This document shows, piece after piece, positions 1 through 64,000 of a stretch of 64,000 bases of DNA. Below the pieces are notes generated by a model. It searched no databases and was not told where the DNA came from. It saw nothing but the letters and a program-made list of their open reading frames with translations. The position numbers and the translations under genes are program-made. The stretch is from an uncultured Chloroflexia bacterium (GTDB lineage Bacteria; Chloroflexota; Limnocylindria; Limnocylindrales; CSP1-4). The stretch is taken from assembly GCA_963810725.1 (NCBI GenBank), contig CAWEOO010000008.1, positions 588,189-652,188 on the forward strand, in the 5' to 3' direction. The stretch's first letter is position 1. The number at the start of each line of letters is the position of its first letter.

Positions 1-145
1 CTGGGTCGCGCAGGATCCGCTGGGCAACCGCATAGAGGCTGTCACTGACCTGGTGCACCAGGACGGCGAACGCCTCACGGTCTCCCCGGCGGGCCTGCTC
101 GACGAGGTCTCGATCCACTTGGACCTCCCGATTGCCGCGACCCAT
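1..145 (-). CDS. ECF-type sigma-70 factor, N-terminal fragment (gene runs off the window start)
   Basis: Minus-strand translation from ATG at 143-145 reads MGRGNREVQVDRDLVEQARRGDREAFAVLVHQVSDSLYAVAQRILRDP. This is the same region-2 opening as the four complete ECF sigma genes in the window. Confidence 0.6.
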   Translation of the reverse strand, partial: MGRGNREVQVDRDLVEQARRGDREAFAVLVHQVSDSLYAVAQRILRDP

Positions 146-348
146 GGCCGCGGACTACCCCCTATGACGGTGCGGTGCCGCGCAAACGTTCAGCGACCAA
201 CTAAAGGTGCGCGGCGCTGGCCCGGCCCGCGAATAAAGGCGAAACGATCCCGAAGATGCCGAGGTCGCCCGATGGCACGAGCCTTCCTTCGCCCTACGTT
301 AGGGACATCGCGAAGACCAACGACCGCGATGCCAACGAGGGAACTCCG

Positions 349-531
349 ATGACCGCCGAGATCAACATCCTGATCGCAGCTCAGGACCACCGCGCCGAAC
401 TTCTGGCAGAGGCCGACGCACGCCGCCTGACCCGGACCAGGGACCCGCATGCGGCGGGAACGATCCGGCCCGCCAGGCGCCGACTGACGATCCTCCTTCG
501 CCGACTCGCCGGCGCGCCGGCCTCCGCCTGA
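349..531 (+). CDS. small Arg-rich helical protein, hypothetical
   Basis: ATG at 349 follows a GAGGGA Shine-Dalgarno-like box. The 60-aa product is MTAEINILIAAQDHRAELLAEADARRL...RRRLTILLRRL. I recognise no domain. Confidence 0.35.
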   Translation: MTAEINILIAAQDHRAELLAEADARRLTRTRDPHAAGTIRPARRRLTILLRRLAGAPASA

Positions 532-571
532 CACGGGAGTCCTCGGAGGTCCGGGCCGCGCCGGGACGTCA

Positions 572-1084
572 TCAGTCCGACGGCGGCGTCCGATGCTCGA
601 GCAGGACGACGTCCCGCCAGCGTCCACCGGGGTCACGCCCGAGCGCCCGCTGGACGCCGACCCGGCGAAACCCGACCGCTTCGTGCAGCCGGAGACTGGC
701 CGTGTTCTCGGCCATGACTCCGGCCAGCAGCGTCCAGAATCCGGCCTTCTCCGAGGCCGGGATGACCGCCTCGAGGAGCGCTCGACCCACGCCTTGACCG
801 CGGGCTTCGGTCGCGACGTAGACGCTCTCCCAGGCGACGCCGCTGTACACCCGGCGCGATGAGTACGCCGTGAGGGCGACCCAGCCCAGGACCGGCGAGC
901 GCGCCTTGTCGCGCGCGACCAGCCGGCAATCCGGCCGGTGGGATCGATCGAAGTGGTCCCAGTCGGGCGCGTCGCGCTCCAGCGTGGCGTGGCCGGTCGC
1001 GATTCCTTCGGCATAGATGCGCCGGACGGTCGGCCAGTCGGCCGGCGTCATCAGCTCGATCTGGAATCCACGCTCCGCCGCCAC
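572..1084 (-). CDS. GNAT family N-acetyltransferase (phosphinothricin acetyltransferase-like)
   Basis: ORF 572..1246. The acetyl-CoA loop ARGQGVGRALLE and the overall layout IELMTPADWPTVRRIYAEGIATGHATLE match the family. The likely start is GTG 1084 or ATG 1051; the upstream part of the ORF is Arg-rich junk. Confidence 0.8.
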   Translation of the reverse strand: MAAERGFQIELMTPADWPTVRRIYAEGIATGHATLERDAPDWDHFDRSHRPDCRLVARDKARSPVLGWVALTAYSSRRVYSGVAWESVYVATEARGQGVGRALLEAVIPASEKAGFWTLLAGVMAENTASLRLHEAVGFRRVGVQRALGRDPGGRWRDVVLLEHRTPPSD

Positions 1085-1280
1085 CGTGGCATCATCACAC
1101 GTCGGCGGCTGGTCATCGCCTCGACCACCTCGCGGACGTCTACGGCGAGCAGATCGTCGGGATCTACTTCCAGGCGCTCGGCCACTGACCTCGCGCCCTC
1201 GAGTTCTGTGAACGAAGGCGGCTCGCCCCAGGCGAGTCGCCTTCATCGATTTTCGAGGCCAAAGCCAGGATCGGCCCCGG

Positions 1281-2288
1281 TCATTCCGGGCGTTCGATGA
1301 CCGTCGTCACCAGCGCACCCAGGCGCTCGACGTCGAGCCTGACCTCGTCGCCCGGTTGCAGGTAGCGCCCCAGGGTGGGGTCGCGGACCTCGAGGAGGCA
1401 GCCCGTGCCGACCGTCCCCGACCCGATCAGGTCGCCGGGCCGCAGGAGCGCGTCCGACGACGCCCGCGCGGCGATGTCGGCCAGGCCGTGGACCGCGTCC
1501 GACCAGCGACCGCGCGACGTCTCGACCCCGTTCACGGAGGCGGTCATCGAGAGATCGAAGCCGCGGCCCGACCGCGCGTCCTCGAGCTCATCGGGCGTGA
1601 CCAGCCACGGCCCGAACGAGCTCGCGAAGTCCTTGCCCTTGGCCGGCCCGAGCCGGACCGCCGTCTCATCGCGCTGGAGGTCGCGTGCCGACCAGTCGTT
1701 GAAGATCGTGTAGCCGCCGATCGCCTCCTCGGCGCGGTCCGGCGTCAGATCCCGAACCGGCGTGTCGATGAGCGCGGCCACTTCCAGCTCGTAATCGAGC
1801 TCCTCGGAACCTCGTGGCGCCCAGACGGGATCGCCCGGCCCGCGGATCTCGGAGACGTTCGAGAAGTAGAAGACCGCCAGGCGATACCAGGCCTCGGGGA
1901 CCTCGCCGCCGCGCCGCTCCCACATCGTGCGGACGTGGCGCTCGAAGCCGTAGCCATCGCGCACCGACGGCGGCGCCAGCAGCGGCGAGCCGAACACGAG
2001 GTCCGCCTCGCGGGCGACGGCCTGGTCGTCGTCGCCGCGGAGCTCGAACCCCTCGAGGACCTCGGCCAGGGCCGCGACGCGCAGCCCGCGCGCCAGATGA
2101 TCGTCGAGCGTGGTCACCGGCTGGCGAAAGAGGGCCGCGTCATGGGCCAGTTCCGGGCGAGCGGCGACCATCCGCCGACGGGCGACCTCCAGGTCCAGCC
2201 AGCGGGTCGGCGGGTCGTCCAGGGCCGCCGCGAGCCGCCAGGGAGCGCCAGCCGGGGCGTGGCGTTCGCGGACGTGGGCCAAACGCAT
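1281..2288 (-). CDS. fumarylacetoacetate hydrolase (FAH) family protein
   Basis: ORF 1281..2390 with start at ATG 2288 (MRLAHV). The FAH C-terminal domain signature is present: DYELEVAALI, IFNDWSARD, GKDFASSFGPW, GDLIGSGTVGTG. Confidence 0.85.
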   Translation of the reverse strand: MRLAHVRERHAPAGAPWRLAAALDDPPTRWLDLEVARRRMVAARPELAHDAALFRQPVTTLDDHLARGLRVAALAEVLEGFELRGDDDQAVAREADLVFGSPLLAPPSVRDGYGFERHVRTMWERRGGEVPEAWYRLAVFYFSNVSEIRGPGDPVWAPRGSEELDYELEVAALIDTPVRDLTPDRAEEAIGGYTIFNDWSARDLQRDETAVRLGPAKGKDFASSFGPWLVTPDELEDARSGRGFDLSMTASVNGVETSRGRWSDAVHGLADIAARASSDALLRPGDLIGSGTVGTGCLLEVRDPTLGRYLQPGDEVRLDVERLGALVTTVIERPE

Positions 2289-2299
2289 CGGTGCCGCCG

Positions 2300-3077
2300 T
2301 CAGCCGGGCACGAAGGTGAGGGGCTCTGGGCCGCCCAGCGTCAGGCGGCCGTCCCCGCCGAGCGACCAGGACGAGACCCTCGGGAGCCACTCGAGGTACT
2401 TGCCTTCGACCTCGCTTGCGCGCGCGCAGGCCATCTTCGTGGTCGCCAACGTCCCGATCTTCAGGTCGCCGCCGACGGCCGTGTACGGGCCGTGGAACTG
2501 GTTGCAGCCGGCAAATCCGGCGACCGTCTCATCGGCGCCGAACTGGAGCGTCGGAACGAGGCCGGCGAAGTCGGTCATCGAGCCGAGGGCCTTGAGGATC
2601 CAGCTCGTGCCGGCGAGCGTGGCAGCGGGCTCCTCGCTCGGTGAAGCCACCGCGGACGATCCTGCAGCGATGCCGGGGGCTGCCGCGATCGCCAAAGCCC
2701 CGCCGATCTCGAGCTGGCCATTCTCGGTCTGGCGCCACGTGGCGGCGCCATCAAGCGCCTTCAGGAACACGGCCTCCTGCTGCCCGCGCTGGCCCTCGCA
2801 GCCCATGAGCGTCGAACGACACCTGACCGAACGCGATCTGGTCGCCGTCTGTGCGGAAGCTGCCGGAGTACTGGTTGCAGCCGCCGCTCCCGCTGACCGT
2901 GCCGCCCGCGTCGAACGTCATCGTCGGGCGTGCCTCCGGAAGGGTGGCCTGGCCGCCGATCGAGATCACCGTCCAGGACGTGTTGCCGAGGCCGCCGTTC
3001 GCTTTGTCGTCGCCGATCGGCGAGCACGCCAGGAGCACGGCCGCCAGGCCGATGAGAACAAGGGCTCGATGACGCAA
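2300..3077 (-). pseudogene. tandem META-domain (HslJ-like) lipoprotein, frame interrupted near 2816-2822 (frameshift or sequencing error)
   Basis: ORF 2751..3077 gives a signal peptide with lipobox (LLACS) and the first META motif GGCNQYSGSF...IAFGQV. The expected continuation STLMGCEGQ...FLKAL and a second META domain (GCNQFHGPY) lie in ORF 2300..2806, in another frame. Confidence 0.7.
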
Positions 3078-3117
3078 GGCGGCACTCCTGGGTCGATGGA
3101 CATGGTGGCGGCCGGTC

Positions 3118-3601
3118 TCAACCGCCGGGCTTGATGACCATCAGCCAGACGAGCAACACCAGGCCCGTGGTTCCGACCACCGTCAGGATCTCCGGCCGCC
3201 GGGTATCGAGCATCGCCGCGAGCGCCGCGGGCTCGATCGTCGGGCGCCCGTCCGGTCCGCGCTCCTCGAACGCCTTGCGCAGGCCCATGTAGTACGGCGA
3301 CGCGACCGCCCACATCACGATCGAGCACCGCGACGAAGACGACGATCGACGCGATGACCCACGGCCTTCCCCACAGGTTGACGGCGGCCGCCGCCCCGAG
3401 GCCACCAACGATCAGAAGCAGCAGGCCGATATACATCGGCCCGACCGACATCCCGCCGACCTTCAGGAGCGCATCCACGACGACCGGGTCGCGCTCGTCG
3501 CGGATGCGGAACGACATGAACGCCGAGGCGCCGTGGCTGACCGCGAAGATCACGAGCCCGACGAGATGGACGACGACGAACCAGAGGTACAACCCTTCCA
3601 A
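3118..3601 (-). pseudogene. DUF2269-like integral membrane protein, frame interrupted near 3320-3323
   Basis: ORF 2966..3601 encodes three TM helices (MEGLYLWFVVVHLVGLVIFAV...VIASIVVFVAVL) and then degenerates. The hydrophobic continuation IVMWAVASPYYMGL...GLVLLVWLMVIKPGG is in ORF 3118..3408. Confidence 0.55.
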
Positions 3602-3667
3602 CGGAGCCCTCCCAGTGCGGATGCGAGTCGTCCGCGAGGATAGCGCCCCGGCGTGGCGTCCCGATGG

Positions 3668-4837
3668 CTAGAGGTTCCCGCGCTTCTCCTGCTCGCGCTC
3701 GATCGCCTCGAAGAGCGCCTTGAAGTTGCCGACCCCGAAGCCGCGCGAGCCGTGGCGCTCGATGATCTCGAAGAAGAACGTCGGGCGGTCCTGGACCGGG
3801 CGCGTGAAGATCTGGAGCAGGTAGCCCTCCTCATCGCGGTCGGCTTCGATGCCGAGCTCCTCGAGCGTATCGATCGGCACGCCGACGTCGCCGACGCGAT
3901 CGGCCAGCGTCGCGTAGTACTCGTGCGGCAGGCCGAGGAATTCGACCCCGTTCTCGCGCAGCCGCCGGACCGTGCCGACGATGTCCTCGGTGCGCAGCGC
4001 GATGTGCTGGCAGCCGGGCGATCGATACCAGTCGAGGTATTCCTGGATCTGGCTCTTCTTCTTGCCCGAGGCGGGCTCATTGATCGGGAACTTGATCCGG
4101 CCGTTGCCGTTGGTCATGACCTTCGACATCAGCGCGCTGTAGTCGGTGTGGATGACCTTGTCGTCGTAATGGATCAGCTGGGCGAAGCCCAGCACGTCCC
4201 GGTAGAAGTCCACGAACTTGTCCATGTCGCCGAGACCGACGTTGCCGACGCAGTGATCGACCTCGAGCAGATTCAGGCCTCCGGCCGCGCGGGCCGGCGA
4301 CGCGACCTTGCGGTAGCCGGGCGCGAACACGCCGTGGTAGTCGCGCCGGTCCACGAATGAGTGAAGCGTCTCGCCATACGTCCGGATGGCCGCACGGCGG
4401 AGCGTGCCGTCCTCCCCGCCGTCGATCTCCGTGGGCTCCATGGCCGAGGCCGCGCCCCGCGTCGTCGTCTCGCGCCAGGCCGACTCCACGTCCGCGACCG
4501 CGAACGCGATGTCGTGCACGCCGTCACCGTGCTCACGCAGGTGCTCGGCGATCTCGCCATCTGGCGTGAGCGGGGCGGTGAACACGAACCGGATCCCGTT
4601 CTGGACCATGACGTAGCTCGCGCGGTCGCGCACCTTCGTCTCGAGGCCGCTGAACGCGACCGGCGTGAAGCCCCACAGCGCCCGGTAGTACGCGGAGGCC
4701 TGGCGGGCGTTGCCGACCCAGAACTCGACGTGGTCGATGCCATCGATCGGCAGGAAATCGGCGGCCTTGGCATACGCGTCGGCGTCGACGCGGGCGCCGG
4801 CCTGGTTGGCGGCCCCTCGGGCGACCGTGTCGGTCAT
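3668..4837 (-). CDS. hppD: 4-hydroxyphenylpyruvate dioxygenase
   Basis: ORF 3668..5035 with start at ATG 4837 (MTDTVARG). Diagnostic stretches are present: HVEFWVGNA, GVHDIAF, HCVGNV, INEPASGKKKSQIQEYLD, GCQHIAL, LLQIFT, FFEIIER and the GFGVGNFKALFEAIEREQ tail. Confidence 0.93.
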   Translation of the reverse strand: MTDTVARGAANQAGARVDADAYAKAADFLPIDGIDHVEFWVGNARQASAYYRALWGFTPVAFSGLETKVRDRASYVMVQNGIRFVFTAPLTPDGEIAEHLREHGDGVHDIAFAVADVESAWRETTTRGAASAMEPTEIDGGEDGTLRRAAIRTYGETLHSFVDRRDYHGVFAPGYRKVASPARAAGGLNLLEVDHCVGNVGLGDMDKFVDFYRDVLGFAQLIHYDDKVIHTDYSALMSKVMTNGNGRIKFPINEPASGKKKSQIQEYLDWYRSPGCQHIALRTEDIVGTVRRLRENGVEFLGLPHEYYATLADRVGDVGVPIDTLEELGIEADRDEEGYLLQIFTRPVQDRPTFFFEIIERHGSRGFGVGNFKALFEAIEREQEKRGNL

Positions 4838-4913
4838 CGTGCATCTCCGCTGCAGGCGGGTTCCGAGCTGGTCAGTACCGTCATCGTACGCCGCGCGTGC
4901 GACACTGGCGACC

Positions 4914-5426
4914 ATGACGACGTCGGACCTTCGCAGCGACCTGGACCGCCTCGCCGATGCCCGCGCCGACTTCGAGGCGCTGTCCGGCCGCGTGGCCGCC
5001 GGCGAGCCGTGGCCGCTGGCCGCGGCGTTCGGCACGGAGCCCGAGGCGTCCTGGGGGCCCCGCGAAGTCCTCGCTCACGTCGCCGAGATGCTCCCCTTCT
5101 GGCTCGGTGAGCTGGAGCGGGTCGTGGCTGGCGACGGCGGATCCCCGGTCCCGTTCGGGCGCATCGCGGACGATGCCCTGCGCATCGGGCTGATCGACCG
5201 GGACCGATCATTGCCGTTGCGCGTCCTGTTCGTGCGCATCGACGCCGGCCTGGGCGCGTGGCTCGACCGGCTGCCGACGCTGACCGACACGGACCGGGCG
5301 AAGGTCGGCCTGCATCCGCGACTGGGCGAGATGCCCGTTGGCGGGATCGCCGAGCAATTCGTCATCGGCCACGGCGAAGAGCACGTCGTCCAGCTGGGCT
5401 CGATCCTGGAGTCCGCCGGGCACTGA
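4914..5426 (+). CDS. DinB-family (mycothiol-dependent maleylpyruvate isomerase-like) protein
   Basis: ORF 4710..5426 with start at ATG 4914 (MTTSDLRS). The product is a four-helix DinB-like protein with His positions (VLAHVAEM, VIGHGEEHV). Confidence 0.65.
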   Translation: MTTSDLRSDLDRLADARADFEALSGRVAAGEPWPLAAAFGTEPEASWGPREVLAHVAEMLPFWLGELERVVAGDGGSPVPFGRIADDALRIGLIDRDRSLPLRVLFVRIDAGLGAWLDRLPTLTDTDRAKVGLHPRLGEMPVGGIAEQFVIGHGEEHVVQLGSILESAGH

Positions 5427-5626
5427 TCGGCCCGCGAATGGTGCCCGAAGGCAGCGGTTCTTGAAGGCGGTCAAGGCGGTTGCGCTCGGAATCGGCTCGC
5501 GAGGTACCCCAACCGGCTAGTCCGACCAGTACCGATGGCCTATGGCCGATTACCTAGTCGGGTCGTAGGTTTCCTCTCCGGGGGACGCCAAGCGCACTCC
5601 CAATTGGAGCCCAGAGGGGACGCACG

Positions 5627-5725
5627 ATGAACAACCGCTTCAAGTCACAGACGTTTCGGATCGTCATGTTCCTGTCGATGCTGGCCAGCTCGAGCCTCGT
5701 GCTGATGGCCGGACGGCGCTGGTAG
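5627..5725 (+). CDS. candidate 32-aa membrane peptide
   Basis: Not in the ORF track because it is too short. ATG 5627 follows a GAGGGGA box. The product is MNNRFKSQTFRIVMFLSMLASSSLVLMAGRRW. It sits in a 445-bp GC-poorer spacer and ends in GRRW, like the 18730-18813 peptide. Confidence 0.25.
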   Translation: MNNRFKSQTFRIVMFLSMLASSSLVLMAGRRW

Positions 5726-5751
5726 CACTGACGCCCGATCGTCAATCATCC

Positions 5752-5809
5752 GACCCGCTGGGGCGGGTCTCGCGAACTCTCGAGCGGTCATCTGCTCAGA
5801 TGACCGCTC
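5752..5809. promoter_or_regulatory. two strong hairpins / palindrome between the small ORF and the DUF421 gene
   Basis: Hairpin 1 is GACCCGC-tggg-GCGGGTC (5752-5769). Hairpin 2 is a 28-nt near-perfect palindrome GAGCGGTCATCTG-ct-CAGATGACCGCTC (5782-5809) followed by TTCGATT. It could be a terminator for the small ORF or an operator about 60 nt upstream of 5872. Confidence 0.4.
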
Positions 5810-5871
5810 TTCGATTCCCGCCGCGCGACGGCGCGTAGTCGGCGCCGCGTGGAGCGGCTAGATTCGCCGGG

Positions 5872-6393
5872 ATGCCATCGCTGCCGGAGATCGGCTCCAG
5901 CCTCCCCGAGGTGGTCCTGCGGACCGCCATCGTCTACCTCTTCGTCGTCACGGCCCTGCGCCTGTCGGGCAAGCGCGAGGTCGGCCAGATGTCGGTGCTG
6001 GAGCTGGTCGTCATCCTCGTGATCAGTGACGCCGTCCAGAACTCGATGGTCGGCGACAACACCTCGGTCTGGGGTGGGCTCGCGGCGGTCGCCACGTTGC
6101 TGGCCCTCGATCTCGGGCTCAAGGCGATCACCCGCCGGTCGAAGGCGCTGCGCGAGGCGGTCGAGGGTGAGCCCCGACTGCTCGTCCGTGACGGCCGGCT
6201 GCTCGACAGGGCGATCAGCGAAGAAGGGCTCGACATCGATGAGGTCAGCGCCGCGATCCGGTCGCATGGCCTCGCCGGCATCGAGGATGTCCGGATCGCC
6301 GTCCTCGAGACCGACGGTTCCATCAGCGTGATCCCACGCGACGGCGACGCGCCGCCGTCGAACCGCCCGCCGAGCGACGAACGCACGACGTGA
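5872..6393 (+). CDS. DUF421 (YetF-like) membrane protein
   Basis: ORF 5872..6393. The N-terminus has TM helices and the conserved GKREVGQMSVLELVVILVISDAV core. The C-terminal soluble domain follows (EPRLLVRDGRLL...LETDGSISVI). Confidence 0.8.
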   Translation: MPSLPEIGSSLPEVVLRTAIVYLFVVTALRLSGKREVGQMSVLELVVILVISDAVQNSMVGDNTSVWGGLAAVATLLALDLGLKAITRRSKALREAVEGEPRLLVRDGRLLDRAISEEGLDIDEVSAAIRSHGLAGIEDVRIAVLETDGSISVIPRDGDAPPSNRPPSDERTT

Positions 6394-6842
6394 CCGGCCC
6401 GCAGCCGGCGCGCGCTCTCCGTCCCATGGTCGCGCTCGTGCTCGTGCTGGGGGCGGCGGTCGCGATCGGGGGCTGCAGCCCACTCCCGCTCAGGACCGTC
6501 ACCATCGGCGATCGGCCCTGGTCGGTCTACGTGGGCGGCGCGAACGGGATGCGCGGCCTGGACGGCTTCGGCGACGCTGACGGCATGCTCTTCGACATGG
6601 GTCGCGAGGTCGACCCGGGCGGCGTCGCGTTCGGGATGGAGCACGTCGGCTATCCCATCGACATCGCCTGGTTCGACGGCGATGGCGCGCTCGTGAGCAC
6701 GGCCGCGATGGCGCCCTGCCACGAGGCGCCGTGCCCGCTCTACCACGCCGCCGGACCCTACCGCTGGGCGGTCGAAGCTCCGGTCGGCGCGTTCACGGAC
6801 CTCCGTCCGGAGGACCGCCTGGTGGTCGCCGACGGCGACTAG
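6390..6842 (+). CDS. DUF192 domain protein with N-terminal signal/lipobox
   Basis: ORF 6390..6842. It has a lipobox-like AIGGCS and DUF192-like stretches GMLFDMG...PIDIAWFDGDGALV...YRWAVEAPVGAF. Its start overlaps the upstream stop. Confidence 0.65.
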   Translation: MTGPQPARALRPMVALVLVLGAAVAIGGCSPLPLRTVTIGDRPWSVYVGGANGMRGLDGFGDADGMLFDMGREVDPGGVAFGMEHVGYPIDIAWFDGDGALVSTAAMAPCHEAPCPLYHAAGPYRWAVEAPVGAFTDLRPEDRLVVADGD

Positions 6843-7216
6843 GGCGCCTCGACCGTCCAGCTCCGGCCACGGCAGACCAGGTACAGCTCGTCGAGCTCGG
6901 CGCCCTCGGCGGTCAGCGCGACCAGCCGGCCGGTCCGGCACAGCCCCTCGCGCTCGGCGAAGATCGAGTCGAGGACGGCGTGCTGGCCGGGCGGCAGGTC
7001 CACGAGCTTCTCGATGCCCCCGTCCGGGCGCTCGTACACGATCGTCACGGTCGCCGAGTCGATGCCGTTGCTGATCGTGACGCCGTTGGCCGGGTCGCCG
7101 GACGGCAGCGGCGGCACCGTCGGCGACAACCGGCCGAGCACGGCCCACGCGACGACCAGGGTGACCAGCACGGCGAGCAGTGCAAGGACCGCTGCTCGAC
7201 CGCGAAGGCGACTCAC
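6839..7216 (-). CDS. membrane-anchored hypothetical protein
   Basis: ORF 6839..7216. The GTG start overlaps the stop of the upstream peptidase gene (GTGA). It has a single N-terminal TM helix (AAVLALLAVLVTLVVAWAVL). Confidence 0.5.
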   Translation of the reverse strand: MSRLRGRAAVLALLAVLVTLVVAWAVLGRLSPTVPPLPSGDPANGVTISNGIDSATVTIVYERPDGGIEKLVDLPPGQHAVLDSIFAEREGLCRTGRLVALTAEGAELDELYLVCRGRSWTVEAP

Positions 7217-9210
7217 GGCGTCCCGGAACCCTCCCCCGGCGGCTCCTCGAGAAGGTGCGTCCGCAGGAATTGCAGGATCCGCTCGAACGCGTCGCGCCGG
7301 TTCTCGCGACGCTCCCAGCCATGGCCTTCATCGTCGTACCAATGGACCTCGTGGGTCTTGCCCTCGATCTCGAGCGCCTCGACCATCCGCTCGGTCATGA
7401 GGGGCACGACACGCTTGTCCTTGCGGCCATGCAGGATCAGTACGGGTGCCTCGATCCGCTCGGCCCGGTAGACCGGTGAGCCGCGCCGGAAGAGCTCGGT
7501 CCGCACCGGGTCGTCGGGCGTGCCCATCATCTTGAGCAGATCCAGGCGCCCCGGCCGGTCACCGTGGCGGAAGCTCTCGGCGATCTCCGAGTCGCCGTAC
7601 AGGTCGACCCCGGCGGCGAACATCGCCGGCTCCTCGACGAGAGCGCACAGGACCATGTAGCCGCCGTACGAGCCACCGAAGACCGCGAGGCGGCCGTCCG
7701 ACCATGGCTGGTCCCCCGCCCAGCGGCCGGCGTCGATGAGGTCGTGGACGTCGGCGTGGCCCCATTCGTCGTGATTGGCCTGGCGGAAGTCCCGGCCGTA
7801 GCCCGTCGAGCCGCGGAAGTCGACGTCCAGGAAGGCGAAGCCTTCGCGCGCCAGCAACAGCTTGAACGGCTGGAAGCTGCGGTACGCCTGCCAGGTCGGT
7901 CCGCCGTGCGGGTAGATGACGGTCGGTACGCGCTTGCCGCCGCGCTTTCCGGTCGCGGCGCTCGGCCGCCACAGTGTGCCCTCGACGCGCAGGCCGTCGC
8001 GCGCCGTGATCGCGATCCGCTCGCCGGCCGGCACGCGGCCCGGACTCAGGCTCGAGGCCAGGACGGCGGGCCGCGAATCGGTGACCTGGCGCGGTCGGGC
8101 GCCGTCGGGGGCTGCGCCCGGGACGGGCAGGAGCCACAGGTCCTGGGGCCGGGTCTCACTCTCGCCGATCGCTGCGACCCAGGCACCGTCGGGCAGCCAG
8201 CCGACGGGCCGCCACACGCCGTCCCAGGGCGAGATCCGCTCGGCCTTGGTGGTCGCCGCCACGGTCCGTGGGGCCTTGGGCGGTCGGCCGCGGCCGCGCT
8301 TGGGCCGCTCTCCATCGCCCAGGCCGCGCACGATCACGTCGATGAGGCCGTCGTGGACCTCGATATGGGCGACCCGGCTGCCGTCCGGGGACGGCAACGG
8401 GACGTACCCGACGCCGCCCGATGGCTCGCCATGCTCGCGCTCCCCGTCGGTGAGGACGATGCGGTCTCGGCCATCGGGCGAGCGGCGCACGACCTGGTAC
8501 CAGCCATCGGCATCTGACACGTAGAGAAGCGAGCCGTCGGGCGCCCACTGGGCGCCGGTATCGTGGCTGCGCTCGCCTGCCACGACCTCGCTCTTCCCGG
8601 TGGCGACGTCGACGAGCGCGATCTGCGACGTCGTGAGGTCCTCGGGCGATTGCTGGGCCATGACCGCCATCCGGCTGCCGTCCGGGGACCAGACCATCTG
8701 CTCGACATCGATGCCGCTGGGGGTCAACGCCGCAGCCTTCGGCGGACGCGGGTCGCGTTGCGGACGCCCGCGCCGCGGCACGGGAGCATCGATCAGCCAG
8801 ACCTGCGACCAGCCGCGCCGCCGCGAGAGGAACGCGAGCCGCCGCCCATCCGGCGACCACTGCGGATCGCGGCCGCCGCCGGGCTTGGGGACCACCTTCG
8901 TGAACCGGGATCCGTCCGCCTCGACGATCCAGATCTCCTCGTCCCGAACGAAGGCCAGGCGCCGCCCGTCCGGCGACCATTGGGGTTCGCCGACCGCTTT
9001 CTCCGACGCGGTGATCTGGGTGGCGGGCGCGCCCGTGCCGCGCAGCGACAGCGTGAACAGCTGTCGGGCACCGGCCATCTCGGCCGTGTAGGCGACCGTC
9101 CGCTCGCGCGGATTGATGCGGAATTCCCTAGGCGACTCGACCGCCACGATCCCCTCGATGGTGAGGCCGGCGGCGCCCGTCGCGGCGCCCGGGTTGCGAT
9201 CGGTCGGCAT
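7213..9210 (-). CDS. S9 family serine peptidase (prolyl oligopeptidase/acylaminoacyl peptidase type) with N-terminal PD40 beta-propeller
   Basis: ORF 7213..9243. It has repeated WSPDG(R/S) propeller motifs, then the alpha/beta hydrolase part with GGSYGGYM (nucleophile Ser), D and H (EGHGW). The ATG at 9210 overlaps the upstream stop by 1 nt (TGATG). Confidence 0.85.
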   Translation of the reverse strand: MPTDRNPGAATGAAGLTIEGIVAVESPREFRINPRERTVAYTAEMAGARQLFTLSLRGTGAPATQITASEKAVGEPQWSPDGRRLAFVRDEEIWIVEADGSRFTKVVPKPGGGRDPQWSPDGRRLAFLSRRRGWSQVWLIDAPVPRRGRPQRDPRPPKAAALTPSGIDVEQMVWSPDGSRMAVMAQQSPEDLTTSQIALVDVATGKSEVVAGERSHDTGAQWAPDGSLLYVSDADGWYQVVRRSPDGRDRIVLTDGEREHGEPSGGVGYVPLPSPDGSRVAHIEVHDGLIDVIVRGLGDGERPKRGRGRPPKAPRTVAATTKAERISPWDGVWRPVGWLPDGAWVAAIGESETRPQDLWLLPVPGAAPDGARPRQVTDSRPAVLASSLSPGRVPAGERIAITARDGLRVEGTLWRPSAATGKRGGKRVPTVIYPHGGPTWQAYRSFQPFKLLLAREGFAFLDVDFRGSTGYGRDFRQANHDEWGHADVHDLIDAGRWAGDQPWSDGRLAVFGGSYGGYMVLCALVEEPAMFAAGVDLYGDSEIAESFRHGDRPGRLDLLKMMGTPDDPVRTELFRRGSPVYRAERIEAPVLILHGRKDKRVVPLMTERMVEALEIEGKTHEVHWYDDEGHGWERRENRRDAFERILQFLRTHLLEEPPGEGSGTP

Positions 9211-10269
9211 CAGGCTCTCGGCCAGTCGGCCACCGCGCACCACCGCCCGAGCATCGCGAGGTGCTTGCGGACGTGGCCGTGCAGGCAGTCCTGCGCCCAG
9301 CTCCAGCCGTCCGGGGAGCGAAGGTCCTCGATGGTGAGCGTCTCGACCGCCGCGAGGAGCGCGGCCCGCTCGTTGTCGTAGCGGGCCAGCGTCGCGGCCG
9401 GGCTCTCGTCACGCGCGGCGATGACGTGCCGCTCGTTCCAGGCGTCGATGCCTTCGTCCGGATCGGCGAGCCAGGTGCCGGTGGCGTGGAAGACCTCGAT
9501 GGCGCGGGCCCCTTCGAGCGCCCAGTCGGCGAGGTGGCCCACATGATCGCGGAGCGTCCAGCCCGGGGTGATCTCCTCGCCACTCCAGCGGTCGGGCGGG
9601 ACGGTTCGGACAAGCGCGTCGAACTGCGCGCCGATAGCCGCCTCCTGCACGCGGAAGCCCGCATGGTCGGGCGCCCGCGGGTCCGCGACGAACGGATCGC
9701 CATCGACCTGGCGGAGGCGGAGGGTTTCGGTCCACGGCTCGACGACCGCGAGGTGATCGAGGTAGTGGCCGTGCAGGACGAAGTACACCCAGCCCCAGGC
9801 CTCGTGGCCGCGGATCGTCTCGGGCGTCAGGCGCTGCGCCGCCGCGAGGAGGCGGGGCCGGGCGGCGGTCGAGGCGCGCCAGGATCGCCTCGGCCGACAT
9901 CGTCGTCCAGGGCGCCCGGCGGCGCTCGTTGTAGCGATCGAAATCGCCCCCGTCGTAGTCGTCGTCCGACGGCCAGCGGCCTGTCCCGATTGCCAGCGGG
10001 ATGTAGTCGGCCGCGAGCTCCTGCCAGTCGGCGATGTGGCCGATGTGCTCCGCGAGCGACCAATCCGGCCCGCCGGCATCCGACGGCGCGGCGCCGGGCA
10101 GATGCCAAGCGGCGTCGTCCAGGCCCGCCCACGACACCACGAGGCGATCCCAGGTGGCGGCCTCATCGGCCCAGAGATCCCGCTCCGCGCTGCGCAGGTC
10201 GAGGGCACGGACGTCCGCGAGGCTGGCCCGGCGAAGGTCGATCCTCGGCGTCGTGGTCGTGGCCGTCAT
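9210..10269 (-). pseudogene. tandem DinB-like domain protein, frame interrupted near 9855-9866
   Basis: The first half, MTATTTTPRIDL...WSLAEHIGHIADW...SAEAILARLD, lies in the frame of ORF 9409..11262. The continuation RPRLLAAAQRLTPETIRGHEAWGW...LRDHVGHLADW... is ORF 9210..10208. The break is in the run GGGGCCGGGCGGCGG. The ATG overlaps the proC stop (ATGA). Confidence 0.6.
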
Positions 10270-11135
10270 CTGGTCCGCGGACCCTCTCGGGCAGGTAACT
10301 CGACGCTGGCTTCGAGCTGATCGCCGAGCTCGACCGTGCGCCGGAACGCCGCCCAGACCGCTTCCGACAGAACCGTCCGCAGGCGGCCGCTCTCGAGCTC
10401 GTGCAGGGCCGCGGCCGACGTCCCGCCGGGGCTCGTGACCATGTTGCGCAACTCGGCGGGATGCATGCCGGACTGCTTCGCGAAGAGGGTGGAGCCCTCG
10501 AGCGTCTCGATCACGAGGTCGTGGGCCACATGGCGAGGGAAGCCGAGGTGCACGGCGGCGTCGATGAGCGCCTCCATGACGAGGAAAACGTAGGTGGGTC
10601 CGGTGCCGCTCACCGCCGTGGCCATCGCGACCATCTTCTCGTCGTCGACCTCGAGCTGGAGCCCCAGCGCGCCGAGCAGCGCCGCCGCCTGGGCGCGCTG
10701 CTCCTGGGTCGTCTCGGGCGTGGCGTACCAGACGCTCACGCCCTTGCCGAGGCGAGCCGGGGTGTTGGGCATGCTGCGGACGACCTGGTCGTGCCCGAGG
10801 ATGCCGGTCAGGGCCGCGGTCGTGGCGCCGGCGAGGACGCTCAGGACCAGCTGGCCGCGGCGCAGGTGCGGACCGATCTCGCGGCCGACCTTGTTCAGCA
10901 TCTGGGGCTTGATGCCAAGCAGGATCACGTCGGCATCCTTGACCGCTTCGACGTTGTCGGCCGCGGTCCGGATGCCGTACTCGCGCTCCAGGGCCTCGCG
11001 GCGCTCGGCCCGCGGATGGCTCGCGATCACGCGCTCGGCGTCCACGAGGGCGCCGCGGAGCAGGCCGGCGATCATCGCCTCGGCCATGACGCCAGAGCCG
11101 ACCGTGGCGATCGTTGCGTTCGCGAGGGGGGACAT
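10266..11135 (-). CDS. proC: pyrroline-5-carboxylate reductase
   Basis: ORF 10266..11183 with start at ATG 11135 (MSPLAN). Motifs present: NAD-binding ATVGSGVMAEAMI, MPNTPA, and the SPGGTSAAAL C-terminal motif. Confidence 0.9.
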   Translation of the reverse strand: MSPLANATIATVGSGVMAEAMIAGLLRGALVDAERVIASHPRAERREALEREYGIRTAADNVEAVKDADVILLGIKPQMLNKVGREIGPHLRRGQLVLSVLAGATTAALTGILGHDQVVRSMPNTPARLGKGVSVWYATPETTQEQRAQAAALLGALGLQLEVDDEKMVAMATAVSGTGPTYVFLVMEALIDAAVHLGFPRHVAHDLVIETLEGSTLFAKQSGMHPAELRNMVTSPGGTSAAALHELESGRLRTVLSEAVWAAFRRTVELGDQLEASVELPAREGPRTR

Positions 11136-11520
11136 CGGCCGGAGTATAGCGACGCGGGTGGCGTGCACCGACGAGCGTTCCACGCGTGGCGGGACGGGCT
11201 CCTGCGGTCGGGGATCTGAGGTAGGTCGTCAGACACGCGCCGCCCCGACCGTCATTCGTCATGCTCGTGCTCGCTGCATGGTCGCCGCACGCTCTTTACC
11301 TTCGGCAAGATGTCGAAGGCCCGGCCGACGTCGTCCCTTACCGCCCCTGCGGGGTCGTGGCGACCATGCACGTAGCGCGATGGTCGACGATCCGGGCTGT
11401 CCGTCCGGCTATCGACCCCTGTTGTGCTCACCACGTCTATGCAGCGCGCATCGAGGCGCTCAAGCGCGCCGGCCCACGGGGCGGCGAAGCTCCAGCCGCC
11501 GGCACCGTGGCATCCGATCG

Positions 11521-12183
11521 TCAGCCCGACCGAGCGGACCCGAGAACGAAGAACCGTCCGGTGGTCGTGACACCCACGTCCGTGAAGCCGGCGTCGGTCA
11601 AGGCCACGGTCAACTCGGCGGGGCTGTAGTACACCTTCACGATCGTGAACTCGCGGCCGTCGGCCAGACGGCGCGTGGCAAGGTCGTCGGCAGGCTCGGG
11701 ATGGTCGGCGGCGCCCGACGCGGCGTCGGGCAGGGAATCGATGGCCGCGAAGCGCCCACCGGGCTTGAGCCAGCGGCGCGCGAGGGCCAGGAAGTCGCCG
11801 AGTCGCTCGCGCGGGACGTGGCTCAGCCAGAAGCCGAGGAACAGGCCGTCCACCGCCCGGTCCGGCTCGGCCCACGCGTCGCGCACATGCAGGTGGGCGC
11901 GGAGGTTGTGCGCCACGAGCCGCTCGCGCGCCCGATCGAGGGCCGCCGGCGACGCGTCGTACAGGGACAGCTCACCACGTGACGCGAGCAGTGGCGACCA
12001 CCAGCCCGTTCCGGCCGCGAGCTCGACGATGTCGCCGTTCCACGGCAGCCCGTCCAGCCACCGACCGGCGCTGTCGAGCTCGGCGTTCCACGCGGCATCG
12101 TGGATCGCGCCGCGCGCATAGCGGCCGCGGCGCAGGTACCAGTCGTCGTATTCCGGGGCGCGCGCCTCGTAGTAGTCGATCAT
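11521..12183 (-). CDS. class I SAM-dependent methyltransferase
   Basis: ORF 11521..12183. SAM motif I is VELAAGTGWW and the post-I acidic residue is in LYDASP. The LKPGGRF motif is also present. Confidence 0.8.
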   Translation of the reverse strand: MIDYYEARAPEYDDWYLRRGRYARGAIHDAAWNAELDSAGRWLDGLPWNGDIVELAAGTGWWSPLLASRGELSLYDASPAALDRARERLVAHNLRAHLHVRDAWAEPDRAVDGLFLGFWLSHVPRERLGDFLALARRWLKPGGRFAAIDSLPDAASGAADHPEPADDLATRRLADGREFTIVKVYYSPAELTVALTDAGFTDVGVTTTGRFFVLGSARSG

Positions 12184-12493
12184 CGAGCGCTCGGCGTCGG
12201 TGGCGGTCGAGGCGTCGGGCGGCCCGGGCGGTCGGTGCGGTCGCGGTCGCGGTCGCCGTGTCGAGGGCGGGGGCCGCCTCGCCCCCCTCCGCTCCCTCTC
12301 CCGGCGCCGCGGTCCGTGCGGCCGCCGACCGCTCGGTCAATGCCTGGCGCAACCGGAAGCGGAGGAACCCGTTGTCACCGGCCTTGCCCACGCAGTCCGG
12401 GCAGAGCTGCGCCCAGCCCTCAAGGTCGTCGGGCGATCTGACCGTGTGGGCAGCTCCGCACCACAGGCACGAGAACGACGCGAGGAAGGGCAA
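12184..12493 (-). CDS. candidate C4 zinc-ribbon protein; 3' end unresolved
   Basis: Same frame as ORF 11972..12784. A possible TTG start at 12493 lies just after the upstream stop. The product contains FSCLWCG...(17 aa)...LCPDCVGKAGDNGFLRFRLRQAL and then a low-complexity linker (TATATATAPTA, encoded by a GCGACC x3 repeat). The frame then runs about 210 nt into the methyltransferase gene without a stop. Confidence 0.35.
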
Positions 12494-12495
12494 GG

Positions 12496-13428
12496 TCAGC
12501 CGACCGGGACCGGGGTCCAGCCGCCGGGTGGGGCGATGTCCACGAAACCCGCCGGATCCATGATCTCGGCGAGGAGCTCGATCCCGTCGATGACGCGCGG
12601 ACCGGGGCGCGAGAAGTACGCCGAGCCATCGACCGCGAACACCGCGCCCCGCTGGACCGCGGGCAGCTCGGCCAGCCATGGCGGGACCGGGGTCCTGGCC
12701 CAGGTGCGGACCGTCTCCGACAGGTGGAACCCGCACGGCATGAGGAACAGCATCTCCGGGTCCACCTCGGCGACCGCGTCCCACGTGGTCGCGTGCGCCT
12801 TCTCCCCGTCAGAGCCCAGCAGGTCCCAGCCGCCGGCTCGGCGAATCTGCTCGGGCACCCAGTGGCCCACCGTGAACGGCGGATCGAGCCACTCGAGCGC
12901 GACGACCCGCGGCGCCCGGTGACCGGCCTCTCGACGCGCCGCGACCCGCTGTTCGATCGCCCCGAGCCGCTCGCGCAACGCCTCGACCACGTCGATGGCG
13001 GCGTCCTCGACCTCGGCCATCGCGCCGACCGTCGTGATGGTGTTGAGGATGCCCTCGATCGACGTCGGCTCGAGCGACACGACCGTGATGTCGGCGTCGA
13101 TCCGGCGAGCGACCTCGTTCACCTCGCGATAGCTCACCGCGCAGACCCGGCACAGCTCCTGGGTCAGGATAAGGTCCGGTTTGGCGGCCGCCAGCGCCTC
13201 CTCGTCAAGCTCGTACAGCGACGACCCGCCGTGCATCGACGCGGTCACCCGCGCGTGGATATCCCGAGACGAGGCGCCGGTGAGGTCCTGCACGCTGCGC
13301 GTAACGACGGGCTTGCCCACGACCGACGGCGGCCAGTCGCACTCGTGCGTGACGGCGACGAGCTCGTCCTGCAGCCCGATCGCACAGACGATCTCGGTGG
13401 CCGACGGAAGCAGCGACACGATGCGCAT
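12496..13428 (-). CDS. BtuF/FecB-like (class III periplasmic-binding-protein fold) protein without a signal peptide
   Basis: ORF 12496..13473 with start at ATG 13428. The N-terminus RIVSLLPSATEIVCAIG...VAVTHECD and the DLILTQ strand are typical of cobalamin/iron-siderophore binding proteins. There is no hydrophobic leader. Confidence 0.7.
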   Translation of the reverse strand: MRIVSLLPSATEIVCAIGLQDELVAVTHECDWPPSVVGKPVVTRSVQDLTGASSRDIHARVTASMHGGSSLYELDEEALAAAKPDLILTQELCRVCAVSYREVNEVARRIDADITVVSLEPTSIEGILNTITTVGAMAEVEDAAIDVVEALRERLGAIEQRVAARREAGHRAPRVVALEWLDPPFTVGHWVPEQIRRAGGWDLLGSDGEKAHATTWDAVAEVDPEMLFLMPCGFHLSETVRTWARTPVPPWLAELPAVQRGAVFAVDGSAYFSRPGPRVIDGIELLAEIMDPAGFVDIAPPGGWTPVPVG

Positions 13429-13509
13429 TGCGAGGGCCGGGGTACCGGCACCCTCAACGGGGAGCTGACACACGCGCCCCGAGGTCTGAGGGGGAGCTCC
13501 GCGACGCCA

Positions 13510-13800
13510 TCAGCCCGAGGGCTTGATCTCGTCTGTGGCGGCCCGGGCGGCGGCCTTGTCCGTGTACCACGTGGCGTCGATCACGGTGAACTTCGCCCAC
13601 TCGGGCGGCAACGACTCTTCCGGGAAGATCGCGTTCACCGGGCATTCGGGCTCGCAGGCGCCGCAATCGATGCACTCGTTGGGATCGATGAACAGCTTGC
13701 GGTCCACGCCCTCTTCGTAGTGGATGCAGTCGACCGGACAGACGGACACGCACGAGATGTCGAGCACATCGATGCACGGCTCGGCGATCACATACGTCAT
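13510..13800 (-). CDS. fdxA: 7Fe-type ferredoxin
   Basis: The tail of ORF 13510..14529 from ATG 13800 reads [26 protein letters not shown]...[16 protein letters not shown]. These are the Cys patterns of a [3Fe-4S] plus [4Fe-4S] ferredoxin. Confidence 0.9.
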
Positions 13801-13882
13801 GCAGCGTCCTCCTCGAGCGGTGTCGGAACGTCCGAAATGCGCACCCCGTCGGCGCGGGTCCAGAGCGTACCACCGGCCGCGC

Positions 13883-14420
13883 TCACGACGCGCCGACCCA
13901 GCGTACGGGAACCTGCATCCCGCGCTCCCAGTGGCCGGGGATATGGCAGCCGACGATGAACGCCGGCGGGTTGCCGCCGGAATCGCCGGTCGGGACGGTC
14001 CACGATGACGTCCACGCGTTCGCCCGACCGAACGACGATGCGCAGACCCGAGACCTCGGGCGCCACGCTGACGACGGGCGTCGGACCGGGTGGCGCCCCG
14101 GCGACCGCGGCCTCGGCGCGCTCCCAGGCGTCCTGGACACCCGCGTCGCCGATGATCGCCTCGTGGACCTCGAGACCGCCGTTGATGACGTGCAGCAGCA
14201 CGGTCTCGCCGGGAACGAGGTCGAGGGTCGCAGGCAGGAACTCGTAGTCCTTCGCGATGAGGTTGACCTCGCGCGGGGCCGCGGAGGCTCCCGGGACGAT
14301 GGGCGGTGTTGCCGGGGCCGGGCCCGCCTCGCACGCGCCGGAAATGGCCGCGGCCACGGCGAGCAGGCCCGTCAGCGCGATGCGCTGGCGGCGGGCACCC
14401 GAACTGCGCCACCGATCCAC
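13883..14420 (-). pseudogene. cupredoxin-domain lipoprotein (azurin-like CxxPGH...M loop), frame interrupted near 14000-14010
   Basis: ORF 13797..14420 gives a signal peptide with lipobox (AISGAC) and cupredoxin strands ([30 protein letters not shown]). The copper loop [33 protein letters not shown] lies in ORF 13883..14140. Confidence 0.65.
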
Positions 14421-14582
14421 CAGCCGAGTCTATGGCGCGACGACCGGAACGACCCGCGAATCCGCTTGACACCGCCGCTGCGCGCGCCGCATCGTTCGCG
14501 CGACCCGCCACCGAGCCCGGCGCCGTCACAGCAACGAGGGGCGTGGTTGACCTTGCCGATCGATACCCGCGCGACCGAGCCT

Positions 14583-15678
14583 GTGGCCGCCCGCGGCGCC
14601 GCCGTCGGCGAGCGCGCGGACACGACCGGGATCGCGGTCCGACTCGAGGGTCTCGAGAAGCGCTACGGCGAGGTGGTCGCGGTCGCAGGGGTCGATCTGG
14701 ACGTCCGCGATGGCGAGTTCTTCTCGATGCTCGGGCCGTCGGGTTCGGGCAAGACGACGACCCTGCGGATGATCGCCGGCTTCGAGCTGCCGACCGCGGG
14801 CCGGATCCTGCTCCATGGCGCGGACGTCACAGCCGTCCCGCCGTTCGACCGTGACGTGAACACCGTCTTCCAGGACTACGCCCTGTTCCCGCACATGACG
14901 GTCGGGCAGAACGTTGCCTACGGCCTCGTCGTGCGCAAGGTGGCCCGGGCCGAGCGCGAGGCGCGCGTGGCGGAGGCGCTCCGGATGGTCCGTCTCGAGG
15001 GCTATGACGGTCGCCGGCCAGCCCAGCTCTCAGGCGGTCAACGTCAGCGCGTCGCCCTCGCCCGCGCGCTCGTGAACCGGCCTCGGGTCCTCCTCCTCGA
15101 TGAGCCGCTCGGCGCCCTGGATCTCAAGCTTCGCGAAGAGATGCAGATCGAGCTCAAGGCCATCCAGCAGCAGGTCGGCATCACCTTCATCTACGTGACC
15201 CATGACCAGGAGGAGGCGCTCACCATGAGCGACCGCCTGGCGGTCTTCCGGGACGGCCGGATCGAGCAATTGGGTACGCCAGCCGATGTGTACGAGCGAC
15301 CGGCAACCCGGTTCGTGGCGGGCTTTGTGGGGACGTCCAACCTGGTCCGAGGCGAGGCTGCACAGCAGGTCCTCGGGCGAGCCGGCACATTCACGATCCG
15401 GCCGGAGAAGATCCGACTGGCCGAGCCGGACGCCACCGCCGCGGACGACGAGACGGCGGCCCCGGGCACGATCCAGGAGGTCGTCTATCTCGGGCCGGAG
15501 ACCCGGTACATCGTGATCCTGGAGGCGGGCGCTCGGCTCGTCGTCACCCAACAGAACCTGGCGACCACCTCGACCGAGGCGCTCGCCCAGCAAGGCAAGG
15601 CTGTCCGCCTGATCTGGAAGCGACAGCACGAGCTCCGCGTCGCGGATGGCGACGGATCGAATCGAGGAGGAGGCATGA
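14583..15678 (+). CDS. ABC transporter ATP-binding protein, PotA-like
   Basis: An internal part of the long ORF 13956..17129. Motifs: Walker [10 protein letters not shown], signature LSGGQRQR, Walker B LLLDEP, and a TOBE-like C-terminal domain. The proposed start is GTG 14583. There is no in-frame stop before the next gene (see findings); a TGA at 15676-15678 exists in another frame. Confidence 0.8.
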
Positions 15679-16857
15679 AGCGCATGCGACATGGACGGTT
15701 CCTGGCGTTGGCGACGGTCGCCGCGCTCGCCATCGGAGCGTGTACCGGCGCAGGCGGTAGCCCCGCACCGAGTGCGCAGGCGTCGCTCGGGGCGGGCGAG
15801 GGGGCGCTGAACCTGATCATCTGGGCCGGCTATGCCGAGCGCGGCGCGGTCAACCCGGACTTCGACTGGGTGACGCCATTCGAGACGGAGACCGGCTGCA
15901 AGGTCAACACGACCGACATGACCGACTCCAACAATGGTGTGTCGCTCATGCAGTCCGGCGATTATGACGGCGGCTCGTTCTCGGGCGACGCTACCAACCG
16001 GCTCATGGCCGGTGGCATCGTCGCTCCCATCAATACGGCCCTGATCCCGAACTACGCGAACATCTTCGAGGGCCTCAAGAACAAGGGCCACAACTCATTG
16101 GCCGGTGTGCCCTATGGCGTCCCGCATGGCCGTGGGCCGAACCTGCTCATGTACAACACCGACGTCGTAACGACCGCGCCAACCAGCTGGGATCCGGTCT
16201 GGGAGGGCGGCTCTGAGTACGCCGGCAAGATCAGCATCTACGACTCGTCGATCTACATCGCCGACGCCGCCTTGCACCTGATGACGACCAAGCCCGACCT
16301 CGGCATCAAGAATCCCTACCAGCTCAACCAGGCTCAGTTCGACGCCGCGATCGCCCTGCTCGAGGCCCAGAAGGCGAACGGCGCTCAGTACTGGGGCACC
16401 TACACGGACCAGGTCAACACGTTCGGGTCCGGCGACACCGTCATCGGCACCTCCTGGCAGTTCCAGGTCAACCTGATGTCGTCCGAAGGCGCCCCGATCG
16501 CCGGCGTGCTGCCGGAGGAGGGCTCGACCGGCTGGTCCGATACGTGGATGATCGCCAAAGCAGCCAAGAACCCCAACTGCATGTACATGTGGATGAACCA
16601 CATGGCGTCGGCCGAGGCCAACGGGCAGGCCACGGTCTGGTTCGGCGAAGCACCGACCAGCCAGCAGGCGTGTGACTATGCGGAAATCCATCTCGGCCGG
16701 GCACTGCGAGCTGACGCACGCAACGGACGAGGCCTACTACGACAAGATCTGGTACTGGAGCACGCCGCAGGCAGACTGCGCCGACGACGACTCCGCGACC
16801 ACCTGCAAGGACCAGGACGCCTGGGTCGCCGCCTGGACCACGCTGCGCGGCGGCTGA
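15675..16857 (+). pseudogene. PotD/PotF-like extracellular solute-binding lipoprotein, frame interrupted near 16693-16702
   Basis: A GGAGGAGG box precedes ATG 15675 and there is a lipobox LAIGAC. The PotD-like body runs to ...SQQACDYAE. The conserved C-terminus [23 protein letters not shown]... is in ORF 16672..16857. Confidence 0.75.
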
Positions 16858-16878
16858 CCCGCGCGAGCGCCCGACACC

Positions 16879-17853
16879 GTGACCGACGAAGGGCTCCCGG
16901 GCTCTCCCCAGGAGCCCTTCGCCACGCCACCCGCCGCCACGCCGCCGGCCGTCGCTCTCAGGTCGGCCCCGGCGCGGCCGCGGCCGGGGCTCGCCCACCG
17001 CATCTCCACGTGGGTCTATCCGCGCTCCCGAGTCCAGCTCGCTTCCCTCCTGGCCGGGCCGTTGGGCTGGCTGGCCATCGCGTATCTCGGTGCGCTGTTC
17101 ATCCTGTTGCTCAACGCGTTCTGGGATAAGGACGCATTCACCGGCAGGGTCGAGCCGTTCGCCTGGACGCTCGATGCATTCATCGAGCTCGTCACCACCG
17201 ACGTCTACCGGACGATCGCCCTGCGGACCGTGGGCATGGCCATCCTGGTGACGGCCACCGACATCGTCCTGGCCTTCCCGATCGCCTACTACATGGCCCG
17301 CGTCGCCTCGCCACGCGTCCGTGGGCTGCTCGTCATCGCGGTGCTGATGCCGCTCTGGGCGGCCTACCTCGTCAAGGTCTACGCCTGGCGCACGATCCTG
17401 CAGGGCAACGGTCTGGCCGACTGGATCCTGAGACCGCTGGGCATCGAGCCGTCCGGCCTGACCGCGTTGAGCAACAGCTGGCTGGTCCTGAGCTACCTGT
17501 GGCTGCCGTACATGATCCTGCCGATCTACGCCGGCCTGGAGCGCATCCCGCGCTCCCTGCTGGAGGCGTCGTCCGACCTGGGCGGGCGCCCGGGCACGAC
17601 GTTCCGAAGGGTGATCCTGCCGCTCGTCTTTCCGGCCCTGGTGGCGGGTTCGATCTTTACGTTTTCGCTGACCCTCGGCGACTACATCACGCCGGATCTG
17701 GTGTCCGACGCGAAGTTCATCGGCAATGTGATCTACGACAATTCGAGCCTTGGCAACCTGCCACTGGCCGCCGCCTATTCATTGCTGCCGATCGTGATCA
17801 TGACCATCTACCTGCTTGTGGCGCGCCGCCTCGGCGCCTTCGAATCGCTGTGA
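16879..17853 (+). CDS. ABC transporter permease (PotB-like)
   Basis: ORF 16879..17853. It is multi-TM and carries the EAA-type loop [21 protein letters not shown]. Confidence 0.8.
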
Positions 17854-17863
17854 GGCGACGGCC

Positions 17864-18664
17864 ATGATCGAGTCGCGCGCCGTCCGAATCCTGCTGCGCC
17901 TGGCTTCAAGCGTGGTCCTCGTCTTCCTGTACCTGCCCGTCGTGATCCTGGCGATCTATGCCTTCAACGAAAGCCGCCTCCAAGTCTGGCCGCCGACCGG
18001 TTTCACGCTGCGCTGGTTCGGTGAGGCAGCCAGCAACCCCGGCCTCATCCAGGCGATCCTGAACTCGCTCAGCGTGGCGACCGCGGCGACGGCCATTGCC
18101 CTCGTGTTGGGCACGCTTGCCGCGCTGGCTGTGCAGCGCTACGCCTTCTTCGGACGCCAGACGATCTCGTTCCTGCTCGTGCTGCCGATCGCCTTGCCAG
18201 GCGTGGTGACCGGCATCGCGCTTCGTACGTCGTTCGTGACGTTCGGGATCGACTTCGGCCTGCTGACCATCATCATCGGCCATGCCACCTTCTGCGTGGT
18301 CATCGCCTACAACAACGTCGTTGCCCGGCTTCGACGCCTGCCAAAGTCGCCCGAAGAAGCTTCGGCGGACCTCGGAGCCGACGCGTTCACGACGTTCCGT
18401 CGAGTGACGCTACCCGGTATGGGCACGGCCCTTCTGAGTGGCGGGCTGCTGGCGTTCGCGCTGTCGTTCGACGAGATCATCGTGACGAACTTCACGGCCG
18501 GGGCCGGGACACAAACGGTCCCAATGTGGATTCTGGCCGCCATCCAGCGGCCGACCGAGCTGCCGGTCGTGAATGTCGTGGCACTGATGCTGATCGTGAT
18601 CTCAGTGGTGCCGGTGTGGCTCGCGACTCGGATCAGCTCCGGGGTCGAGAGTGCACGACTCTGA
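17864..18664 (+). CDS. ABC transporter permease (PotC-like)
   Basis: ORF 17816..18664 with start at ATG 17864 (MIESRAV). The EAA loop is EEASADLGADAFTTFRRVTLP. Confidence 0.8.
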   Translation: MIESRAVRILLRLASSVVLVFLYLPVVILAIYAFNESRLQVWPPTGFTLRWFGEAASNPGLIQAILNSLSVATAATAIALVLGTLAALAVQRYAFFGRQTISFLLVLPIALPGVVTGIALRTSFVTFGIDFGLLTIIIGHATFCVVIAYNNVVARLRRLPKSPEEASADLGADAFTTFRRVTLPGMGTALLSGGLLAFALSFDEIIVTNFTAGAGTQTVPMWILAAIQRPTELPVVNVVALMLIVISVVPVWLATRISSGVESARL

Positions 18665-18729
18665 AAGGGTCAGCCAGGACCGTCCAAGCGACGCAAGATG
18701 CCGACGAGGTCGCAAGCGCGCGGACCTGA

Positions 18730-18813
18730 TCAGGACCAGCGACGTCCGAGGTCGGCCGCGACCGGAGCCAGGACGACGAGGAAGTAGACAAACGACAAGC
18801 GCAATCGCGCCAT
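18730..18813 (-). CDS. candidate 27-aa membrane peptide
   Basis: ATG 18813 follows a strong GGAGGTG box. The product is MARLRLSFVYFLVVLAPVAADLGRRWS. It sits in the convergent spacer between potC-like and msrB. The C-terminal GRRW is shared with the 5627-5725 peptide. Confidence 0.3.
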   Translation of the reverse strand: MARLRLSFVYFLVVLAPVAADLGRRWS

Positions 18814-18925
18814 GGGGCACCTCCGCCGGCCGCGACCGGCACCGGATCCGCCGGTCGATCCCGACGAGGAGTGCCCGATCGAACCCGTGGAACCGCAGTA
18901 TCCCAACGGGCGCTTCAGCTGCGGC

Positions 18926-19378
<453 letters not shown>

Positions 19379-19417
19379 CGTGTCGGGACGGTGACGGAGG
19401 ACGGGCGGGCCGCGACC

Positions 19418-19588
19418 TCACATCGATGGCGCGTATCCCGGATCGAGGTATTTGTCCGGGTCGTCCTGGAACTCGAGCAGGCAGCCCTTGCCACAGAACC
19501 AGTAGGTCGTCCCGTCGTGCTCGAGGGACAGCTGCGAGGTCATGGTGTCGACCTCCATCCCGCACACGGGATCGATCGCGATGGCCAT
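19418..19588 (-). CDS. YHS/TRASH-domain metal-binding protein
   Basis: Tail of ORF 19418..19645 from ATG 19588: MAIAIDPVCGMEVD...YWFCGKGCLLEF. Confidence 0.75.
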   Translation of the reverse strand: MAIAIDPVCGMEVDTMTSQLSLEHDGTTYWFCGKGCLLEFQDDPDKYLDPGYAPSM

Positions 19589-19668
19589 GGTCCTGATCTC
19601 CTTCGTGGCTGAGTCCCGCAAGGATAGGTCGATGTGCGCCGGCATGGGCTCGGGCGTACAGTCCGCCG

Positions 19669-20013
19669 ATGGAGGAGATCGACCCGGTCGCCATCCGCGC
19701 GGCCCTCGCGAGCGAGCGCGTGCGCCTCATCGCGGAGCTCGGCGAGGCCATCCAGGCGCCTGGGCAGATGACGTACGGCTCGCAGGCCGCGGCGGCGACC
19801 CAGGTCTTCGAGCAGCAGCGCGACCTGGCCCTGCGCGACCGATCGAGCCAGCAACTCGAGCTCGTCGAGGCGGCACTCGCCCGACTGGAGGCGGGGACGT
19901 TCGGGACGTGCCTGCGCTGCGGCGAGCCGATCGCGCCCGCGCGGCTCGAGGCGCTCCCGTGGGCGGCCCACTGCATCGGCTGCCAGGCGATCGTCGACCG
20001 TGGTGGCCGGTGA
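19669..20013 (+). CDS. TraR/DksA family C4 zinc-finger protein
   Basis: ORF 19669..20013. A coiled-coil region is followed by CLRCGEPI...(15 aa)...CIGC. Confidence 0.8.
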   Translation: MEEIDPVAIRAALASERVRLIAELGEAIQAPGQMTYGSQAAAATQVFEQQRDLALRDRSSQQLELVEAALARLEAGTFGTCLRCGEPIAPARLEALPWAAHCIGCQAIVDRGGR

Positions 20014-21002
20014 CCGACGCGCCCGCCCTCGTGACGATCGGGGCCATCCGCGCCGCCGCCAAGGTGTTGCGTGGCGTGGCCATCCGCACGCCGCTCGTCC
20101 CGTACGGCCCGCCGGAGGACCGCGTCCTGCTGAAGGCGGAGAGCCTCCAACCGATCGGGGCGTTCAAGATCCGGGGCGCCTACGTCGCGATCGCCGGGTT
20201 GCCGGCGGCGGATCGGGCGCGGGGCGTGATCACATATTCCTCGGGCAACCACGCCCAGGGCGTCGCGCGCGCGGCCCGTCTGCTGGGGGCGCCCGCGGTC
20301 ATCGTCATGCCCAGCGATGCGCCCGCCATCAAGCGCGAGCGGGTCGCCGCCGATGGAGCCGAGATCGTCACGGTCGGGACCGCGTCGGAGGAACGCCGCG
20401 AGCGGGCCGAGGCGATCGCCGCGGAGCGGGGTCTCGCCATCGTTCCGCCGTACGACGACGACCGCATCATCGCCGGGCAGGGCACCGTCGGTCTCGAGAT
20501 CGCCGAGGACCTTCCCGATGTCGCCATTGTGGTCGTGCCGGTCGGCGGTGGTGGGCTCGCGAGCGGCGTGGCGGTGGCGATCAAGGCCCTCGTCCCGGGA
20601 GCGCGCGTGATCGGCGTCGAGCCGGAGCTCGCCGCGGATGCGCGCGAGTCGCTGGAGCGCGGCGAGATCGTCGCCTGGTCCGCGGCGGACGTGTCGCGCA
20701 CGATCGCCGATGGCACCCGGACCCAGGCGCTCGGGGGACGCACGTTTGCCCACCTGCGCGCCCACCTCGACGGCATCATCACCGTGACCGAGGCGGAGAT
20801 CGCGGCCGCGGTCCGGCTCGCCGCCGAGCGGTCACGCCTCGTCGCGGAACCAAGCGGGGCGCTGGCCCTGGCGGCCATCGCGTTCCGGCGCGGGGACCTT
20901 GGCCTGGACGGCCTCGAGGGAACGGTGGTCGGCGTCGTGAGCGGCGGAAATGTCGATCCGGCGCAGTACCGCGCCTACCTCGAAGCGCCGCTCCCCGGCT
21001 GA
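20010..21002 (+). CDS. PLP-dependent threonine/serine dehydratase (serine racemase-like)
   Basis: Frame of ORF 19542..21002. GTG 20010 overlaps the dksA-like stop (GTGA). Motifs: PLP lysine SLQPIGAFKIRGA, SSGNHAQG, and the VGGGGL loop. Confidence 0.85.
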   Translation: MTDAPALVTIGAIRAAAKVLRGVAIRTPLVPYGPPEDRVLLKAESLQPIGAFKIRGAYVAIAGLPAADRARGVITYSSGNHAQGVARAARLLGAPAVIVMPSDAPAIKRERVAADGAEIVTVGTASEERRERAEAIAAERGLAIVPPYDDDRIIAGQGTVGLEIAEDLPDVAIVVVPVGGGGLASGVAVAIKALVPGARVIGVEPELAADARESLERGEIVAWSAADVSRTIADGTRTQALGGRTFAHLRAHLDGIITVTEAEIAAAVRLAAERSRLVAEPSGALALAAIAFRRGDLGLDGLEGTVVGVVSGGNVDPAQYRAYLEAPLPG

Positions 21003-22054
21003 CCGTCTTCGCGCTCGCGCGCGAGCCGATCCGCCAGCAACCCCTCGCGCACCCGGATGTCGGCCATCTCGGCGGCCGCCCGGCGGTCCGTCCGCCCCGT
21101 GTCGCGGGCCTCCGCTCGCATCCAGGCGAGCACGATCGCCATCACTCCGACGAGGAAGATGGCGTCACCCGCCAGCCACATGATCCCAGCCGCGGCCTGC
21201 TGGTCGGCGAGCGCCGTCAGGCCCCACGACCGCTCGAGCGTCCCGTAATGCGCGTACAGCACCGTCGGGGCATTGAGCAACACGACGGCGAGGAACGTGT
21301 TCTGCGGCATCTGGAGCAGGACATACAGGGCGCGCGCCGGGTGCGGCATCCGCCACGGCGCGGGATCCAGCCCGACCGCCGGCCACCAGAACAGCAGGCC
21401 CGCGCCCAGGAACAGCGCATGCTCCAGGTCGTGGATCAGGGGGTCCTCCAGCGCCGCGTCGAACAGCGGCGAGAAGTGGCTGACCCACATGACCCCCGCA
21501 AAGATCACCCAGGCGACGACCGGGAACGCGAGGACCCTCGTCACGCGCGAATGCAGGGCCGGCAGGATCCAGCGCTGCCGCGTTGCCGGCGAGGCGACAC
21601 GCAGAAGCAGCGTGATCGGGGCGGACCGGGCGATCAGTGGCGCGGCGACCAGCGCGAGGAGCAGGTGCTGGACCATGTGCACGGAGAACAGCGTCGTGTC
21701 GTATTGATCGATGCCGGAAAGGAGCGCAACGGCCACGGCTGTCAGGCCGGCGGCGAACGCCACGGACCGTCGAACCGGCACGGGATTGGTCGGGTGCGCG
21801 GCGTTGACCCGCCGGACCGCCCACCACCACCAGGCGCCGGCGACCGCGATGCCCAGCGTGGGCAGGGGCTCGAACGTCCAGCCGAGAAGGAGCGACGCGG
21901 TCGATGGCGGCTCGGACGGCACGGGCCCATGGGCCGCCACGGCCGTCGCCCCCGCGAGCCAGCCGATGGCTCCGACCCCGAAGATCGAGCCCGTGAGCCC
22001 GACCCTCTCGCCCAGACCGCGGCGGAGCTTGGGGCGGGTCCTCATCGTCCGCAT
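20975..22054 (-). CDS. ctaG: cytochrome c oxidase assembly factor CtaG (caa3_CtaG family membrane protein)
   Basis: C-terminal 359 codons of ORF 20975..22960 from ATG 22054 (MRTMRTRPK). It is multi-TM with HMVQHLLL and the DLEHALFLGAGLLFWWP motifs. It is divergent from ctaC. Confidence 0.75.
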   Translation of the reverse strand: MRTMRTRPKLRRGLGERVGLTGSIFGVGAIGWLAGATAVAAHGPVPSEPPSTASLLLGWTFEPLPTLGIAVAGAWWWWAVRRVNAAHPTNPVPVRRSVAFAAGLTAVAVALLSGIDQYDTTLFSVHMVQHLLLALVAAPLIARSAPITLLLRVASPATRQRWILPALHSRVTRVLAFPVVAWVIFAGVMWVSHFSPLFDAALEDPLIHDLEHALFLGAGLLFWWPAVGLDPAPWRMPHPARALYVLLQMPQNTFLAVVLLNAPTVLYAHYGTLERSWGLTALADQQAAAGIMWLAGDAIFLVGVMAIVLAWMRAEARDTGRTDRRAAAEMADIRVREGLLADRLAREREDGQPGSGASR

Positions 22055-22204
22055 CGTCGCACGAACGCCGCCGGGAGCCGCGCGAGACGGCCACGCTCCG
22101 GGTATCATGGCGCCGGTCCGACCCTCGGGCGGTTCGGCCGCGATCTCCCTTGACGGTGAGGCACTCGGGTTTCGGTGCTCGCCGACGCTCCGCTGAGGAT
22201 CTGC

Positions 22205-23371
22205 ATGGCGAGTCCCCCCCGATCCGGCCGCTTCGCGCTCCAGGCTCTCGTCGTCGGCGCCATCGCGCTGCTGCTGGTGGCCATCGCGATCATCGCCGGC
22301 GTCGACCTGGTCGCGACCGGGCAGGGCATCGTGACCGGTCTCTACCCGCCGAAGGCCGTGACTGTTCAGGGCGAGCAGATCCGCGACCTCTACACGATCG
22401 TGTTCCTGATCGCGGTCGCGATCTTCTTCCTCGTCGAGGGGCTGATCCTCTGGACGGTGCTCCGCTACCGGCGCCGGCCCGAGGACGTGACCCTGCCCCC
22501 GCAGACCCACGGCAACGCCATCGCCGAGGTCGTCTGGACCGTCGTCCCGACCTTGATCGTCGCGTTCCTGTTCGTCATCTCGTGGCAGACCCTCAACACC
22601 GTCGAGGTCGTGTCCGCCGATCCACAGACCCGGATCAAGGCCGTCGCCGGCCAGTTCCAGTGGACGTTCGAGTATCTCGACGAGAGCGGGCAGAACACGG
22701 TCTACACCCAGCTGCTCCCCACCGGGGACGATGGCGGTCTCGTGCTGCCCGCTGGCCGCACGGTCCAGCTGAGCCTCGAGAGCCCGGACGTCATCCACGC
22801 CTTCTACGTCCCGCAGTTCCTGTTCAAGCGAGACGTCGTGCCGGGCCGGACCAACGTGTTCGAGATCACGGTCAACGAGGCCGATGCCGGCCAGACGTTC
22901 CGCGGTCAGTGCGCCGAGCTGTGTGGCGCCGGCCATCGCTTGATGCTGTTCGATGTCCACGCCTACACGCCCGCCGACTATGACGCGTGGCTCGAGGCGA
23001 GCATCGCCAAGGCCAATGCGAGCCCGTCCCCGGCGCCGTCAGGTGGACCTTCCGGGGCGCCGTCGGGTGGGCCGCCCCCGCCCGCCGGCCCCGCGCTGGC
23101 GGTGACGGCGTTGAACCTGGCCTTCCAGCCGACTGAGCTGCAGGCCGCGGCGGACACACCATTCAAGATCGACTTCGACAACCAGGACCCGAGCATCCCG
23201 CACAACGTCGCGATCCATGAAGGCGGCCCGACCGGACCTGAGGTCTGGAAGGGCGAGATCTTCCCGGGTCCGGCCAAGAAGACCTACGACGTGCCGCCGC
23301 TCAAGGCCGGTGCCTACGCCTTCATCTGCACGGTCCACCCCAGCATGACCGGCACCCTCACGGTCAACTAG
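22205..23371 (+). CDS. ctaC: cytochrome c oxidase subunit II fused to a C-terminal amicyanin-like type-1 copper domain
   Basis: ORF 22175..23371 (ATG 22205). It has two TM helices and the CuA site VIHAFYVPQF...CAELCGAGHRLM. A Pro/Gly/Ser linker leads to a second cupredoxin with PHNVAIH and the loop FICTVHPSMTG. There is no CxxCH heme-c motif. Confidence 0.9.
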   Translation: MASPPRSGRFALQALVVGAIALLLVAIAIIAGVDLVATGQGIVTGLYPPKAVTVQGEQIRDLYTIVFLIAVAIFFLVEGLILWTVLRYRRRPEDVTLPPQTHGNAIAEVVWTVVPTLIVAFLFVISWQTLNTVEVVSADPQTRIKAVAGQFQWTFEYLDESGQNTVYTQLLPTGDDGGLVLPAGRTVQLSLESPDVIHAFYVPQFLFKRDVVPGRTNVFEITVNEADAGQTFRGQCAELCGAGHRLMLFDVHAYTPADYDAWLEASIAKANASPSPAPSGGPSGAPSGGPPPPAGPALAVTALNLAFQPTELQAAADTPFKIDFDNQDPSIPHNVAIHEGGPTGPEVWKGEIFPGPAKKTYDVPPLKAGAYAFICTVHPSMTGTLTVN

Positions 23372-23380
23372 GAGCATCCC

Positions 23381-25030
23381 GTGGCGACCACCGTCCTGCA
23401 CCCCGCCGCTCCGACCTACCGCAGCAGCCTGTACGACTGGGTGACGACCACCGATCACAAGAAGATCGGGATCCTGTACGTCGTGAATTCGTTCCTGTTC
23501 TTCTTCATCGGCGGGATCCTGGCCCTGCTCGTACGCACGGAGCTCGCGGTCCCGGGCCTGCAGTTCCTGACGGACCAGACCTACAACGAAGTCTTCACGA
23601 TGCACGCGACGCTGATGATCTTCCTGTTCATCATCCCGATGCTGGCCGGCTTCGGGAACTACGTCGTCCCGCTCCAGATCGGGGCGCCCGACATGGCCTT
23701 CCCGCGCATCAACGCGCTGTCGTTCTGGATGCTGCCGCTCGGCGGGTTCCTGATCCTGCTGGGGTTCGTCACAGGCGGCGCCGCGGCGGCCGGCTGGACG
23801 TCCTACAGCCCGCTGGCCCAGGACCGCCCATTGGCCTCGGTCGGGTCCGGGCAGGACCTGTGGATCGTCGGGCTCGCCCTCGTGGGCACGAGCTCGATCC
23901 TGGGCGCGGTCAACTTCCTCGTCACGATCTTCAAGATGCGCGCCCCGGGAATGACGCTGTTCCGGATGTCGCTGCTGACGTGGACCGTCCTCGTGACCGC
24001 CGTGCTCGTGCTGCTGGCCACGCCGGTGTTCACGAGCGCCGTGATCATGCTGTTCATCGATCGCAACCTCGGCGGGAGCTTCTTCGATCCGGCCAACGGC
24101 GGCGACGCGATCCTCTACCAGAACATCTTCTGGTTCTACTCGCATCCGGCCGTCTACGTGATGATCCTCATCGCGATGGGCACGGTCAGCGAGATCCTGC
24201 CCGTCTTCAGCCGCAAACCCCTGTTCGGGTACAAGGCGTTCGTCTTCGCGACGGTGGGCATCGGTGCGCTCGGCTTCTCCGTGTGGGCGCACCACATGTT
24301 CACGACCGGCGCGGTGTACCTGCCGTTCTTCAGCCTCATGACGTTCCTGATCGCCGTCCCGACCGGCGTGAAGTTCTTCAACTGGATCTTTACGATGTGG
24401 CGCGGCCAGCTCCGCCTGGCCACACCCCTCCTCTTTGCGCTCGGCTTCCTCACGATGTTCCTGATCGGCGGCATCAACGGGGCCTTCAGCGCGTCGGTGC
24501 CCGTCGACTTCGCGCTCCACGACACGTACTTCGTCGTCGCGCACATCCATTACGTGCTCTTTGGAGGGTCCGTGTTCGGGGTGATGGCCGGCCTCTACTA
24601 CTGGTTCCCCAAGATGACCGGCCGGATGCTCAACGAGACCCTGGGCAAGGTCCAGTTCGTGCTGATGTTCATCGGGTTCAACCTGACGTTCTTCCCGATG
24701 CACGAGCTGGGGCTGTCGGGCATGCCGCGGCGCATCGCCGACTACTCGTCGACGGCCGGCTGGAACGACCTCAACCTGGCCGCCACCATCGGTGGCTTCC
24801 TCATCGCCGCCAGCATGGTGCCGCTGCTGTGGAACGTCTTCGTCTCGCTGCGCAGTGGCCAGATCGCCGGCGACGACCCGTGGGAGGGCAACACGCTCGA
24901 GTGGGCGACCACGTCGCCACCGCCGCCGTACAACTTCGACCGGCTGCCGGAGATCCGCTCGGAGCGACCGGTGTTCGACGTCCGCCACGGTCCCAAGCCG
25001 GGCTCGGCTGTTGCCCAGACGGAGCACTGA
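23381..25030 (+). CDS. ctaD: cytochrome c oxidase subunit I
   Basis: ORF 23381..25030. It is a 12-TM protein with WFYSHPAVYVMIL, HHMFTTG and HDTYFVVAHIHYVL. Confidence 0.95.
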   Translation: MATTVLHPAAPTYRSSLYDWVTTTDHKKIGILYVVNSFLFFFIGGILALLVRTELAVPGLQFLTDQTYNEVFTMHATLMIFLFIIPMLAGFGNYVVPLQIGAPDMAFPRINALSFWMLPLGGFLILLGFVTGGAAAAGWTSYSPLAQDRPLASVGSGQDLWIVGLALVGTSSILGAVNFLVTIFKMRAPGMTLFRMSLLTWTVLVTAVLVLLATPVFTSAVIMLFIDRNLGGSFFDPANGGDAILYQNIFWFYSHPAVYVMILIAMGTVSEILPVFSRKPLFGYKAFVFATVGIGALGFSVWAHHMFTTGAVYLPFFSLMTFLIAVPTGVKFFNWIFTMWRGQLRLATPLLFALGFLTMFLIGGINGAFSASVPVDFALHDTYFVVAHIHYVLFGGSVFGVMAGLYYWFPKMTGRMLNETLGKVQFVLMFIGFNLTFFPMHELGLSGMPRRIADYSSTAGWNDLNLAATIGGFLIAASMVPLLWNVFVSLRSGQIAGDDPWEGNTLEWATTSPPPPYNFDRLPEIRSERPVFDVRHGPKPGSAVAQTEH

Positions 25031-25034
25031 GCCG

Positions 25035-25700
25035 ATGACCACCGAAAGCCACGCCCTCACGACCACCGACCACAGCCCGGTCGCGGGGCTCAGCCACGAC
25101 ACGTCGGGCGGCATCAGCAACGTCGTCCTGGGGATGCTCCTGTTCCTCACCTCGGAGGTGATGTTCTTCGCCGGGCTGTTCGCGGCCTACTTCGCGGTTC
25201 GGGCCAAGACGGAGCTATGGCCGCCGATCAATCCCGAGACCACCCCGCCGGTGCAGTTCCATCTCGAGATCCTGCCGCTGGTCGGGCCCGCGACCGTGAT
25301 CCTCATCCTGTCGTCGTTCACCTGCCAGTTCGCGGTCTGGGCCATCCGGCGCGGCGATCACGTCGCGTTCGTTCGCAACATCGCGGTGACCTTCCTGATC
25401 GGCGTCACCTTCCTCGTGATGCAGGCGATCGATTACGCGGAGCTCGGCGCGGAGGGGCTGACGATGGCGTCGGGCCCGTACGGCACGACGTACTTCACCC
25501 TGACCGGCTTCCACGGCGCGCACGTGTTCGGGGGCGTGGTGATGCTCGGGGTCGTCCTCTACCGTGGCATGGCCGGGCAGTTCTCGGCCCGCCACCACGA
25601 TGCGGTCGAGGCGACGTCGCTGTACTGGCACTTCGTCGACGTGGTCTGGATCCTGCTCTTCTCGCTGCTGTACCTGCTGCCCGGCAAGGGCCACATCTGA
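25035..25700 (+). CDS. ctaE: cytochrome c oxidase subunit III
   Basis: Frame of ORF 24792..25700 from ATG 25035. Motifs: LFLTSEVMFFAGLFAAYF, TGFHGAHV, YWHFVDVVWI. Confidence 0.9.
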   Translation: MTTESHALTTTDHSPVAGLSHDTSGGISNVVLGMLLFLTSEVMFFAGLFAAYFAVRAKTELWPPINPETTPPVQFHLEILPLVGPATVILILSSFTCQFAVWAIRRGDHVAFVRNIAVTFLIGVTFLVMQAIDYAELGAEGLTMASGPYGTTYFTLTGFHGAHVFGGVVMLGVVLYRGMAGQFSARHHDAVEATSLYWHFVDVVWILLFSLLYLLPGKGHI

Positions 25701-25894
25701 TGCACCCACTGCGCCATCCCCGCAACGCCATCTTCGTCGGCCTGCTGTTCGTGACCATCGGGGCCGTCTATTGGGGGGTCCAGTACGTCGCCGGCTGGGA
25801 GGTCGACTACGCCGGGGTGACCTTGCTCGTGCTCCTGGGGGTCGCGATGGCCGTCATGGCCTACGTGCTCATCGCCGGATCCCCGAACGACTGA
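25700..25894 (+). CDS. small two-TM protein, probable oxidase subunit IV
   Basis: ATG 25700 overlaps the ctaE stop (TGATG). The 64-aa product is MHPLRHPRNAIFVGLLFVTIGAVYWG...LLVLLGVAMAVMAYVLIAGS. The call rests on position and size. Confidence 0.5.
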   Translation: MHPLRHPRNAIFVGLLFVTIGAVYWGVQYVAGWEVDYAGVTLLVLLGVAMAVMAYVLIAGSPND

Positions 25895-25901
25895 CGGCCC
25901 G

Positions 25902-27008
25902 GTGCTCGAAGAGACCTGGACCGGGATCCTGGAGCTGCTGACGCAGTTCGTCATCCCCGATTGGGGCGCGCTGGTCGCCCTGCTCCCGGTCTTCATCTTC
26001 GTCCTCACCCTGGTCTGGCTGGTGATGACGTTCGTGCGCCTGTTCCGCGCGCCCAAGGCACGGCGCGGGAAGCGGCGCGTGGCCCCGCGGACGCCACCCG
26101 GCCTGCACATGCCCGGTCCGTCGTGGGCCCCGATCCTCGCCTCCATCGGCGTGTTCCTGCTCTTCCTCGGGGTGGTCTTCCCCGGCCCCATCCTGCTGCT
26201 CGGAGCCATCGCTCTCGGGCTGACCTTGCTGTATTGGCTCACGGAATCGACGCGGATCTACGATCAGGACCTCGGCGTTCGGACGGCGACTGAGCTGCCG
26301 GTCGTGGAGCGTGGGGGTCCGCCACCGGGCGTCCACATGCCGGGTCCGTCGTTCCGGCCGTTCCTCGGCGCCGTGGGCATGGGCATGCTGATGCTCGGCC
26401 TGGTCTTCGGCGGCTGGTTGCTGGCGGTGGGGGTGATCGCGCTCGTCGCGACGCTGGTCGGCTGGTTGATCGATGCCCGCAAGGAGTACGTCAAGGCCGA
26501 GGAGGCCGACACGACCGGCCACCTCGAGAGCATGCCCGCGCCGCGGACGCCGGGGTTGCTGCTCGTCGTGCTGGGCGTCCTCCTGATCGCCGGCGTGGCA
26601 CTCCAGGCCGGCTGGCTGCCGCCGCGCGACGTCAGCGGTGGCGAAGGCGCTGGGGCGTCCGGTGCCCCCCCGAGCGCGTCGGGTGGACCGGGCGAGCCCG
26701 GTGGCTCCGGCGAACCGCCAGCAGGGCCGACCGCGGACGTCGTGGTCCACGCCAAGGACATCAAGTTCGCCGAGGCCAGCCTGACCGGCCCCGCCGATCG
26801 ACCGTTCACGCTCGCGCTGGTCAACGAGGACGCCGGCACGCCCCACAACGTCGAGCTCAAGGACGGCGCCGGGGCCAGCGTGTACCAGGGCGAGGTCTTC
26901 AACGGAGTCGAGACGCGCGTCTACGCGGTGCCAGCGCTCGCCGCCGGGACCTACACCTTCCTGTGCACGGTCCACCCGAGCATGACGGGCAGCGCCACCC
27001 TCCAGTAG
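25902..27008 (+). CDS. polytopic membrane protein with two internal HMPGPS repeats and a C-terminal amicyanin-like cupredoxin
   Basis: ORF 25902..27008. It contains repeats PPGLHMPGPSWAPILASIGVFLLFLG and PPGVHMPGPSFRPFLGAVGMGMLMLG. After a Gly/Pro/Ser linker comes a cupredoxin with PHNVELK and FLCTVHPSMTG, a paralog of the CtaC tail. Confidence 0.7.
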   Translation: MLEETWTGILELLTQFVIPDWGALVALLPVFIFVLTLVWLVMTFVRLFRAPKARRGKRRVAPRTPPGLHMPGPSWAPILASIGVFLLFLGVVFPGPILLLGAIALGLTLLYWLTESTRIYDQDLGVRTATELPVVERGGPPPGVHMPGPSFRPFLGAVGMGMLMLGLVFGGWLLAVGVIALVATLVGWLIDARKEYVKAEEADTTGHLESMPAPRTPGLLLVVLGVLLIAGVALQAGWLPPRDVSGGEGAGASGAPPSASGGPGEPGGSGEPPAGPTADVVVHAKDIKFAEASLTGPADRPFTLALVNEDAGTPHNVELKDGAGASVYQGEVFNGVETRVYAVPALAAGTYTFLCTVHPSMTGSATLQ

Positions 27009-27110
27009 GGCGCGCACGGCACCGAGGTCATCGTCACGCCGCGCCGCCCGATCCTCATCGCGCTGGCCATCGCGGTCGTCACGACCGCTGCCCTGTGGTG
27101 GTTCATCCGC

Positions 27111-27548
27111 GTGGGTGACGCACCCGGCGTCTCGGTCGGCCAGCCCGCCCCGCGCATCGTCGGCACGACGCTGGACGGCGATGCCTTCGACCTGGCGAAG
27201 TTTGCCGGCCGGCCGGTCGTCCTCAACTTCTGGGGTCCGAACTGCATCCCGTGTCGTGACGAGTTCCCGCTGCTGGCCGCCAAGCTCGCCGAGCACGCCG
27301 ACGACGCCATCGCGATCGTCGGTGTCCTGACCGACGACCCCGCGCCCCTGGCGCGCGACTTCGTGGCCGAGTTCGGGGCGACGTGGCCGACCGTGGACGA
27401 TCCGGGCAAGGCCCTCAAGACGGCCTACCGGGTCCTGGGACGGCCCCAGACGTTCTTCATCGATGGGTCGGGGGTCGTGCGCTCCGTGCAGATCGGCGAG
27501 GTGCGCGCGACCGACTTCGAGACGCACTACGCCCGAATCGCGCCATGA
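27111..27548 (+). CDS. TlpA/ResA-family thiol-disulfide oxidoreductase (true start probably upstream)
   Basis: ORF 27111..27548 has the thioredoxin fold and WGPNCIPCRDEFP. The same frame is open from 27009 and encodes a TM anchor (ILIALAIAVVTTAALWWFI), but that stretch has no ATG/GTG/TTG. Confidence 0.8.
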   Translation: MGDAPGVSVGQPAPRIVGTTLDGDAFDLAKFAGRPVVLNFWGPNCIPCRDEFPLLAAKLAEHADDAIAIVGVLTDDPAPLARDFVAEFGATWPTVDDPGKALKTAYRVLGRPQTFFIDGSGVVRSVQIGEVRATDFETHYARIAP

Positions 27549-28489
27549 CCGCCCCGGCGGTCGTCGTCGAGGACCTGCGCAAGCGGTACGACGATCGGGC
27601 GGTGGTCGACGGTGTCTCGTTCAGCGTGGCGCCCGGCGAGCTCGTCGCGCTCCTCGGGCCCAACGGCGCGGGCAAGACGACGACGGTCGAGATCGTCGAG
27701 GGCTACCGGCGCGCCGACGACGGGACGGTGCGGGTCCTCGGGGAGGACCCGGCGCGCGGCGGTCGCTCGCTGCGAGCCCGCGTGGGTCTGATGCTGCAGT
27801 CCGGCGGCATCGACCTCCGGGCGAGACCGCGCGAGACCATGGTCCAATACGCCCAATTCCATGAGGAGCCGCGCGACCCGGACGAGCTGCTGGACGTGCT
27901 GGGTCTGCGGCCCGTGGCGTCGACCCCGTTCCGCCGCCTGTCGGGCGGGGAGCGGCAGCGGCTCGGCCTCGCGCTCGCGCTGGTCGGGCGGCCGGAGGTG
28001 CTGATCCTCGACGAGCCCACGGCCGGCATGGATCCGGAAGGGCGCGCGACGATGCGGGCCCTGATCGCGGAGCAGCGAGCTGCCGGTGTCGCGATCCTGC
28101 TGACCAGCCACGACCTCGTGGATGTCGAGCGGCTGGCCGACCGCATCGTCGTGCTGATCGGCGGCCGCATCGCGGCGGCGGGTGCGCCCTCCCAGCTCGC
28201 GACGGACCTCCGCCCCCGGCTGCGGTTCCGGTTGGATCGGTCGCTCGAGGTCGACGAGCTCGAGAGGCTGCGTGCCGCGGTCCGGTCGGTCACGCCGGGT
28301 GCCACCATCCGGCCGGCGGGGGGCGAGACCTGGCTGGAGGCCGCGGACGTCGATCCCTCGCCGGACCTGGTCGCGGCCGTCGCCGACGCCTGTCGCACCG
28401 CCGGCTGGCTCATCGTGGAGTCGCGCGCGACGGGTGGCTCGCTGGAAGAGGTCTACCTCGATCTGGTCGCCGACTCGGAGCGGGTGTGA
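27545..28489 (+). CDS. ABC transporter ATP-binding protein (ABC-2 exporter type)
   Basis: Frame of ORF 27383..28489. ATG 27545 overlaps the TlpA stop (ATGA). Motifs: GPNGAGKTT, LSGGERQR, LILDEP. Confidence 0.85.
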   Translation: MTAPAVVVEDLRKRYDDRAVVDGVSFSVAPGELVALLGPNGAGKTTTVEIVEGYRRADDGTVRVLGEDPARGGRSLRARVGLMLQSGGIDLRARPRETMVQYAQFHEEPRDPDELLDVLGLRPVASTPFRRLSGGERQRLGLALALVGRPEVLILDEPTAGMDPEGRATMRALIAEQRAAGVAILLTSHDLVDVERLADRIVVLIGGRIAAAGAPSQLATDLRPRLRFRLDRSLEVDELERLRAAVRSVTPGATIRPAGGETWLEAADVDPSPDLVAAVADACRTAGWLIVESRATGGSLEEVYLDLVADSERV

Positions 28490-29220
28490 GCCGGCCCGCG
28501 CCCTGGACGGCCGCCGTCATGGCCCAGGCGGGCGTCGAAACTCGACTTGCCGCTCGGCGCGGCGAGAACCTGCTGGCGATGGTCGGGGTCCCGGTCGCGG
28601 TGCTGCTGTTCGTCGGCCTCGTGCTCGATCGCGGTGCCGTGGGCGGGCTGCTGCCCGGGACCCTCGCGCTCGCCATCGTCGCGAGCGGCCTGGTCAACCT
28701 CGGGATCGCGACGGCCTACGAACGCGGCTACGGCGTCCTCAAGCGCCTCGGTGGCTCGCCGCTCGGGCGGTCCGGCCTGGTCGCGGCAAAGCTCGGCGTC
28801 GTGGCCGTGATCGCGCTGGCCCAGGTCGGCGGCCTCATCACGGTCGCGGCGCTGGCCCTGGGCTGGCGAGCCGGCCCGGAGGCATCCGTGCTGGCGATGC
28901 TGGTCACGACCGTCGTCGGGGCGGCGGCCTGCGCCGGTCTGGGCCTCACGATCGCCTCGATGTTCCGACCGGAGGCCGCCCTCGTCCTCGCCAATCTGCT
29001 GTTCCTGCTCGCGCTCGGCTTCGGTGGCGCGCTCGTCCCGATCGGCGACCTGCCGGCCTCGCTCGCCGCCGCGGCGCGCCTCCTCCCGATCGGGGCACTC
29101 AGCGAGGCCTTCGCTGCGGCGCTCGGCTCGGGCGGATCGGTGGCGACGCCGCTGGCGATCGTCGGAGCGTGGGCGGTCGGATCGCTGCTCGTGGCGGCGC
29201 GCACCTTCCGCTGGGACTGA
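28486..29220 (+). CDS. ABC-2 type transporter permease
   Basis: ORF 28486..29220. It is a six-TM hydrophobic protein whose start overlaps the ATPase stop. Confidence 0.75.
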   Translation: MSRPAPWTAAVMAQAGVETRLAARRGENLLAMVGVPVAVLLFVGLVLDRGAVGGLLPGTLALAIVASGLVNLGIATAYERGYGVLKRLGGSPLGRSGLVAAKLGVVAVIALAQVGGLITVAALALGWRAGPEASVLAMLVTTVVGAAACAGLGLTIASMFRPEAALVLANLLFLLALGFGGALVPIGDLPASLAAAARLLPIGALSEAFAAALGSGGSVATPLAIVGAWAVGSLLVAARTFRWD

Positions 29221-29248
29221 CCGGCGGCCGCACGGCCGGGACACCAGG

Positions 29249-30532
29249 TCAGCCGCCGGGTGCCTCCCCGGGCTCCGGAAGGTCGCGCAGCCGGAGGACC
29301 CGCGAACCGAGCAGCCAGACGACACCCAGCGTCGCTGCGATCGACACGACGAACAGTGCCGCACGGACGCCGATGGCGGCACCAAGCAGCCCGCCGAGCA
29401 GCGCCCCGATCGGCCGCACCCCGTAGTTGATGAATCGGAAGGCGCCTGACGAGCGCGACCGGATCCGGTCCGGGATGCGCGCCGACATGATCGCGCCAAT
29501 GTTGATGTCCAGGATCATCACGCCGAGTCCGGCGGCGAACTCGTAGGCGAACAACAGGCCCAGGATCACCGGCATCGGCAGGCCTGCATCCGCGACCGGC
29601 ACGAGGATGAGGGGCAGGGTGAACAGCACGCAGCCCAGGGCGTACGCAGGCCCCAGGCCGATCCGTCGTCCCACCTTGCTCGCGATGACCGCACCGATCA
29701 GGCCACCGACCGCGCCGGAACCGAGCACCAGACCGAGGATCCCCGGCGCGACGCCGAGTTCCGTGGTCGTGTACAGGATGAAGAGCGCGGCGAACGCGAG
29801 GTTGAACAGGTTGATCGTCGCGACGGCGAGCAGGGTCGGCCGCATGATCGGGTCGCGCAGGATGAAGGCGAGGCCCGCCAGGAGCCGTTCCCGGAGACCG
29901 CCCTCTTCGTGCTCGATGGGCGGCTCGGGAGACCGGATCCGGCGCAGGAAGAGGACCGAGCCCAGATACGAGAACGCGTCCGCGAGCATGGCGAGCGGCG
30001 CCCCGAGCACCTGGACGAGCGCACCCCCGACCGTCGGCCCGGCCACATACGCCATCGACCGGCTGCCGTTCAGCAGCGAGATCGCGTCCACGAACCGCTC
30101 GCGACGGACGACGGCGACGAACACGGCGTTCCAGGACAGGTCGAAGACGACGGCGAGGGTGCCGCTGAGGAAGCCGACCACGTAGAGCTGTGCCATGCTC
30201 AGCGCACCGAGCACGTAGGCCATCGGGACCGTGGCGATCAACGCTGCTCGCCCGATGTCCGCCCAGATCATCAGCCGGCGACGCTGACGCACACGATCGA
30301 GCCAGATGCCGGCGGGCATCGAGAACAAGAGGTGCGGCAGGAGCCCGACCGCCGTCAGGTATCCCATCTCCGCGGCGTCGGCACCGAGCGTCAGGACGGC
30401 GACCAGCGGCAGGCCGATGCGCGACACCTCGTCGCCGAAGACCGAGATCGTCTGGCCGATCCAGAGTCGCCGGAAGTCGGCGACGCGGCGCAGGAGCGGC
30501 GGGACGAGCCGCGCGGGTCGCACCCGCATCAA
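29249..30532 (-). CDS. MFS transporter
   Basis: ORF 29249..30532. About 12 TM segments, with an N-terminal FRRLWIGQTISVFGDE motif typical of EntS/macrolide-efflux-like MFS proteins. Confidence 0.8.
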   Translation of the reverse strand: MMRVRPARLVPPLLRRVADFRRLWIGQTISVFGDEVSRIGLPLVAVLTLGADAAEMGYLTAVGLLPHLLFSMPAGIWLDRVRQRRRLMIWADIGRAALIATVPMAYVLGALSMAQLYVVGFLSGTLAVVFDLSWNAVFVAVVRRERFVDAISLLNGSRSMAYVAGPTVGGALVQVLGAPLAMLADAFSYLGSVLFLRRIRSPEPPIEHEEGGLRERLLAGLAFILRDPIMRPTLLAVATINLFNLAFAALFILYTTTELGVAPGILGLVLGSGAVGGLIGAVIASKVGRRIGLGPAYALGCVLFTLPLILVPVADAGLPMPVILGLLFAYEFAAGLGVMILDINIGAIMSARIPDRIRSRSSGAFRFINYGVRPIGALLGGLLGAAIGVRAALFVVSIAATLGVVWLLGSRVLRLRDLPEPGEAPGG

Positions 30533-30678
30533 CGTCGGTCAGCCATGTCTGGCGGATGGTAGGTCGGGCCACGATGGTCGTGTGATGGCTGCACGATGGC
30601 GGCCCGTCGGCCACCGCACGGATCGATGCTGACGCCGACCCACCGTGAACGTTCGGGTCACCGTCCGACTCATAGAGA

Positions 30679-31269
30679 GTGACCGCGGCGACATCCGACG
30701 CGGCGGCGGAGGGAGCATCCGTGCTGGAGTTGGTCGAACGGGCTCAACGCGGGGAGCGCGAGGCATTCGCGGCGCTGGTCGGGATGATCAGCGACCGGAT
30801 GTACGCGCTGGCCGCTCGGATCCTGCGCGACAACGACCTCGCTGAGGACGCGTTGCAAAGCGCCCTCATCACGGCCTGGCGCCAGCTGCCCACCCTCCGG
30901 GACCCGGACCGCTTCGAAGCCTGGGTCCGCAAGGTGCTCGTCCATGCCTGCTACGCCGAGGCCAGGCGTCGCCGGTCGTGGACGGCCAACGTCCGAGTGC
31001 TGCCGGTCGACGGGCCGGCTGGCCCGGATGAGCTGCTCTCCGTCGTCGATCGCGATGCGCTCGATCGGGCGTTCAGACGCCTGTCGATCGAGCAACGCGC
31101 GGTCTTCGTCCTGCACCACCACCTGGGCCTTCCGCTCGTCGAGATCGCCGACGCGCTCGGCATCCCGGCGGGCACGGCCCGCTCCCGACTCCATTACGCG
31201 ACGCGGGTGCTGCGTGCGGCCATCGAGGCCGACGCCGCTCCGGTCGCCCCCGAAGGACGGATGGCATGA
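30679..31269 (+). CDS. ECF sigma-70 factor (module 1)
   Basis: ORF 30679..31269. Region 2 is GEREAFAALV...AEDALQSALITAWRQL and region 4 is IEQRAVFVLHHHLGLPLVEIADALGIPAGTARSRLHYA. The stop overlaps the next ATG (ATGA). Confidence 0.85.
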   Translation: MTAATSDAAAEGASVLELVERAQRGEREAFAALVGMISDRMYALAARILRDNDLAEDALQSALITAWRQLPTLRDPDRFEAWVRKVLVHACYAEARRRRSWTANVRVLPVDGPAGPDELLSVVDRDALDRAFRRLSIEQRAVFVLHHHLGLPLVEIADALGIPAGTARSRLHYATRVLRAAIEADAAPVAPEGRMA

Positions 31270-32549
31270 GCAACGAACGCGACTTCGACCGGATCGCCCG
31301 AGCCTGGCTCGACCTTGGTCCGGATGAGGCACCCGATCGCGCCGTGGCCGCCGTCCTCCAGGCCGTTGAGACGACGCCGCAGGTTCGGCGACCGTGGATC
31401 CGGCCATCCAGGAGGTTCCCGATCATGAATTGCGTTGCGACCCTGGCCGCGATCGCGGCCGCCCTCGTCATCGCCGTCGGCGGTGGCGCCCTGCTCCTCG
31501 GCAGACCGGCAGACGACCCGAACGTCGGCGTCCCGGTGAGTCCGTCACCCTCCGCCAGCCCCTCCGGATCCATTCCGACGGCGTTCCGTCACGTATGGCT
31601 CGGGGAATTGCGCGCTGTCGTGGGCATCGACACCGACCGTTCATTCCTGGGGTTCACGGCCGATGAAGTCACCTATCTGGATACCCTCGCTTCCGTGGCG
31701 TCGATGTCGGCGCCAGATCGCCTCACGCTCACCTTGAAGGTCGCCCGCAATGGATGCGAGGCCGGCGACGTCGGCACCTACACCGTGGCGCTCTCTCCCG
31801 GCGGGACCAAGCTCAACCTGGCCGCGATCGATGAGGCCTGCTCCGCGCGCCGCGACGCGATGGCCGGGGACTGGCTCAGGTCCGACTGCCTCGACCCCGA
31901 GAACTTCTGCCTCGGTGAGCTCGAGGCTGGTGAATATCCGTCGTTCTTCTTCACGCCACGTCTGGGTCCGGACGACCCATGGGCGCCGGACTGGGGGGCT
32001 CTTCGATACACCGTCCCCGACGGCTGGGCGGCGACCTCCGACTGGCCGGAGCGCTATGAGCTCGAGCCCGCCGACTGGTACGCGTCCAATCGAGGCGACG
32101 TGGCCCGCGAGATCCGGGGCATCTACGTCATGTCCAGGATGGGCGCCTTCGACCATACGCCGACGTGCGACGCCGGCGCGCTCGAGAGCGTCGGACGATC
32201 GCCGGACGCCCTCGTGGCCTGGCTCGAGGATCATCCCGCGCTCGTTCCGGCGACGGCGCAGGACATCACGATCGACGGGCGGGCCGCCCAGATGATCGAC
32301 GTCAGCCTCGTTCCCGGCTGGACGGCAGGATGCCCGGGGGACCCGACACCCAGAGCGATCCTGTTCGGACTGGACGGCGAAGGGGCAGATGGCCGGCAAT
32401 GGGGTCCGCTGGAGGGGATGAAGCAGCGCTACGTCCTGTTCGATCTCGATGGCGACACGATCCTGATCGCGATCGGCTCGAGCGCGGACCGCTTCGACGA
32501 ATTCGTCGCCGACGCGATGACCATCGTGGAGTCGATGACCTTCGAATGA
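31266..32549 (+). CDS. single-pass membrane partner of ECF sigma (putative anti-sigma) with Cys-rich extracytoplasmic domain
   Basis: ORF 31266..32549. About 55 cytoplasmic residues precede the TM helix VATLAAIAAALVIAVGGGALLL. A Pro/Ser linker leads to a domain of about 330 aa with 8 Cys. Confidence 0.55.
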   Translation: MSNERDFDRIARAWLDLGPDEAPDRAVAAVLQAVETTPQVRRPWIRPSRRFPIMNCVATLAAIAAALVIAVGGGALLLGRPADDPNVGVPVSPSPSASPSGSIPTAFRHVWLGELRAVVGIDTDRSFLGFTADEVTYLDTLASVASMSAPDRLTLTLKVARNGCEAGDVGTYTVALSPGGTKLNLAAIDEACSARRDAMAGDWLRSDCLDPENFCLGELEAGEYPSFFFTPRLGPDDPWAPDWGALRYTVPDGWAATSDWPERYELEPADWYASNRGDVAREIRGIYVMSRMGAFDHTPTCDAGALESVGRSPDALVAWLEDHPALVPATAQDITIDGRAAQMIDVSLVPGWTAGCPGDPTPRAILFGLDGEGADGRQWGPLEGMKQRYVLFDLDGDTILIAIGSSADRFDEFVADAMTIVESMTFE

Positions 32550-32606
32550 GCATCGACGGGGCGGGCGGATCGGGAACGGTCCGCCCACTCCCCGATGCCG
32601 CAGCGA

Positions 32607-32635
32607 GAACCGTTCACGCGACACGAACGCCATAC
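32607..32635 (+). promoter_or_regulatory. candidate ECF-type promoter (GAAC-N17-CGCCATAC) upstream of module 2
   Basis: GAAC is at 32607-32610 and CGCCATAC at 32628-32635. The same two boxes with identical 17-nt spacing occur upstream of module 3, although the spacer sequence differs. Confidence 0.3.
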
Positions 32636-32666
32636 CCTGTGAGCACGACCACGAGGGTCGTGCCGC

Positions 32667-33245
32667 ATGTACGAGGCGACCGTGGACCAGCGAGGGCTCG
32701 TGGAGCGCGCACGTGGAGGCGATCATGACGCCTTCGCCGAGCTCGCCCGTGCGGCCGTCGTGCGGCTGGACCAGGCCGCCCGTCTCATCCTCCGCGACCC
32801 CGAGCTCGCACGCGACGCGGTCCAGGAGGGGCTGATCCGGGCCTGGCGGGACCTCCCGAAGCTTCGAGATCCCGACCGGTTCGATGCCTGGCTGCATCGA
32901 CTCACCGTCAACTCCTGCATCGACCAGACACGCCGCCGGCGACGGCGGGTGATCGAGGTCGAACTGACGCCCATCCACGCACCGTTCACGTCCGACATGT
33001 CCGGTGCGCTCGCCGATCGAGACCAGGTCGACGGAGTGCTTCGGCACCTCGACGAACGTGGCCGCGCGATCGTGGTCCTGCACTACTTCCTGGGGATGCC
33101 GTTGACCGAGGTCGCGGCGACCCTGGGCATCCCGGTCGGAACGGTCAAGTCGCGACTGCATCGCGCCCTGGGCGAGATGCGGGTCGCGGTCGCCGCTGAT
33201 CCGACCACGACTCCATCGCCCGTGTCCGGAGGGCAGCTCGTATGA
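32667..33245 (+). CDS. ECF sigma-70 factor (module 2)
   Basis: ORF 32667..33245. It has the same architecture as module 3 and is highly similar to it (LILRDPELARDAVQE.LIRAWRDLP.LRDPDRFDAWLHRLTVN). It may start at the GTG at 32679. The stop overlaps the next ATG. Confidence 0.85.
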   Translation: MYEATVDQRGLVERARGGDHDAFAELARAAVVRLDQAARLILRDPELARDAVQEGLIRAWRDLPKLRDPDRFDAWLHRLTVNSCIDQTRRRRRRVIEVELTPIHAPFTSDMSGALADRDQVDGVLRHLDERGRAIVVLHYFLGMPLTEVAATLGIPVGTVKSRLHRALGEMRVAVAADPTTTPSPVSGGQLV

Positions 33246-34552
33246 CGACCGAACGTCGCCTCGAGCGCGACCTCCCGTCCATCCTGGGCGACCTCGCGAT
33301 GGGCCCCTACCCCGAATACATCGATGACGTCCTCACGACCACGGCGCGTCAGCGCCAGCGGCCGGCCTGGACGTTCCCTGAAAGGTGGCTTCCCGTGGAA
33401 CTGACGACCCCTTCGGTCTTCCGATCGGCCCTTCCTTGGCGCCAACTCGGCGTCCTCGCGCTCATCGCGCTCCTCATCGCCGCCGCCGTGGCCGCGTTCG
33501 TTGGTTCGAGTCAGCGGCTCCCGGCCCCGTTCGGCCCGGCAGCGAACGGCGTCGTTGCCCTCGTGGATGGAAGCGGCGCCATCCAGCAGGTTCACCCGGT
33601 GACCGGCACCGCCATCGTGATCGTCCCGGGACCCGGCAACAGCCGTCCGACCTATTCCCCGGACGGATCCAGGCTCGCGTACTTGCGTGAGACTCCGAAC
33701 GCTTCGTTCGACCTCGTCGTCGCCCGATCGAACGGTCAACAACCCGTCACGATCACGCCGGAGCCGCTCACCTCGGTGGGGTATCTCGGATGGTCGCCCG
33801 ACAGTGCGAGCGTCGTGATCTCGGTCCCGGCCGGCCGACTCGAGGCCTACGATGTGTCATCGCCGGGCGCACCTCGCGTAATCACGGTCGAGGGCCAGCG
33901 GCTCGGATCCAAGGGCGTCGACGACTTCAACGGCAGTATCCCGGACATCTTCCGGCCCCCGACCGGGGAGGAGATCCTGTTCCTTGGCTCATCGGCCGGG
34001 GGCTCGGCGCTCTTCGTGGCCGATGCCGATGGGACGAATGCCCGAGCGATCCTCGACCGTGACCGATCGGCCGTCGCGTACTCCGATCTCGACGTTCCCC
34101 AGTGGTCTCCGGACGGGTCACGAATCGCCTTGGCGCTCGCGTCACCCGACGACCCGAACCAGTGGCGTATCCACGTGCTTAACGCCGATGGCTCGGGCCT
34201 CCGCGAGTTGAGCAAGGAGCCACAGCCTCGCTCGGAGGGGCACCCCTCGTGGTCACCAGACGGGACTCGGGTGGCCTTCCAGCGCTGGTTCAGCAACGAA
34301 TTGTGTGGGTCCTGCGAGACAAGACCGATCACTGTGGTCGGCGTGGACGACGGTGTCGAGATCGAGGTCGGGATCGTCAATGTGGATGGCTACCGCGGAT
34401 GGAGCTGGTCTCCGGACGGAACGGCTCTCCTCGCCGTGGCCCAGAACACCGACGAGAAGCGGCTCCAGATCGTGCCGTTGGACGGCGGCCCCCCGCGGTT
34501 CGTCGAGGTCATCCCCGAGTCTGCACCGAGCTGGCAGCGAACTTCGGACTAG
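33242..34552 (+). CDS. membrane-anchored PD40/TolB-like beta-propeller protein, putative anti-sigma partner (module 2)
   Basis: ORF 33242..34552. The N-terminal motif is RDLPSILGDL...RQRQRPAWTFPERWLPV, followed by the TM helix LGVLALIALLIAAAVAAFV. Repeated (Y/W)SPDG(S/T)R propeller motifs follow. Confidence 0.7.
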   Translation: MTTERRLERDLPSILGDLAMGPYPEYIDDVLTTTARQRQRPAWTFPERWLPVELTTPSVFRSALPWRQLGVLALIALLIAAAVAAFVGSSQRLPAPFGPAANGVVALVDGSGAIQQVHPVTGTAIVIVPGPGNSRPTYSPDGSRLAYLRETPNASFDLVVARSNGQQPVTITPEPLTSVGYLGWSPDSASVVISVPAGRLEAYDVSSPGAPRVITVEGQRLGSKGVDDFNGSIPDIFRPPTGEEILFLGSSAGGSALFVADADGTNARAILDRDRSAVAYSDLDVPQWSPDGSRIALALASPDDPNQWRIHVLNADGSGLRELSKEPQPRSEGHPSWSPDGTRVAFQRWFSNELCGSCETRPITVVGVDDGVEIEVGIVNVDGYRGWSWSPDGTALLAVAQNTDEKRLQIVPLDGGPPRFVEVIPESAPSWQRTSD

Positions 34553-34571
34553 AGGTTCCCGAGCCCGAGGT

Positions 34572-34600
34572 GAACGATTCCAACAACACGGACGCCATAC
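34572..34600 (+). promoter_or_regulatory. candidate ECF-type promoter (GAAC-N17-CGCCATAC) upstream of module 3
   Basis: GAAC is at 34572-34575 and CGCCATAC at 34593-34600. This is the counterpart of 32607-32635. Confidence 0.3.
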
Positions 34601-34645
34601 CCTGTCGAGCACGACCGCCATGGCCGTGCCGCAATCGAGGCGACC

Positions 34646-35209
34646 GTGAACCAGCGAGGCCTGATCGAGCGAGCGCGGCGAGGCGAGCATGACGCCTTCA
34701 CCGCGCTCATCGATGTCCACCTCGCGCGGCTGGACGCGGCCGCCCGCCTCATCCTCCGTGACCCGGAGCTCGCGCGCGACGCGGTCCAGGAGGCCCTCAT
34801 CCGCGCCTGGCGCGACCTGCCCGGACTTCGCGATCCGGACCGGTTCGACGCCTGGCTCCATCGACTGACCGTCAACGCCTGTCTCGACCTCATCCGGCGC
34901 CGTAAGCGCCGGGTCCTCGAAGTCGAGCTCAAGCCGATCGACTCCATGGCGACCCGCGACGTCGCCAGCGGGCTGGCCGATCGCGATCTCCTGGACCAGG
35001 CGCTTCGGCATCTGGAGCCCGGGCATCGCGCGGTCGTCGCCTTGCACTACCTGCTCGGGATGCCGCTGCCGGAGGTAGCGCGCGCCCTAAGCATTCCCCT
35101 GGGCACGGCGAAGTCACGACTGCACTACGCCCTCGCGGCGATGCGCACGACCGTGACCGCCGAACCGGAACCCGTTCCGACACCGCTCGTGGGAGGGCAG
35201 CTGGCATGA
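34646..35209 (+). CDS. ECF sigma-70 factor (module 3)
   Basis: ORF 34646..35209 (GTG start). Regions 2 and 4 are as in module 2. The stop overlaps the next ATG. Confidence 0.85.
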   Translation: MNQRGLIERARRGEHDAFTALIDVHLARLDAAARLILRDPELARDAVQEALIRAWRDLPGLRDPDRFDAWLHRLTVNACLDLIRRRKRRVLEVELKPIDSMATRDVASGLADRDLLDQALRHLEPGHRAVVALHYLLGMPLPEVARALSIPLGTAKSRLHYALAAMRTTVTAEPEPVPTPLVGGQLA

Positions 35210-36500
35210 CCTCACCGCGGCGCTTCGAACAGGACCTGCCGGCGCTCCTCGCCGACCTGTACCTGGCCCGGACCCCCGACTACCGAGATGACCTCGTCCG
35301 GCAGGTCGACCGCGTGCGGCAGCGGCCCGCCTGGACCTTCCCCGAAAGGTGGCTTCCCATGGATCTCGTCACGAAGGCGGCGCCCGCTTCGCCGCGGGTC
35401 CCGTGGCGCACGCTCGGTGTGCTCGGCCTGCTCGCCGCGCTCCTCGCGGCTGCGGTGGCCATGTACGTGGGCTCGCAGCCGCGACTCCCCGAACCGTTCG
35501 GCCTCGCCGCGAACGGCCTCATCGCCTATGACGACTCAGGCGACATCCTGGTCCGTGAGTCGACCACCGGGCCTGCCCGCGAATTGATCGGCGGCGACAC
35601 CGAGGATCACGACCCGTGGTTTACGCCCGACGGCACCCGGCTGACCTTCGTCCGGACGATCGATGACCGGGACTTCCTCATGGTGGCCGACGCCCACGGG
35701 GGCGGCATCCGACAAGTCGTCGATGATCCCCTCGTCGGACAGTGGGCGGCGTACGCGCCGGACAGTCGGTCCCTTGCGCTGGTCAACGAGATCAAGGGCA
35801 TCCCACGTCTGGCGATCATCCCGCTCGACGGAGGAGCTCCGCTGGAGATCGATCTTGATGGCGTGGTTCCGACCGACCTTGCATGGCGACCGCCGGACGG
35901 TCGAGAGCTGCTCATCCGCGGCAAGAATAGAGAATCAGACCGTCGACTTCTTCATCGTGAACGCCGACGGGAGCGGACTTCATCCTCTCGGTCTGGACCC
36001 GCACAAGAATTTCGGTCCGGGCTGGGACAACTCCGGGCCCGTCTGGTTCCCCGATGGCTCAAGGATCGCGTACAACGTCGTCGAACCGGCCAACGTGGAG
36101 AACGGTGGGTACTGGCGGGTCCACACCGTCGGGGCGGACGGCAACGGCCGATCGTGCCTTGCCTGCTCTGTCCGATCGATCGATCCAGGAGAACTGGCCC
36201 ACGGTCTCGCCTGACGGTAAGAACATCCTCGTTCACCGTTGGAAGTGGGATACGGCCGAGAACGGGTGGCTGGCCGTCATGCCAGCCGATGGTTCCGCGG
36301 TGGCCCGAGACATCGGGCCGAAGGTGAAGGGCGGAGTCGACACCGGCCTTGTCAAGGCGTGGTCCCCGGACGCATCGACCGTCCTGCTCCGTGCCGGCAA
36401 CTCCGGCCAGTCGTGGTCCATCGACCCATTGACCGGCGAGTATGTCGAGCTCGCCTGGGGGACAGACGCCCTGCCGGACTGGCAGCGCCGAGCGCGCTGA
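35206..36500 (+). pseudogene. PD40/TolB-like beta-propeller anti-sigma partner (module 3), two frame breaks (about 35927-35932 and 36146-36152)
   Basis: ORF 35206..36327 gives the N-terminal motif QDLPALLADL...RQRPAWTFPERWLPM, a TM helix and the first blades up to LLIRGKN. The continuation ENQTVDFFIVNADGSGL...HTVGADGNG is in ORF 35663..36214. The last blades (WPTVSPDGKNIL...WSPDASTVLL) are in ORF 36054..36500. Confidence 0.6.
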
Positions 36501-36530
36501 CAGGGCGGCGGACCGGCCACGGACAAGGAA

Positions 36531-36560
36531 GAACCCCGGGTTGGTCGGGACCCGGGGTTC
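36531..36560 (-). terminator. GC-rich hairpin, likely intrinsic terminator downstream of tRNA-Met
   Basis: GAACCCCGGGT-tggtcggg-ACCCGGGGTTC forms an 11-bp stem. On the minus strand it is followed by TTCCTTGTCC. Confidence 0.5.
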
Positions 36561-38037
36561 AGGAAAAGGCGTTGGTTGCGGGGACTGGATTCGAACCAGT
36601 GACCTTCGGGTTATGAGCCCGACGAGCTGCCGCTGCTCCACCCCGCTCGGAGATGATAGGTAGCGAGCCCGATTCGGTCAAATGCCGGGCAGCGCGGCCT
36701 CGCTCGCGGGCGGCCGGCCAGCTCAGGCGGCGCCCGCCGATCGCGAGGCCCACGACCAGCGTGATCATCATGACCGCGCTGAACACGTAGAACGGGTACA
36801 GGATGTTCCGCTCGGCCAGGACGCCGGTGCCGAGCGAGGCGGCGATGAACCCGAGCGTGCCCGCGGCCCCGAACAGGCCCTGCGTCGTCGAGGAGCGCCC
36901 CGGTGGTGAATTCGCCGCAACGACCGCGTACAGGGCCGGGTTGAGGAACGCGAAGCCGGTCGCCTCGACGAGGATCAGCGGGACGGACAGGACCGGATCG
37001 GACAGGAACGTGTACAGGATGCCGGTAACGGCGGGCAGGACGCAGCCGAGGACGATGAACGCCATCGACCCCCGCTTGTCGATGATCCGGCCGGCGATCG
37101 GCGACAGGACCAGGACCGGCAAGCCGAACATCGCGAACGTGAGCCCGATGAGCGGCAGGTCCGCCCCGAGCCCTTCCAGGAAGAGGCTCCAGATGACCTC
37201 GTACGTGCCGCCCCCGTAGTACCCGCCCAGATTGATGATGAGCGCGGCGATGAGCCCCCGGTTGAGCAGCCGCATCGCCCGGGAGGGCCTCCCCGGCGTA
37301 TCCGCGGCGAGGTCCGCCGCGAGGCGGCCCTCGATGAAGGGCGAGTCCGGCGGCAGGGTCGTGACGTCCGGGGACCGCGTCCCGTGGGCCTGGCGCTGGT
37401 AGCCCTCCTCGCGGACGCGCAGCGCGATGCCAACGGCCGCGACCACCGCCGCGATCGCGCTGAACACGAACACGAAGGCGATGCCCCCGAACTGGGCCGC
37501 CCCGAACGCACCGATCGTCGGGCCCAGCAGCAGCCCGCCCATCTGGGCCGCCCCGTACAGGCCGAACGCCTCGCCGCGCCGGTCCGGCGGCGTCGCGTCG
37601 GTCAAGAATCCGCGTGCCGCAGGGTCGTAGATGGCGGCACCAAGGCCGGCGCCCGCGCGCAGCAGCACGAACGCCACGGGCCCGGTCAGGACGAGCGGCA
37701 GCGCCCCGAAGACGCCGGTGGCGATAAGGCCGATAACCATCAACGGAACCCGCTCCGTGCGGTCCGCCAGCCAGCCGAAGATCGGCTCGCTGACGAGCCG
37801 GGCGGCCGGCCATGCTGCGATGACGATGCCCAGGGTCGCGAGGTCGACGCCCTGCTCCGCGAAATACAGCGGCAGCACCGGCAGCAGGCCGCCGAATCCC
37901 AGCCAGACGACGAATTCGGCGACGAGCAGCGGGGCGATGCCGCCCCATCGGTCGAGCCACCCCGACCATCGACGACCGAGCCCGGACGAGGCCTCGGGCG
38001 GGTTCGGGGCGACGGGTTGTGGCAGGCTCGGCGACAT
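36559..38037 (-). CDS. MFS transporter (3' end uncertain; the open frame reads through the tRNA-Met gene)
   Basis: C-terminal 492 codons of ORF 36559..39195 from ATG 38037 (MSPSLPQ). About 12 TM segments, with MFS loop motifs GWLADRTERVP and PIAGRIIDKRG. The upstream part of the ORF is antisense to the ABC ATPase gene. Confidence 0.75.
   Translation of the reverse strand: MSPSLPQPVAPNPPEASSGLGRRWSGWLDRWGGIAPLLVAEFVVWLGFGGLLPVLPLYFAEQGVDLATLGIVIAAWPAARLVSEPIFGWLADRTERVPLMVIGLIATGVFGALPLVLTGPVAFVLLRAGAGLGAAIYDPAARGFLTDATPPDRRGEAFGLYGAAQMGGLLLGPTIGAFGAAQFGGIAFVFVFSAIAAVVAAVGIALRVREEGYQRQAHGTRSPDVTTLPPDSPFIEGRLAADLAADTPGRPSRAMRLLNRGLIAALIINLGGYYGGGTYEVIWSLFLEGLGADLPLIGLTFAMFGLPVLVLSPIAGRIIDKRGSMAFIVLGCVLPAVTGILYTFLSDPVLSVPLILVEATGFAFLNPALYAVVAANSPPGRSSTTQGLFGAAGTLGFIAASLGTGVLAERNILYPFYVFSAVMMITLVVGLAIGGRRLSWPAARERGRAARHLTESGSLPIISERGGAAAARRAHNPKVTGSNPVPATNAFS
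36573..36647 (-). tRNA. tRNA-Met (CAU), initiator type
   Basis: The reverse complement folds as a cloverleaf: (A)GCGGGG acceptor, TAGCTC-type D arm, anticodon arm TCGGG-CTCATAA-CCCGA with three consecutive G:C pairs, T arm ACTGG-TTCGAAT-CCAGT, and an encoded CCA. Positions 1 and 72 are unpaired (A/A), as expected for an initiator tRNA. Confidence 0.9.
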
Positions 38038-38187
38038 GGGACCGGGGCTACGGGTCGGCGGGTCAGCGTAGCCGACGAGCGTCGCCCGGCTGCGGCTCCG
38101 GATGCGCCCGGCAGGACGGCGGGCCGTTAACACGCAAGCCCTATACTCGGGTCTCCGACCGACCGTAACCCAGGGGTGCGCCACCGC

Positions 38188-39176
<989 letters not shown>

Positions 39177-39180
<4 letters not shown>

Positions 39181-39992
39181 CCGCACGAACGACATCCGCG
39201 CCGAGCGGCGGAATCGGCCGGTCGATCACCGACGGCCTCCTGGTGGGCTGGCGAAACCTCAAGCGCATCCCCCGCATCCCCGAGCTGGCGATCTTCGCCA
39301 TCCTCCAGTCGATCATGTTCGTGCTGCTGTTCGTGTTCGTGTTCGGCGGCGCGATCAACGTGCCGGGCGATTACACGTCGTTCCTGATGCCCGGGATCTT
39401 CGCCCAGACGATCGTCTTCGCCTCCGGTACGACGGCGATCGGCATGACCGACGACGTCAACAAGGGGATCATCGACCGGTTCCGGTCGCTGCCGATGTCG
39501 CGCTCCGCCGTCCTGACCGGCCGGACGTTCTCGGACGTCATCTACAACGCCGGGATCCTCGTCGTCCTGATGCTGACCGGGTTCGCCATCGGCTGGCGCG
39601 TCGAGAACATCCCGTCGCTCGTGGCGGGCTTCGCGCTGCTGCTGTTCTTCGCCTATGGGATGGTCTGGCTCGGCGTCTGGCTGGGATTGAACGTCCCGAC
39701 GGTCGAAGTCGGCCAGCAGGTGATCTTCACGGTGCTCTTCCCGATCACCTTCATCTCGAACGTGTTCGTCCCGGCTTCGACGTTGCCGACCTGGCTCCAG
39801 CCGGTCGCGGAGTGGAATCCGACGAGCACGCTGACGGCCGCCCTGCGCGAGATGTGGGGTTACCCCACGCAGCGCGTGTCGGACAGCCTCGCCTCGACCC
39901 AGCCCGCGCTCGTGACGATCGTCTGGGTGCTCATCTTCATTGCGATCTTCGCGCCGCTCGGAGTGCGCCGCTATCGCTCGATGAGCCGCTGA
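39177..39992 (+). CDS. ABC-2 type transporter permease (DrrB-like)
   Basis: ORF 39177..39992. It has six TM segments and its start overlaps the ATPase stop. Confidence 0.8.
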
Positions 39993-39997
39993 GCGAA

Positions 39998-40360
39998 ATG
40001 CTGGCGCCGCCCTGGCTGCTGGCCCTCGGGTTGGTCCTGGCGCTCCTGGTGCTTATCCCGGCACGCCGCCTGCAGCTGGCCGGCCTGGCGCCGCGGACCA
40101 TCGGCCTCTTCGCGCTCACGCTCTGGGCGGTGGCGATGCTCGTCGCGATCAGCCCGGGCGGGACGCGGGTCCTGATCCCCATCCTGCTCGTCGCCTACCT
40201 GGCGCCGTTCGTGGCTGCGCCGGACCGGGTCGCGCGGATCCTGCGCCGGGGCGGCGGCCCGGGGCCTTCGGGTGACGGTCGGCCTCCGATGAAGAACGTG
40301 ACGCCGCCACCCGACACCGACACCCCAGCCGACCGCCAGTCCGGCGAAGGACCGCAGTGA
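39998..40360 (+). CDS. small three-TM membrane protein, hypothetical
   Basis: Frame of ORF 39101..40360 from ATG 39998: MLAPPWLLALGLVLALLVLIPA...GLFALTLWAVAMLVAI...ILLVAYLAPFVAA, followed by a Pro-rich tail. Confidence 0.45.
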   Translation: MLAPPWLLALGLVLALLVLIPARRLQLAGLAPRTIGLFALTLWAVAMLVAISPGGTRVLIPILLVAYLAPFVAAPDRVARILRRGGGPGPSGDGRPPMKNVTPPPDTDTPADRQSGEGPQ

Positions 40361-41085
40361 CCGGGCCTGTCGCGCTCCACGGCGGCGGCGAGTTCCTGCC
40401 AGGTGACGAGCCGTTCCTGCTGGCGATCCTCGCGCTCGCCCAGCGCATCGATGGCATCGTCCGCATCGCGGTCGTCCCAACGGCCGCGGCACGCGGCCGA
40501 CCCGACCTCGCCGCCGCCCATGGGGTGGCCGCCTTCCACCGGGTCGCCGATGAGGCCGGCATCGAGGTCATCGTCGACTCGGTGCCCGTCGTGGATGCCG
40601 CCTCGGCAGCGGATCCAGCGCACGCGGACCGGCTGGACCGAGCCACGCTGATCTATCTGCCGGGCGGCGACCCCGACATCATCCCAACGCTCTACCCGGG
40701 GACGGCGGCATGGGCGGCCATCGAACGGGCGCACGCCCGCGGCGCGGTGCTCGCCGGCGCGAGTGCCGGGGCCATGGCGCTCGCCGGATGGACGTGGACC
40801 CGGGACGGCGGGATGGAGGCGCTCGGGGTCGTCCCGGCCATCGGTGTCGCGCCCCACGCGGACGCCGACTCGTGGCAGCAGGTCCTGGCCCGGTACGGGG
40901 CCGCGGTTCCACAAGACCTCGACTTCATCGGCCTGGCCGAGCGGACGGGCGTCATCGTCCCGCCCGGGGCCGGCGAACCGTGGCTTGTCGTCGGCGAGGG
41001 CGAGGCGCGCTGGTTGACCGCTGCCGCCCGGGCCACTGGCGCGCCACCGCTGGTCGCCCGCAGTGGCGAACGGATCGTGCCCTAG
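40357..41085 (+). CDS. peptidase S51 / type 1 glutamine amidotransferase-like protein (cyanophycinase/PepE family)
   Basis: ORF 40357..41085. It has LIYLPGGDP and a GASAGAMAL nucleophile-elbow motif. Confidence 0.6.
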   Translation: MTGPVALHGGGEFLPGDEPFLLAILALAQRIDGIVRIAVVPTAAARGRPDLAAAHGVAAFHRVADEAGIEVIVDSVPVVDAASAADPAHADRLDRATLIYLPGGDPDIIPTLYPGTAAWAAIERAHARGAVLAGASAGAMALAGWTWTRDGGMEALGVVPAIGVAPHADADSWQQVLARYGAAVPQDLDFIGLAERTGVIVPPGAGEPWLVVGEGEARWLTAAARATGAPPLVARSGERIVP

Positions 41086-41088
41086 CGG

Positions 41089-42288
41089 ATGCGGACGGAC
41101 CTCGGCTGGAGCCTGGATCCCGGGGTCACGTTCCTCAACCACGGCTCGTTCGGGGCGTGCCCTGCGGCCGTGTTGGCGGTACAGCGCGAGTGGCGCGATC
41201 GCCTGGAGCGCGAACCGGTCACGTTCCTGGACCGCGAGCTGGAGGGCCACCTCGACCATGCCCGGAAGGTCCTCGGTGCCTTTCTTGGGGCCGACCCCGA
41301 CGGGCTCGTGTTCGTGCCCAACGCCACGACGGCGTGCAATGCGGTCCTCGCTTCGCTGCGTTTCGAAGCCCGCGACGAGATCCTGACCACCGACCACGAG
41401 TACAACGCCATCCTCAACACAGTCCGCGCCGCGGCGGACCGCGACGGCGCGCGGGTCGTGCTGGCCGCGCTGCCGTTCCCGACGACCGGCGAAGACGAGC
41501 TCGTCGATGCGGTGATGGCTGCCGTCACGCCGCGCACCCGGCTGGCCGTGCTCAGCCATGTCACGAGCCCAACCGGGCTCGTCCTGCCGATCGAGCGGAT
41601 CGTTCGTGAACTGGACGACCGCGGGATCGACACGCTCGTCGACGGCGCGCACACGCCGGGGATGGTGCCGCTCGCGCTCGATGCGCTCGGGGCGGCCTAC
41701 TACACCGGCAACGGTCACAAGTGGCTGTGCGGTCCCAAGGGGGCCGCGTTCCTGTGGGTCCGTGCCGATCGGCGGGACGCGATCCACCCTACGATCGTGT
41801 CGCATGGCGCCAACGCCACGCGCGTCGACCGGCCGCGGTTCCGCCTCGAGTTCGACTGGGTCGGGACCGGCGACCCCACGGCGGCCATCACGCTGCCCGC
41901 GGCGCTCGAGTGGATGGCGGCCCTCGAGCCCGGCGGGTGGCCCGCCGTCATGGCCGCGAACCGGGCGCTGGCGCTCGAGGCGCGCGATCGACTCGTGACC
42001 GCGCTCGGCGGCCCGCTGCCGGCGCCCGATGGGCTCATCGGATCGATGGCTGCGGTGCCGATCCCGGGCCTGCACACGGACGCGGAGGCCGCCTCGCTGC
42101 ACGAGGCGCTCTTCGAGGAGGATCGGATCGAGGTCCCGGTCGTCGCCTGGCCCGTGCCCGGCGCCCGCCCGACCCTGACGGATCCGCCGCGCGCCATCCT
42201 CGTGCGCGTCTCGGCGCAGCGCTACACCGAATCCGAGGACATCGAGCGGCTGGTCGCGGCGCTCGGCCGACGGCTGACCGCCGAGTAG
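41089..42288 (+). CDS. aminotransferase class V (isopenicillin-N epimerase / cysteine desulfurase-like)
   Basis: ORF 41089..42288. Motifs: LSHVTSPTG, DGAHTPG, and the PLP lysine motif GNGHKWLCGPKGAAFLWV. Confidence 0.8.
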   Translation: MRTDLGWSLDPGVTFLNHGSFGACPAAVLAVQREWRDRLEREPVTFLDRELEGHLDHARKVLGAFLGADPDGLVFVPNATTACNAVLASLRFEARDEILTTDHEYNAILNTVRAAADRDGARVVLAALPFPTTGEDELVDAVMAAVTPRTRLAVLSHVTSPTGLVLPIERIVRELDDRGIDTLVDGAHTPGMVPLALDALGAAYYTGNGHKWLCGPKGAAFLWVRADRRDAIHPTIVSHGANATRVDRPRFRLEFDWVGTGDPTAAITLPAALEWMAALEPGGWPAVMAANRALALEARDRLVTALGGPLPAPDGLIGSMAAVPIPGLHTDAEAASLHEALFEEDRIEVPVVAWPVPGARPTLTDPPRAILVRVSAQRYTESEDIERLVAALGRRLTAE

Positions 42289-42323
42289 ATCCCGCCCAGG
42301 AACCGGCTCGGGACACGAGCGAG
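42222..42323. repeat. direct repeat copy A (3' end of aminotransferase gene plus downstream)
   Basis: The core 42229-42323 aligns with 43558-43651. By hand alignment, 84 of 95 positions are identical with one 1-nt gap. Confidence 0.8.
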
Positions 42324-42338
42324 CTGCGCCGTGTTTCG

Positions 42339-43508
42339 CTAGTTCACGGCCACCATGATCGTGACCTTTCCCTCGCCGTCGTCCGGGACCTGCGCGTGAC
42401 CCGCTCCCAGGAACCCCCACTCGAAACCTCGCCAGATCTCGACCCGGTAGCCGGTCGCGGCCACGAAGTCCCATCGGCAGACGCCTCGCTCGTCGGTTAG
42501 GTGGATCACGTCCTCGACGAGAGCGCCCGGCACGTCCGAACGGACGAAGCAATCGACTTCAGGGACTGGCTTCCCCGCGAGGTCCAGCACTGTGATGGTC
42601 AGACTTCCCGTCCCGAGGTTGAGGGGAGGTCGGACCGTCGCATCGACGCGCATCTTTCCCTCGGCATCCAAGTGATCGATGATCTCGTCCTCGATCCCCG
42701 GGCGTGGGGCCTTCGTCCAAACGTCGATGACCACCATGTTCTCGGCGGGTCGGACCCCGCCTCCCTCGAGCTGGATGGCCTGCCGCCCAAACCACGTGAT
42801 CTCCTTCCGGATCGATGCACGAACGGGTTCGAGTTCTCGCAGCGACCATCGGACCTGGCGGACTTCGATCCGCACGGTCCCCGGCACGAACATCGCCGCG
42901 ATGGCCGATCGATGGGTCTCGATGTGGCCACTGAAGGAGGTCACCACCGTCCCGTCGTCCTTGACGAAGATGTCGGCCCAGTCCTCCGGGTGGGCGCGCC
43001 CGTACTCCGTCAGCGCTGGGCCCGCCATCTGCATGTCATCGAAGCGGGCGTCCCACGCCTCTGCCTCGGCCGGCGACATCAGGATGCGGCCCTCGCGGGT
43101 CACCGTCGAGCGATCGACTAGGAGGGCTCGGACGTTGGCCTCATCCGCGGGCAAGCCCACGCCCTCGCGAAGGCCCATCACCTCGTGCAGCCGGCGGTCG
43201 TCCATGAGCGCAGCCTCCTCGGGCGACACGCGGATGCCGTTCCAGGCGACCGATGCGGGGTCGGCGATGACGGTCTCGACCCAAACTTTGTCTGCGCGAA
43301 GGCCAGCAGCCGTGCGGGCATCGATGGACCGCACGACTTCCGGATCGGGACTGGGTGAGGGCGGTCCGGCGAAAGCGCACGACCCGATCGCGGCGGCAAG
43401 GGCAAGGAAACGAAGTACGGCCAGCAACCGCGCTCCGTCGCTCGATCTATCCCTCTTCGCGTCCCATCGCCGATCCATCGCCACCCCTGGGCTCGAATCA
43501 GACCCCAC
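42339..43508 (-). CDS. lipoprotein, hypothetical (bracketed by direct repeats)
   Basis: ORF 42339..43508. Signal peptide with lipobox (LAAAIGSCAF). The C-terminus has a beta-rich domain (TITVLDLAGKPVPEVDCFV...GYRVEIW). Confidence 0.6.
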   Translation of the reverse strand: MGSDSSPGVAMDRRWDAKRDRSSDGARLLAVLRFLALAAAIGSCAFAGPPSPSPDPEVVRSIDARTAAGLRADKVWVETVIADPASVAWNGIRVSPEEAALMDDRRLHEVMGLREGVGLPADEANVRALLVDRSTVTREGRILMSPAEAEAWDARFDDMQMAGPALTEYGRAHPEDWADIFVKDDGTVVTSFSGHIETHRSAIAAMFVPGTVRIEVRQVRWSLRELEPVRASIRKEITWFGRQAIQLEGGGVRPAENMVVIDVWTKAPRPGIEDEIIDHLDAEGKMRVDATVRPPLNLGTGSLTITVLDLAGKPVPEVDCFVRSDVPGALVEDVIHLTDERGVCRWDFVAATGYRVEIWRGFEWGFLGAGHAQVPDDGEGKVTIMVAVN

Positions 43509-43550
43509 CCGACCCTGTGCGTCTTCGGAGCATAGCGACGTGCCGAAGCC

Positions 43551-43651
43551 CTACAGAGAATCCGAGGACCTCGAGCGGTTGGTCATGGGGCTGGCCGGCG
43601 GCTGACCGCGGAATAGATCCCGCCCAGGAACCGGCTTGGGACGCGAGCGAG
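43551..43651. repeat. direct repeat copy B (relic aminotransferase 3' end; minus strand is the methyltransferase 3' end)
   Basis: The plus strand reads YRESEDLERLVMGLAGG*, compared with YTESEDIERLVAALGRRLTAE* in copy A. The minus strand reads LARVPSRFLGGIYSAVSRRP in both copies. Confidence 0.8.
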
Positions 43652-44227
43652 AGGCGTCGTGTCGACGAGGCCGGCTTCGGCGGCCATGCCGGGCGAAAGT
43701 CGTTGCCGTGAACGGGTGCGGGACCCAGGGATTGCCACGGTCCGCGTCGTACTCGACGACGATGAACGGCGCGCCGGGCCGCAGGTGCGACGCGAGCGAC
43801 CGGATGACCGCCACTTGGCGGTCGCGCGGCACGAAATGGAGGCTGTTGGCGGCGACCAACCCGTCGAGTGGCGGGAGCGCGAGGCGGGGCGGTGAAGTCG
43901 GCGACGAGGGTCGTCAGCGCCAGGACCGGGAAGCGCGCGGGCAGGATTTCCGCGTTCGACCGCAGCGCGCCGGCGTCCCGATCGAGCGCGACGATCCGGG
44001 CGCCCGGGCCGAGCAGGTCGGCGAGGGCCAGCGTGAACGCCCCCTCCCCCGCGCCGATGTCCGCCCAGGTGCCGCCGGCGCGTGGATCCCGCCCTCGATG
44101 AGGGCAACGTGGTCATCGATGATTCCATCGCTTCAGCCTACGTCCCGGGCGGACGGGGAAGCCGGGCGCGTGCGTCGGCGCCGCTATCGTCGAACGGGCG
44201 GGAGCCAGCGTCGCGAAATCGGTCCAT
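43583..44227 (-). pseudogene. class I SAM-dependent methyltransferase, multiply frame-disrupted
   Basis: Recognisable pieces lie in three different frames: DGIIDDHVALIEGG / GTWADIGAGEGAFTLALADLLGPGARIVALD (SAM motif I) / LDGLVAANSLHFVPRDRQVAVIRSLASHLRPGAPFIVVEYD / MAAEAGLVDTTPLARVPSRFLGGIYSAV. There are at least three shifts and an in-frame TGA near 44140. Confidence 0.55.
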
Positions 44228-44359
44228 TGGCGTACATGCCAGTCCCTGACGTGTGACGTGACGGACAGTCGCGCGAGCGAATGGTGTGGCGGTCGCGGAA
44301 CGAGCCCCTGGGCCTGATATGAACGCGAGTGGCAGGCACGTCGCCGGCCAGCTCCATCC

Positions 44360-47206
44360 TCAGCCGGTGTTCTGGAGGCCGGCTGCGACGCCGTTCACCG
44401 ACATCTGGACGAGGCGCAGGACCCGGCTGCGCTCGGGGTCGTCAGGTGGCAACGCGCGGAAGCGAGCAAGCAGCCGCACCTGGAGCTCGGACAGCGCGTC
44501 GACGTAGGGGTTGCGCAGCGCGATCGACCGCTGCAGCACGGGCGCCCCGTCGAGCAGGTGGTCGCGACCGGTCACCCGCAGGAGCAACCCGACCGTCCGG
44601 TGGTACTCCGCTTCGATCGTCTCCCAGCGACGCTCGCGGTCCGGGCTGGACGCGAGGGACGCGTACCGGCGGGCGACGCCCATGTCGGCCTTCGCCAGGA
44701 TCATCTCGGCGTTATCCAGCACGGACGCCAGGAACGGCCACGACCGGTAGAGCCGGCCGATCTCGGCGAGGCCCTCGTCGCCGTGCGCCGCGCGGAACGC
44801 CTCGAGCGCGGACCCAAGGCCGTACCAGCCGGGGACGTTGATGCGCGACTGGGACCAGGCAAAGGTCCACGGGATCGCGCGCAGCGCGTCGATCGGTGGC
44901 AGGTCGGCCTCGAACCCACCGGCGCGACCGCGGGCCGCCGGCCGCGAGCCGAGACGCAGGTCGGACAGCTCCGCGATCGGGGTGATGTCGCGGAAGAAGG
45001 CCGCGAACCCCGGGTCGTCGTGGATCAGCGCGCGGTATGCGGCCCGGGCAGTGTCGGCAAGCTCGGCCAGCAGCGGGCCGCCGTCGCGCAGCGCTTCGGC
45101 CGCGGCGGCATCGTGCTCCGGGGTGGACGCGATGAGCGCCGCTCCGGTGAGCTGCTCGAGATGCCGCCGGGCGATGGCCGGGTCCGCGTAGTTGGCCGCG
45201 ATCACCTCGCCCTGCTCGGTCAGCTTGAGCCGCCCATCGACCGAGCCCGGCGCGCCGCCCAGGATCGCCCGGTTCGCCGGCCCACCGCCACGCCCGATGG
45301 CCCCGCCGCGGCCGTGGAACAGCGTCAGCTCGACGCCGTGTTCCCGCGCGACCGCCACGAGCGCCTCCTGGGCCCGGTGGAGCATCCAGGCCGCAGCCAG
45401 GAAGCCCGATTCCTTGTTCGAATCGGAGTAGCCGAGCATCACTTCCTGGCGATCGCCGCGGGTCGCGAGGTGGGCTCGGTACACCGGGTCGCGCAGCAGC
45501 TCGTCGAGGATGGGCCCGGCGCGGGCGAGCGCGTCGGACAATTCGAAGAGCGGCACGACATCGAGACGTGGCGTCAGGGCGTCGGTGCCGTCAATGGCCT
45601 CGGCACCGTCGCCGGCCGCGCCCCGCTCGAGCGCGATGCGCGCAAGTCGCAGCACGTCGGTCACGTCATGCGGCTCCGCCGTGAACGAGACCACGACCCG
45701 CCGGCACGCGTCCTCCCCGAACCGCTCCTGCAGCGCGACGATGGACCGGAACGTGGCCAGCACCTCCCCGAGCGTGACGCCCGGGGCGACCTCGAGCGCG
45801 TCCTCGGCCTCCGCCGAGCCCGACCCCGACGCGGCGTCGAGCGCCGTGAGCGCCGCGCGGTGGACGGCGGCGTGCTGGCGGACCTCCAGCGACGCGAGGT
45901 GGAACCCGAACGTCGCCAGCTGCCAGCGCAGCTCGGCGACGTCGCCCCAGGCGACCCGCGCCAGCCCGTCGTCGACGAGGGCGGCCTGGAGCTCGGCCAG
46001 CTCCGCATCGAGGTCGGCGGCGCTGTCGTAGTGCCCAGAGCGCGGACCCGTGTCGTCGGCCAGCGTCACCCGCGTGCGGCGGAGCCGCTCGGCGATGAAC
46101 CCGAACCGCTGGCGGTACGGCTCGTCCGGGAAGCGGCGGCGCAGCTGCCGATCCGTCTCGGGCAGCGCCTCGGCGTCGCGTGCGAGGCGGTTCGCCAGCG
46201 GTCGGGCGACGCGAGTCGACACCGTGGCCGCGGACACGGTCTGCATGAGCCGTAGCGCGACCGCCTCGTACCCGTGGAGGACGTGGTCCGCCTGGATGCG
46301 CAGGGTCCGTTCGGTCATCTCGGCCGTCACGGCCGGATTCCCGTCGCGGTCGCCACCGATCCACGATCCGAAGCGCAGGAACGCCGGCACGCGCGGCGGT
46401 CGGGTGCCGGTCCGCGGGCCGCGGTCGCCGGGGAGGTCCAGCGCCGCATCGGTCGTGCGGTACAGCCGCGGCACGAGCGTGAACAGCGTCGCATCGAACA
46501 CGGCCATCGCCGTGCGCACCTCGTCGAGCGGCTCGGGCGCCACGGAGCGCAGGTCGGAGGTCCGCCACATGAGCGTGATCTCCTCGCGCAGGCGGCGGCG
46601 GACCTCGCGGTCCTCTGATGGGGTCAGCCGCGGGTCGTCCAGCCGCTCGAGGAGCACGGCGCAGCGACGCAATGCGATGAGCGCCGTCCGCCGGCGGGCC
46701 TCCGTCGGATGGGCGGTCAGGACCGGCGTGATCTGCAGCCGTTCGAGCATGTCGTCGAGCGCCGTCTCATCGAGCCCGGCTCGGCGCAGCCGCCCGATCG
46801 CCTCCGCGACCGAGTCGTCCAGCACGCCGTCACGCGCCGAGCGCTCCCGTCGCCGAAGCGCCCTCACCCGGCCGCGCGCCTCGGCGAGGTTCACGAGCTG
46901 GAAATACAGGGAGAACGCCGAGATGACCGCCTCGACGGCCCCCAGGTCCAGCCCGTCGAGCTCGGCTTCGACCCGGCCGCGGAGCGCGGGATCGTCGCCC
47001 CGTCGCAGGTCGATAGCGGCTCGACGAAGGCGTTCGACGAGCTCGAAGACCGGCTGACCCGCCTGCTCCGCGATGACCTGCCCAAGGAGTGCGCCGAGGA
47101 GTCGGACTTCGAGCGCCAGGGGATCGCGTGCCCCCGCCGACCCGATGCCGGTGGGCTCGGCTCCGCGTGCGCGCGACGCGGTCTTCCGTCCGCCCGGTGG
47201 CGTCAC
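44360..47206 (-). CDS. ppc: phosphoenolpyruvate carboxylase
   Basis: ORF 44360..47206, 948 aa and intact. Motifs: VLTAHPTE, GYSDSNKESG, FHGRGGAIGRGG, and the C-terminal LQNTG. Confidence 0.93.
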   Translation of the reverse strand: MTPPGGRKTASRARGAEPTGIGSAGARDPLALEVRLLGALLGQVIAEQAGQPVFELVERLRRAAIDLRRGDDPALRGRVEAELDGLDLGAVEAVISAFSLYFQLVNLAEARGRVRALRRRERSARDGVLDDSVAEAIGRLRRAGLDETALDDMLERLQITPVLTAHPTEARRRTALIALRRCAVLLERLDDPRLTPSEDREVRRRLREEITLMWRTSDLRSVAPEPLDEVRTAMAVFDATLFTLVPRLYRTTDAALDLPGDRGPRTGTRPPRVPAFLRFGSWIGGDRDGNPAVTAEMTERTLRIQADHVLHGYEAVALRLMQTVSAATVSTRVARPLANRLARDAEALPETDRQLRRRFPDEPYRQRFGFIAERLRRTRVTLADDTGPRSGHYDSAADLDAELAELQAALVDDGLARVAWGDVAELRWQLATFGFHLASLEVRQHAAVHRAALTALDAASGSGSAEAEDALEVAPGVTLGEVLATFRSIVALQERFGEDACRRVVVSFTAEPHDVTDVLRLARIALERGAAGDGAEAIDGTDALTPRLDVVPLFELSDALARAGPILDELLRDPVYRAHLATRGDRQEVMLGYSDSNKESGFLAAAWMLHRAQEALVAVAREHGVELTLFHGRGGAIGRGGGPANRAILGGAPGSVDGRLKLTEQGEVIAANYADPAIARRHLEQLTGAALIASTPEHDAAAAEALRDGGPLLAELADTARAAYRALIHDDPGFAAFFRDITPIAELSDLRLGSRPAARGRAGGFEADLPPIDALRAIPWTFAWSQSRINVPGWYGLGSALEAFRAAHGDEGLAEIGRLYRSWPFLASVLDNAEMILAKADMGVARRYASLASSPDRERRWETIEAEYHRTVGLLLRVTGRDHLLDGAPVLQRSIALRNPYVDALSELQVRLLARFRALPPDDPERSRVLRLVQMSVNGVAAGLQNTG

Positions 47207-47301
47207 GGAACGGCCTCTGACGGCGACTCGGCCCGCCGCTTCCGCAACCTAGCGAGCACACGACCGCAACCTTTCGGGGCCGCAACCTTTCCTACCCTTG
47301 T

Positions 47302-48672
47302 ATGGTGACGACGATGGCCGCCGACCGAACGACGCTGCGCGACGCTCCCCCGCCAAAACCGGCGGGCCGCAAGCGCGCGCCCGACGACGCCCGCGCGAAC
47401 CCGCCGGGCGCCGGCGACCGGAACCCACTGCCCGCCTCGGATCAGCTCGATCAGCTGCAGTTCATCCACGACGTCGCGCGGCTGGCGACCACGGCGCGCA
47501 CCTGGGACGAGCTGCTCGAGACCGTCGTCGACGGGACGCGCGACGCCCTCCATGCCGATGTCTCCTCGCTGTACCTGCTCGACCGGGACGGAGCGTACCT
47601 GACGCTGGCCGCGACCAACGGCCTCGACCGCTTCCAGATCGGCCGGGCGCGGGTCCCGTTCGGGGAGGGCGTGACGGGCTGGGTCGCGGACCACCGGGAG
47701 CCGCTGATGATCCCGGACGTCAAGGCCGACCCGCGCTTCCTGTGGGTCCGCGGGCTCGACCAGCGCCGGTTCGTGACGTCGATGCTCAGCGTGCCGCTGT
47801 CGTGGCACGACCAGACCGTCGGCGTGCTCAACGTCCAGACCGAGGCGCCCCGGGTGTTCAGCCCCTCGGACGTGGCCCAGCTGAGCGCCGTCGCGGACCT
47901 GCTGGCCGGCATCGTCGAGAAGGGCCGCCAGCAGTCGGAGGCGGAGGCGCGGGTCGAGTCGCTCAAGGCGATCGACGAGGCCCGCAGCGAGCTCATCGCC
48001 CTCGTCACGCACGAGCTGCGAACACCACTGGCCGTCGTCCGCGCCTACGCGGACCTGCTGGCCGAGGAGCCCCAGCTCGCTGGGCGCGAATCGCGCGACG
48101 TCGAGCGGCGCAAGACACGCGCCGACTGGCACGGTGCCGCGCTCGAGCAGATCGAGCGGCTGGACCGCCTCGTCGACTCGATCCTCGCGTCGGTGCGCGT
48201 GGTGCCGGAGGACGCGCCGTCGGTCACGCCGGTGGACGTCGAGGCGCTCGTCGCCGAGGTCCTCGGGTCGCTGCGGCCGCTGCTGGGGCGGCATCACGTG
48301 GCCGCTCACGGCTCCCCGCGGCTCCACGGCCTCGCCGATCCGCCGCGCCTTCGCCAGATCATCGAGCACCTCGTCGAGAACGCCGTGAAGTACGCGCCGT
48401 CGGAGACGACGATCACGATCGACTGGGCGCTCGTCGAAGGCGTCGTCCACCTCGGCATCAGCGACGAGGGCCCGGGCATCCCCGACGAATGGCGCCACCG
48501 GATCTTCGAACCCTACGCGCGGCGCGACACGCACACGGCGCGTGGCTCCGGGATCGGGCTGTACGCCGCGAAGCGACTCGGTGAATCGATGGGCGCGCAC
48601 CTGTGGTGCGAGCCCGCCAAGCCGCACGGAGCGCAATTCGTCGTCGCGATGCCGGCCGCGGTCGCCATCTGA
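47302..48672 (+). CDS. GAF-domain sensor histidine kinase
   Basis: ORF 47302..48672. A GAF region (LYLLDRDGAYL...GVTGWV...LSVPL) is followed by the H-box VTHELRTPL, the N-box ENAVKYAP, and G-boxes DEGPGIP and GSGIGLY. Confidence 0.85.
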   Translation: MVTTMAADRTTLRDAPPPKPAGRKRAPDDARANPPGAGDRNPLPASDQLDQLQFIHDVARLATTARTWDELLETVVDGTRDALHADVSSLYLLDRDGAYLTLAATNGLDRFQIGRARVPFGEGVTGWVADHREPLMIPDVKADPRFLWVRGLDQRRFVTSMLSVPLSWHDQTVGVLNVQTEAPRVFSPSDVAQLSAVADLLAGIVEKGRQQSEAEARVESLKAIDEARSELIALVTHELRTPLAVVRAYADLLAEEPQLAGRESRDVERRKTRADWHGAALEQIERLDRLVDSILASVRVVPEDAPSVTPVDVEALVAEVLGSLRPLLGRHHVAAHGSPRLHGLADPPRLRQIIEHLVENAVKYAPSETTITIDWALVEGVVHLGISDEGPGIPDEWRHRIFEPYARRDTHTARGSGIGLYAAKRLGESMGAHLWCEPAKPHGAQFVVAMPAAVAI

Positions 48673-48687
48673 CCCTACGAGAGGACC

Positions 48688-49407
48688 ATGATCAGCATGC
48701 CCAGCCGCTCCCTCCGAATCCTCGTGGTGGACGACGACCCGGCGATGGTCGGGGCGATCACCGCGCTCGTCGGTACGGAGGGCCACCAAGTCATCACCGC
48801 GTACGACGGCCTGACCGCCGTGAAGCGCTTCCGCGATGAGCATCCGGATCTCGTCCTGCTCGACCTCGCGATGCCGGGACCCGACGGGTTCAGCGTGGCG
48901 GGCCAGATGCGGGCGGTCGGCCAGGCGCCGATCCTCGTCGTGTCCGGGGAGAGCGGCGAGGCCGCCAAGGTCCGCGCGCTCGGCATCGGCGCGGACGACT
49001 ACCTGACGAAGCCGTTCGGCAAGGCCGAGTTGCTGGCGCGGATCGCCGCGGTCATGCGCCGGGTGGACCGGCCTGGGGCGAGCGGCGGACCGGCCGGACC
49101 GCTGGAGGCCGGGGCGCTCGTCCTGGAGCCCGGGCGGCACGAGGCGCGAGTCGGCGACGTGTCGCTGGCCCTCACCCCGACCGAGTTCCGGCTGCTCGAA
49201 GCGCTCGTCCGCGCGGACGGCGACATCGTCCCGCACCTGCAGCTCGCGCGGGCGGGCTGGCCGGCCGAAAGCGATCCGGACCTGCTCTGGCTGAAGCCGC
49301 ACTTGGCGCGGTTGCGGGCGAAGGTGGAGGCCGCGGGCGGGCCGCACGTCGTGGCGGTCCGGGGCGTGGGCTATCGGATCGTCGTGGAGGGGATCGCGGC
49401 CGGCTGA
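48688..49407 (+). CDS. OmpR/PhoB-family response regulator
   Basis: ORF 48688..49407. The receiver domain has ILVVDDD, the phospho-acceptor in LVLLDLAMPG, and a conserved K in YLTKPF. The C-terminus is a winged helix (LTPTEFRLLEAL...RGVGYRI). Confidence 0.9.
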   Translation: MISMPSRSLRILVVDDDPAMVGAITALVGTEGHQVITAYDGLTAVKRFRDEHPDLVLLDLAMPGPDGFSVAGQMRAVGQAPILVVSGESGEAAKVRALGIGADDYLTKPFGKAELLARIAAVMRRVDRPGASGGPAGPLEAGALVLEPGRHEARVGDVSLALTPTEFRLLEALVRADGDIVPHLQLARAGWPAESDPDLLWLKPHLARLRAKVEAAGGPHVVAVRGVGYRIVVEGIAAG

Positions 49408-49414
49408 CCGGCTG

Positions 49415-49433
49415 CCGACCTAGCTGGTCGGCG
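49415..49433. terminator. short hairpin between convergent genes
   Basis: GCCGACC-tagct-GGTCGGC. There is no clear U tract, so this is weak. Confidence 0.25.
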
Positions 49434-49655
49434 TCAGACGTTCACCGAGATCGCGCGGCCACTCGTGTCGTGCGCCGCATCGGCACACGTGACCCGGCAA
49501 CCGCGCGCATCGCGCCCGCCGAGCGGATTGAAGTGGAACCACGCGTCACCGGTCGCGGCCAGGCGACAACCACACGCGGCACAGGTGACGGGCGCTCCCT
49601 GCCCGCCTCGGACGGCGAGCGGGCGGTGGAGCTCGGGTTCGGACGGAAGGATCAT
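49434..49655 (-). CDS. small Cys-containing hypothetical protein
   Basis: Tail of ORF 49434..49895 from ATG 49655, with an AAGGTG box upstream. The 73-aa product is MILPSEPEL...VTCAACGCRL...DARGCRVTCADAAH. Confidence 0.3.
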   Translation of the reverse strand: MILPSEPELHRPLAVRGGQGAPVTCAACGCRLAATGDAWFHFNPLGGRDARGCRVTCADAAHDTSGRAISVNV

Positions 49656-50005
49656 GGCGTTCACCTTGTCGTGTTGCGGTCGGGCGGAGGCCGGGGCGGA
49701 GAGGGTCGCGAACGCCGACGGGTGACGCTTCCCCAACATGACGCCAAGCGTAGGTTCTGCCTCGGTCCGCGTCGGCGCCGACAGGGCAGCGGCACGGTTG
49801 CGGCTCGGTGGCGAGCAGGGAATGCACCACGAGACAGGGACCTGGCGATAGAACGTGACATGTCTTGGCATGTATGTCTGGGAGCATACGGACATCGCAC
49901 GCGATGTCGGGCTCCTGGCCCCATCTCATGGATGGCCTGTGGGCCTATCGATAAGACCAGGGACGGTCCACCATGACGGTACCGACATCGCCCTGGAGGC
50001 TCGCC

Positions 50006-50122
50006 ATGGAAATGCTCTTCATCTGGATCGTCGTCATCGCCGCCCTCATCGCCCTGGATGCGGGAGCCCTTCGCTGGGGCGCCGACTCGCGCGACATCCT
50101 GCCCGACGACCACCGCCGCTGA
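50006..50122 (+). CDS. candidate 38-aa single-TM peptide
   Basis: Not in the ORF track. The product is MEMLFIWIVVIAALIALDAGALRWGADSRDILPDDHRR. It lies directly upstream of the 50155 ORF. Confidence 0.3.
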   Translation: MEMLFIWIVVIAALIALDAGALRWGADSRDILPDDHRR

Positions 50123-50154
50123 TCCCCACCGCCGCAAGCAACGGAGCATCCACC

Positions 50155-50388
50155 ATGTATCTGCTCGACTATGAACTGGCACTGGACCGCATGCGGGAGC
50201 GCACGACCGAGGGTGAGGCCGCACGACGTCTCGCCCTCGCGGGGCCCCGTGACCATGACCCGGTCACAACTCGTCGCCGGCTGGCCCTTGCGCTGGCGCG
50301 TGTGAGCCGTGCGAGCGCTGGGGGCGTTCGGCGGCTCGATGCCTGCCTGGCCGACGACCTGGCCGGCCACTTCGCCGCGAACCAGTGA
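50155..50388 (+). CDS. small Arg-rich helical protein, hypothetical
   Basis: Frame of ORF 49855..50388 from ATG 50155, with GGAG 8 nt upstream. The product is MYLLDYELALDRMRERTTEGEAARRLALAG...RRRLALALARVS. The stop overlaps the next GTG (GTGA). Confidence 0.35.
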   Translation: MYLLDYELALDRMRERTTEGEAARRLALAGPRDHDPVTTRRRLALALARVSRASAGGVRRLDACLADDLAGHFAANQ

Positions 50389-50942
50389 CGCCGGCCACGA
50401 TCTCGACCGGGCCGGCCACGACGATCGATCCCGTCGCCTCGCCGGAGGCCTATCGACGCGCGCTGCTGTCGTGGCTCGGCGAGGACGACCCCGCCGTCGT
50501 CCAGCGGGCGACGGTCGAGCGGTTGCGAGAGATCGTGGCGGCCGCCGGCGACCGGCTGCGCGTCCGACCGGAGCCGCTCGAATGGTCGGTCATCGAGTGC
50601 GTCGGCCATCTCGTCGATTCGGAGCTCGTGGCGGGTGCCCGGATGCGCTGGATCCTCGCCGAGGACGAACCAGACATCGTCGGCTACGACCAGGACCGCT
50701 GGGTCGATGGGCTGCGCCACAACGACGACGACCCTGGGGACCTGATCGAGCTGTTCGAGGCGCTGCGCAGCGCGAACCTGCGGCTGTGGGCGGCGACGCC
50801 GCCGGCCGATCGCGAGCGATTCGGGCGGCACCGCGAGCGCGGACCCGAAAGCTACAGGCTCATCGTCCAGCTCGCGGCCGGCCACGACCGGTTCCACATC
50901 GCCCAGGCGGAACGGGCGCTCGCGGCGGTCCGGGGCCGCTGA
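50385..50942 (+). CDS. DinB-family protein
   Basis: ORF 50385..50942. It has the DinB_2-like metal triad context (ECVGHLVDSEL...AAGHDRFHIAQ). Confidence 0.7.
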   Translation: MTPATISTGPATTIDPVASPEAYRRALLSWLGEDDPAVVQRATVERLREIVAAAGDRLRVRPEPLEWSVIECVGHLVDSELVAGARMRWILAEDEPDIVGYDQDRWVDGLRHNDDDPGDLIELFEALRSANLRLWAATPPADRERFGRHRERGPESYRLIVQLAAGHDRFHIAQAERALAAVRGR

Positions 50943-50945
50943 GGG

Positions 50946-55552
<4,607 letters not shown>

Positions 55553-55642
55553 CGGCTGCCTCCGGGGCGAGCTGTGGGGACGGAGCTGCGGCCGATCGGG
55601 GCTTGGGAGGAGCCTCCCGATCGGCCGCGAGCCCGGGTGGGG

Positions 55643-56872
55643 TTACGTCTGGTACGCGGCCTCGCCGTGCGTCGCGAGGTCGATGCCCATCTCCTCGTCC
55701 GTCGCCGAGACGCGGATCCCGAGGATCACGTCGACGACCTTGACGATGACGAAGGTCGAGACGACCGCGAAGGCGACCGTGGCACCGACGGCGATGAGCT
55801 GGTAGACGAGCTGCTGTCCGTTGCCTTCGAGCAAACCGGTGTAGGCCTCCTGGACGGCGGCCGTCGCGAAGACGCCGGTCGCGACCGCACCGAACATGCC
55901 GCCCACGCCGTGGACCGCGAAGACGTCGAGCGCGTCGTCGATCTTCAGGCGCGAGCGCAGCAGCGTGGCGCTGTAACACAGCCCGCCCACGACGAGACCG
56001 ATGAACAGCGCGCCAGCGACCCCGACGAAGCCGGACGCCGGGGTGATCGCCACGAGGCCGGCCACGGCGCCGCACGCGGCACCGACGACGCTGACCTTGC
56101 CCTTGTGCAGGTAGCTCGCGAGGACCCAGGTGATGGTCGCCGCCGCGGCGGCCGTGTTGGTCACGACGAACGCGTTGGCGGCCAGGCCGTTTGCGGCCAC
56201 GGCGGATCCGGCGTTGAAGCCGAACCAGCCGAACCACAGGAGGCCGGCGCCGAGGACCGTCATCGGCACGTCGTGGGGCTCCATCGGCTCGCCGTTGACG
56301 GCGCGACGCCCGATGAGGAGCGCGACGACGAGGGCCGAGACGCCCGAGCTGATGTGGACCACCGTCCCGCCGGCGAAATCGAGCGCGCCGAGCTTGAACA
56401 GCCAGCCGTCGGATGACCAGACCCAGTGGGCCAGCGGCGAGTACACGAAGATCGACCACAGCAGCGTGAACAGCACGAAGGCGCTGAACCGCTTTCGCTC
56501 GGCGAAGGCACCGGTGATGAGCGCCGGCGTGATGGCCGCGAACATCAGCTGGAACCCGGCGAACAGCACGAACGGCACGGTCGTGGCGTACGTCTCGGAC
56601 GGCTGGAGGCCGACGTTGTTGAAGAACGCGAAGTCGAGCCCGCCGATCAGGCCGAGCCCGCCGACATCAGGCCCGAAGGCGAGGCTGAAGCCGACGACGA
56701 CCCAGACGACACTGACCAGGGCCAGGCCGAAGAAGCTGTGCATGATCGTCGAGAGCACGTTCTTGCGACGGACGAGTCCACCGTAGAACAGGGCCAGCCC
56801 CGGCAGCATGATCATGACCAGGGCCGTCGACATCAACAGCCAGGCGGTATCTCCGGTATCCATCGATCGCAC
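55643..56872 (-). CDS. amt: ammonium transporter
   Basis: ORF 55643..56872. It has 11 TM segments with DFAGGTVVHISSG, GAVAGLVAITPASGFV and VHGVGGMFG. Confidence 0.93.
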   Translation of the reverse strand: MRSMDTGDTAWLLMSTALVMIMLPGLALFYGGLVRRKNVLSTIMHSFFGLALVSVVWVVVGFSLAFGPDVGGLGLIGGLDFAFFNNVGLQPSETYATTVPFVLFAGFQLMFAAITPALITGAFAERKRFSAFVLFTLLWSIFVYSPLAHWVWSSDGWLFKLGALDFAGGTVVHISSGVSALVVALLIGRRAVNGEPMEPHDVPMTVLGAGLLWFGWFGFNAGSAVAANGLAANAFVVTNTAAAAATITWVLASYLHKGKVSVVGAACGAVAGLVAITPASGFVGVAGALFIGLVVGGLCYSATLLRSRLKIDDALDVFAVHGVGGMFGAVATGVFATAAVQEAYTGLLEGNGQQLVYQLIAVGATVAFAVVSTFVIVKVVDVILGIRVSATDEEMGIDLATHGEAAYQT

Positions 56873-56982
56873 ATTCCTTCCAGGTTGCAGCCGTACCTAC
56901 GACAGGTCGTGCAGGGAAGGCTAGGGTGCGAGCCGGTCGTGGTCGGGCCCTCGGGCAGGGCTGACAAGGTGTCGGTTGGGGG

Positions 56983-57029
56983 GCGAACCGGGTTGCGACG
57001 ACCCCATTCGTTGCGAACGGGGTGCGAAC
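56983..57029 (-). promoter_or_regulatory. four GCGAAC-type direct repeats in two 11-nt-spaced pairs upstream of amt (candidate GlnR/OmpR-type boxes)
   Basis: GCGAAC is at 56983, (T)GCGAC at 56994, GCGAAC at 57013 and GCGAAC at 57024. On the amt strand they read GTTCGC. They lie 111-157 nt upstream of the amt ATG at 56872. Confidence 0.35.
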
Positions 57030-57089
57030 GAGCGTGGGCAGCGGCCGCGGTCGACGCAACCCCCGCGTCCGGGGTGGCGCCTCAGTGCG

Positions 57090-57566
57090 TCAGCCAGGTT
57101 CGCTCGGGCGGCGCATCGAGGTGACGACGAGCAGGACGCCGAGGCCGACGAGCACGAGCGGCCAGAACCAGTCGAAATCGATGCTCGGCAGGAACTCGCG
57201 AGCCAGGAAGAAGCCACCGAGGATGATCAGGAAGCCGCCGAGGATCACGGACGCCGGGAAGGCGCCGCGCTCGCCGCCGGCGGCGCGCCGCGCCGCGACT
57301 CGGGCGTCGTGGGCGGCCCGGGCGGCCGCCTGGGCTTCGGGGGTCGCCGCCTCGCCCGCCTCGGCGGCCCGATCGAAGTCGAGCGGCTCCTCCGGTACGA
57401 CCAAGGCCATCACGATGTAGACGAGCAGGGCGATCCCACCGGTGAACACGACGAGCAACGCCCAGATGACGCGGACGAGGGACGGATCGGCGCCCCACAT
57501 CTCGGCGAGGCCGCCGGCGACCCCGGCCAGCATCCGGTCATGGCGGGAGCGGTACAAGCGGTTCAT
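57090..57566 (-). CDS. PspC-domain membrane protein
   Basis: ORF 57090..57566. The N-terminus LYRSRHDRMLAGVAGGLAEMWGADPSLVRVIWALLVVFTGG is the PspC signature. A second TM pair lies at the C-terminus. Confidence 0.8.
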   Translation of the reverse strand: MNRLYRSRHDRMLAGVAGGLAEMWGADPSLVRVIWALLVVFTGGIALLVYIVMALVVPEEPLDFDRAAEAGEAATPEAQAAARAAHDARVAARRAAGGERGAFPASVILGGFLIILGGFFLAREFLPSIDFDWFWPLVLVGLGVLLVVTSMRRPSEPG

Positions 57567-57730
57567 CGGGGTCCTGCCTCACGAGTGGGTCGAACGCGTG
57601 CCGTGCTCCGAGGATAGCAGGGCCGTCACGCGGCTCCCGACGGCGCGCGAGTCGCGGTTCGCAAGCGGGCTGCAACGGTTCCCGGCCAGTCGGTGGCGAG
57701 GCTCGCGGGTCGGCCGACCATACTGGGCCG

Positions 57731-57916
57731 ATGCTGAGTCAAGGTCTGCGCTTCCTGCTGTTGCGCTTCCTGCCCCGGCGCGTCCTGCCGATCCTCACCG
57801 CGATCGAGATCTTCCGGCTCGTCCAGCGTCTGCGCCGCCGCGGCCCGGAGCCCGTCGCGCCGCGGCGACTCGTGACCACCGACCCTCCCGCGAATGACCG
57901 TCCTGACTCCGGCTGA
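57731..57916 (+). CDS. small basic hypothetical protein
   Basis: ORF 57731..57916, product MLSQGLRFLLLRFLPRRVLPILTAIEIFRLVQRLRRRG.... I recognise no domain, and an ORF of this size in GC-rich DNA may be spurious. Confidence 0.2.
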   Translation: MLSQGLRFLLLRFLPRRVLPILTAIEIFRLVQRLRRRGPEPVAPRRLVTTDPPANDRPDSG

Positions 57917-57949
57917 TTCCGGCGTTCGCGACTCGGTGGCCGAACTCGA

Positions 57950-58402
57950 TCAGGAAGTCGCGACCGGCTGACGGAGGTCGGCGTTGCCGTCTCCCTCGCC
58001 CGTCCACCAGTCGGCATGCTCGGCGTCGAGCCGGATCAGCGTGACATTCGCGTCTTCGGGGCCGTTCGGGAACCAGCGCCCGAGCTCGGGCAGCCAGTAC
58101 TCCTTCTTGAGAGAGGGATCAGTCTCGAGCGTCGCCCGGCCGCTGATCGAGATGAAGTCATACGACTCCTCGGCCCGGTAGGCCGCCACCGCCTCCGGAT
58201 CGGCCTGTAGCTCGGCCACGAGCCGGCCGTCGGTCGGAGCGAAGAACCACGATCGCCCCTCCCACTCGACCTGGCCATTGTTCGACATGGGTCGGGCGTG
58301 GAGTTGGCCACCGTCGCCGCGCGTGCTGAAGAGACAGATGTCGATCTTGCCGATCAGCGCGGCGATCTGAGGAATGGCCTCGCGGCCTGAAGCGTCGGTC
58401 AT
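57950..58402 (-). CDS. pyridoxamine 5'-phosphate oxidase-family protein (general stress protein 26-like)
   Basis: ORF 57950..58513 with start at ATG 58402 (MTDASG). Pattern: ICLFSTRGDGGQLHARPM...WFF...YRAEESYDFISISGRATLETD. Confidence 0.7.
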   Translation of the reverse strand: MTDASGREAIPQIAALIGKIDICLFSTRGDGGQLHARPMSNNGQVEWEGRSWFFAPTDGRLVAELQADPEAVAAYRAEESYDFISISGRATLETDPSLKKEYWLPELGRWFPNGPEDANVTLIRLDAEHADWWTGEGDGNADLRQPVATS

Positions 58403-58550
58403 CTGGAAGTCCTCGAATCGGTCGGGCTGGGGGTGGCTCCAACTTTGGGCTGTCGACCGACCTGTGCGTGCCACAGGAGGACCGCTACTGCTGCAGGATC
58501 GTTGCATCCGCAATCAGGGGCGCTATGCCCGCGCCCGTCCGCAGCGAGGG

Positions 58551-59132
58551 TCAATGAGCCGTGGTGCCACCGTGATCGTGAGGGGTCTCGAGCGCACCGG
58601 GCGCGGTCAGGGCCGGAGCGTCGTTGGGGTGTGGGTGTGCTGCACCGTCGGCATGGCCATGGCCATGGCCACTGAGACCGTCGGCCATGGCGAAGGTCGT
58701 CGCGAAGACGACGAAGCCGATACCGACGAGGAACGCCGCCCTGGGGCGCGGGCTCGGGCGCGTCGCCGACCGGCTACGCACAGGACCAGCGCCGCGCAGG
58801 CGAGGCCGGGCGGCCAACATCGACAGCAGGACGATCTCGAAGGCAACGGCGGTCGCATCGGCGATGCCTACCGGCTCCGGACCACCCGGGATCATCGGCA
58901 GTCCGATGGTCCGCGACCAGGCCCACGCGAAGATGACGGCGAGATTGATCCCGATACCCGTCCGGACAAGCGGCCGCGAGCGAGGACGAGCCAGGAGGGC
59001 CAGCGCGAACGCGGCCTGGAAGAAGGCGACCCAGTAGAACCCAAGGGCGAGGTCCCCCAGTGGTTCCACGTGCGTCGACGCGGCCGCGAGGTGGATCGCG
59101 GCGGCGCCGATCGAGAGACTGGCGACGAACAT
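58551..59132 (-). CDS. four-TM membrane protein with His-rich C-terminal tail
   Basis: ORF 58551..59327; the start is probably ATG 59132 (MFVASLSIGAAAIHLAAASTH) or 59213. The tail is GHGHGHADGAAHPHPNDAP...ETPHDHGGTTAH. Confidence 0.55.
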   Translation of the reverse strand: MFVASLSIGAAAIHLAAASTHVEPLGDLALGFYWVAFFQAAFALALLARPRSRPLVRTGIGINLAVIFAWAWSRTIGLPMIPGGPEPVGIADATAVAFEIVLLSMLAARPRLRGAGPVRSRSATRPSPRPRAAFLVGIGFVVFATTFAMADGLSGHGHGHADGAAHPHPNDAPALTAPGALETPHDHGGTTAH

Positions 59133-59346
59133 CGTCTCCGCACGCCGTGACTGCCGTACGGAAGCCGCGGCTCCGTGGTTGGTGCGCCGGCGGTGAGCGA
59201 CCTGGGGGAACATGGCGGCTGCGTTGATCGAGCTCATGGTCATTGGCCTTGCCGGGACTCCAGAGAGGCGCGCCGAGGCGGGCTCCCTCGGGGGAAGAAG
59301 AGGCGGTCGACGGGGAGGAACCGTCAACCGCGAGAAACGAGTGGAG

Positions 59347-60615
59347 TTACTGGCCGAACTTCTCCGGCATCTTGGTGACGATGGCCTCGGAGAGGACGTC
59401 GCCGGTGGCCCACATGTGGGTGTAGCCCATGCCCATCAGCTCGTACGCCATTGCGTAGTCGCCCGCCGCGTAGGCGTCGATGGAGCCGGCCAGATGCTTG
59501 ATGTGCGAGTCGAGCTCAGCCGACAGAACGTCGGCCGGGAGATCCGTGGCCGATGCCAGGAAGGCGCCGAAGTCGCGCGAGTAGCCGGCGAGATCTTCGC
59601 CTGCCTTGGTCTTCTTCGCGTCGTCCTTGGTCGCGGTCCCGACGGTGTAGTCGACGAAGAAGCCGATATGGGCGCGCCACAGCTCGAGGAAGGTCGCCTG
59701 AGCCTCATCACCGAAGACGGACCCGATCGCGTCGCCGAGGGCGACGGTATTGGTCTCGAGCTGGCCGGCGGCCGCATCGAAGGCCTTGGAGCCCTCAAGG
59801 CCACGATGGGTGGCGTTGGAGGCCAGGAAGGCGTGCTCGCCGAGCGCGCTGTCGAGGGCGACCCGGAGGTCGACGGCCGACTTGGTCGCGTCGTCCATCG
59901 CGGCGAACTTGTCCGGGAATTTGGCCGCGATCGCGTCGGCAAGGGTGCCGCCGGTGGCGACCATGTGCTGGTAGGCCATGTCGGTCAGCTCGTAGGCCTT
60001 GGCGTAGTCGCCCGCCGCGTAGGCGTCGACCGACCCGGCCAGGTGCATGACGTGGTTGTTGAGCTCCGCTTCGAGAACGTCTGCGGGCAGATCCGTCGCA
60101 CCGGCGAGGAACGCACCGAAGTCGCGGGAGTAGCCGGCGAGATCTTCGCCCGCCTTGGTCTTCTTGGCGTCGTCCTTGGTCGCGGTCCCGACCGTGTAGT
60201 CGACGAAGAAGCCGATATGGGCGCGCCACAGCTCGAGGAAGGTCGCCTGAGCCTCATCACCGTAGACAGAACCGATCGCGTCGCCGAGGGCGACGGTGTT
60301 CATTTCGAGGGCCGCAGCGGCCGCCTCGAAGTCCTTGCCACCCTCGAGCCCGCGATGGGTCGTCAGCGAGGCGAGCAGGGCGTGCTGCCCGAGGCCGCTC
60401 GCGAGCGCGTAGCGCAGGTCGGCGGATGGGCTCTTGGTCGTGGGAGCCATCGCGTCGGGTGACATGGACGGGGCCACGCTCGGTTCGGTCGAGGGGGCCA
60501 TCGTGGCCTCGACGGACGGCGCCGTCGCGGGTGTGGTGGTGGCTCCGCCGCCCGTGCAGGCCGCGACGAGGATCGCGGTGCCGAGCGTGCTGAGCGCGAG
60601 AGTACGTAGCTTCAC
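59347..60615 (-). CDS. lipoprotein built from two tandem helical repeats of about 183 aa, hypothetical
   Basis: ORF 59347..60615. Lipobox ILVAAC, then a Thr/Pro/Ser linker. Two copies of LGxHAxLASxxTHRGLEG...TFLELWRAHIGFFVDYTVGTATKDDAKKTKAGEDLAGYSRDFGAFLA...AYAAGDYA.AYEL follow. Confidence 0.7.
   Translation of the reverse strand: MKLRTLALSTLGTAILVAACTGGGATTTPATAPSVEATMAPSTEPSVAPSMSPDAMAPTTKSPSADLRYALASGLGQHALLASLTTHRGLEGGKDFEAAAAALEMNTVALGDAIGSVYGDEAQATFLELWRAHIGFFVDYTVGTATKDDAKKTKAGEDLAGYSRDFGAFLAGATDLPADVLEAELNNHVMHLAGSVDAYAAGDYAKAYELTDMAYQHMVATGGTLADAIAAKFPDKFAAMDDATKSAVDLRVALDSALGEHAFLASNATHRGLEGSKAFDAAAGQLETNTVALGDAIGSVFGDEAQATFLELWRAHIGFFVDYTVGTATKDDAKKTKAGEDLAGYSRDFGAFLASATDLPADVLSAELDSHIKHLAGSIDAYAAGDYAMAYELMGMGYTHMWATGDVLSEAIVTKMPEKFGQ
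59569..59748. repeat. near-identical core of the intragenic tandem repeat, copy 1
   Basis: Matches 60118-60297 at an offset of 549 nt (183 codons). I count about 7 mismatches in 180 nt by hand. Confidence 0.8.
60118..60297. repeat. near-identical core of the intragenic tandem repeat, copy 2
   Basis: See 59569-59748. Confidence 0.8.
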
Positions 60616-60719
60616 GAGAATGGGTTCTCCTTGCCTGGGGGCCGGTGTCCTGCATCCTGTGGTCGGACGCGGAGGACGCCGTTGATACGGCGGTGACCCT
60701 CTCAGGGATGACTCCGCGC

Positions 60720-61130
60720 TTACGGCGTGACCGTGACGACGCCCTTCATGAAGTCGTGACGTGCGCAGTAGAACGGGTAGGTACCCTCGTCGGTGACGGT
60801 GTATGAGAACTCGACGCCGGTATCGATCTCGCCCGAATCGAAGAGTCCGGAAGGGCTCGCAGGATCGCCGGATGTCACGGTATGGAGGGAGTCCTCATCG
60901 TTGACCCACGTGACCGTCGTCCCGACCGGCACCGTGAGGTCGTCCGGTGCGAAGGCGAAGCCCTTGATGCTGATGGCATCGACCATCCGGCCGTCGGATG
61001 CCGGGCCCGACGCGGCCGGAGTCGGCGCTGTCGTGGGCTCGGCCGTTGCCGCCGGGCTGGCGCATCCGGCGACCGCCATGAACGCGACGAGGGCGAGGCT
61101 CGCTCGAGCGAGCGCGAGGATATGGGGCAT
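60720..61130 (-). CDS. blue (type-1) copper lipoprotein, amicyanin/plastocyanin-like
   Basis: ORF 60720..61130. Lipobox AVAGCA. The cupredoxin has VTWVNDEDSLHTV (His ligand) and the loop YPFYCARHDFMKG (C-x2-H-x2-M). Confidence 0.8.
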   Translation of the reverse strand: MPHILALARASLALVAFMAVAGCASPAATAEPTTAPTPAASGPASDGRMVDAISIKGFAFAPDDLTVPVGTTVTWVNDEDSLHTVTSGDPASPSGLFDSGEIDTGVEFSYTVTDEGTYPFYCARHDFMKGVVTVTP

Positions 61131-61211
61131 CGGGGTCTCCTGAGGGCGGGGTCGTACTCCGCGGATACGCAGCGACGCCCCATCTGGACCGTTCCAACCG
61201 TGCCATCACTC

Positions 61212-61237
61212 GGGACGGATCCGCTCGCTCATTCGTT
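61212..61237 (+). promoter_or_regulatory. candidate ECF-type promoter GGGAC-N17-CGTT upstream of sigma module 4
   Basis: GGGAC is at 61212-61216 and CGTT at 61234-61237. The GTG start at 61247 would make the mRNA nearly leaderless. Confidence 0.3.
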
Positions 61238-61246
61238 GGTATCGGT

Positions 61247-61832
61247 GTGACGACCCTCGCGAGCGCCGCCACGGTGTCCCTGTTTCGCCGCCTGGATGCG
61301 GCGCCGGATGAGCGCGACCTGGTGACATCGGGGCTCGACGCCGAGACCTTCGAACAGGTCTACCGCGACCATTACCGCGACGTCCAGCGGTACGTGCTGC
61401 TGATGGTCGGTCGCCCGGACGACGTCGAGGACATCGTCGGCGACACGTTCCAGCGCGCGTTCACGGCCTGGCGGTCGGGGCGCGGGCCGGCCGGCCGGTC
61501 GCTGCCGTGGCTGCTGCTCATCGCCCGCCGGATCGTGACCGACCGCTGGCGTCGTGCCCGGCTCATCCGATGGCTGCCGCTCGGTGGCAGCGCCGCATCC
61601 GAACCGCGCGACGTGGACGCGGCCACGGAACGCTCGGAGTTCTGGCTGTGGCTCGCGCAGCTGGCGCGGGTGCTCGTCGGACCGGCAGCGAGAGGTCGTT
61701 TACCTGCGCTACCAGCGCGACCTGACAGATGAGGAGATCGGGGAGATCCTCGGGCTGTCCTCGTCCGGGGTCCGATCCCTGCTCGCGCGGGCGATCGCCG
61801 CGCTTCGCCAGCATCCGGAGCTGTGGTCATGA
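61247..61832 (+). pseudogene. ECF sigma-70 factor (module 4), frame break near 61672-61678
   Basis: ORF 61247..61732 gives region 2 (FEQVYRDHYRDVQRYVLLMVGRPDDVEDIVGDTFQRAF) up to FWLWLAQLARVL. Region 4 (DRQREVVYLRYQRDLTDEEIGEILGLSSSGVRSLLARA) is in ORF 61554..61832. Confidence 0.75.
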
Positions 61833-63373
61833 CCATCGATTCGCGCGACGAGCGCATCTGGGCCGGACTGGTCACGCGGCTGGAGGGCGTGGAGGCGCAC
61901 GTCAAGGAGCCGCCGCCGTGGCGCGGCGCCGAGCCCTCGAGGGCCCGGCCGGACCGCGTCGCCCTGGGACCCACGCTCGTCGGGCGAGCAGCCCAGGCAT
62001 CGCGCCGGCCGACGTCGCGCCGCCCGCTAGCGATCGGCGGCGCTGCCCTGGTGTTCGCGCTCATCGCGGTGACGCTCGTGGCAAGACCGACCGGGCCGGA
62101 TCGGTTCGGTGCGTCGCCTCCGGCCTCGTCATCTGGATCCGCACCGCCCTCCGGTTCAGCGGCGAACACGTGGGGTCCACTCGCGGTCATCCCTCCCCAG
62201 GATGGGGCCGACACGGCGCGGGACGAGGGCACGCTGCGCATCACCGACACCTGCGTGACCCTGGAGCGTGCTGGCGAGGTCCAGCTGCTGTTCTGGCCCG
62301 CCGACCGTACGACCTGGGACGGCGTGGCGCGGGCCGTCACCTTCGAGAACTTCGACGGAACCGTGGTAACGGTGAGCGACGGGGACGATGTGGTCCTCGG
62401 CGGCGGCGGGGACAGCGAACTGGAGAGCGGTCGCTCCGCCCAGGAATGGGTCGACAGCATGGAGTGGGTCGCACCGCCGGATCCCTCGTGCCCACTCGAA
62501 TCGCGGTGGGGCGTCGGTGCGGTAGAGCGCGTAGGGGCCGGACCACAGGCCTCCCCGATCGTGACGGAGGCCGAAGCGGGGGGCTTGAAGCTCGTGGCGA
62601 CCTTCGATCGCATGGAGGTCGAGGCCGGTGGCACCGTCACCGTCGCGCTGAGCATCGAGAACACCCGCCCGACCGACGTCGTCTTCGACGAGCCGTGCGA
62701 CGTGCCGGCGATGACCGTCGCGGTGCGCGCTCCGGTCGAGCCGATCGGGCGCGACTGGGATGGGATCGCGGCGGCCTTCAAGTCCTATGCGCTGGAGACG
62801 AGCACGGGAACGCCCATCGAGTCCTCGATCCGCGAACCCCTTCGCACCAACGCCAAGGGTGAGCCGTGCCATGCGACGGCGAGTGAAGCCGGCGTCGGCG
62901 GCACGCTGAAGCTGATCGAAGCGGGAACGACCTACGAGACCTTGCTGACCTGGGCGGCCGAGATCGTGCCCGGCGTCCCTGCGGCCCCAGGTCCTGCACC
63001 CTACACCATCGCGGTCGCCTTCGATCACAAGGAAGCCGGTAACGGCCTGTTCAGCGTCGAGTCGCTCGACGCGACCGGGACGATCACCGTGCTGGAGGGC
63101 GCCCCGAGCGCGATCAGCGCCGGTGAGGCGCTGGACGCCGCTCTTGGCGATCGGGAATTCGCCGCCTGGCTCGAGCAGCAGCCGAAGGACTCGTGGGGGA
63201 ACGCCAACCTGTTCCTGCAGGGCCGGGCGTTCGGTGTCGATGTCCTGCCGGAGGTCCCCTACTGGGACGTCGAGCTGTACCGCGAACCGCGCAACTGGGC
63301 GGTCCTGTACATCGACGCGATGAGCGGCGAGGTCCTGCGCAGCACGTTCTGCGACATCCCGTGCGACCGCTGA
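61829..63373 (+). CDS. single-pass membrane partner of ECF sigma (putative anti-sigma) with large extracytoplasmic domain
   Basis: ORF 61823..63373. ATG 61829 overlaps the sigma stop (ATGA). The TM helix is LAIGGAALVFALIAVTLVA. A Ser/Pro linker leads to a domain of about 400 aa with paired Cys and a PepSY-like end (LYIDAMSGEVL). Confidence 0.55.
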   Translation: MTIDSRDERIWAGLVTRLEGVEAHVKEPPPWRGAEPSRARPDRVALGPTLVGRAAQASRRPTSRRPLAIGGAALVFALIAVTLVARPTGPDRFGASPPASSSGSAPPSGSAANTWGPLAVIPPQDGADTARDEGTLRITDTCVTLERAGEVQLLFWPADRTTWDGVARAVTFENFDGTVVTVSDGDDVVLGGGGDSELESGRSAQEWVDSMEWVAPPDPSCPLESRWGVGAVERVGAGPQASPIVTEAEAGGLKLVATFDRMEVEAGGTVTVALSIENTRPTDVVFDEPCDVPAMTVAVRAPVEPIGRDWDGIAAAFKSYALETSTGTPIESSIREPLRTNAKGEPCHATASEAGVGGTLKLIEAGTTYETLLTWAAEIVPGVPAAPGPAPYTIAVAFDHKEAGNGLFSVESLDATGTITVLEGAPSAISAGEALDAALGDREFAAWLEQQPKDSWGNANLFLQGRAFGVDVLPEVPYWDVELYREPRNWAVLYIDAMSGEVLRSTFCDIPCDR

Positions 63374-63378
63374 TTCCC

Positions 63379-63453
63379 TGGCGAGCCGGGTGGGATTCGA
63401 ACCCACGACACAGGGATTAAAAGTCCCCTGCTCTGCCGCTGAGCTACCGGCCC
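63379..63453 (-). tRNA. tRNA-Lys (UUU)
   Basis: The reverse complement is GGGCCGG-TA-GCTCAGCGGCAGAGC-A-GGGGA-CTTTTAA-TCCCT-GTGTC-GTGGG-TTCGAAT-CCCAC-CCGGCTC-G-CCA. It forms a full cloverleaf with an encoded CCA. Confidence 0.9.
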
Positions 63454-63481
63454 GCGCGAAGCGTACCGCGGAGCCCGGCCC

Positions 63482-64000
63482 TCATGCGGGCGGCGGCACC
63501 TCGGTCGGGAGGGGCTCGCCGCGCACGCCGGCCAGCAGGTTCGCCGCGGCCATCGCGGCCATCTTGCCGCGGGTCGCGCGCGACGCCGACGCGATGTGCG
63601 GGACGATGAGGCAGTTGTCGAGGCCCACGAGCGGGTCGTCCATCGGGATCGGCTCGGGGTCCGTGACGTCCAGGCCGGCCGCCCAGATCACGCCATCGCG
63701 CAACGCGTCGGCGAGCGCGCGCTGGTCCACGACCGGGCCGCGCGACGTGTTGACGAGCACGGCCGTCGGCTTCATCCAGGACAGCGTCTCGGCGTTGATC
63801 AGGTGCCGCGTGACGTCGGACAGGTTCACGTGGAGCGAGACGAAGTCGCTCCGGGCGAGCAGCTCCTCGAGCGGCAGGAACGTCGCCCCGAACGGCTCCG
63901 TGACCTCGCGCGGCAGCTCCTGGACGTCGTGGTACAGGATCTCCATCCCGAAGCCCTGCGCCCGGCGCGCCACGGCCTGGCCGATCCGCCCGAACCCGAC
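63482..64000 (-). CDS. D-isomer-specific 2-hydroxyacid dehydrogenase (glyoxylate/hydroxypyruvate reductase-like), C-terminal part; gene continues beyond the window end
   Basis: ORF 63482..63973 extended to the edge. The NAD motif [14 protein letters not shown] is at the window end. Catalytic-region motifs are [10 protein letters not shown] and PHIASAS. Confidence 0.85.

Follow-up and report, generated by a model that had tools for sequence, protein, structure and literature searches.

In the window, by which we mean the whole 64-kb stretch of DNA analysed, three genes encoding ECF sigma factors are each followed by a gene for a membrane protein, and the question raised by this locus is what these partner proteins do for the sigma factors beside which they are encoded. 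We consider it likely that each module is a two-gene operon in which the sigma gene is followed by that of its cognate anti-sigma factor and sensor, a single-pass protein, and that it operates by the mechanism proposed below.

Layout of the array and its sigma factors

The three gene pairs lie in tandem, all on the plus strand, with spacers of 117 bp and 93 bp between modules, in agreement with the initial annotation (one strand, spacers of about 100 bp). Its claim that each sigma gene (30679, 32667 and 34646) overlaps its partner gene by ATGA was likewise borne out, open reading frames and junction sequences agreeing at 3/3 junctions, each of them preceded by a GGAGG-like sequence. Profile searches also recovered exactly the five ECF sigma genes that had been counted in the window, the other two being that at 61247 and, on the minus strand, one at 2-154 that is cut by the window edge. 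The genes concerned are:

2..154, minus strand: truncated fifth ECF sigma gene, N-terminal 51 codons, running off the window start (hmmsearch E 1.6e-11, jackhmmer E 2.2e-8)
30679..31269, plus strand: ECF sigma factor 1, 196 aa (Pfam Sigma70_r2, r4_2 and ECF; TIGR02937, 69 bits against 42.9)
31266..32549, plus strand: partner 1, 427 aa (ATGA overlap with sigma 1)
32667..33245, plus strand: ECF sigma factor 2, 192 aa from ATG (Pfam and NCBIfam matches)
33242..34552, plus strand: partner 2, 436 aa (Pfam PD40, E 1.6e-13; ATGA overlap)
34646..35209, plus strand: ECF sigma factor 3, 187 aa, GTG start (Pfam and NCBIfam)
35206..36500, plus strand: partner 3, architecture as partner 2, in three frames (tblastn with partner 2, junction DNA read)
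36573..36647, minus strand: initiator tRNA-Met (CAU) (ARAGORN; Rfam tRNA, 62.6 bits)
61247..61832, plus strand: ECF sigma factor 4, one frameshift between regions 2 and 4, near 61670-61680 (Sigma70_r2 only in the first frame)
61823..63373, plus strand: partner 4, 516 aa, membrane protein (weak PepSY-like C-terminus; Pfam PepSY E 4e-4, below cut-off)

Sigmas 1-3 each match the Pfam families Sigma70_r2, Sigma70_r4_2 and Sigma70_ECF and score 69-85 bits with the NCBIfam model TIGR02937 (cut-off 42.9). With 187-196 aa and only the sigma2 and sigma4 domains, they have the composition of ECF (group IV) sigma-70 factors, and their nearest relatives with a solved structure are the ECF sigmas SigE, SigW and SigL. 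Among NCBIfam models, the window sigmas match the Streptomyces SigE family (TIGR02983) best, with 106-122 bits, below its cut-off of 141.55. Within the array the sigmas are 45-67% identical and the ectodomains of their partners 17-40%; judging from their sequences, the tandem modules are old paralogues, and they presumably serve as insulated channels, each for a different signal. The additional module reported at 61247-63373 does combine an ECF sigma with a membrane partner, but its sigma gene is frame-shifted, region 4 sitting in the ORF 61539-61829, and partner 4 has no match to the N-terminal profile of partners 1-3; by its sequence it is a different type, outside their N-terminal family.

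Membrane partners and their N-terminal domain

Partner 1 starts with two helices and a conserved motif, followed by a transmembrane (TM) helix (residues 56-72) and, after a Pro/Ser linker, by an ectodomain in which six Cys are invariant and the C-terminal subdomain is PsbP-like. The initial annotation had called its extracytoplasmic domain Cys-rich, which overstates a content of 7 Cys in 427 residues, 6 of them invariant across the family (alignment A4). It has no match in Pfam or NCBIfam and belongs to a family of at least 288 proteins; its AlphaFold model (pLDDT 84) resembles PsbP, LpqN and DcrB folds in Foldseek searches (TMt about 0.55). Partner 2 has a cytoplasmic domain (residues 1-53) with helices at 5-19 and 26-36 followed by RQRPAWTFPERWLP, a TM helix (66-89) and a PD40 beta-propeller (105-430), and its AlphaFold model is likewise a propeller (pLDDT 86.9). 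We found at least 3547 homologues of this protein. Partner 3 yields weak PD40 matches (Pfam) piece by piece. The PD40/TolB-like propellers previously proposed for partners 2 and 3 can therefore be upheld by these matches and, for partner 2, by the fold. The single-pass membrane architecture proposed for every partner stands as well, although the gene for partner 3 is split over three reading frames, which had been missed.

TolB, encoded in a tol-pal operon, is periplasmic and combines an N-terminal alpha/beta domain with a propeller. The best PDB matches of partner 2 in Foldseek are the propellers of TolB and of S9 (acylaminoacyl/DPP) peptidases, with which it shares the PD40 propeller fold. 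However, it is not TolB, as it scores only 60 bits with TIGR02800 (cut-off 343) over 63 matched residues, has neither the TolB N-terminal domain nor a signal peptide and is membrane-anchored behind a sigma gene. Neither is it an S9 peptidase, since the protein ends with the propeller and has no C-terminal alpha/beta-hydrolase catalytic domain. In contrast with both, the propeller of the window is membrane-tethered and follows an anti-sigma-like domain.

That domain, the cytoplasmic N-terminus, is the most conserved part of the partners, above the ectodomain. It has no Pfam match even at E = 10, no PDB sequence match with a profile and no Cys/His motif. The N-termini of partners 1 and 2 align in register (hhalign probability 72%, E 3.5e-5). 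The region of the RQRPxWxFPERW motif is disordered in the AlphaFold model of partner 2, as would be expected if it became ordered only on contact with a binding partner. The two N-terminal helices predicted in about 55 residues, at low model confidence (pLDDT 53-73), recall the class II anti-sigma factors of the CnrY/NepR type, whose cytoplasmic segment of ~50 residues contacts sigma4 and sigma2 through two helices (PMC7406223). Pfam and PDB profile searches detected no sequence similarity between these and the window partners, which in addition carry the invariant, non-helical RQRPxWxFPERW before the TM helix and have a large propeller ectodomain, whereas CnrY uses the separate periplasmic sensor CnrX. 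Class I anti-sigma factors such as RseA, RsiW and RskA resemble the partners in being N-in proteins with one TM helix and an extracytoplasmic sensing part, and in having an overlapping sigma gene, co-transcribed in an autoregulated operon as is proposed for the modules of the window. The class I domain itself (ASDI; ~100 residues, four helices, often with a zinc motif; PMC7406223) is nevertheless not that of the partners, with their ~55 residues, two predicted helices and no zf-HC2 or RskA match in Pfam.

What links this domain to the sigma factors is its distribution and co-variation. We examined 85 related loci with 100 partner N-terminal domains, 8 of them at contig edges, and in 92/92 assessable cases a sigma gene lies directly upstream, none being without one; sigma and partner are thus conserved together in relatives, a co-conservation on which the initial annotation had made its proposal depend. 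ATGA is also found at the start of 90/95 partner genes elsewhere. Across 45 complete modules, sigma identity follows the identity of partner residues 1-53 far more closely (r = 0.86, or 0.82 as a partial r that accounts for the ectodomain) than that of the ectodomain (r = 0.44, or 0.12 as a partial r), although part of the correlation with the N-terminus could come from physical linkage rather than functional co-evolution, because the two segments are adjacent. Given this strict pairing and the co-variation of the sigma with the cytoplasmic N-terminus, the partners are very probably cognate anti-sigma and sensor proteins.

Alternatively, the partners might be membrane-anchored envelope proteins, that is, TolB-like or peptidase-like scaffolds co-transcribed as the first target of a sigma factor that is controlled elsewhere. 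The lack of a recognised anti-sigma domain and the likeness of the propeller to those of TolB and S9 peptidases, which act in the envelope, would fit such a role. We nonetheless regard it as very unlikely, considering that conservation peaks in the cytoplasmic N-terminus and not in the ectodomain, that only the former varies in step with sigma identity, that a related N-terminus is joined to two unrelated kinds of ectodomain (PD40 and the partner-1 type), each of them encoded behind a sigma gene, and that the partners have no catalytic domain.

If the partners are cognate anti-sigma factors, the N-terminus of about 55 residues (two helices and the extended and highly conserved RQRPxWxFPERW-type motif) would bind and sequester its own sigma, and the single TM helix would couple it to an extracytoplasmic ligand-binding domain. 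In modules 2 and 3 the sensor would be a PD40 beta-propeller of the TolB/S9 type, in module 1 a disulfide-bonded beta domain together with a PsbP-like domain. A signal at the ectodomain would inactivate the anti-sigma factor, most likely by regulated proteolysis, by analogy with other single-pass anti-sigma factors.

Candidate promoter and 5' leader

Upstream of the sigma genes we identified the following elements:

30647..30675, plus strand: module 1 candidate promoter (TGAACGTTC ... CTCATAG), read from sequence, ending ~4 nt before the GTG start
32607..32634, plus strand: module 2 promoter-like motif GAACC-N16-CGCCATA, exact match
32643..32663, plus strand: module 2 5'-leader hairpin GCACGACC-ACGAG-GGTCGTGC (family alignment A5), followed by the Shine-Dalgarno (SD) sequence GAGG and GTG 32682
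34572..34599, plus strand: module 3 promoter-like motif GAAC-N17-CGCCATA, exact match
34609..34629, plus strand: module 3 5'-leader hairpin, aligned with the family hairpin, one A.C mismatch

The motif GAACC-N16-CGCCATA is conserved upstream of the sigma genes in 57/70 related loci and has only two matches in the 64 kb, those in front of sigmas 2 and 3, with no further copy in the window; its putative -10 element is CGCC, compared with the usual CGT. Autoregulated ECF promoters characteristically have AAC within the -35 box and CG within the -10 box. The sigma genes are best read as autoregulated from this candidate promoter, from which a released sigma would transcribe its own operon, with the conserved hairpin opening the leader, along with other targets across the genome. 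For module 1 the candidate promoter is an inference only, although the orthologous gene for sigma A in L001, a syntenic relative with modules A, B and C, has the same promoter-like arrangement upstream; the module 1 transcript may be leaderless. Because the SD and GTG context is conserved, sigma 2 more likely starts at GTG 32682 (187 aa) than at ATG 32667.

In alignment A5, 90.6% of the cells of the leader hairpin are paired and 6/8 pairs have changed on both sides; 0/500 shuffles were as good, slid controls reached at most 44%, and no Rfam family matched. The module 2 hairpin folds at -21.2 kcal/mol (z = -2.2). In module 3 the mismatch makes the hairpin weak in this copy, and its fold is no better than those of shuffled sequences. 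A palindromic element located just downstream of a putative promoter, between the -10 box and the SD sequence, might also be a DNA operator for a separate repressor, placing the genes under the control of a third factor with no RNA hairpin involved. This seems improbable. The arms covary with pairing kept, 9 sequences showing an AU to GC change at the same position, and the genes beside the modules include no conserved regulator. Such pairing-preserving changes in both arms fit a structural constraint, as expected of an RNA hairpin, better than a fixed protein-recognition sequence.

Sensor exchange, frameshifts and neighbouring genes

The modules are part of a large, unstudied family of soil Chloroflexota, in which outer sensor domains have repeatedly been swapped between modules; the relatives that we examined are Chloroflexota/Limnocylindrales metagenome-assembled genomes (MAGs), and the source of the window is itself a soil member of this phylum, of Limnocylindria type. 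Arrays of this kind had been called unusual, which does not hold in this lineage, where 7 of the 22 related loci of at least 6 kb contain 2-4 modules. By contrast, the suggestion of an expanding and diversifying sensor family agrees with what we observed, with over 1000 clusters at 50% identity, ectodomains that are on average 31% identical and repeated swaps. L001 provides a clear example. Its sigmas A, B and C are 82%, 94% and 88% identical to sigmas 1, 2 and 3, respectively, and the N-terminal 53 residues of partner 3 are 91% identical to those of its partner C. Module 2 corresponds to module B in its sigma and in the N-terminal domain of its partner (83%), whereas its TM helix and propeller resemble module C (76-83% identity) far more than module B (31-41%); the breakpoint falls at about residue 53, the junction between the cytoplasmic and membrane parts. 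Where the sigmas of two modules share at least 85% identity (35 pairs), the ectodomains share less than 45% in 18 cases. The best explanation of these sequences is that sigma and anti-sigma domain are kept as one unit while the TM and sensor part is exchanged between units.

ECF systems in which a propeller has the sensory role have been described before. In the non-two-component subgroups of ECF39 and in ECF266, the gene at position +1 encodes a single-pass putative anti-sigma factor that can carry a WD40-like beta-propeller (Casas-Pastor et al. 2021, supplement), the same architecture as is found in the window. ECF39 is, however, 100% actinobacterial and ECF266 100% from Firmicutes (Casas-Pastor et al. 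2021), whereas the window family belongs to Chloroflexota, and their promoter motifs (CAACC..CGTC and TGCAACA..ACTCT, respectively) differ from GAACC-N16-CGCCATA. Distribution (Chloroflexota/Limnocylindrales relatives) and promoter (GAACC / CGCCATA) do not match those described for ECF39, and TIGR02983, taken as a proxy for that group, scores below its cut-off. In the planctomycetal ECF57 and ECF01-Gob groups a WD40-like propeller is also the sensory part, but it is a C-terminal extension fused to the sigma itself via TM helices, unlike the separate partner protein found here. A well-described group with this exact architecture, which the initial annotation had considered as an objection, thus exists in outline only: propeller-bearing anti-sigma factors were already noted in ECF39 and ECF266, and by the group descriptions taxon, promoter motif and anti-sigma domain differ. 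Tentatively, and with somewhat less than even confidence, we propose that the modules form an ECF sigma/anti-sigma group outside current classifications, with a new short anti-sigma domain (two helices and the invariant RQRPxWxFPERW), its own promoter and structured 5' leader, and a "chassis plus plug-in" mode of evolution. If so, the leader would add a layer of post-transcriptional control, and homologous recombination at the anti-sigma/TM junction would move highly divergent propellers between insulated sigma channels.

Not all modules of the window appear intact. A tblastn search with partner 2 traces partner 3 through three colinear pieces, one each in frames +1, +2 and +3 (35206 to about 35930, about 35933-36146 and about 36150-36500). 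Its gene thus contains two frameshifts, close to 35930 and to 36148, and is a pseudogene or else carries assembly indels. With partner 3 and sigma 4 both frame-shifted, two modules are possibly non-functional in this genome. The array might be decaying, with genuine pseudogenes in modules 3 and 4 and function kept by modules 1 and 2 alone, as could be argued from the two frameshifts within 250 nt in partner 3, the one in sigma 4, the mismatch in the module 3 leader hairpin and the uninterrupted state of long neighbours, PEP carboxylase (962 aa) and COX1. We consider this doubtful. The housekeeping gene gltB in the window is likewise split by a frameshift, for which reason the frameshifts of partner 3, sigma 4 and gltB may all be assembly errors; moreover, the COX1-COX3 fusion of L001 is interrupted in the window, the window belongs to a 1.8 Mb metagenome-type contig, and related long contigs contain many broken genes. 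This makes residual assembly indels no less likely an explanation.

The tRNA-Met that follows the array is an initiator, as deduced from its C1xA72 mismatch, A11:U24 and GGG/CCC anticodon stem. It follows the array, as had been stated, but on the opposite strand, convergent with it and separated from the end of partner 3 by 72 bp. Its position there seems to be mere synteny, found again only in a close relative, and shows no functional link. The S9 peptidase at 7213-9408 (minus strand), said to share its PD40 repeat type with the partners, does possess a TolB-like propeller, but at 28% identity to partner 2 the likeness is generic.

Sigma genes and their membrane partners

Three gene pairs occupy 30.6-36.5 kb on the plus strand of the window, whose G+C content is 70.6%, each combining an ECF sigma gene with a gene for a single-pass membrane protein (the partner) that overlaps its 3' end.

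2-154, minus strand: ECF sigma gene truncated by the window start (iterative search)
30679-31269, plus strand: sigma 1, open reading frame (ORF)
31266-32549, plus strand: partner 1, ORF
32667-33245, plus strand: sigma 2, ORF
33242-34552, plus strand: partner 2, ORF
34646-35209, plus strand: sigma 3, ORF
from 35206, plus strand: partner 3, homology to partner 2 in three frames
36573-36647, minus strand: initiator tRNA, with C1xA72 mismatch, A11:U24 and GGG/CCC anticodon stem
from 61247: sigma 4 (iterative search)
61823-63373: partner 4, of another partner type, with a weak PepSY match

An ATGA marks every sigma/partner junction of modules 1-3, with a GGAGG-like sequence just 5' of it in all three cases, and the modules are separated by spacers of 117 and 93 bp. 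Sigmas 1-3 all match Sigma70_r2, Sigma70_r4_2 and Sigma70_ECF in Pfam and score above the NCBIfam ECF superfamily cut-off, and the solved structures closest to them are ECF sigmas, e.g. SigE, SigW and SigL. An iterative search of the 64-kb window recovered five ECF sigma genes and no more, the number given in the initial annotation, whose description of three sigma genes coupled to their partners by ATGA overlaps can likewise be read at all three junctions; its observation is real, except for the frameshifts and the strand of the tRNA.

The AlphaFold model of partner 2 (82 sequences, pLDDT 86.9) begins with two helices (residues 5-19 and 26-36), followed by a disordered stretch that contains the invariant motif RQRPAWTFPERWLP, a transmembrane (TM) helix (66-89) and a beta-propeller (105-430) whose best PDB matches are the propellers of TolB and of S9 peptidases. 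Identity with TolB itself was rejected (60 bits for TIGR02800, against a cut-off of 343), and partner 2 contains no peptidase domain. A PD40 link with the S9 peptidase encoded in the window had also been proposed, but the 28% identity of the two propellers represents generic repeat similarity and not specific kinship. Neither Pfam nor NCBIfam gave a match for partner 1. Its model (pLDDT 84.4) reproduces the N-terminal layout of partner 2, with two helices, a conserved motif and a TM helix (56-72), and continues with a Pro/Ser linker and a two-part ectodomain, the C-terminal half of which adopts a PsbP/LpqN/DcrB-like fold. The label "Cys-rich" initially given to this protein is excessive for seven Cys in 427 residues, although six of them are invariant in the family.

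The N-terminus of the partner 1 family can be aligned in register with that of the partner 2 family (hhalign probability 72%, E 3.5e-5). Since this domain has neither a PDB sequence match in a profile search nor a Pfam match even at E = 10, it is not assignable to a known anti-sigma class. In six database proteins (P0149, P0288, P0316, P0317, P0377 and P0386) it is located at residues ~170-240, behind a sigma-sized part; P0149 (624 aa), for example, combines Sigma70_r2 with a partner-1-like body. Either gene calling has merged two genes at their ATGA overlap, or these proteins are genuine fusions of sigma and anti-sigma.

For partner 1 we found at least 288 homologues, the few named ones coming from Chloroflexota or Candidatus Limnocylindrales MAGs, and for partner 2 more than 3500, nearly all from soil-type metagenomes. 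Full-length genome matches are Chloroflexota MAGs; a scan of genome contigs with the full-length alignment was swamped by generic WSPDG propeller matches, the only true full-length relatives being three related loci (L003-L005). A protein homologue search with the 56-residue N-terminal alignment yielded 18 short fragments, uninformative on ectodomain diversity. By contrast, an exhaustive search with the profile of these 56 residues found 1071 clusters at 50% identity (508 with E < 1e-10), the domain nearly always beginning at residue 1 of the protein, and a Pfam scan of the profile matches detected PD40 in 63 of 71 full-length examples. We examined 85 loci, namely 80 metagenome contigs found by N-terminal patterns and L001-L005, L001 being a relative's contig syntenic with the array. 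A sigma homologue lies directly upstream of 92 of their 100 partner N-terminal domains and the other eight are at contig ends, so that none was found without a sigma; partner and sigma are therefore co-conserved in relatives, the test suggested in the initial annotation. An ATGA start is present in 90 of 95 partner genes of the related loci. Arrays of such modules had been regarded as unusual, but among the 22 loci that span 6 kb or more, 7 contain two to four modules, which indicates that tandem arrays are normal for this lineage.

Upstream DNA and leader hairpin

Sigmas 2 and 3 share an upstream block with the sigma genes of 57 of 70 related loci. Its first part reads GAACC-N16-(GA)CGCCATAC(CC)TGT, its middle is a hairpin, GCACGACC-loop-GGTCGTGC, and its end is CGAGGCGACC-GTG-GAC-CAG. 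By its sequence, the GAACC-N16 part looks like a putative ECF -35/-10 pair, whereas the end corresponds to an SD followed by GTG, so that sigma 2 likely starts at 32682. The promoter-like pattern has two matches in the window, both at these sites; with no copy beyond these two presumably autoregulatory sites, it marks no local regulon members.

32643-32663 and 34609-34629, plus strand: covarying leader stem-loop, downstream of the putative -10 box and upstream of the SD, conserved in the family (loci L001-L162)

In the family alignment, the hairpin is paired in 90.6% of cells and six of its eight pairs have changed on both sides, values that 0 of 500 shuffles reached, while slid controls had at most 44% of cells paired. 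The module 2 copy folds at -21.2 kcal/mol and that of module 3 is weakened by a mismatch. Rfam contains no such family. This stem-loop could be an mRNA 5'-end stabiliser or a regulatory element. The region just upstream of module 1 (30647-30681, plus strand, including the GTG) carries another motif, TGAACGTTC ... CTCATAG / CTCATAGAGAGTG, which ends a few bases before the sigma 1 GTG, an arrangement common to module A of L001. The GTG just past a -10-like box suggests that the sigma 1 transcript may be leaderless.

Co-inheritance, sensor exchange and known systems

We compared pairwise identity matrices for 45 complete modules. Sigma identity correlates strongly with that of partner residues 1-53 (r = 0.86; partial r = 0.82 controlling for the ectodomain) but much less with that of the ectodomain (r = 0.44; partial r = 0.12), and mean identity falls from 67% for the sigma and 57% for the N-terminal domain to 31% for the ectodomain. 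Part of this correlation could stem from the physical linkage of sigma and N-terminus.

L001 is syntenic with window positions 24.8-42 kb at ~85% nucleotide identity. Sigma 2 is 94% identical to the sigma of its module B, and the N-termini of partner 2 and partner B share 83% identity, whereas the TM helix and propeller of partner 2 are 76-83% identical to those of L001 partner C but only 31-41% to those of partner B. Partner C sits behind the sigma 3 orthologue (88%) with a matching N-terminal domain (91%). The breakpoint of the swap is at approximately residue 53, the boundary between cytoplasmic domain and TM helix. For the partner 1 ectodomain, no counterpart could be detected in L001 past residue 98. 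The module B propeller of L001 (7403-9333) is also in pieces (calls of 190 + 78 aa); its identity to either window propeller is only 31%, which makes it a third type of sensor at this chromosomal site. Of the 35 module pairs whose sigmas share 85% identity or more, 18 have ectodomains that are less than 45% identical; of the 20 pairs whose ectodomains share 65% or more, 5 have sigmas that are less than 72% identical. Judging from these comparisons, the sigma and the 53-residue domain behave as one unit to which an exchangeable sensor is attached, as expected if the N-terminal domain is a sigma-binding anti-sigma domain.

Gene pairing and overlap, co-inheritance of sigma and N-terminal domain and the conserved upstream motif are observed, and topology and folds are predicted; that the partners are cognate anti-sigma factors is well supported, albeit indirectly. 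In the mechanism that we propose, the N-terminal ~55 residues would bind sigma2 and sigma4 and keep the sigma membrane-bound. When the propeller (in partner 1, the PsbP-like domain) receives a ligand or an envelope signal, the anti-sigma would be inactivated, probably through proteolysis, and the sigma would then transcribe its own operon and other targets.

Class I anti-sigma domains have ~100 residues and four helices (PMC7406223); by size and helix count the partner domain is nearer to class II (CnrY-type), a likeness for which we found no sequence relationship. In the non-two-component subgroups of ECF39 (Actinobacteria), the +1 gene encodes a putative single-pass anti-sigma, which may include PASTA or WD40 propeller domains, and ECF266 (Firmicutes) has a beta-propeller anti-sigma (supplement, bioRxiv 10.1101/2019.12.11.873521). 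The sigma plus propeller anti-sigma architecture is thus known in outline, so that the possibility, raised initially, of a well-described ECF group with this architecture is borne out to that extent, but the window family differs in taxon (Chloroflexota), in promoter motif (GAACC..CGCCATA, against CAACC..CGTC in ECF39 and TGCAACA..ACTCT in ECF266) and in model score, the window sigmas falling below the cut-off of the nearest NCBIfam model (TIGR02983, Streptomyces SigE family). The CGCC -10 box occurs in no group listed in the ECF reclassification supplement, whose descriptions of the Chloroflexi-containing groups ECF247, ECF271, ECF213s1 and ECF25 subgroups set all of them apart from the window family. 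New here are the extent of this unstudied family in Chloroflexota, an anti-sigma-like domain missed by current models, a conserved structured leader and clear evidence for the swapping of sensor domains at a fixed junction.

Bacteria have in ECF sigma/anti-sigma pairs their third major mode of signal transduction, and synthetic biology uses such pairs as orthogonal switches. In terms of basic biology, this family extends a well-understood theme and brings no new principle. It is large in abundant uncultured soil Chloroflexota (the propeller type alone forms more than 1000 clusters at 50% identity) and offers a compact putative anti-sigma domain that escapes recognition by current models, as well as many naturally insulated paralogous pairs side by side. 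The natural exchange of the sensor at a defined junction, leaving the sigma/anti-sigma unit undisturbed, provides a design rule for chimeric sensors, and the ligands of the PD40 propellers could show which surface cues these soil bacteria follow.

Reading-frame breaks, tRNA genes and neighbours

Partner 3 is not intact: its colinear homology to partner 2 runs across three frames, with shifts near 35930 and 36148. Sigma 4 is frame-shifted between regions 2 and 4, at about 61675. A GC3 frame-plot of the window missed the known partner 3 shifts and served only as a lead, but Pfam analysis of its candidates revealed that the gene for the glutamate synthase large subunit (gltB, 50949-55642, minus strand) is split over two frames, with the break at about 52340, position ~245 of the Glu_synthase profile; the first ORF contains GATase_2, Glu_syn_central and profile positions 52-246, the second profile positions 244-368 and GXGXG. 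As gltB is a housekeeping gene, its frameshift suggests that some indel errors were left in the assembly. The COX1 ORF (23372-25700, plus strand) stops at 25030, and COX3 homology follows from ~25122 in another frame, from profile position 76 on; in L001, COX1-COX3 is a single fused protein of 839 aa, and the interruption in the window could reflect a further frameshift or a genuine difference. The window is part of a metagenome-type contig of 1.8 Mb, and a closely related long contig contains many broken genes. Because of these four observations, partner 3 and sigma 4 need not be real pseudogenes, assembly indels being at least as likely an origin of their shifts.

The array had been described as ending at an initiator tRNA, which is genuine by its hallmarks but lies on the opposite strand, convergent with the array. 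A tRNA-Lys gene (63379-63453, minus strand) lies 5 bp past the partner 4 stop, so that both sigma/partner arrays of the window end at a convergent tRNA gene. An MFS transporter ORF (36559-39195, minus strand) runs through the same-strand tRNA-fMet gene before its stop, and the partner C protein of L001 (P0001) also runs into an antisense tRNA; gene callers will therefore over-extend both. A genomic island at the tRNA was considered but seems unlikely, as G+C is only mildly lower (66-70% vs 72-74%), L001 shows synteny across the locus and no integrase gene was noted.

Directly upstream of sigma 1, an MFS gene of the H+ antiporter family (29249-30532, minus strand) is missing at the syntenic position of L001, where window positions 29236-30668 have no counterpart between 4507 and 4597. 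Further downstream (59347-61130, minus strand), a lipoprotein-like protein of 422 aa consists of two tandem copies of the same sequence, ~190 residues each, and is adjoined by a small cupredoxin-like protein (60720-61130).

Follow-up and report, generated by a model that had tools for sequence, protein, structure and literature searches.

A lipoprotein gene bracketed by two copies of an ancestral gene overlap in a Limnocylindria bacterium

Two convergent genes that share dozens of coding bases at their 3′ ends seem locked together, and an insertion between them should destroy one of the two. How, then, can a further gene come to stand between such a pair? The locus described here, found in a window of 64,000 nucleotides from an uncultured Chloroflexia bacterium (genome G000), poses this question. 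A lipoprotein gene (LIPO) lies between the convergent genes of a class-V aminotransferase (AT) and a class-I SAM-dependent methyltransferase (MT), and the insert that carries it is bracketed by two direct repeats, copies A and B (Table 1). The genes of the locus around it (S51 peptidase, AT, MT, PEP carboxylase, histidine kinase, and response regulator) are ordinary conserved genes. The comparisons below strongly support a history in which AT and MT shared about 67 nt until a single event brought in a 1.2-kb piece together with a ~122-nt duplication of their junction, a duplication that took in the entire overlap with flanks of about 9 and 46 nt and that left each neighbour with a complete 3′ end.

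Table 1. Features of the locus (window coordinates).
Feature	Position	Strand	Description
AT	41089..42288	+	class-V aminotransferase; 399 aa, intact; Pfam PF00266, E 9e-32
Copy A	42213..42334	.	duplicate of the ancestral AT/MT overlapping junction
Insert	42335..43534	-	1200 nt; one lipoprotein ORF and a 56-nt leader, nothing further
LIPO	42339..43478 (or ..43508)	-	379 aa; signal peptide, lipobox AIGSC; no Pfam family
LIPO leader	43479..43534	-	56 nt; purine-rich GGGGTGG just 5′ of the ATG
Copy B	43542..43662	.	MT C-terminus (minus strand) and relic of the AT tail (plus strand)
MT	43583..44130	-	class-I SAM-dependent methyltransferase; probable pseudogene in G000
PEP carboxylase	44360..47206	-	conserved right-hand neighbour; synteny anchor

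The two repeat copies are about 122 nt long and 85% identical. A repeat finder returned them as two blocks, one of 70 nt at 89% identity (42265-42334 and 43593-43662) and one of 58 nt at 78% (42206-42263 and 43535-43592), with a one-base offset between the blocks, and MAFFT aligned both as a single continuous repeat with one indel. In a BLAST search of the 3.5-Mb genome, 42215-42334 matched 43544-43662 with 85% identity over 120 nt (E 8.3e-32); the left edge of the repeat is blurred between 42206 and 42215, and no third copy was found in the whole genome. The earlier note had aligned the repeats by hand over 95 nt, with 84 identical positions. The repeat is real and its similarity persists under alignment statistics, but its length is ~122 nt instead of 95. 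On the plus strand, copy A contains the working tail of AT, with the last ~24 codons and the stop codon at 42286-42288, as previously read; on the minus strand, it keeps a non-coding relic of the MT tail (42262-42336), which is 84% identical over 25 aa in a tblastn comparison. In copy B, the minus strand encodes the MT tail, ending in LARVPSRFLGGIYSAVSRRPAP with a stop codon at 43583-43585, and a relic of the AT tail can be read on the plus strand (43552-43605); it ends in YRESEDLERLVMGLAGG and a stop, the end of its ORF being at 43605. Both relics had been noted before and were recovered here.

The repeat has no Rfam match at E<=1, no folding signal (z-scores -0.4, +0.3, and -0.6), and two copies only, which argues against a structured RNA or a REP, MITE, or riboswitch family. 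The two ends of copy A also carry an 8-nt inverted repeat (GGCGCAGC and GCTGCGCC), which is not conserved in copy B or in the second lineage described below (L049) and was taken as chance. Promoter and terminator scans gave no signal exceeding that of shuffled sequences; LIPO, on the same strand as MT and downstream of it, is probably read from transcription on the MT side. A self-comparison of the genome by BLAST, restricted to direct repeats of 50 nt or more lying no further than 20 kb apart, revealed no similar junction duplication elsewhere; its matches were all paralogous genes, repeats internal to proteins, intergenic repeat families, and one duplicate of a tRNA 3′ end.

Relatives of the same genus keep the order S51 peptidase, AT, MT, and PEP carboxylase, with AT and MT facing each other. 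In six of their genomes (G007, G009, G016, G013, G011, and G017), AT and MT are directly convergent without LIPO. The two genes overlap by 67 nt in G007, the closest relative, by 49 nt in G009, by 46 nt in G016, and by 4 nt in G013 and G011, and their ends abut in G017. AT has orthologues at 63-72% aa in genomes of the genus. Both copy A and copy B align to the single-copy junctions of the relatives, and homology to these junctions ends at the insert edges (42335 and 43534). These observations bear out the earlier proposal that AT and MT once converged with overlapping 3′ ends and no lipoprotein gene between them. Measured from the MT stop (CTA, 42222-24) to the AT stop (42286-88), the ancestral overlap was probably 67 nt, not ~34 nt; a 1-nt deletion in copy B of G000 has given MT an earlier stop.

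The same repeat-LIPO-repeat arrangement was found in another species, on two independent metagenome contigs, L049 (ENA) and L060 (JGI), which are 99.9% identical to each other and each 81% identical in DNA to the window. The four repeat copies of the two lineages are 84-91% identical mutually and at most 77% identical to any single-copy junction, which indicates that they derive from one duplication-plus-insertion event. Across the lineages, copy A matches copy A at 91%, more closely than A matches B within a genome (85% and 88.5%). This comparison dates the duplication and shows no concerted evolution. Read in this way, the sequences strongly support an event that fell after the split from G007 and before the lineages of G000 and L049/L060 parted. 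In L049, the MT ORF extends as far as the ancestral stop, which lies within copy B at 7-14 nt from its left edge, and the whole overlap is covered. The age of the event corresponds to ~19% nucleotide divergence, and the details of the junctions are eroded. Exact-pattern scans for the repeat core in metagenome and genome collections yielded no intermediate state, only L060, distant junctions, and chance matches. The second lineage also bears on whether a chimeric or mis-joined contig could have made the repeat. The genome, a MAG with a completeness of 79%, does have some frame-shift errors at other places, but the same structure was assembled twice in another species, and the copies differ at 15% of positions, unlike a collapsed or duplicated read path. 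We therefore give an assembly artefact practically no weight.

The claim that each flanking gene kept an intact end holds for AT and for L049, where MT reaches its ancestral stop, but not in full for G000. There, MT has probably decayed since the event, with at least four lesions: three-frame translation and DNA alignment to orthologues place the start codon out of frame and frame shifts near 44075, 43890, and 43689. Copy B thus retains the tail that had been called the C-terminus of the methyltransferase, but the gene itself is now probably a pseudogene. Pfam Methyltransf_12/25/11 matched both the stitched MT of G000 and the G007 orthologue, and the 3′ part of MT, as sampled, is intact in L049. 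The protein affinities of MT could be taken to mean that MT was lost and regained. LIPO would first have replaced most of MT and left a 46-nt relic beside AT, and a fragment of a close relative (AT tail, MT, and PEP carboxylase) would then have entered by homology-facilitated illegitimate recombination, with homology at the PEP carboxylase end and an illegitimate joint at the other. MT of G000 is indeed closest to G009 and G010 (70-71% aa; G007, 63%), and AT and PEP carboxylase are closest to G007. However, this MT is short and degenerate and its affinities are unreliable; A and B are as close as A and A across lineages, so that the donor would have come from nearly the same lineage; and more events are needed than in the alternatives. 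We consider this course of events very doubtful.

The insert differs in composition from its surroundings: its GC content is 66.7%, against 72-75% in the flanks, and its GC3 is 0.81, against 0.87-0.91. The GC value stands at the 6th percentile among windows of the genome. As had been stated, the lipoprotein gene is alone in the insert, its ORF and leader filling the 1.2 kb, and 4 nt separate the LIPO stop codon from the end of copy A. The C-terminal ~90 aa of LIPO, the sole part matching known folds, resemble a transthyretin or carboxypeptidase-regulatory-like beta sandwich (the AlphaFold model is mediocre, pLDDT 66). No transposase or integrase gene was found in the insert, no tyrosine or serine recombinase gene there or within ~6 kb, and no pair of terminal inverted repeats joining both insert ends. 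Within G000, both LIPO and the repeat are confined to this locus, with no extra LIPO copies.

These absences distinguish the locus from two known kinds of insertion that it resembles. Target-site duplications of transposons likewise place direct repeats of the target sequence around an insert. They measure 2-15 bp, and the transposase acts on an element with defined ends. At this locus, by contrast, the duplication is ~122 nt, transposase and terminal repeats are missing, the insert is single-copy, and the same gene occurs elsewhere without repeats, in agreement with the earlier view that this is no classical IS event. Islands flanked by attL and attR are a closer likeness, with direct repeats of ~100 nt around the insert and intact 3′ ends of the flanking genes. 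In such islands, an integrase rebuilds the 3′ end of the target gene, either a tRNA or a protein gene. The repeats might accordingly be attL and attR of a site-specific integrative element that targeted the AT/MT junction, bore a replacement for it, and has since lost everything but its LIPO cargo. Integrase-mediated insertion typically leaves direct repeats of 50-150 nt by which the 3′ end of the target gene is restored, and copies A and B do share a stretch of 24 nt without mismatch (TAGATCCCGCCCAGGAACCGGCT region) between more diverged arms. This identical core, however, falls on a conserved motif of MT, SRFLGGIY, which would account for the lack of mismatches. There is neither an integrase gene or fragment nor room for one, as both lineages have an insert made up of one ORF and 56 nt, and there is no island. 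The copies resemble each other more closely than they do the junction of any relative, which indicates that the second copy was derived from the host's own junction and not from a travelling element. Since LIPO also occurs elsewhere without such repeats, we regard an integrative element as highly improbable.

A sister LIPO (74% aa) is present in a close relative, L050, in a different slot, between a carboxyltransferase gene (CT; 94% aa to that of G000) and a MOSC gene. LIPO of G000 groups with that of L049 (77.7%), with L050 outside (74/73%). No flanking repeats surround LIPO in its other contexts, in L050 and L051. The CT-MOSC slot of G000 lies on the same contig and strand, ~757 kb away, and contains no LIPO relic. 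This orientation fits a history of duplication followed by loss, in which a large tandem duplication, beginning inside the AT tail and extending to a point immediately upstream of a LIPO further along the chromosome on the same strand, made the joint between leader and junction, a deletion took the first copies from MT through the neighbours of LIPO, and the original LIPO was lost. Such a history also accounts for a partial duplicate at one joint. It needs three events, however, among them a duplication of hundreds of kb and a deletion to match; G000 has no second LIPO or relic, and the leader and N-terminus of LIPO in G000 and L049 are not homologous to the L050 upstream sequence. For this leader and N-terminus, no homologue was found in the G000 genome or at any locus examined. 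We judge this history improbable. Members of the LIPO family are found in three or more unrelated slots, with boundaries that are sharp at the level of the ORF, and the secreted or lipoprotein genes in the AT-MT and CT-MOSC slots differ from genome to genome. Limnocylindria might have a recurrent process, so far undescribed, that moves single envelope-protein genes as nearly ORF-precise units and could leave long (~100 nt) target duplications. It could run via single-stranded or reverse-transcribed copies annealing at replication forks; we consider this quite improbable as well.

Whether duplication and insertion were one event or two is a further question. A ~122-nt tandem duplication by slippage or unequal exchange might have uncoupled AT and MT, with an unrelated illegitimate insertion of LIPO between the copies at a later time. 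Short tandem duplications are commonplace, and the AT/MT junction is evolutionarily labile: it is 25-30 nt longer in G013, G011, and G017, among them the two genomes with the 4-nt overlap. Moreover, the AT-MT slot takes other genes in G005, G010, and L059, with no repeats around the inserts of G005 and G010. Against two steps, the insert sits at the joint of the copies to within a few nt, although ~86 nt of relic would have been dispensable (chance ~0.05), and no genome with the duplication alone was found among the junctions of relatives or in the metagenome and genome scans. We consider two steps unlikely, though still to be reckoned with. The single step of duplication plus insertion by an illegitimate mechanism free of mobile elements remains our best explanation, held with a confidence somewhat above even. 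The insertion history put forward in the earlier note, with the overlap copied to both sides, is favoured by synteny, by the alignment of both copies to single-copy junctions, by the absence of mobile genes, and by GC content.

In the history supported above, the 1.2-kb piece, consisting of the LIPO ORF and its leader, was drawn from elsewhere in the gene pool of the genus. In a one-step insertion, it would have entered by an illegitimate process needing no mobile-element enzyme. For the route, we favour replicative template switching (MMBIR/FoSTeS). The process may have begun with a broken 3′ end near 42334, which primed on the LIPO locus through a microhomology of a few bases and copied ~1.2 kb; copying would then have returned to the sister template ~122 nt behind the break, duplicating that stretch. 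The MMBIR/FoSTeS model (Hastings et al. 2009), which had been proposed before for lac amplification in E. coli, holds that a switch returning behind the break leads to duplication, and it also predicts inserted sequences at junctions (PMC2621351). The locus is similar in its templated insertion from elsewhere, its duplication behind the break, its lack of recombinase genes, and its short microhomology at one junction; a target duplication brackets the insertion, and the sister LIPO lies at another locus in a close relative. It differs in that the process is known here from sequence alone. The right-hand junction has a weak microhomology of 4-5 nt (GTCG; T-G-(G)-TCG) between the target and the 3′ flank of LIPO in L050 and L049, L050 being a non-donor relative at ~80% identity. 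That the microhomology comes from one junction, and is read from a relative that is not the donor, counts against this mechanism. MMBIR is documented for copy-number changes in yeast and humans as well as E. coli; it is not known to have fixed a new gene between two genes of a bacterium, and template switching at such distances is documented in E. coli and eukaryotes, not in Chloroflexota. In a close variant, Ku-dependent end joining would have captured a piece of DNA at a staggered break whose ends were filled in. G000 encodes a Ku domain (PF02735, C7:102008-102544, E 7e-41), which makes end joining plausible.

By either route, selection may have acted as a filter, as an insertion inside a 67-nt overlap would destroy one or both genes unless the whole overlap went to both sides. 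Such a filter would explain why a long duplication is seen. The argument is weakened by the decay of MT in G000, although the sampled 3′ part is intact in L049.

Non-homologous DNA is also integrated without mobile-element functions in Acinetobacter baylyi, where double illegitimate recombination was reportedly described by Hulter and Wackernagel in 2008. For this process and SPDIR, most reported products are micro-indels or replacements accompanied by small deletions. A ~120-nt duplication with a 1.2-kb insert is not a typical product of this kind. In SPDIR, integration proceeds via microhomologies at both ends (bioRxiv 10.1101/2023.11.22.568220).

The rearrangement is a one-off, real and well documented, without mobile-element genes. 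It is a single historical event that involves no new molecular system, and its reach is modest. A counterpart in outcome is an engineered one: in phage T7.1, Chan, Kosuri, and Endy reportedly split overlapping genes in 2005 by duplicating the shared sequence. There as here, each gene has its own complete copy, with room for DNA between them. The refactored phage was a deliberate design, whereas this locus reached the same solution naturally and fixed it. The locus thus shows how a locked pair is unlocked in nature: the whole overlap was duplicated, a new gene came to lie between the copies, and both neighbours were left intact by the event; the ancestral state survives in relatives, and two lineages have fixed the derived one. 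It offers a worked example for models of gene-overlap evolution and for the gain of accessory genes without mobile elements, and a searchable signature, namely a long direct repeat with relic tails of both neighbours.

The lipoprotein gene (LIPO) is bracketed by two direct repeats, copy A on the side of the class-V aminotransferase (AT) and copy B on the side of the SAM-dependent methyltransferase (MT). The repeat is genuine according to a repeat finder, a whole-genome search and self-BLAST, but it is longer than the 95 nt given in the earlier note. The repeat finder returned two pairs of blocks, and because the second pair is offset by one base relative to the first, they represent a single repeat of ~122-129 nt with one indel. 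Exactly two copies were found in the whole-genome search of G000, the assembly holding the window (3.5 Mb, 10 contigs, 79% complete). The second copy matches at 85% over 120 nt (E 8.3e-32), the next matches are at chance level, and the self-BLAST of G000 gives the same count. With no third copy in this search, the repeat is not a dispersed element. It matches no RNA family, and its folding is no better than that of shuffled sequences. When G000 was screened genome-wide for pairs of short direct repeats no more than 20 kb apart, no second duplicated gene junction was detected.

Coordinates of the features at the AT-LIPO-MT locus and of repeats elsewhere in G000 (positions without prefix are window positions; C7 and C8 are G000 contigs).
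Feature	Coordinates	Strand	Remarks
AT, class-V aminotransferase	41089-42288	+	Pfam PF00266
Repeat, first block pair	42265-42334 / 43593-43662		70 nt, 89%
Repeat, second block pair	42206-42263 / 43535-43592		58 nt, 78%
Insert	42335-43534		1200 nt; one minus-strand ORF (LIPO) and a 56-nt leader
LIPO	from ATG at 43478	-	379 aa; signal peptide and lipobox
MT	43583-44130	-	probable pseudogene in G000
tRNA-3'-end-like sequence	C8:21540-21588 / 23785-23834		outside the window; 49 nt, 96%, 2.2 kb apart
Palindrome-rich intergenic repeats	C8:1092165-1092256 / 1095078-1095175; C7:3781-3938 / 4829-4986		outside the window; 95-160 nt, 80-83%, few kb apart

Translation and homology agree with the coding content first read in both copies. 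Copy A contains the end of AT with its TAG stop and, on the minus strand, a relic of the MT tail (84% over 25 aa). Copy B encodes the C-terminus of MT on its minus strand, and its plus strand reads as a relic of the AT tail, ending in ...YRESEDLERLVMGLAGG and a stop. MT is a class-I SAM methyltransferase, and Pfam Methyltransf_12/25/11 is matched both by its stitched sequence and by the orthologue in G007, the closest same-genus genome. Only 4 nt separate the LIPO stop codon from the end of copy A.

AT orthologues (63-72% aa) are present in 15 of 24 same-genus genomes; 14 of these loci were fetched, and five local proteins were mapped on each. The conserved gene order is S51 peptidase > AT > < MT < PEP carboxylase, and LIPO lies between AT and MT in none of the 14. 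The two flanking genes overlap tail to tail by 67 nt in G007, 49 nt in G009, 46 nt in G016, and 4 nt in G013 and G011, which supports the proposal that they once converged with overlapping 3' ends. Over their full length, the two copies of the repeat can be aligned with the single-copy junctions, with the AT stop in the same column. In G007 and the lineage of the metagenome contig L049 (see below), the MT stop is a CTA matching 42222-42224, so an overlap of 67 nt (42222-42288) is the most likely ancestral state. This whole overlap, with ~9 nt on one side and ~46 nt on the other, makes up the duplicated segment (~42213-42334). In copy B of G000, MT ends at an earlier stop because a 1-nt deletion (43592/3) shifts its last codons.

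The place between AT and MT is variable across the genus. In G013 (L033 ~2481-2484) and G011 (L040 ~2206-2209) the overlap of the AT and MT stop codons is just 4 nt, in G013 through a shared palindromic TTAA that gives TAA on both strands; here the junction has been resolved in a different way. Other genes occupy the place in G010 (L029 2428-3057), G005 (L036 2727-4510) and the metagenome contig L059 (133-638). All three have a small protein there, secreted or anchored, that carries a ...CPNMG... motif, and G005 also has a glucose/sorbosone-dehydrogenase-like lipoprotein overlapping the AT end. No junction repeats surround the inserts in G010, G005 and L059. MT is absent altogether from G006, G023 and G019.

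A search of a large protein collection returned five other LIPO homologues (39-78% identity; the closest at 78%, 74% and 59%). The 78% homologue is on the ENA contig L049 (1821 nt), whose sequence runs colinear with that of the window, with 81% DNA identity, in the order MT tail, copy B, LIPO, copy A and AT tail. The JGI contig L060, from a different metagenome, matches L049 at 99.9% identity over 1354 nt. The repeat-LIPO-repeat arrangement has thus been assembled three times in two species; it is therefore real biology, and an assembly artefact is hardly credible. The four repeat copies are 84-91% identical among themselves (A-A between G000 and L049 91%, A-B in G000 85%, A-B in L049 88.5%, B-B 84%), and no single-copy junction exceeds 77% identity to any of them. 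These identities date a single duplication to the time between the split from G007 and that of G000 and L049, shortly before the latter, and show no concerted evolution. They also show that the source of the second copy was the junction of this lineage itself, not a distant donor; that MT was re-acquired is very improbable. The junctions of the relatives and this second lineage therefore support and sharpen the history proposed earlier, in which a convergent overlap received an insert and was copied to both sides.

Copy B of G000 is the long branch among the four copies, which fits MT decay in G000. There, the MT start codon is out of frame and the frame shifts near 44075 (+2), 43890 (+1) and 43689 (+1), so that MT reads as probably a pseudogene, in a comparison of MAGs that carry some indel errors. 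The surrounding AT, LIPO, S51 peptidase and PEP carboxylase genes, ~5.9 kb together, are all intact, and in L049 the MT reading frame is kept over the sampled 3' 240 nt. We note that the AT-only part of copy A (42213-42254) is identical to copy A of L049 at 42/42 nt, an unusually strong conservation for a gene tail, the two lineages being ~81% identical overall; it may reflect chance, constraint or conversion. The ends of copy A (42213-42220 and 42325-42332) form a perfect 8-nt inverted repeat (GGCGCAGC / GCTGCGCC), probably by chance, as it is not kept in L049 or copy B.

LIPO belongs to no Pfam family, and its product is a predicted envelope lipoprotein; a modest AlphaFold model (pLDDT 66) has a C-terminal transthyretin / carboxypeptidase-regulatory-like beta sandwich. 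Its same-genus relatives are only distant paralogues (25-28%), all at other places. The 74% homologue, in a close relative (L050 1100-2253), is located between a carboxyltransferase gene and a MOSC-domain gene. This carboxyltransferase is 94% (aa) and 87% (nt) identical to C8:1388784-1389875 of G000; the homology ends at its stop and restarts 20 nt before the MOSC start. The corresponding place in G000 (C8:1387338-1388783) holds a membrane protein and a different lipoprotein (lipobox LTGC), with no LIPO relic. The breakpoints at the ends of the flanking genes are sharp, and envelope-protein genes have apparently been swapped here as single-gene units. The 59% homologue (L051) has a third context, adjoining alaS, and no flanking repeats were found around the homologues in L050 and L051. 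LIPO identities give the grouping ((G000, L049), L050); LIPO therefore changed places within this group around the time when the lineages split. The composition of the insert is mildly deviant (GC 66.7% vs 72-75% in the flanks, GC3 0.81 vs 0.87-0.91, 6th percentile of genome windows), and the L050 copy shows a similar shift relative to its own neighbour.

As the earlier note had stated, neither the insert nor its surroundings contain a transposase, an integrase or a terminal inverted repeat; genes farther out encode a GAF histidine kinase and a response regulator. The locus thus differs from IS elements, transposons and integrase-driven islands in the defining features tested, and there is little probability that it is a decayed integrative element. 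Elsewhere in G000, the duplicated tRNA-3'-end-like sequence on C8 bears the classic mark of a small integrated element or remnant, and the palindrome-rich repeats on C8 and C7 resemble intergenic repeat elements rather than duplicated gene junctions.

The rearrangement created two novel joints, one from the end of copy A to the stop side of LIPO and the other from the LIPO leader to the beginning of copy B. The right joint shows 4-5-nt microhomology around GTCG between the target (...CGTGTCGAC...) and the LIPO 3' flank as it occurs in L050 and L049 (TAG-CGACCA...). Because the insert sits exactly at the joint between the copies, one event for both joints is more economical than two. That a tandem duplication came first and an independent insertion later is rather unlikely, since ~86 nt of dispensable relic would have been available to such an insertion, and a tandem duplication followed by loss is less likely still. 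In a one-step route by template switching, the insert would have been copied in, and the last switch would have returned behind the fork breakage point, duplicating the junction. The MMBIR/FoSTeS model predicts a templated insertion with duplication behind the break if the final switch returns in this way (PMC2621351), and the locus resembles a templated insertion bracketed by such a duplication. Alternatively, as a Ku gene is present in G000, a fragment may have been captured at a staggered break with fill-in. Jointly, we consider these two one-step routes slightly more likely than not.

The length of the duplication is explained by selection, independently of mechanism: an insertion into the 67-nt overlap spares both genes only if the entire overlap is duplicated on either side of it. 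The observed boundaries fall immediately outside the overlap at either end. The locus works like an illegitimate insertion that involves no transposon and leaves a flanking duplication. In phage T7.1, engineers reportedly 'refactored' overlapping genes by duplicating the shared segment, and the natural outcome at AT/MT mirrors this engineered duplication. The rearrangement is a single historical event, not a new system, and it provides a clean example of a gene overlap broken without loss.

Follow-up and report, generated by a model that had tools for sequence, protein, structure and literature searches.

A conserved cupredoxin–helical lipoprotein pair in an uncultured Chloroflexia bacterium and its possible control by a distant SigK/RskA-type ECF sigma factor

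The SigK–RskA pair of Mycobacterium tuberculosis, which is of the ECF18/ECF19 type, is among the best counterparts for the regulatory side of the locus described here, and its targets are the lipoproteins MPT70 and MPT83. On the side of metal handling, EfeO of the EfeUOB iron uptake system combines a cupredoxin domain with a two-lobed helical imelysin/M75 metal-binding domain and is accompanied by a membrane permease. RskA-like anti-sigmas define the ECF214/18/19 clade (PMC7826278), and the input signal of SigK/RskA systems has been stated to be unknown (PMC7509140).

The window, that is, the whole stretch of 64,000 nucleotides analysed from an uncultured Chloroflexia bacterium, carries three genes on its minus strand, here called A, B and C, and their open reading frames were confirmed where the preliminary description had placed them, with a possibly earlier start for C (Table 1). 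The system linked to B resembles SigK/RskA in pairing an ECF sigma with a single-pass anti-sigma that carries zf-HC2/RskA_N and RskA_C domains, and in having a secreted or lipid-anchored protein as its main linked target, the function of which is unknown in both. Unlike the FAS1-domain targets of M. tuberculosis SigK, B is a helical lipoprotein with His sites, often accompanied by a cupredoxin; moreover, B lies here 780 kb from the sigma gene, and the system is called SigK-like by resemblance. The likeness to EfeO is one of analogy: on the outside of the membrane a cupredoxin goes together with a bilobed, all-helical, putatively metal-binding module, either as two proteins or as one fusion, and a membrane protein is encoded close by. 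However, an imelysin/EfeO M75 identity for B was rejected, as Pfam gives no Peptidase_M75 match and imelysin structures are absent among its Foldseek matches in the PDB, and C is not an FTR1/EfeU permease, and an EfeB peroxidase is absent. Similarity to Cop/Pco systems comes from the wider family of C, in which His-rich tails are frequent and one member has an N-terminal CopC domain, as in CopC–CopD fusions, and is flanked by PepSY_TM and DUF305 genes; yet B and C match no CopC, CopD or DUF305 profile, and P-type ATPase, CsoR and CopY are absent from the cluster.

Table 1. Positions of the features discussed, counted in the window, except those prefixed C8, which lie elsewhere in the same genome.
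Feature	Position	Strand	Basis or remark
C, membrane protein with His-rich tail	58551-59243 (ATG 59243, 230 aa) or to ATG 59132	minus	ORF, homologues
Terminator-like hairpin	59303-59331	minus	11-bp stem, 8 G-C pairs, then T/C-rich tail
B, lipoprotein, 422 aa, two 183-residue six-helix repeats	59347-60615	minus	repeat period, model
ECF-type promoter candidate for B, CATCC-N16-CGTATC	60684-60710 (A-B spacer)	minus	pattern, conservation
A, amicyanin-like type-1 copper lipoprotein, 136 aa	60720-61130	minus	Pfam Copper-bind, lipobox
Weaker promoter-like site upstream of A, GGTCC-N16-CGTATCC	61163-61190	minus	kept blocks
GGGAC-N17-CGTT	61212-61237	plus	ends 10 nt before sigma start GTG 61247
Adjacent ECF sigma gene, two frames	61247-61832	plus	region 2 in 61247-61732, region 4 in 61554-61832
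Sigma partner, 516-aa single-pass membrane protein	61823-63373	plus	start overlaps sigma stop codon
tRNA-Lys(TTT)	63379-63453	minus	ARAGORN; edge of segment carrying adjacent sigma pair
Own-genome SigK-like sigma and RskA-type anti-sigma	C8:1429004-1430464 (sigma 1429004-1429645)		profile models; 780 kb from B

Protein A matches the Pfam profile Copper-bind (PF00127) at 1.2e-10 with 42.1 bits against a cut-off of 21.2, as well as Cupredoxin_1 at 1.5e-8. A Sec/SPII signal with the lipobox VAGC and Cys23 is predicted, and all four type-1 copper ligands are present, namely His83, Cys122, His125 and Met128 (CARHDFM); these ligands are kept in 37–38 of the 39 cupredoxins adjacent to B homologues. 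Profile match, ligands and lipobox together bear out the first reading of A as a secreted amicyanin-like type-1 copper lipoprotein. The likeness to amicyanin is limited to the C-x2-H-x2-M spacing, and amicyanin proper is ruled out, since A reaches 37.2 bits on the TIGR02657 equivalog against a cut-off of 110.2.

Protein B has the lipobox VAAC, and its repeats follow each other with a 549-nt period at 81% DNA identity and ~78% protein identity. Its AlphaFold2 model (pLDDT 86) is composed of 12 long helices, and the initial view of a lipoprotein made of two helical repeats is therefore upheld. Among 81 homologues from at least five phyla, 32 of them from Bacillota and without a cupredoxin neighbour, every repeat keeps H, N, W, H, Y, Y, H and H (four His, one Asn, one Trp and two Tyr; 81/81), and E/D and M are nearly invariant. 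The invariant polar residues sit mid-helix in helices 1, 2, 3, 5 and 6 of the model, which suggests one buried metal site per lobe; that the invariant His converge is likewise inferred from their mid-helix positions only. The family is large, with more than 2140 homologues and at least 523 species genomes.

Neither B nor C finds a match among Pfam and NCBIfam profiles, and Foldseek searches of the PDB with both models, as proposed in the preliminary description, returned nothing below E = 0.1, the matches being generic helical bundles and transporters only; the placement of both proteins outside described families thus stands. In addition, a B profile found designed helical proteins only among PDB sequences, and a search of PHROGs gave no match. 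Weak Pfam matches across 30 B homologues at E<=1 (DUF3209, Nitrate_red_del and DUF4363) were scattered and taken as helical noise, and a DUF305/CopM identity was rejected as the DUF305 profile is absent from the Pfam search of 30 members even at this level. RefSeq names B homologues, such as WP_065524945.1, 'copper amine oxidase', but no such Pfam or NCBIfam match occurs in B, in 30 homologues or in the RefSeq-named Planococcus protein, which is without any Pfam domain. Copper amine oxidase shares with the all-helical 422-aa lipoprotein B nothing but this name, which is probably an inherited misannotation.

A cupredoxin gene stands within 700 nt of B on the same strand at 31 of 48 non-Bacillota loci, including 6/7 close relatives, 13/16 other Chloroflexota loci, 8/8 loci from Methylomirabilota, Binatia and 'delta' lineages, and 4/17 Actinomycetota loci. 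Plastocyanin is also fused to B in P0020, in P0022 and in an ORF of L032, and the B gene of a Planococcus plasmid has a plastocyanin gene and a sortase gene as neighbours. Judged by these arrangements and their signals, A and B are a conserved pair of predicted lipid-anchored proteins of the outer membrane face, on the outside of the cytoplasmic membrane. Neither a cupredoxin nor C neighbours B at the Bacillota chromosomal loci, which argues that copper is not required by the family context everywhere.

The tie to C is looser. Of the 80 loci, about 11 have a C homologue in the vicinity of B; such homologues adjoin A–B in several lineages, in three differing gene orders. Among 61 genomes of the class, B occurs in nine, C in eight and both in three, so that their co-occurrence across the class is weak. 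Moreover, the terminator-like hairpin begins 16 nt past the stop codon of B, between B and C. The three-gene unit is accordingly looser than first proposed. No Rfam match was obtained for 58400-61400, and a predicted hairpin in the leader of B does not count as an established RNA element, since a single compensatory pair backs it.

The ORF of C is open to 59327, and its start may be ATG 59243, giving 230 aa as in the homologue P0121, instead of ATG 59132, which is preceded by a GGAG motif. Five membrane helices are predicted (pLDDT 71) where four had been counted, and the motif AAIHLAAASTH and the tail GHGHGH...HPHP...HDH are present as described, with the tail predicted to face outward and both motif His invariant across 19 homologues. 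Invariant residues of C are H51, H58, Q76, N100, W107, R111, E123 and D129. The family comprises about 3950 clusters at E<=0.001, and the gene context of its distant members comes mostly from contigs too short to inform. A CopD-type copper membrane protein was considered for C and rejected, since no CopD profile matches and the link is one of analogy to the CopC fusion only.

A SigK-like ECF sigma together with a zf-HC2/RskA_C anti-sigma is encoded within 2.5 kb of B at 47 of 80 loci. The commonest order is sigma, anti-sigma and B on one strand (25–28 of the 32 Bacillota loci, plus L090 and L091), and in L090 and L091 a single-repeat B gene directly follows sigma and RskA. The present genome has such a pair far from B: on models of the B-linked proteins, the C8 sigma scores 212 bits, the best match in its genome, and the anti-sigma 170 bits. 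The sigma is 65% and 59% identical to B-linked sigmas (L026 and L039, respectively), and the anti-sigma directly after it matches RskA_C with 49.6 bits against a cut-off of 29.4; the pair thus shows both marks of the SigK/RskA type, an RskA_C partner and an orthologue of the B-linked sigmas. RskA_C occurs in 9/9 class genomes with B and in 35/52 without it, a statistically weak association (hypergeometric estimate about 0.04). A literature search on RskA together with cupredoxins, and on DUF4331, found nothing.

The promoter candidates point the same way. From the regions upstream of B-linked sigma genes a consensus GTGATCC-N16-CGTA/T was derived, and the same promoter type is found upstream of both B-linked sigma genes and A–B operons in L067, L096, L026 and L039; in L067 and L096 it precedes the sigma gene, a small membrane protein gene and the A–B operon alike. 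In the A–B spacer, CATCC-N16-CGTATC is the sole match in the window (0.00 expected), and both its blocks are kept in 7/7 close relatives, with the spacer between them variable; the looser ATCC-N16/17-CGTA[TG][CG] has 24 matches genome-wide (7 Mb, both strands). Upstream of A, the window shares the blocks GTCC and GCTGCGTATCCGCG with L001, L004 and L007, irrespective of an adjacent sigma gene; at this site the -35 block has G where A is nearly invariant, and the relaxed pattern has 83 genome matches. The own-genome SigK-like gene is itself preceded by a variant -35 GTGAACC and -10 CGCACTA. A weight matrix derived for the most part from AT-rich sites of Bacillota and applied to a genome of 70% G+C gave thousands of matches above 9 bits, the A-upstream site not included; it was unspecific, and conservation and plain counts of patterns were used in its place. 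Chance probably accounts for a perfect ATGATCC-N16-CGTATCC at C8:1595350, as no gene follows it on that strand. The likely controller of B is thus the SigK/RskA-type pair 780 kb away, acting through CATCC-N16-CGTATC. Control by an ECF sigma, as first suggested, is in keeping with the conserved promoter of B and the B-linked sigma type; the adjacent sigma gene as the controller is not.

Taken together, A, B and C make up a real envelope module, probably one that handles a metal, and the explanation that we favour, at about even odds, is that A and B are a conserved, probably copper-handling pair, with B as a target of the distant SigK/RskA-type ECF system instead of the adjacent sigma. The original label of an 'envelope copper-handling or redox module' survives as the best, inferred reading, given the co-conserved and fused cupredoxins, the His sites and the tails of C. 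Since both lipoprotein signals are of Sec type, the folding of A and B and their loading with a simple ion would take place outside the cell. This ion is most likely copper in view of the cupredoxin partnership and fusions, the chemistry of His, Met and Trp, and the association of the C family with CopC and DUF305. B might hold this metal or pass it on, and the cupredoxin A might change or sense its redox state, like the two halves of EfeO, with C as an occasional membrane partner. B would be the signature target of the C8 system, whose sigma would drive B from 60684-60710 and perhaps A from the weaker copy upstream of it.

An unlikely, though better surviving, alternative gives B the role of a co-sensor, which would bind the external domain of RskA and tune sigma release by the state of its His sites, with the cupredoxin feeding in a redox or copper signal; it is compatible with the favoured explanation except for the role of B. 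RseB binds RseA and tunes sigma release, and the commonest order of sigma, anti-sigma and B mirrors rpoE–rseA–rseB. A sensor would agree with a site so extremely conserved in the two lobes, and also with the unknown input signal of SigK/RskA systems noted above. However, B is unlinked from any RskA gene in 7/9 class genomes that carry it, and it has its own promoter candidate here, and the cupredoxin fusion and the sortase neighbour on the Planococcus plasmid fit a surface effector better.

Somewhat less probable again is an electron-transfer pair, in which B, with a metal centre or a Tyr/Trp radical chain, would be a redox enzyme or carrier and the cupredoxin would feed the cupredoxin-fused aa3 oxidase of the window, without a part in metal homeostasis. 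Cupredoxins are usually encoded beside their own redox partners, the invariant Tyr, Trp, His and Met of B suit an electron relay, and the two oxidase-linked cupredoxins listed in the preliminary description are indeed there (Copper-bind matches at 23105-23368 and 26742-26999). Against this, B is patchy, being found in 9/61 class genomes and missing from 2/3 sampled genomes of the same genus, and so looks accessory, not core respiratory; it is also tied to a stress-type sigma system and has Bacillota carriers without an adjacent cupredoxin, and a protein with a Sec signal is not expected to receive a complex cofactor in the cytoplasm. As for the other copper-related genes of the window, the YHS-domain protein near 19573 on the minus strand was recovered (Pfam YHS, 3e-15). 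The cupredoxin lipoprotein proposed at 13883-14420 is frameshifted; its frames, when joined in silico, have no Pfam match, and a single 11-residue motif speaks for it. Profile-confirmed blue-copper domains number three in the window, short of the four or more first counted, and 11 in the 3.5-Mb genome.

The divergent ECF sigma gene beside A is probably an unrelated neighbour. As assembled, it is not intact, as Sigma70_r2 and Sigma70_r4 match in different frames, and compared with the intact L004 orthologue it has one extra base near 61675 (CTCGTCGG against CT-GCCGG). Its 516-aa partner has a weak PepSY-like C-terminus (sole Pfam match PepSY, 4e-4, below cut-off) and is conserved in L004 only (2e-267). 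Among the seven closest loci the pair is present in L004 alone; in L001 the tRNA-Lys(TTT) immediately precedes the cupredoxin gene and the sigma pair is missing from the interval, and L007 has the 3' end of this tRNA upstream of its cupredoxin gene. A SigK/RskA-type module was excluded for the adjacent pair, as the partner lacks RskA_C and the sigma reaches no more than 29 bits on the model built for B-linked sigmas, to which it is 26–31% identical. The 3.5-Mb genome has about 50 ECF genes, or one per ~70 kb; this density, the frameshift, the absence from most relatives and the low score make the adjacency probably incidental. GGGAC-N17-CGTT, put forward earlier as an ECF-type promoter candidate in the shared upstream region 61131-61246, is present there, but lies on the plus strand and so points away from A, B and C. 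It is probably the sigma gene's own promoter. As a bare pattern it occurs at chance level (1 found vs 0.67 expected), but CGGGACGGATC and TTCGTTG are kept in L004, the rest of the spacer having diverged. Judged by their consensus sequences, neither a sigma-54 site nor a CsoR, CopY or CueR operator fits the spacer upstream of A. A single operon of A, B and C under this sigma would accord with the divergent layout, the 116-nt shared spacer and the L004-conserved motif, yet it is highly improbable given the frameshift in the sigma gene and its foreign type, the commonness of ECF genes, the hairpin between B and C, the lack of a same-spaced copy facing the cupredoxin gene, and the close relatives, most of which keep A–B and the upstream blocks without the pair.

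On the favoured reading, with A–B under the distant sigma, the cluster is an example of a sigma gene that does not regulate the genes beside it. ECF systems with RskA-type anti-sigmas, mycobacterial SigK included, are widespread, yet neither the signal that they respond to nor what their main secreted targets do is known. The B lipoproteins, a large misannotated family with thousands of members, are the most consistent genomic partner of RskA-type systems in several phyla. More tentatively, and with the chances leaning against it, B may represent a new family of extracytoplasmic metalloproteins, conserved in SigK/RskA-type ECF systems as their effector or co-sensor in Bacillota, Actinomycetota, Chloroflexota, Methylomirabilota and others. 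The family is envisaged as a six-helix fold without a solved structure, with an invariant four-His/Asn/Trp/Tyr site that is usually duplicated. Cultured Bacillaceae carry the sigma–RskA–B module, and B is expected to be easy to purify, which offers a testable handle; if the family reading is true, the ligand of B would reveal the input or the purpose of SigK/RskA-class sigma systems.

The window (C8:588189-652188, where C8 marks contig positions; G+C about 70%) lies in a 3.5-Mb assembly of 10 contigs that is 79% complete, and the nearest relatives among public genomes are MAGs from soil that carry the label 'uncultured Chloroflexia'. ORF calling found the three minus-strand genes where the preliminary description had put them: a cupredoxin lipoprotein (A), a helical lipoprotein of two repeats (B) and a His-tailed membrane protein (C). 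As an observation of a copper-flavoured cluster divergent from an ECF sigma gene, that description was largely right, and the YHS protein and the two oxidase-linked Copper-bind domains that it had reported in the window were also confirmed. The additional cupredoxin lipoprotein that it had placed at 13883-14420 was not confirmed, the gene being frameshifted and without a profile match; its C-terminal 11-residue motif sits in another frame, and a conceptual join gave zero Pfam matches.

Features of the A-B-C region and other genes of the window
Feature	Position	Strand	Remarks
A	60720-61130	-	Pfam Copper-bind above cut-off; lipobox; type-1 ligands
B	59347-60615	-	lipobox; disordered Ala/Pro/Thr linker; two repeats with a period of 549 nt
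C	58551 to start 59243 or 59132	-	membrane protein with His motifs
Candidate promoter of B, CATCC-N16-CGTATC	60684-60710		A-B spacer; single match in 64 kb, none expected
B leader	60616-60683	-	about 70 nt, from the candidate -10 block to the start codon of B; unusually conserved among close relatives
Adjacent sigma gene	61247-61832	+	region 2 and region 4 in separate frames
tRNA-Lys	63379-63453		
Cupredoxin-like lipoprotein gene	13797-14420	-	frameshifted

B had no sequence relatives in Pfam, NCBIfam, PHROG and PDB searches, while more than 2140 homologues were found in a word-indexed protein collection and relatives occur in at least 523 species genomes, ranging over Chloroflexota, Actinomycetota (Gaiellaceae, Solirubrobacterales), Methylomirabilota, Binatia, 'delta proteobacterium' MAGs and many Bacillota; complete single-repeat genes occur as well. 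RefSeq gives B homologues the product name 'copper amine oxidase', and a Planococcus protein so named lacks Pfam domains of any sort. The AlphaFold2 model of B is confident (pLDDT 86, pTM 0.83), with six long helices per repeat, and a Foldseek search of it against the PDB found nothing. Among the predicted viral structures of BFVD, one repeat resembles the 209-aa Bodo saltans virus protein A0A2H4UVS3 (target-normalised TM 0.80, rmsd 1.7 Å, 19% identity), which bears the label 'glycosyl transferase', as well as a Pithovirus protein and several proteins from phages, each about 220 aa long. Across 81 sequences from these phyla, His78/261, Asn106/289, Trp130/313, His133/316, Tyr140/323, Tyr162/345, His188/371 and His217/400 are invariant in both repeats, and Met218/401, Glu77/260 and Asp197/380 are nearly so. 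In the model, the conserved residues occupy mid-helix positions on helices 1, 2, 3, 5 and 6, and from this placement we read one putative buried metal site per lobe. Over 59904-60203 and 59355-59654, the two repeats agree in a core where about 60 residues are identical, which suggests recent gene conversion between them; two repeats are also present in distant homologues. On a 12-kb plasmid of Planococcus lenghuensis (L089, 5314-7437), a class F sortase gene comes next after the B homologue, which suggests that cell-wall anchoring replaces the lipid anchor in some Bacillota.

Stop-to-stop ORFs were called in 80 B loci and then clustered, and the two commonest neighbour clusters of B consisted of ECF sigma factors and of anti-sigma factors with zf-HC2, RskA_N and RskA_C domains. 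Such a SigK-like sigma lies within 2.5 kb of B in 47 of the 80 loci: 25/32 in Bacillota (where an RskA anti-sigma is present in 28/32), 10/17 in Actinomycetota, 9/16 in other Chloroflexota, 3/8 in the remaining groups and 0/7 in the closest relatives. Single-repeat B genes come directly after the sigma-RskA pair, and a DUF4331 gene is oriented divergently to them; DUF4331 also comes after B in four loci. DUF4331 genes recur adjoining sigma-RskA-B modules (L090 1595-2893, L091 2260-3558, L025 7249-8895), and a literature search on this domain found nothing. B is found in 9 of 61 genomes of the class, and an RskA_C protein in 9/9 genomes with B versus 35/52 without it. The patchy distribution, including absence from two of three sampled same-genus genomes, marks B as an accessory trait. 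In one rival reading, B would be an RseB-like co-sensor of RskA.

A same-strand cupredoxin adjoins B in 31 of 48 non-Bacillota loci, and one stands beside B on the Planococcus plasmid; B-cupredoxin fusions also occur (proteins P0020 and P0022, and locus L032). The type-1 ligands of A (H83, C122, H125 and M128) are retained in 37-38 of the 39 cupredoxins adjoining B homologues. A itself scored under the NCBIfam equivalog cut-off for amicyanin and is by that measure not one. EfeO, in which a cupredoxin goes together with a helical metal-binding domain of two lobes, is the nearest working analogy for A and B, although profile and fold searches did not place B among EfeO-type proteins. That A and B form a respiratory electron-transfer pair is a second rival. 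The copper or redox reading of the cluster in the preliminary description is reasonable but unproven.

The remaining rival, that of the preliminary description, puts the adjacent sigma in control through GGGAC-N17-CGTT; the kind of control is supported, while the sigma and the promoter named are probably the wrong ones. This sigma reaches 29 bits on the B-linked sigma model (near the bottom among the roughly 50 ECF genes of the genome), the motif faces the sigma gene, and a different candidate ECF promoter stands in front of B. GGGAC-N17-CGTT lies on the plus strand 10 nt ahead of the sigma start codon, is kept in the related locus L004, and is best read as the sigma's own promoter. Among the seven closest loci, the sigma and its 516-aa partner, in which a profile search found no RskA domain, are present only in L004. 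Against the intact L004 orthologue, the alignment places one extra base near 61675 (CTCGTCGG against CT-GCCGG), in a region (61650-61700) where it is outside any homopolymer run; because further genes of the window are also broken, an assembly error is plausible, with a pseudogene as the alternative. In L001 the tRNA-Lys is directly upstream of the cupredoxin gene, and in L007 the 3' end of the same tRNA lies upstream. L001 also has at 4319-5095, between a 2-hydroxyacid dehydrogenase gene and the tRNA-Lys, a gene for 258 aa that gave no Pfam match and has no counterpart in the window; the two flanks of the tRNA are thus a hot spot for indels.

The best match to the B-linked sigmas in the window's own genome is C8:1428974-1429645 (212 bits; 65% and 59% identity to those of L026 and L039), and the following gene encodes an anti-sigma of RskA type, which scores 170 bits and passes the cut-off for RskA_C. 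A second SigK-like pair lies at C8:323791-325363, its RskA gene holding an in-frame TGA. When two-block motifs were counted in the regions ahead of 44 B-linked sigma genes, Bacillota gave GTGATCC-N16-CGT(T/A)AGCT and Chloroflexota gave TGATCC or TCATCC, N16-17, and a second block of CGCATAG or CGTATCC. L067 and L096, in which the sigma and A-B diverge, each have three copies of GTCATCC-N16/17-CGTA, one ahead of the sigma, one ahead of a small membrane protein gene and one ahead of the cupredoxin-B operon, and xATCC-N16-CGAA sites are present on the B side in L026 and L039. The small membrane protein gene of these Limnocylindria loci (L067 4762-5240, L096 about 1912), between the sigma and cupredoxin-B and with GTCATCC-N17-CGTAT, may belong to the same regulon; its counterpart is absent from the window.

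In the 104-nt A-B spacer of the window, the estimated chance of one match to ATCC-N16/17-CGTA[TG][CG], which has 24 matches in the genome, is about 4e-4 on this strand. The CATCC and CGTATC blocks of the candidate B promoter are both retained in 7/7 close relatives while the sequence between them varies, the pattern expected of a promoter. Upstream of A is a weaker site, GGTCC-N16-CGTATCC, conserved with or without the adjacent sigma, and downstream of B is a terminator-like hairpin. Two findings call for caution: the promoter of the genome's own SigK-like sigma is a variant of the motif, and a genome scan with a weight matrix was non-specific. With these reservations, a regulatory link of the SigK/RskA-type sigma to the module appears fairly likely. 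The B leader has a predicted hairpin (GUCCU..GCGUCC-loop-GGAUGC..AGGAC) with a compensatory change in one pair only, and zero matches to Rfam.

C carries the reported His motifs, with five predicted TM helices rather than the four described, and by the positive-inside rule its GHGHGH tail would face outward. Its family (3950 clusters) is far larger than that of B; long members have His/Asp-rich segments beyond the last helix, and one has an N-terminal CopC domain, its gene lying between PepSY_TM and DUF305 genes. Only about 11 loci have C close to B, with the gene orders A-B-C, C-A-B and B-A-C, and C occurs in 8 of 61 class genomes, 3 of them with B. No promoter motif of this type was found ahead of C in the window, while a same-genus genome with the order C-A-B has one upstream of C. 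Compared with L001, A and B have about 88% DNA identity and C 57% in protein; megablast gave no match for C and a PNPOx-like gene between A-B and pspC, and this stretch (window 57568-59299, L001 7313-8923) evolves sharply faster within conserved synteny.

Taken together, we propose an accessory module that would handle metal outside the membrane, in which B would bind metal, with copper as the probable ion, through one site in each lobe, with cupredoxin A as its redox partner and C as an occasional membrane partner, and in which B, and probably A, would be turned on by a SigK/RskA-type sigma. The chief interest lies in the family-level tie of an undescribed His-site lipoprotein to SigK/RskA-type ECF systems and cupredoxins.
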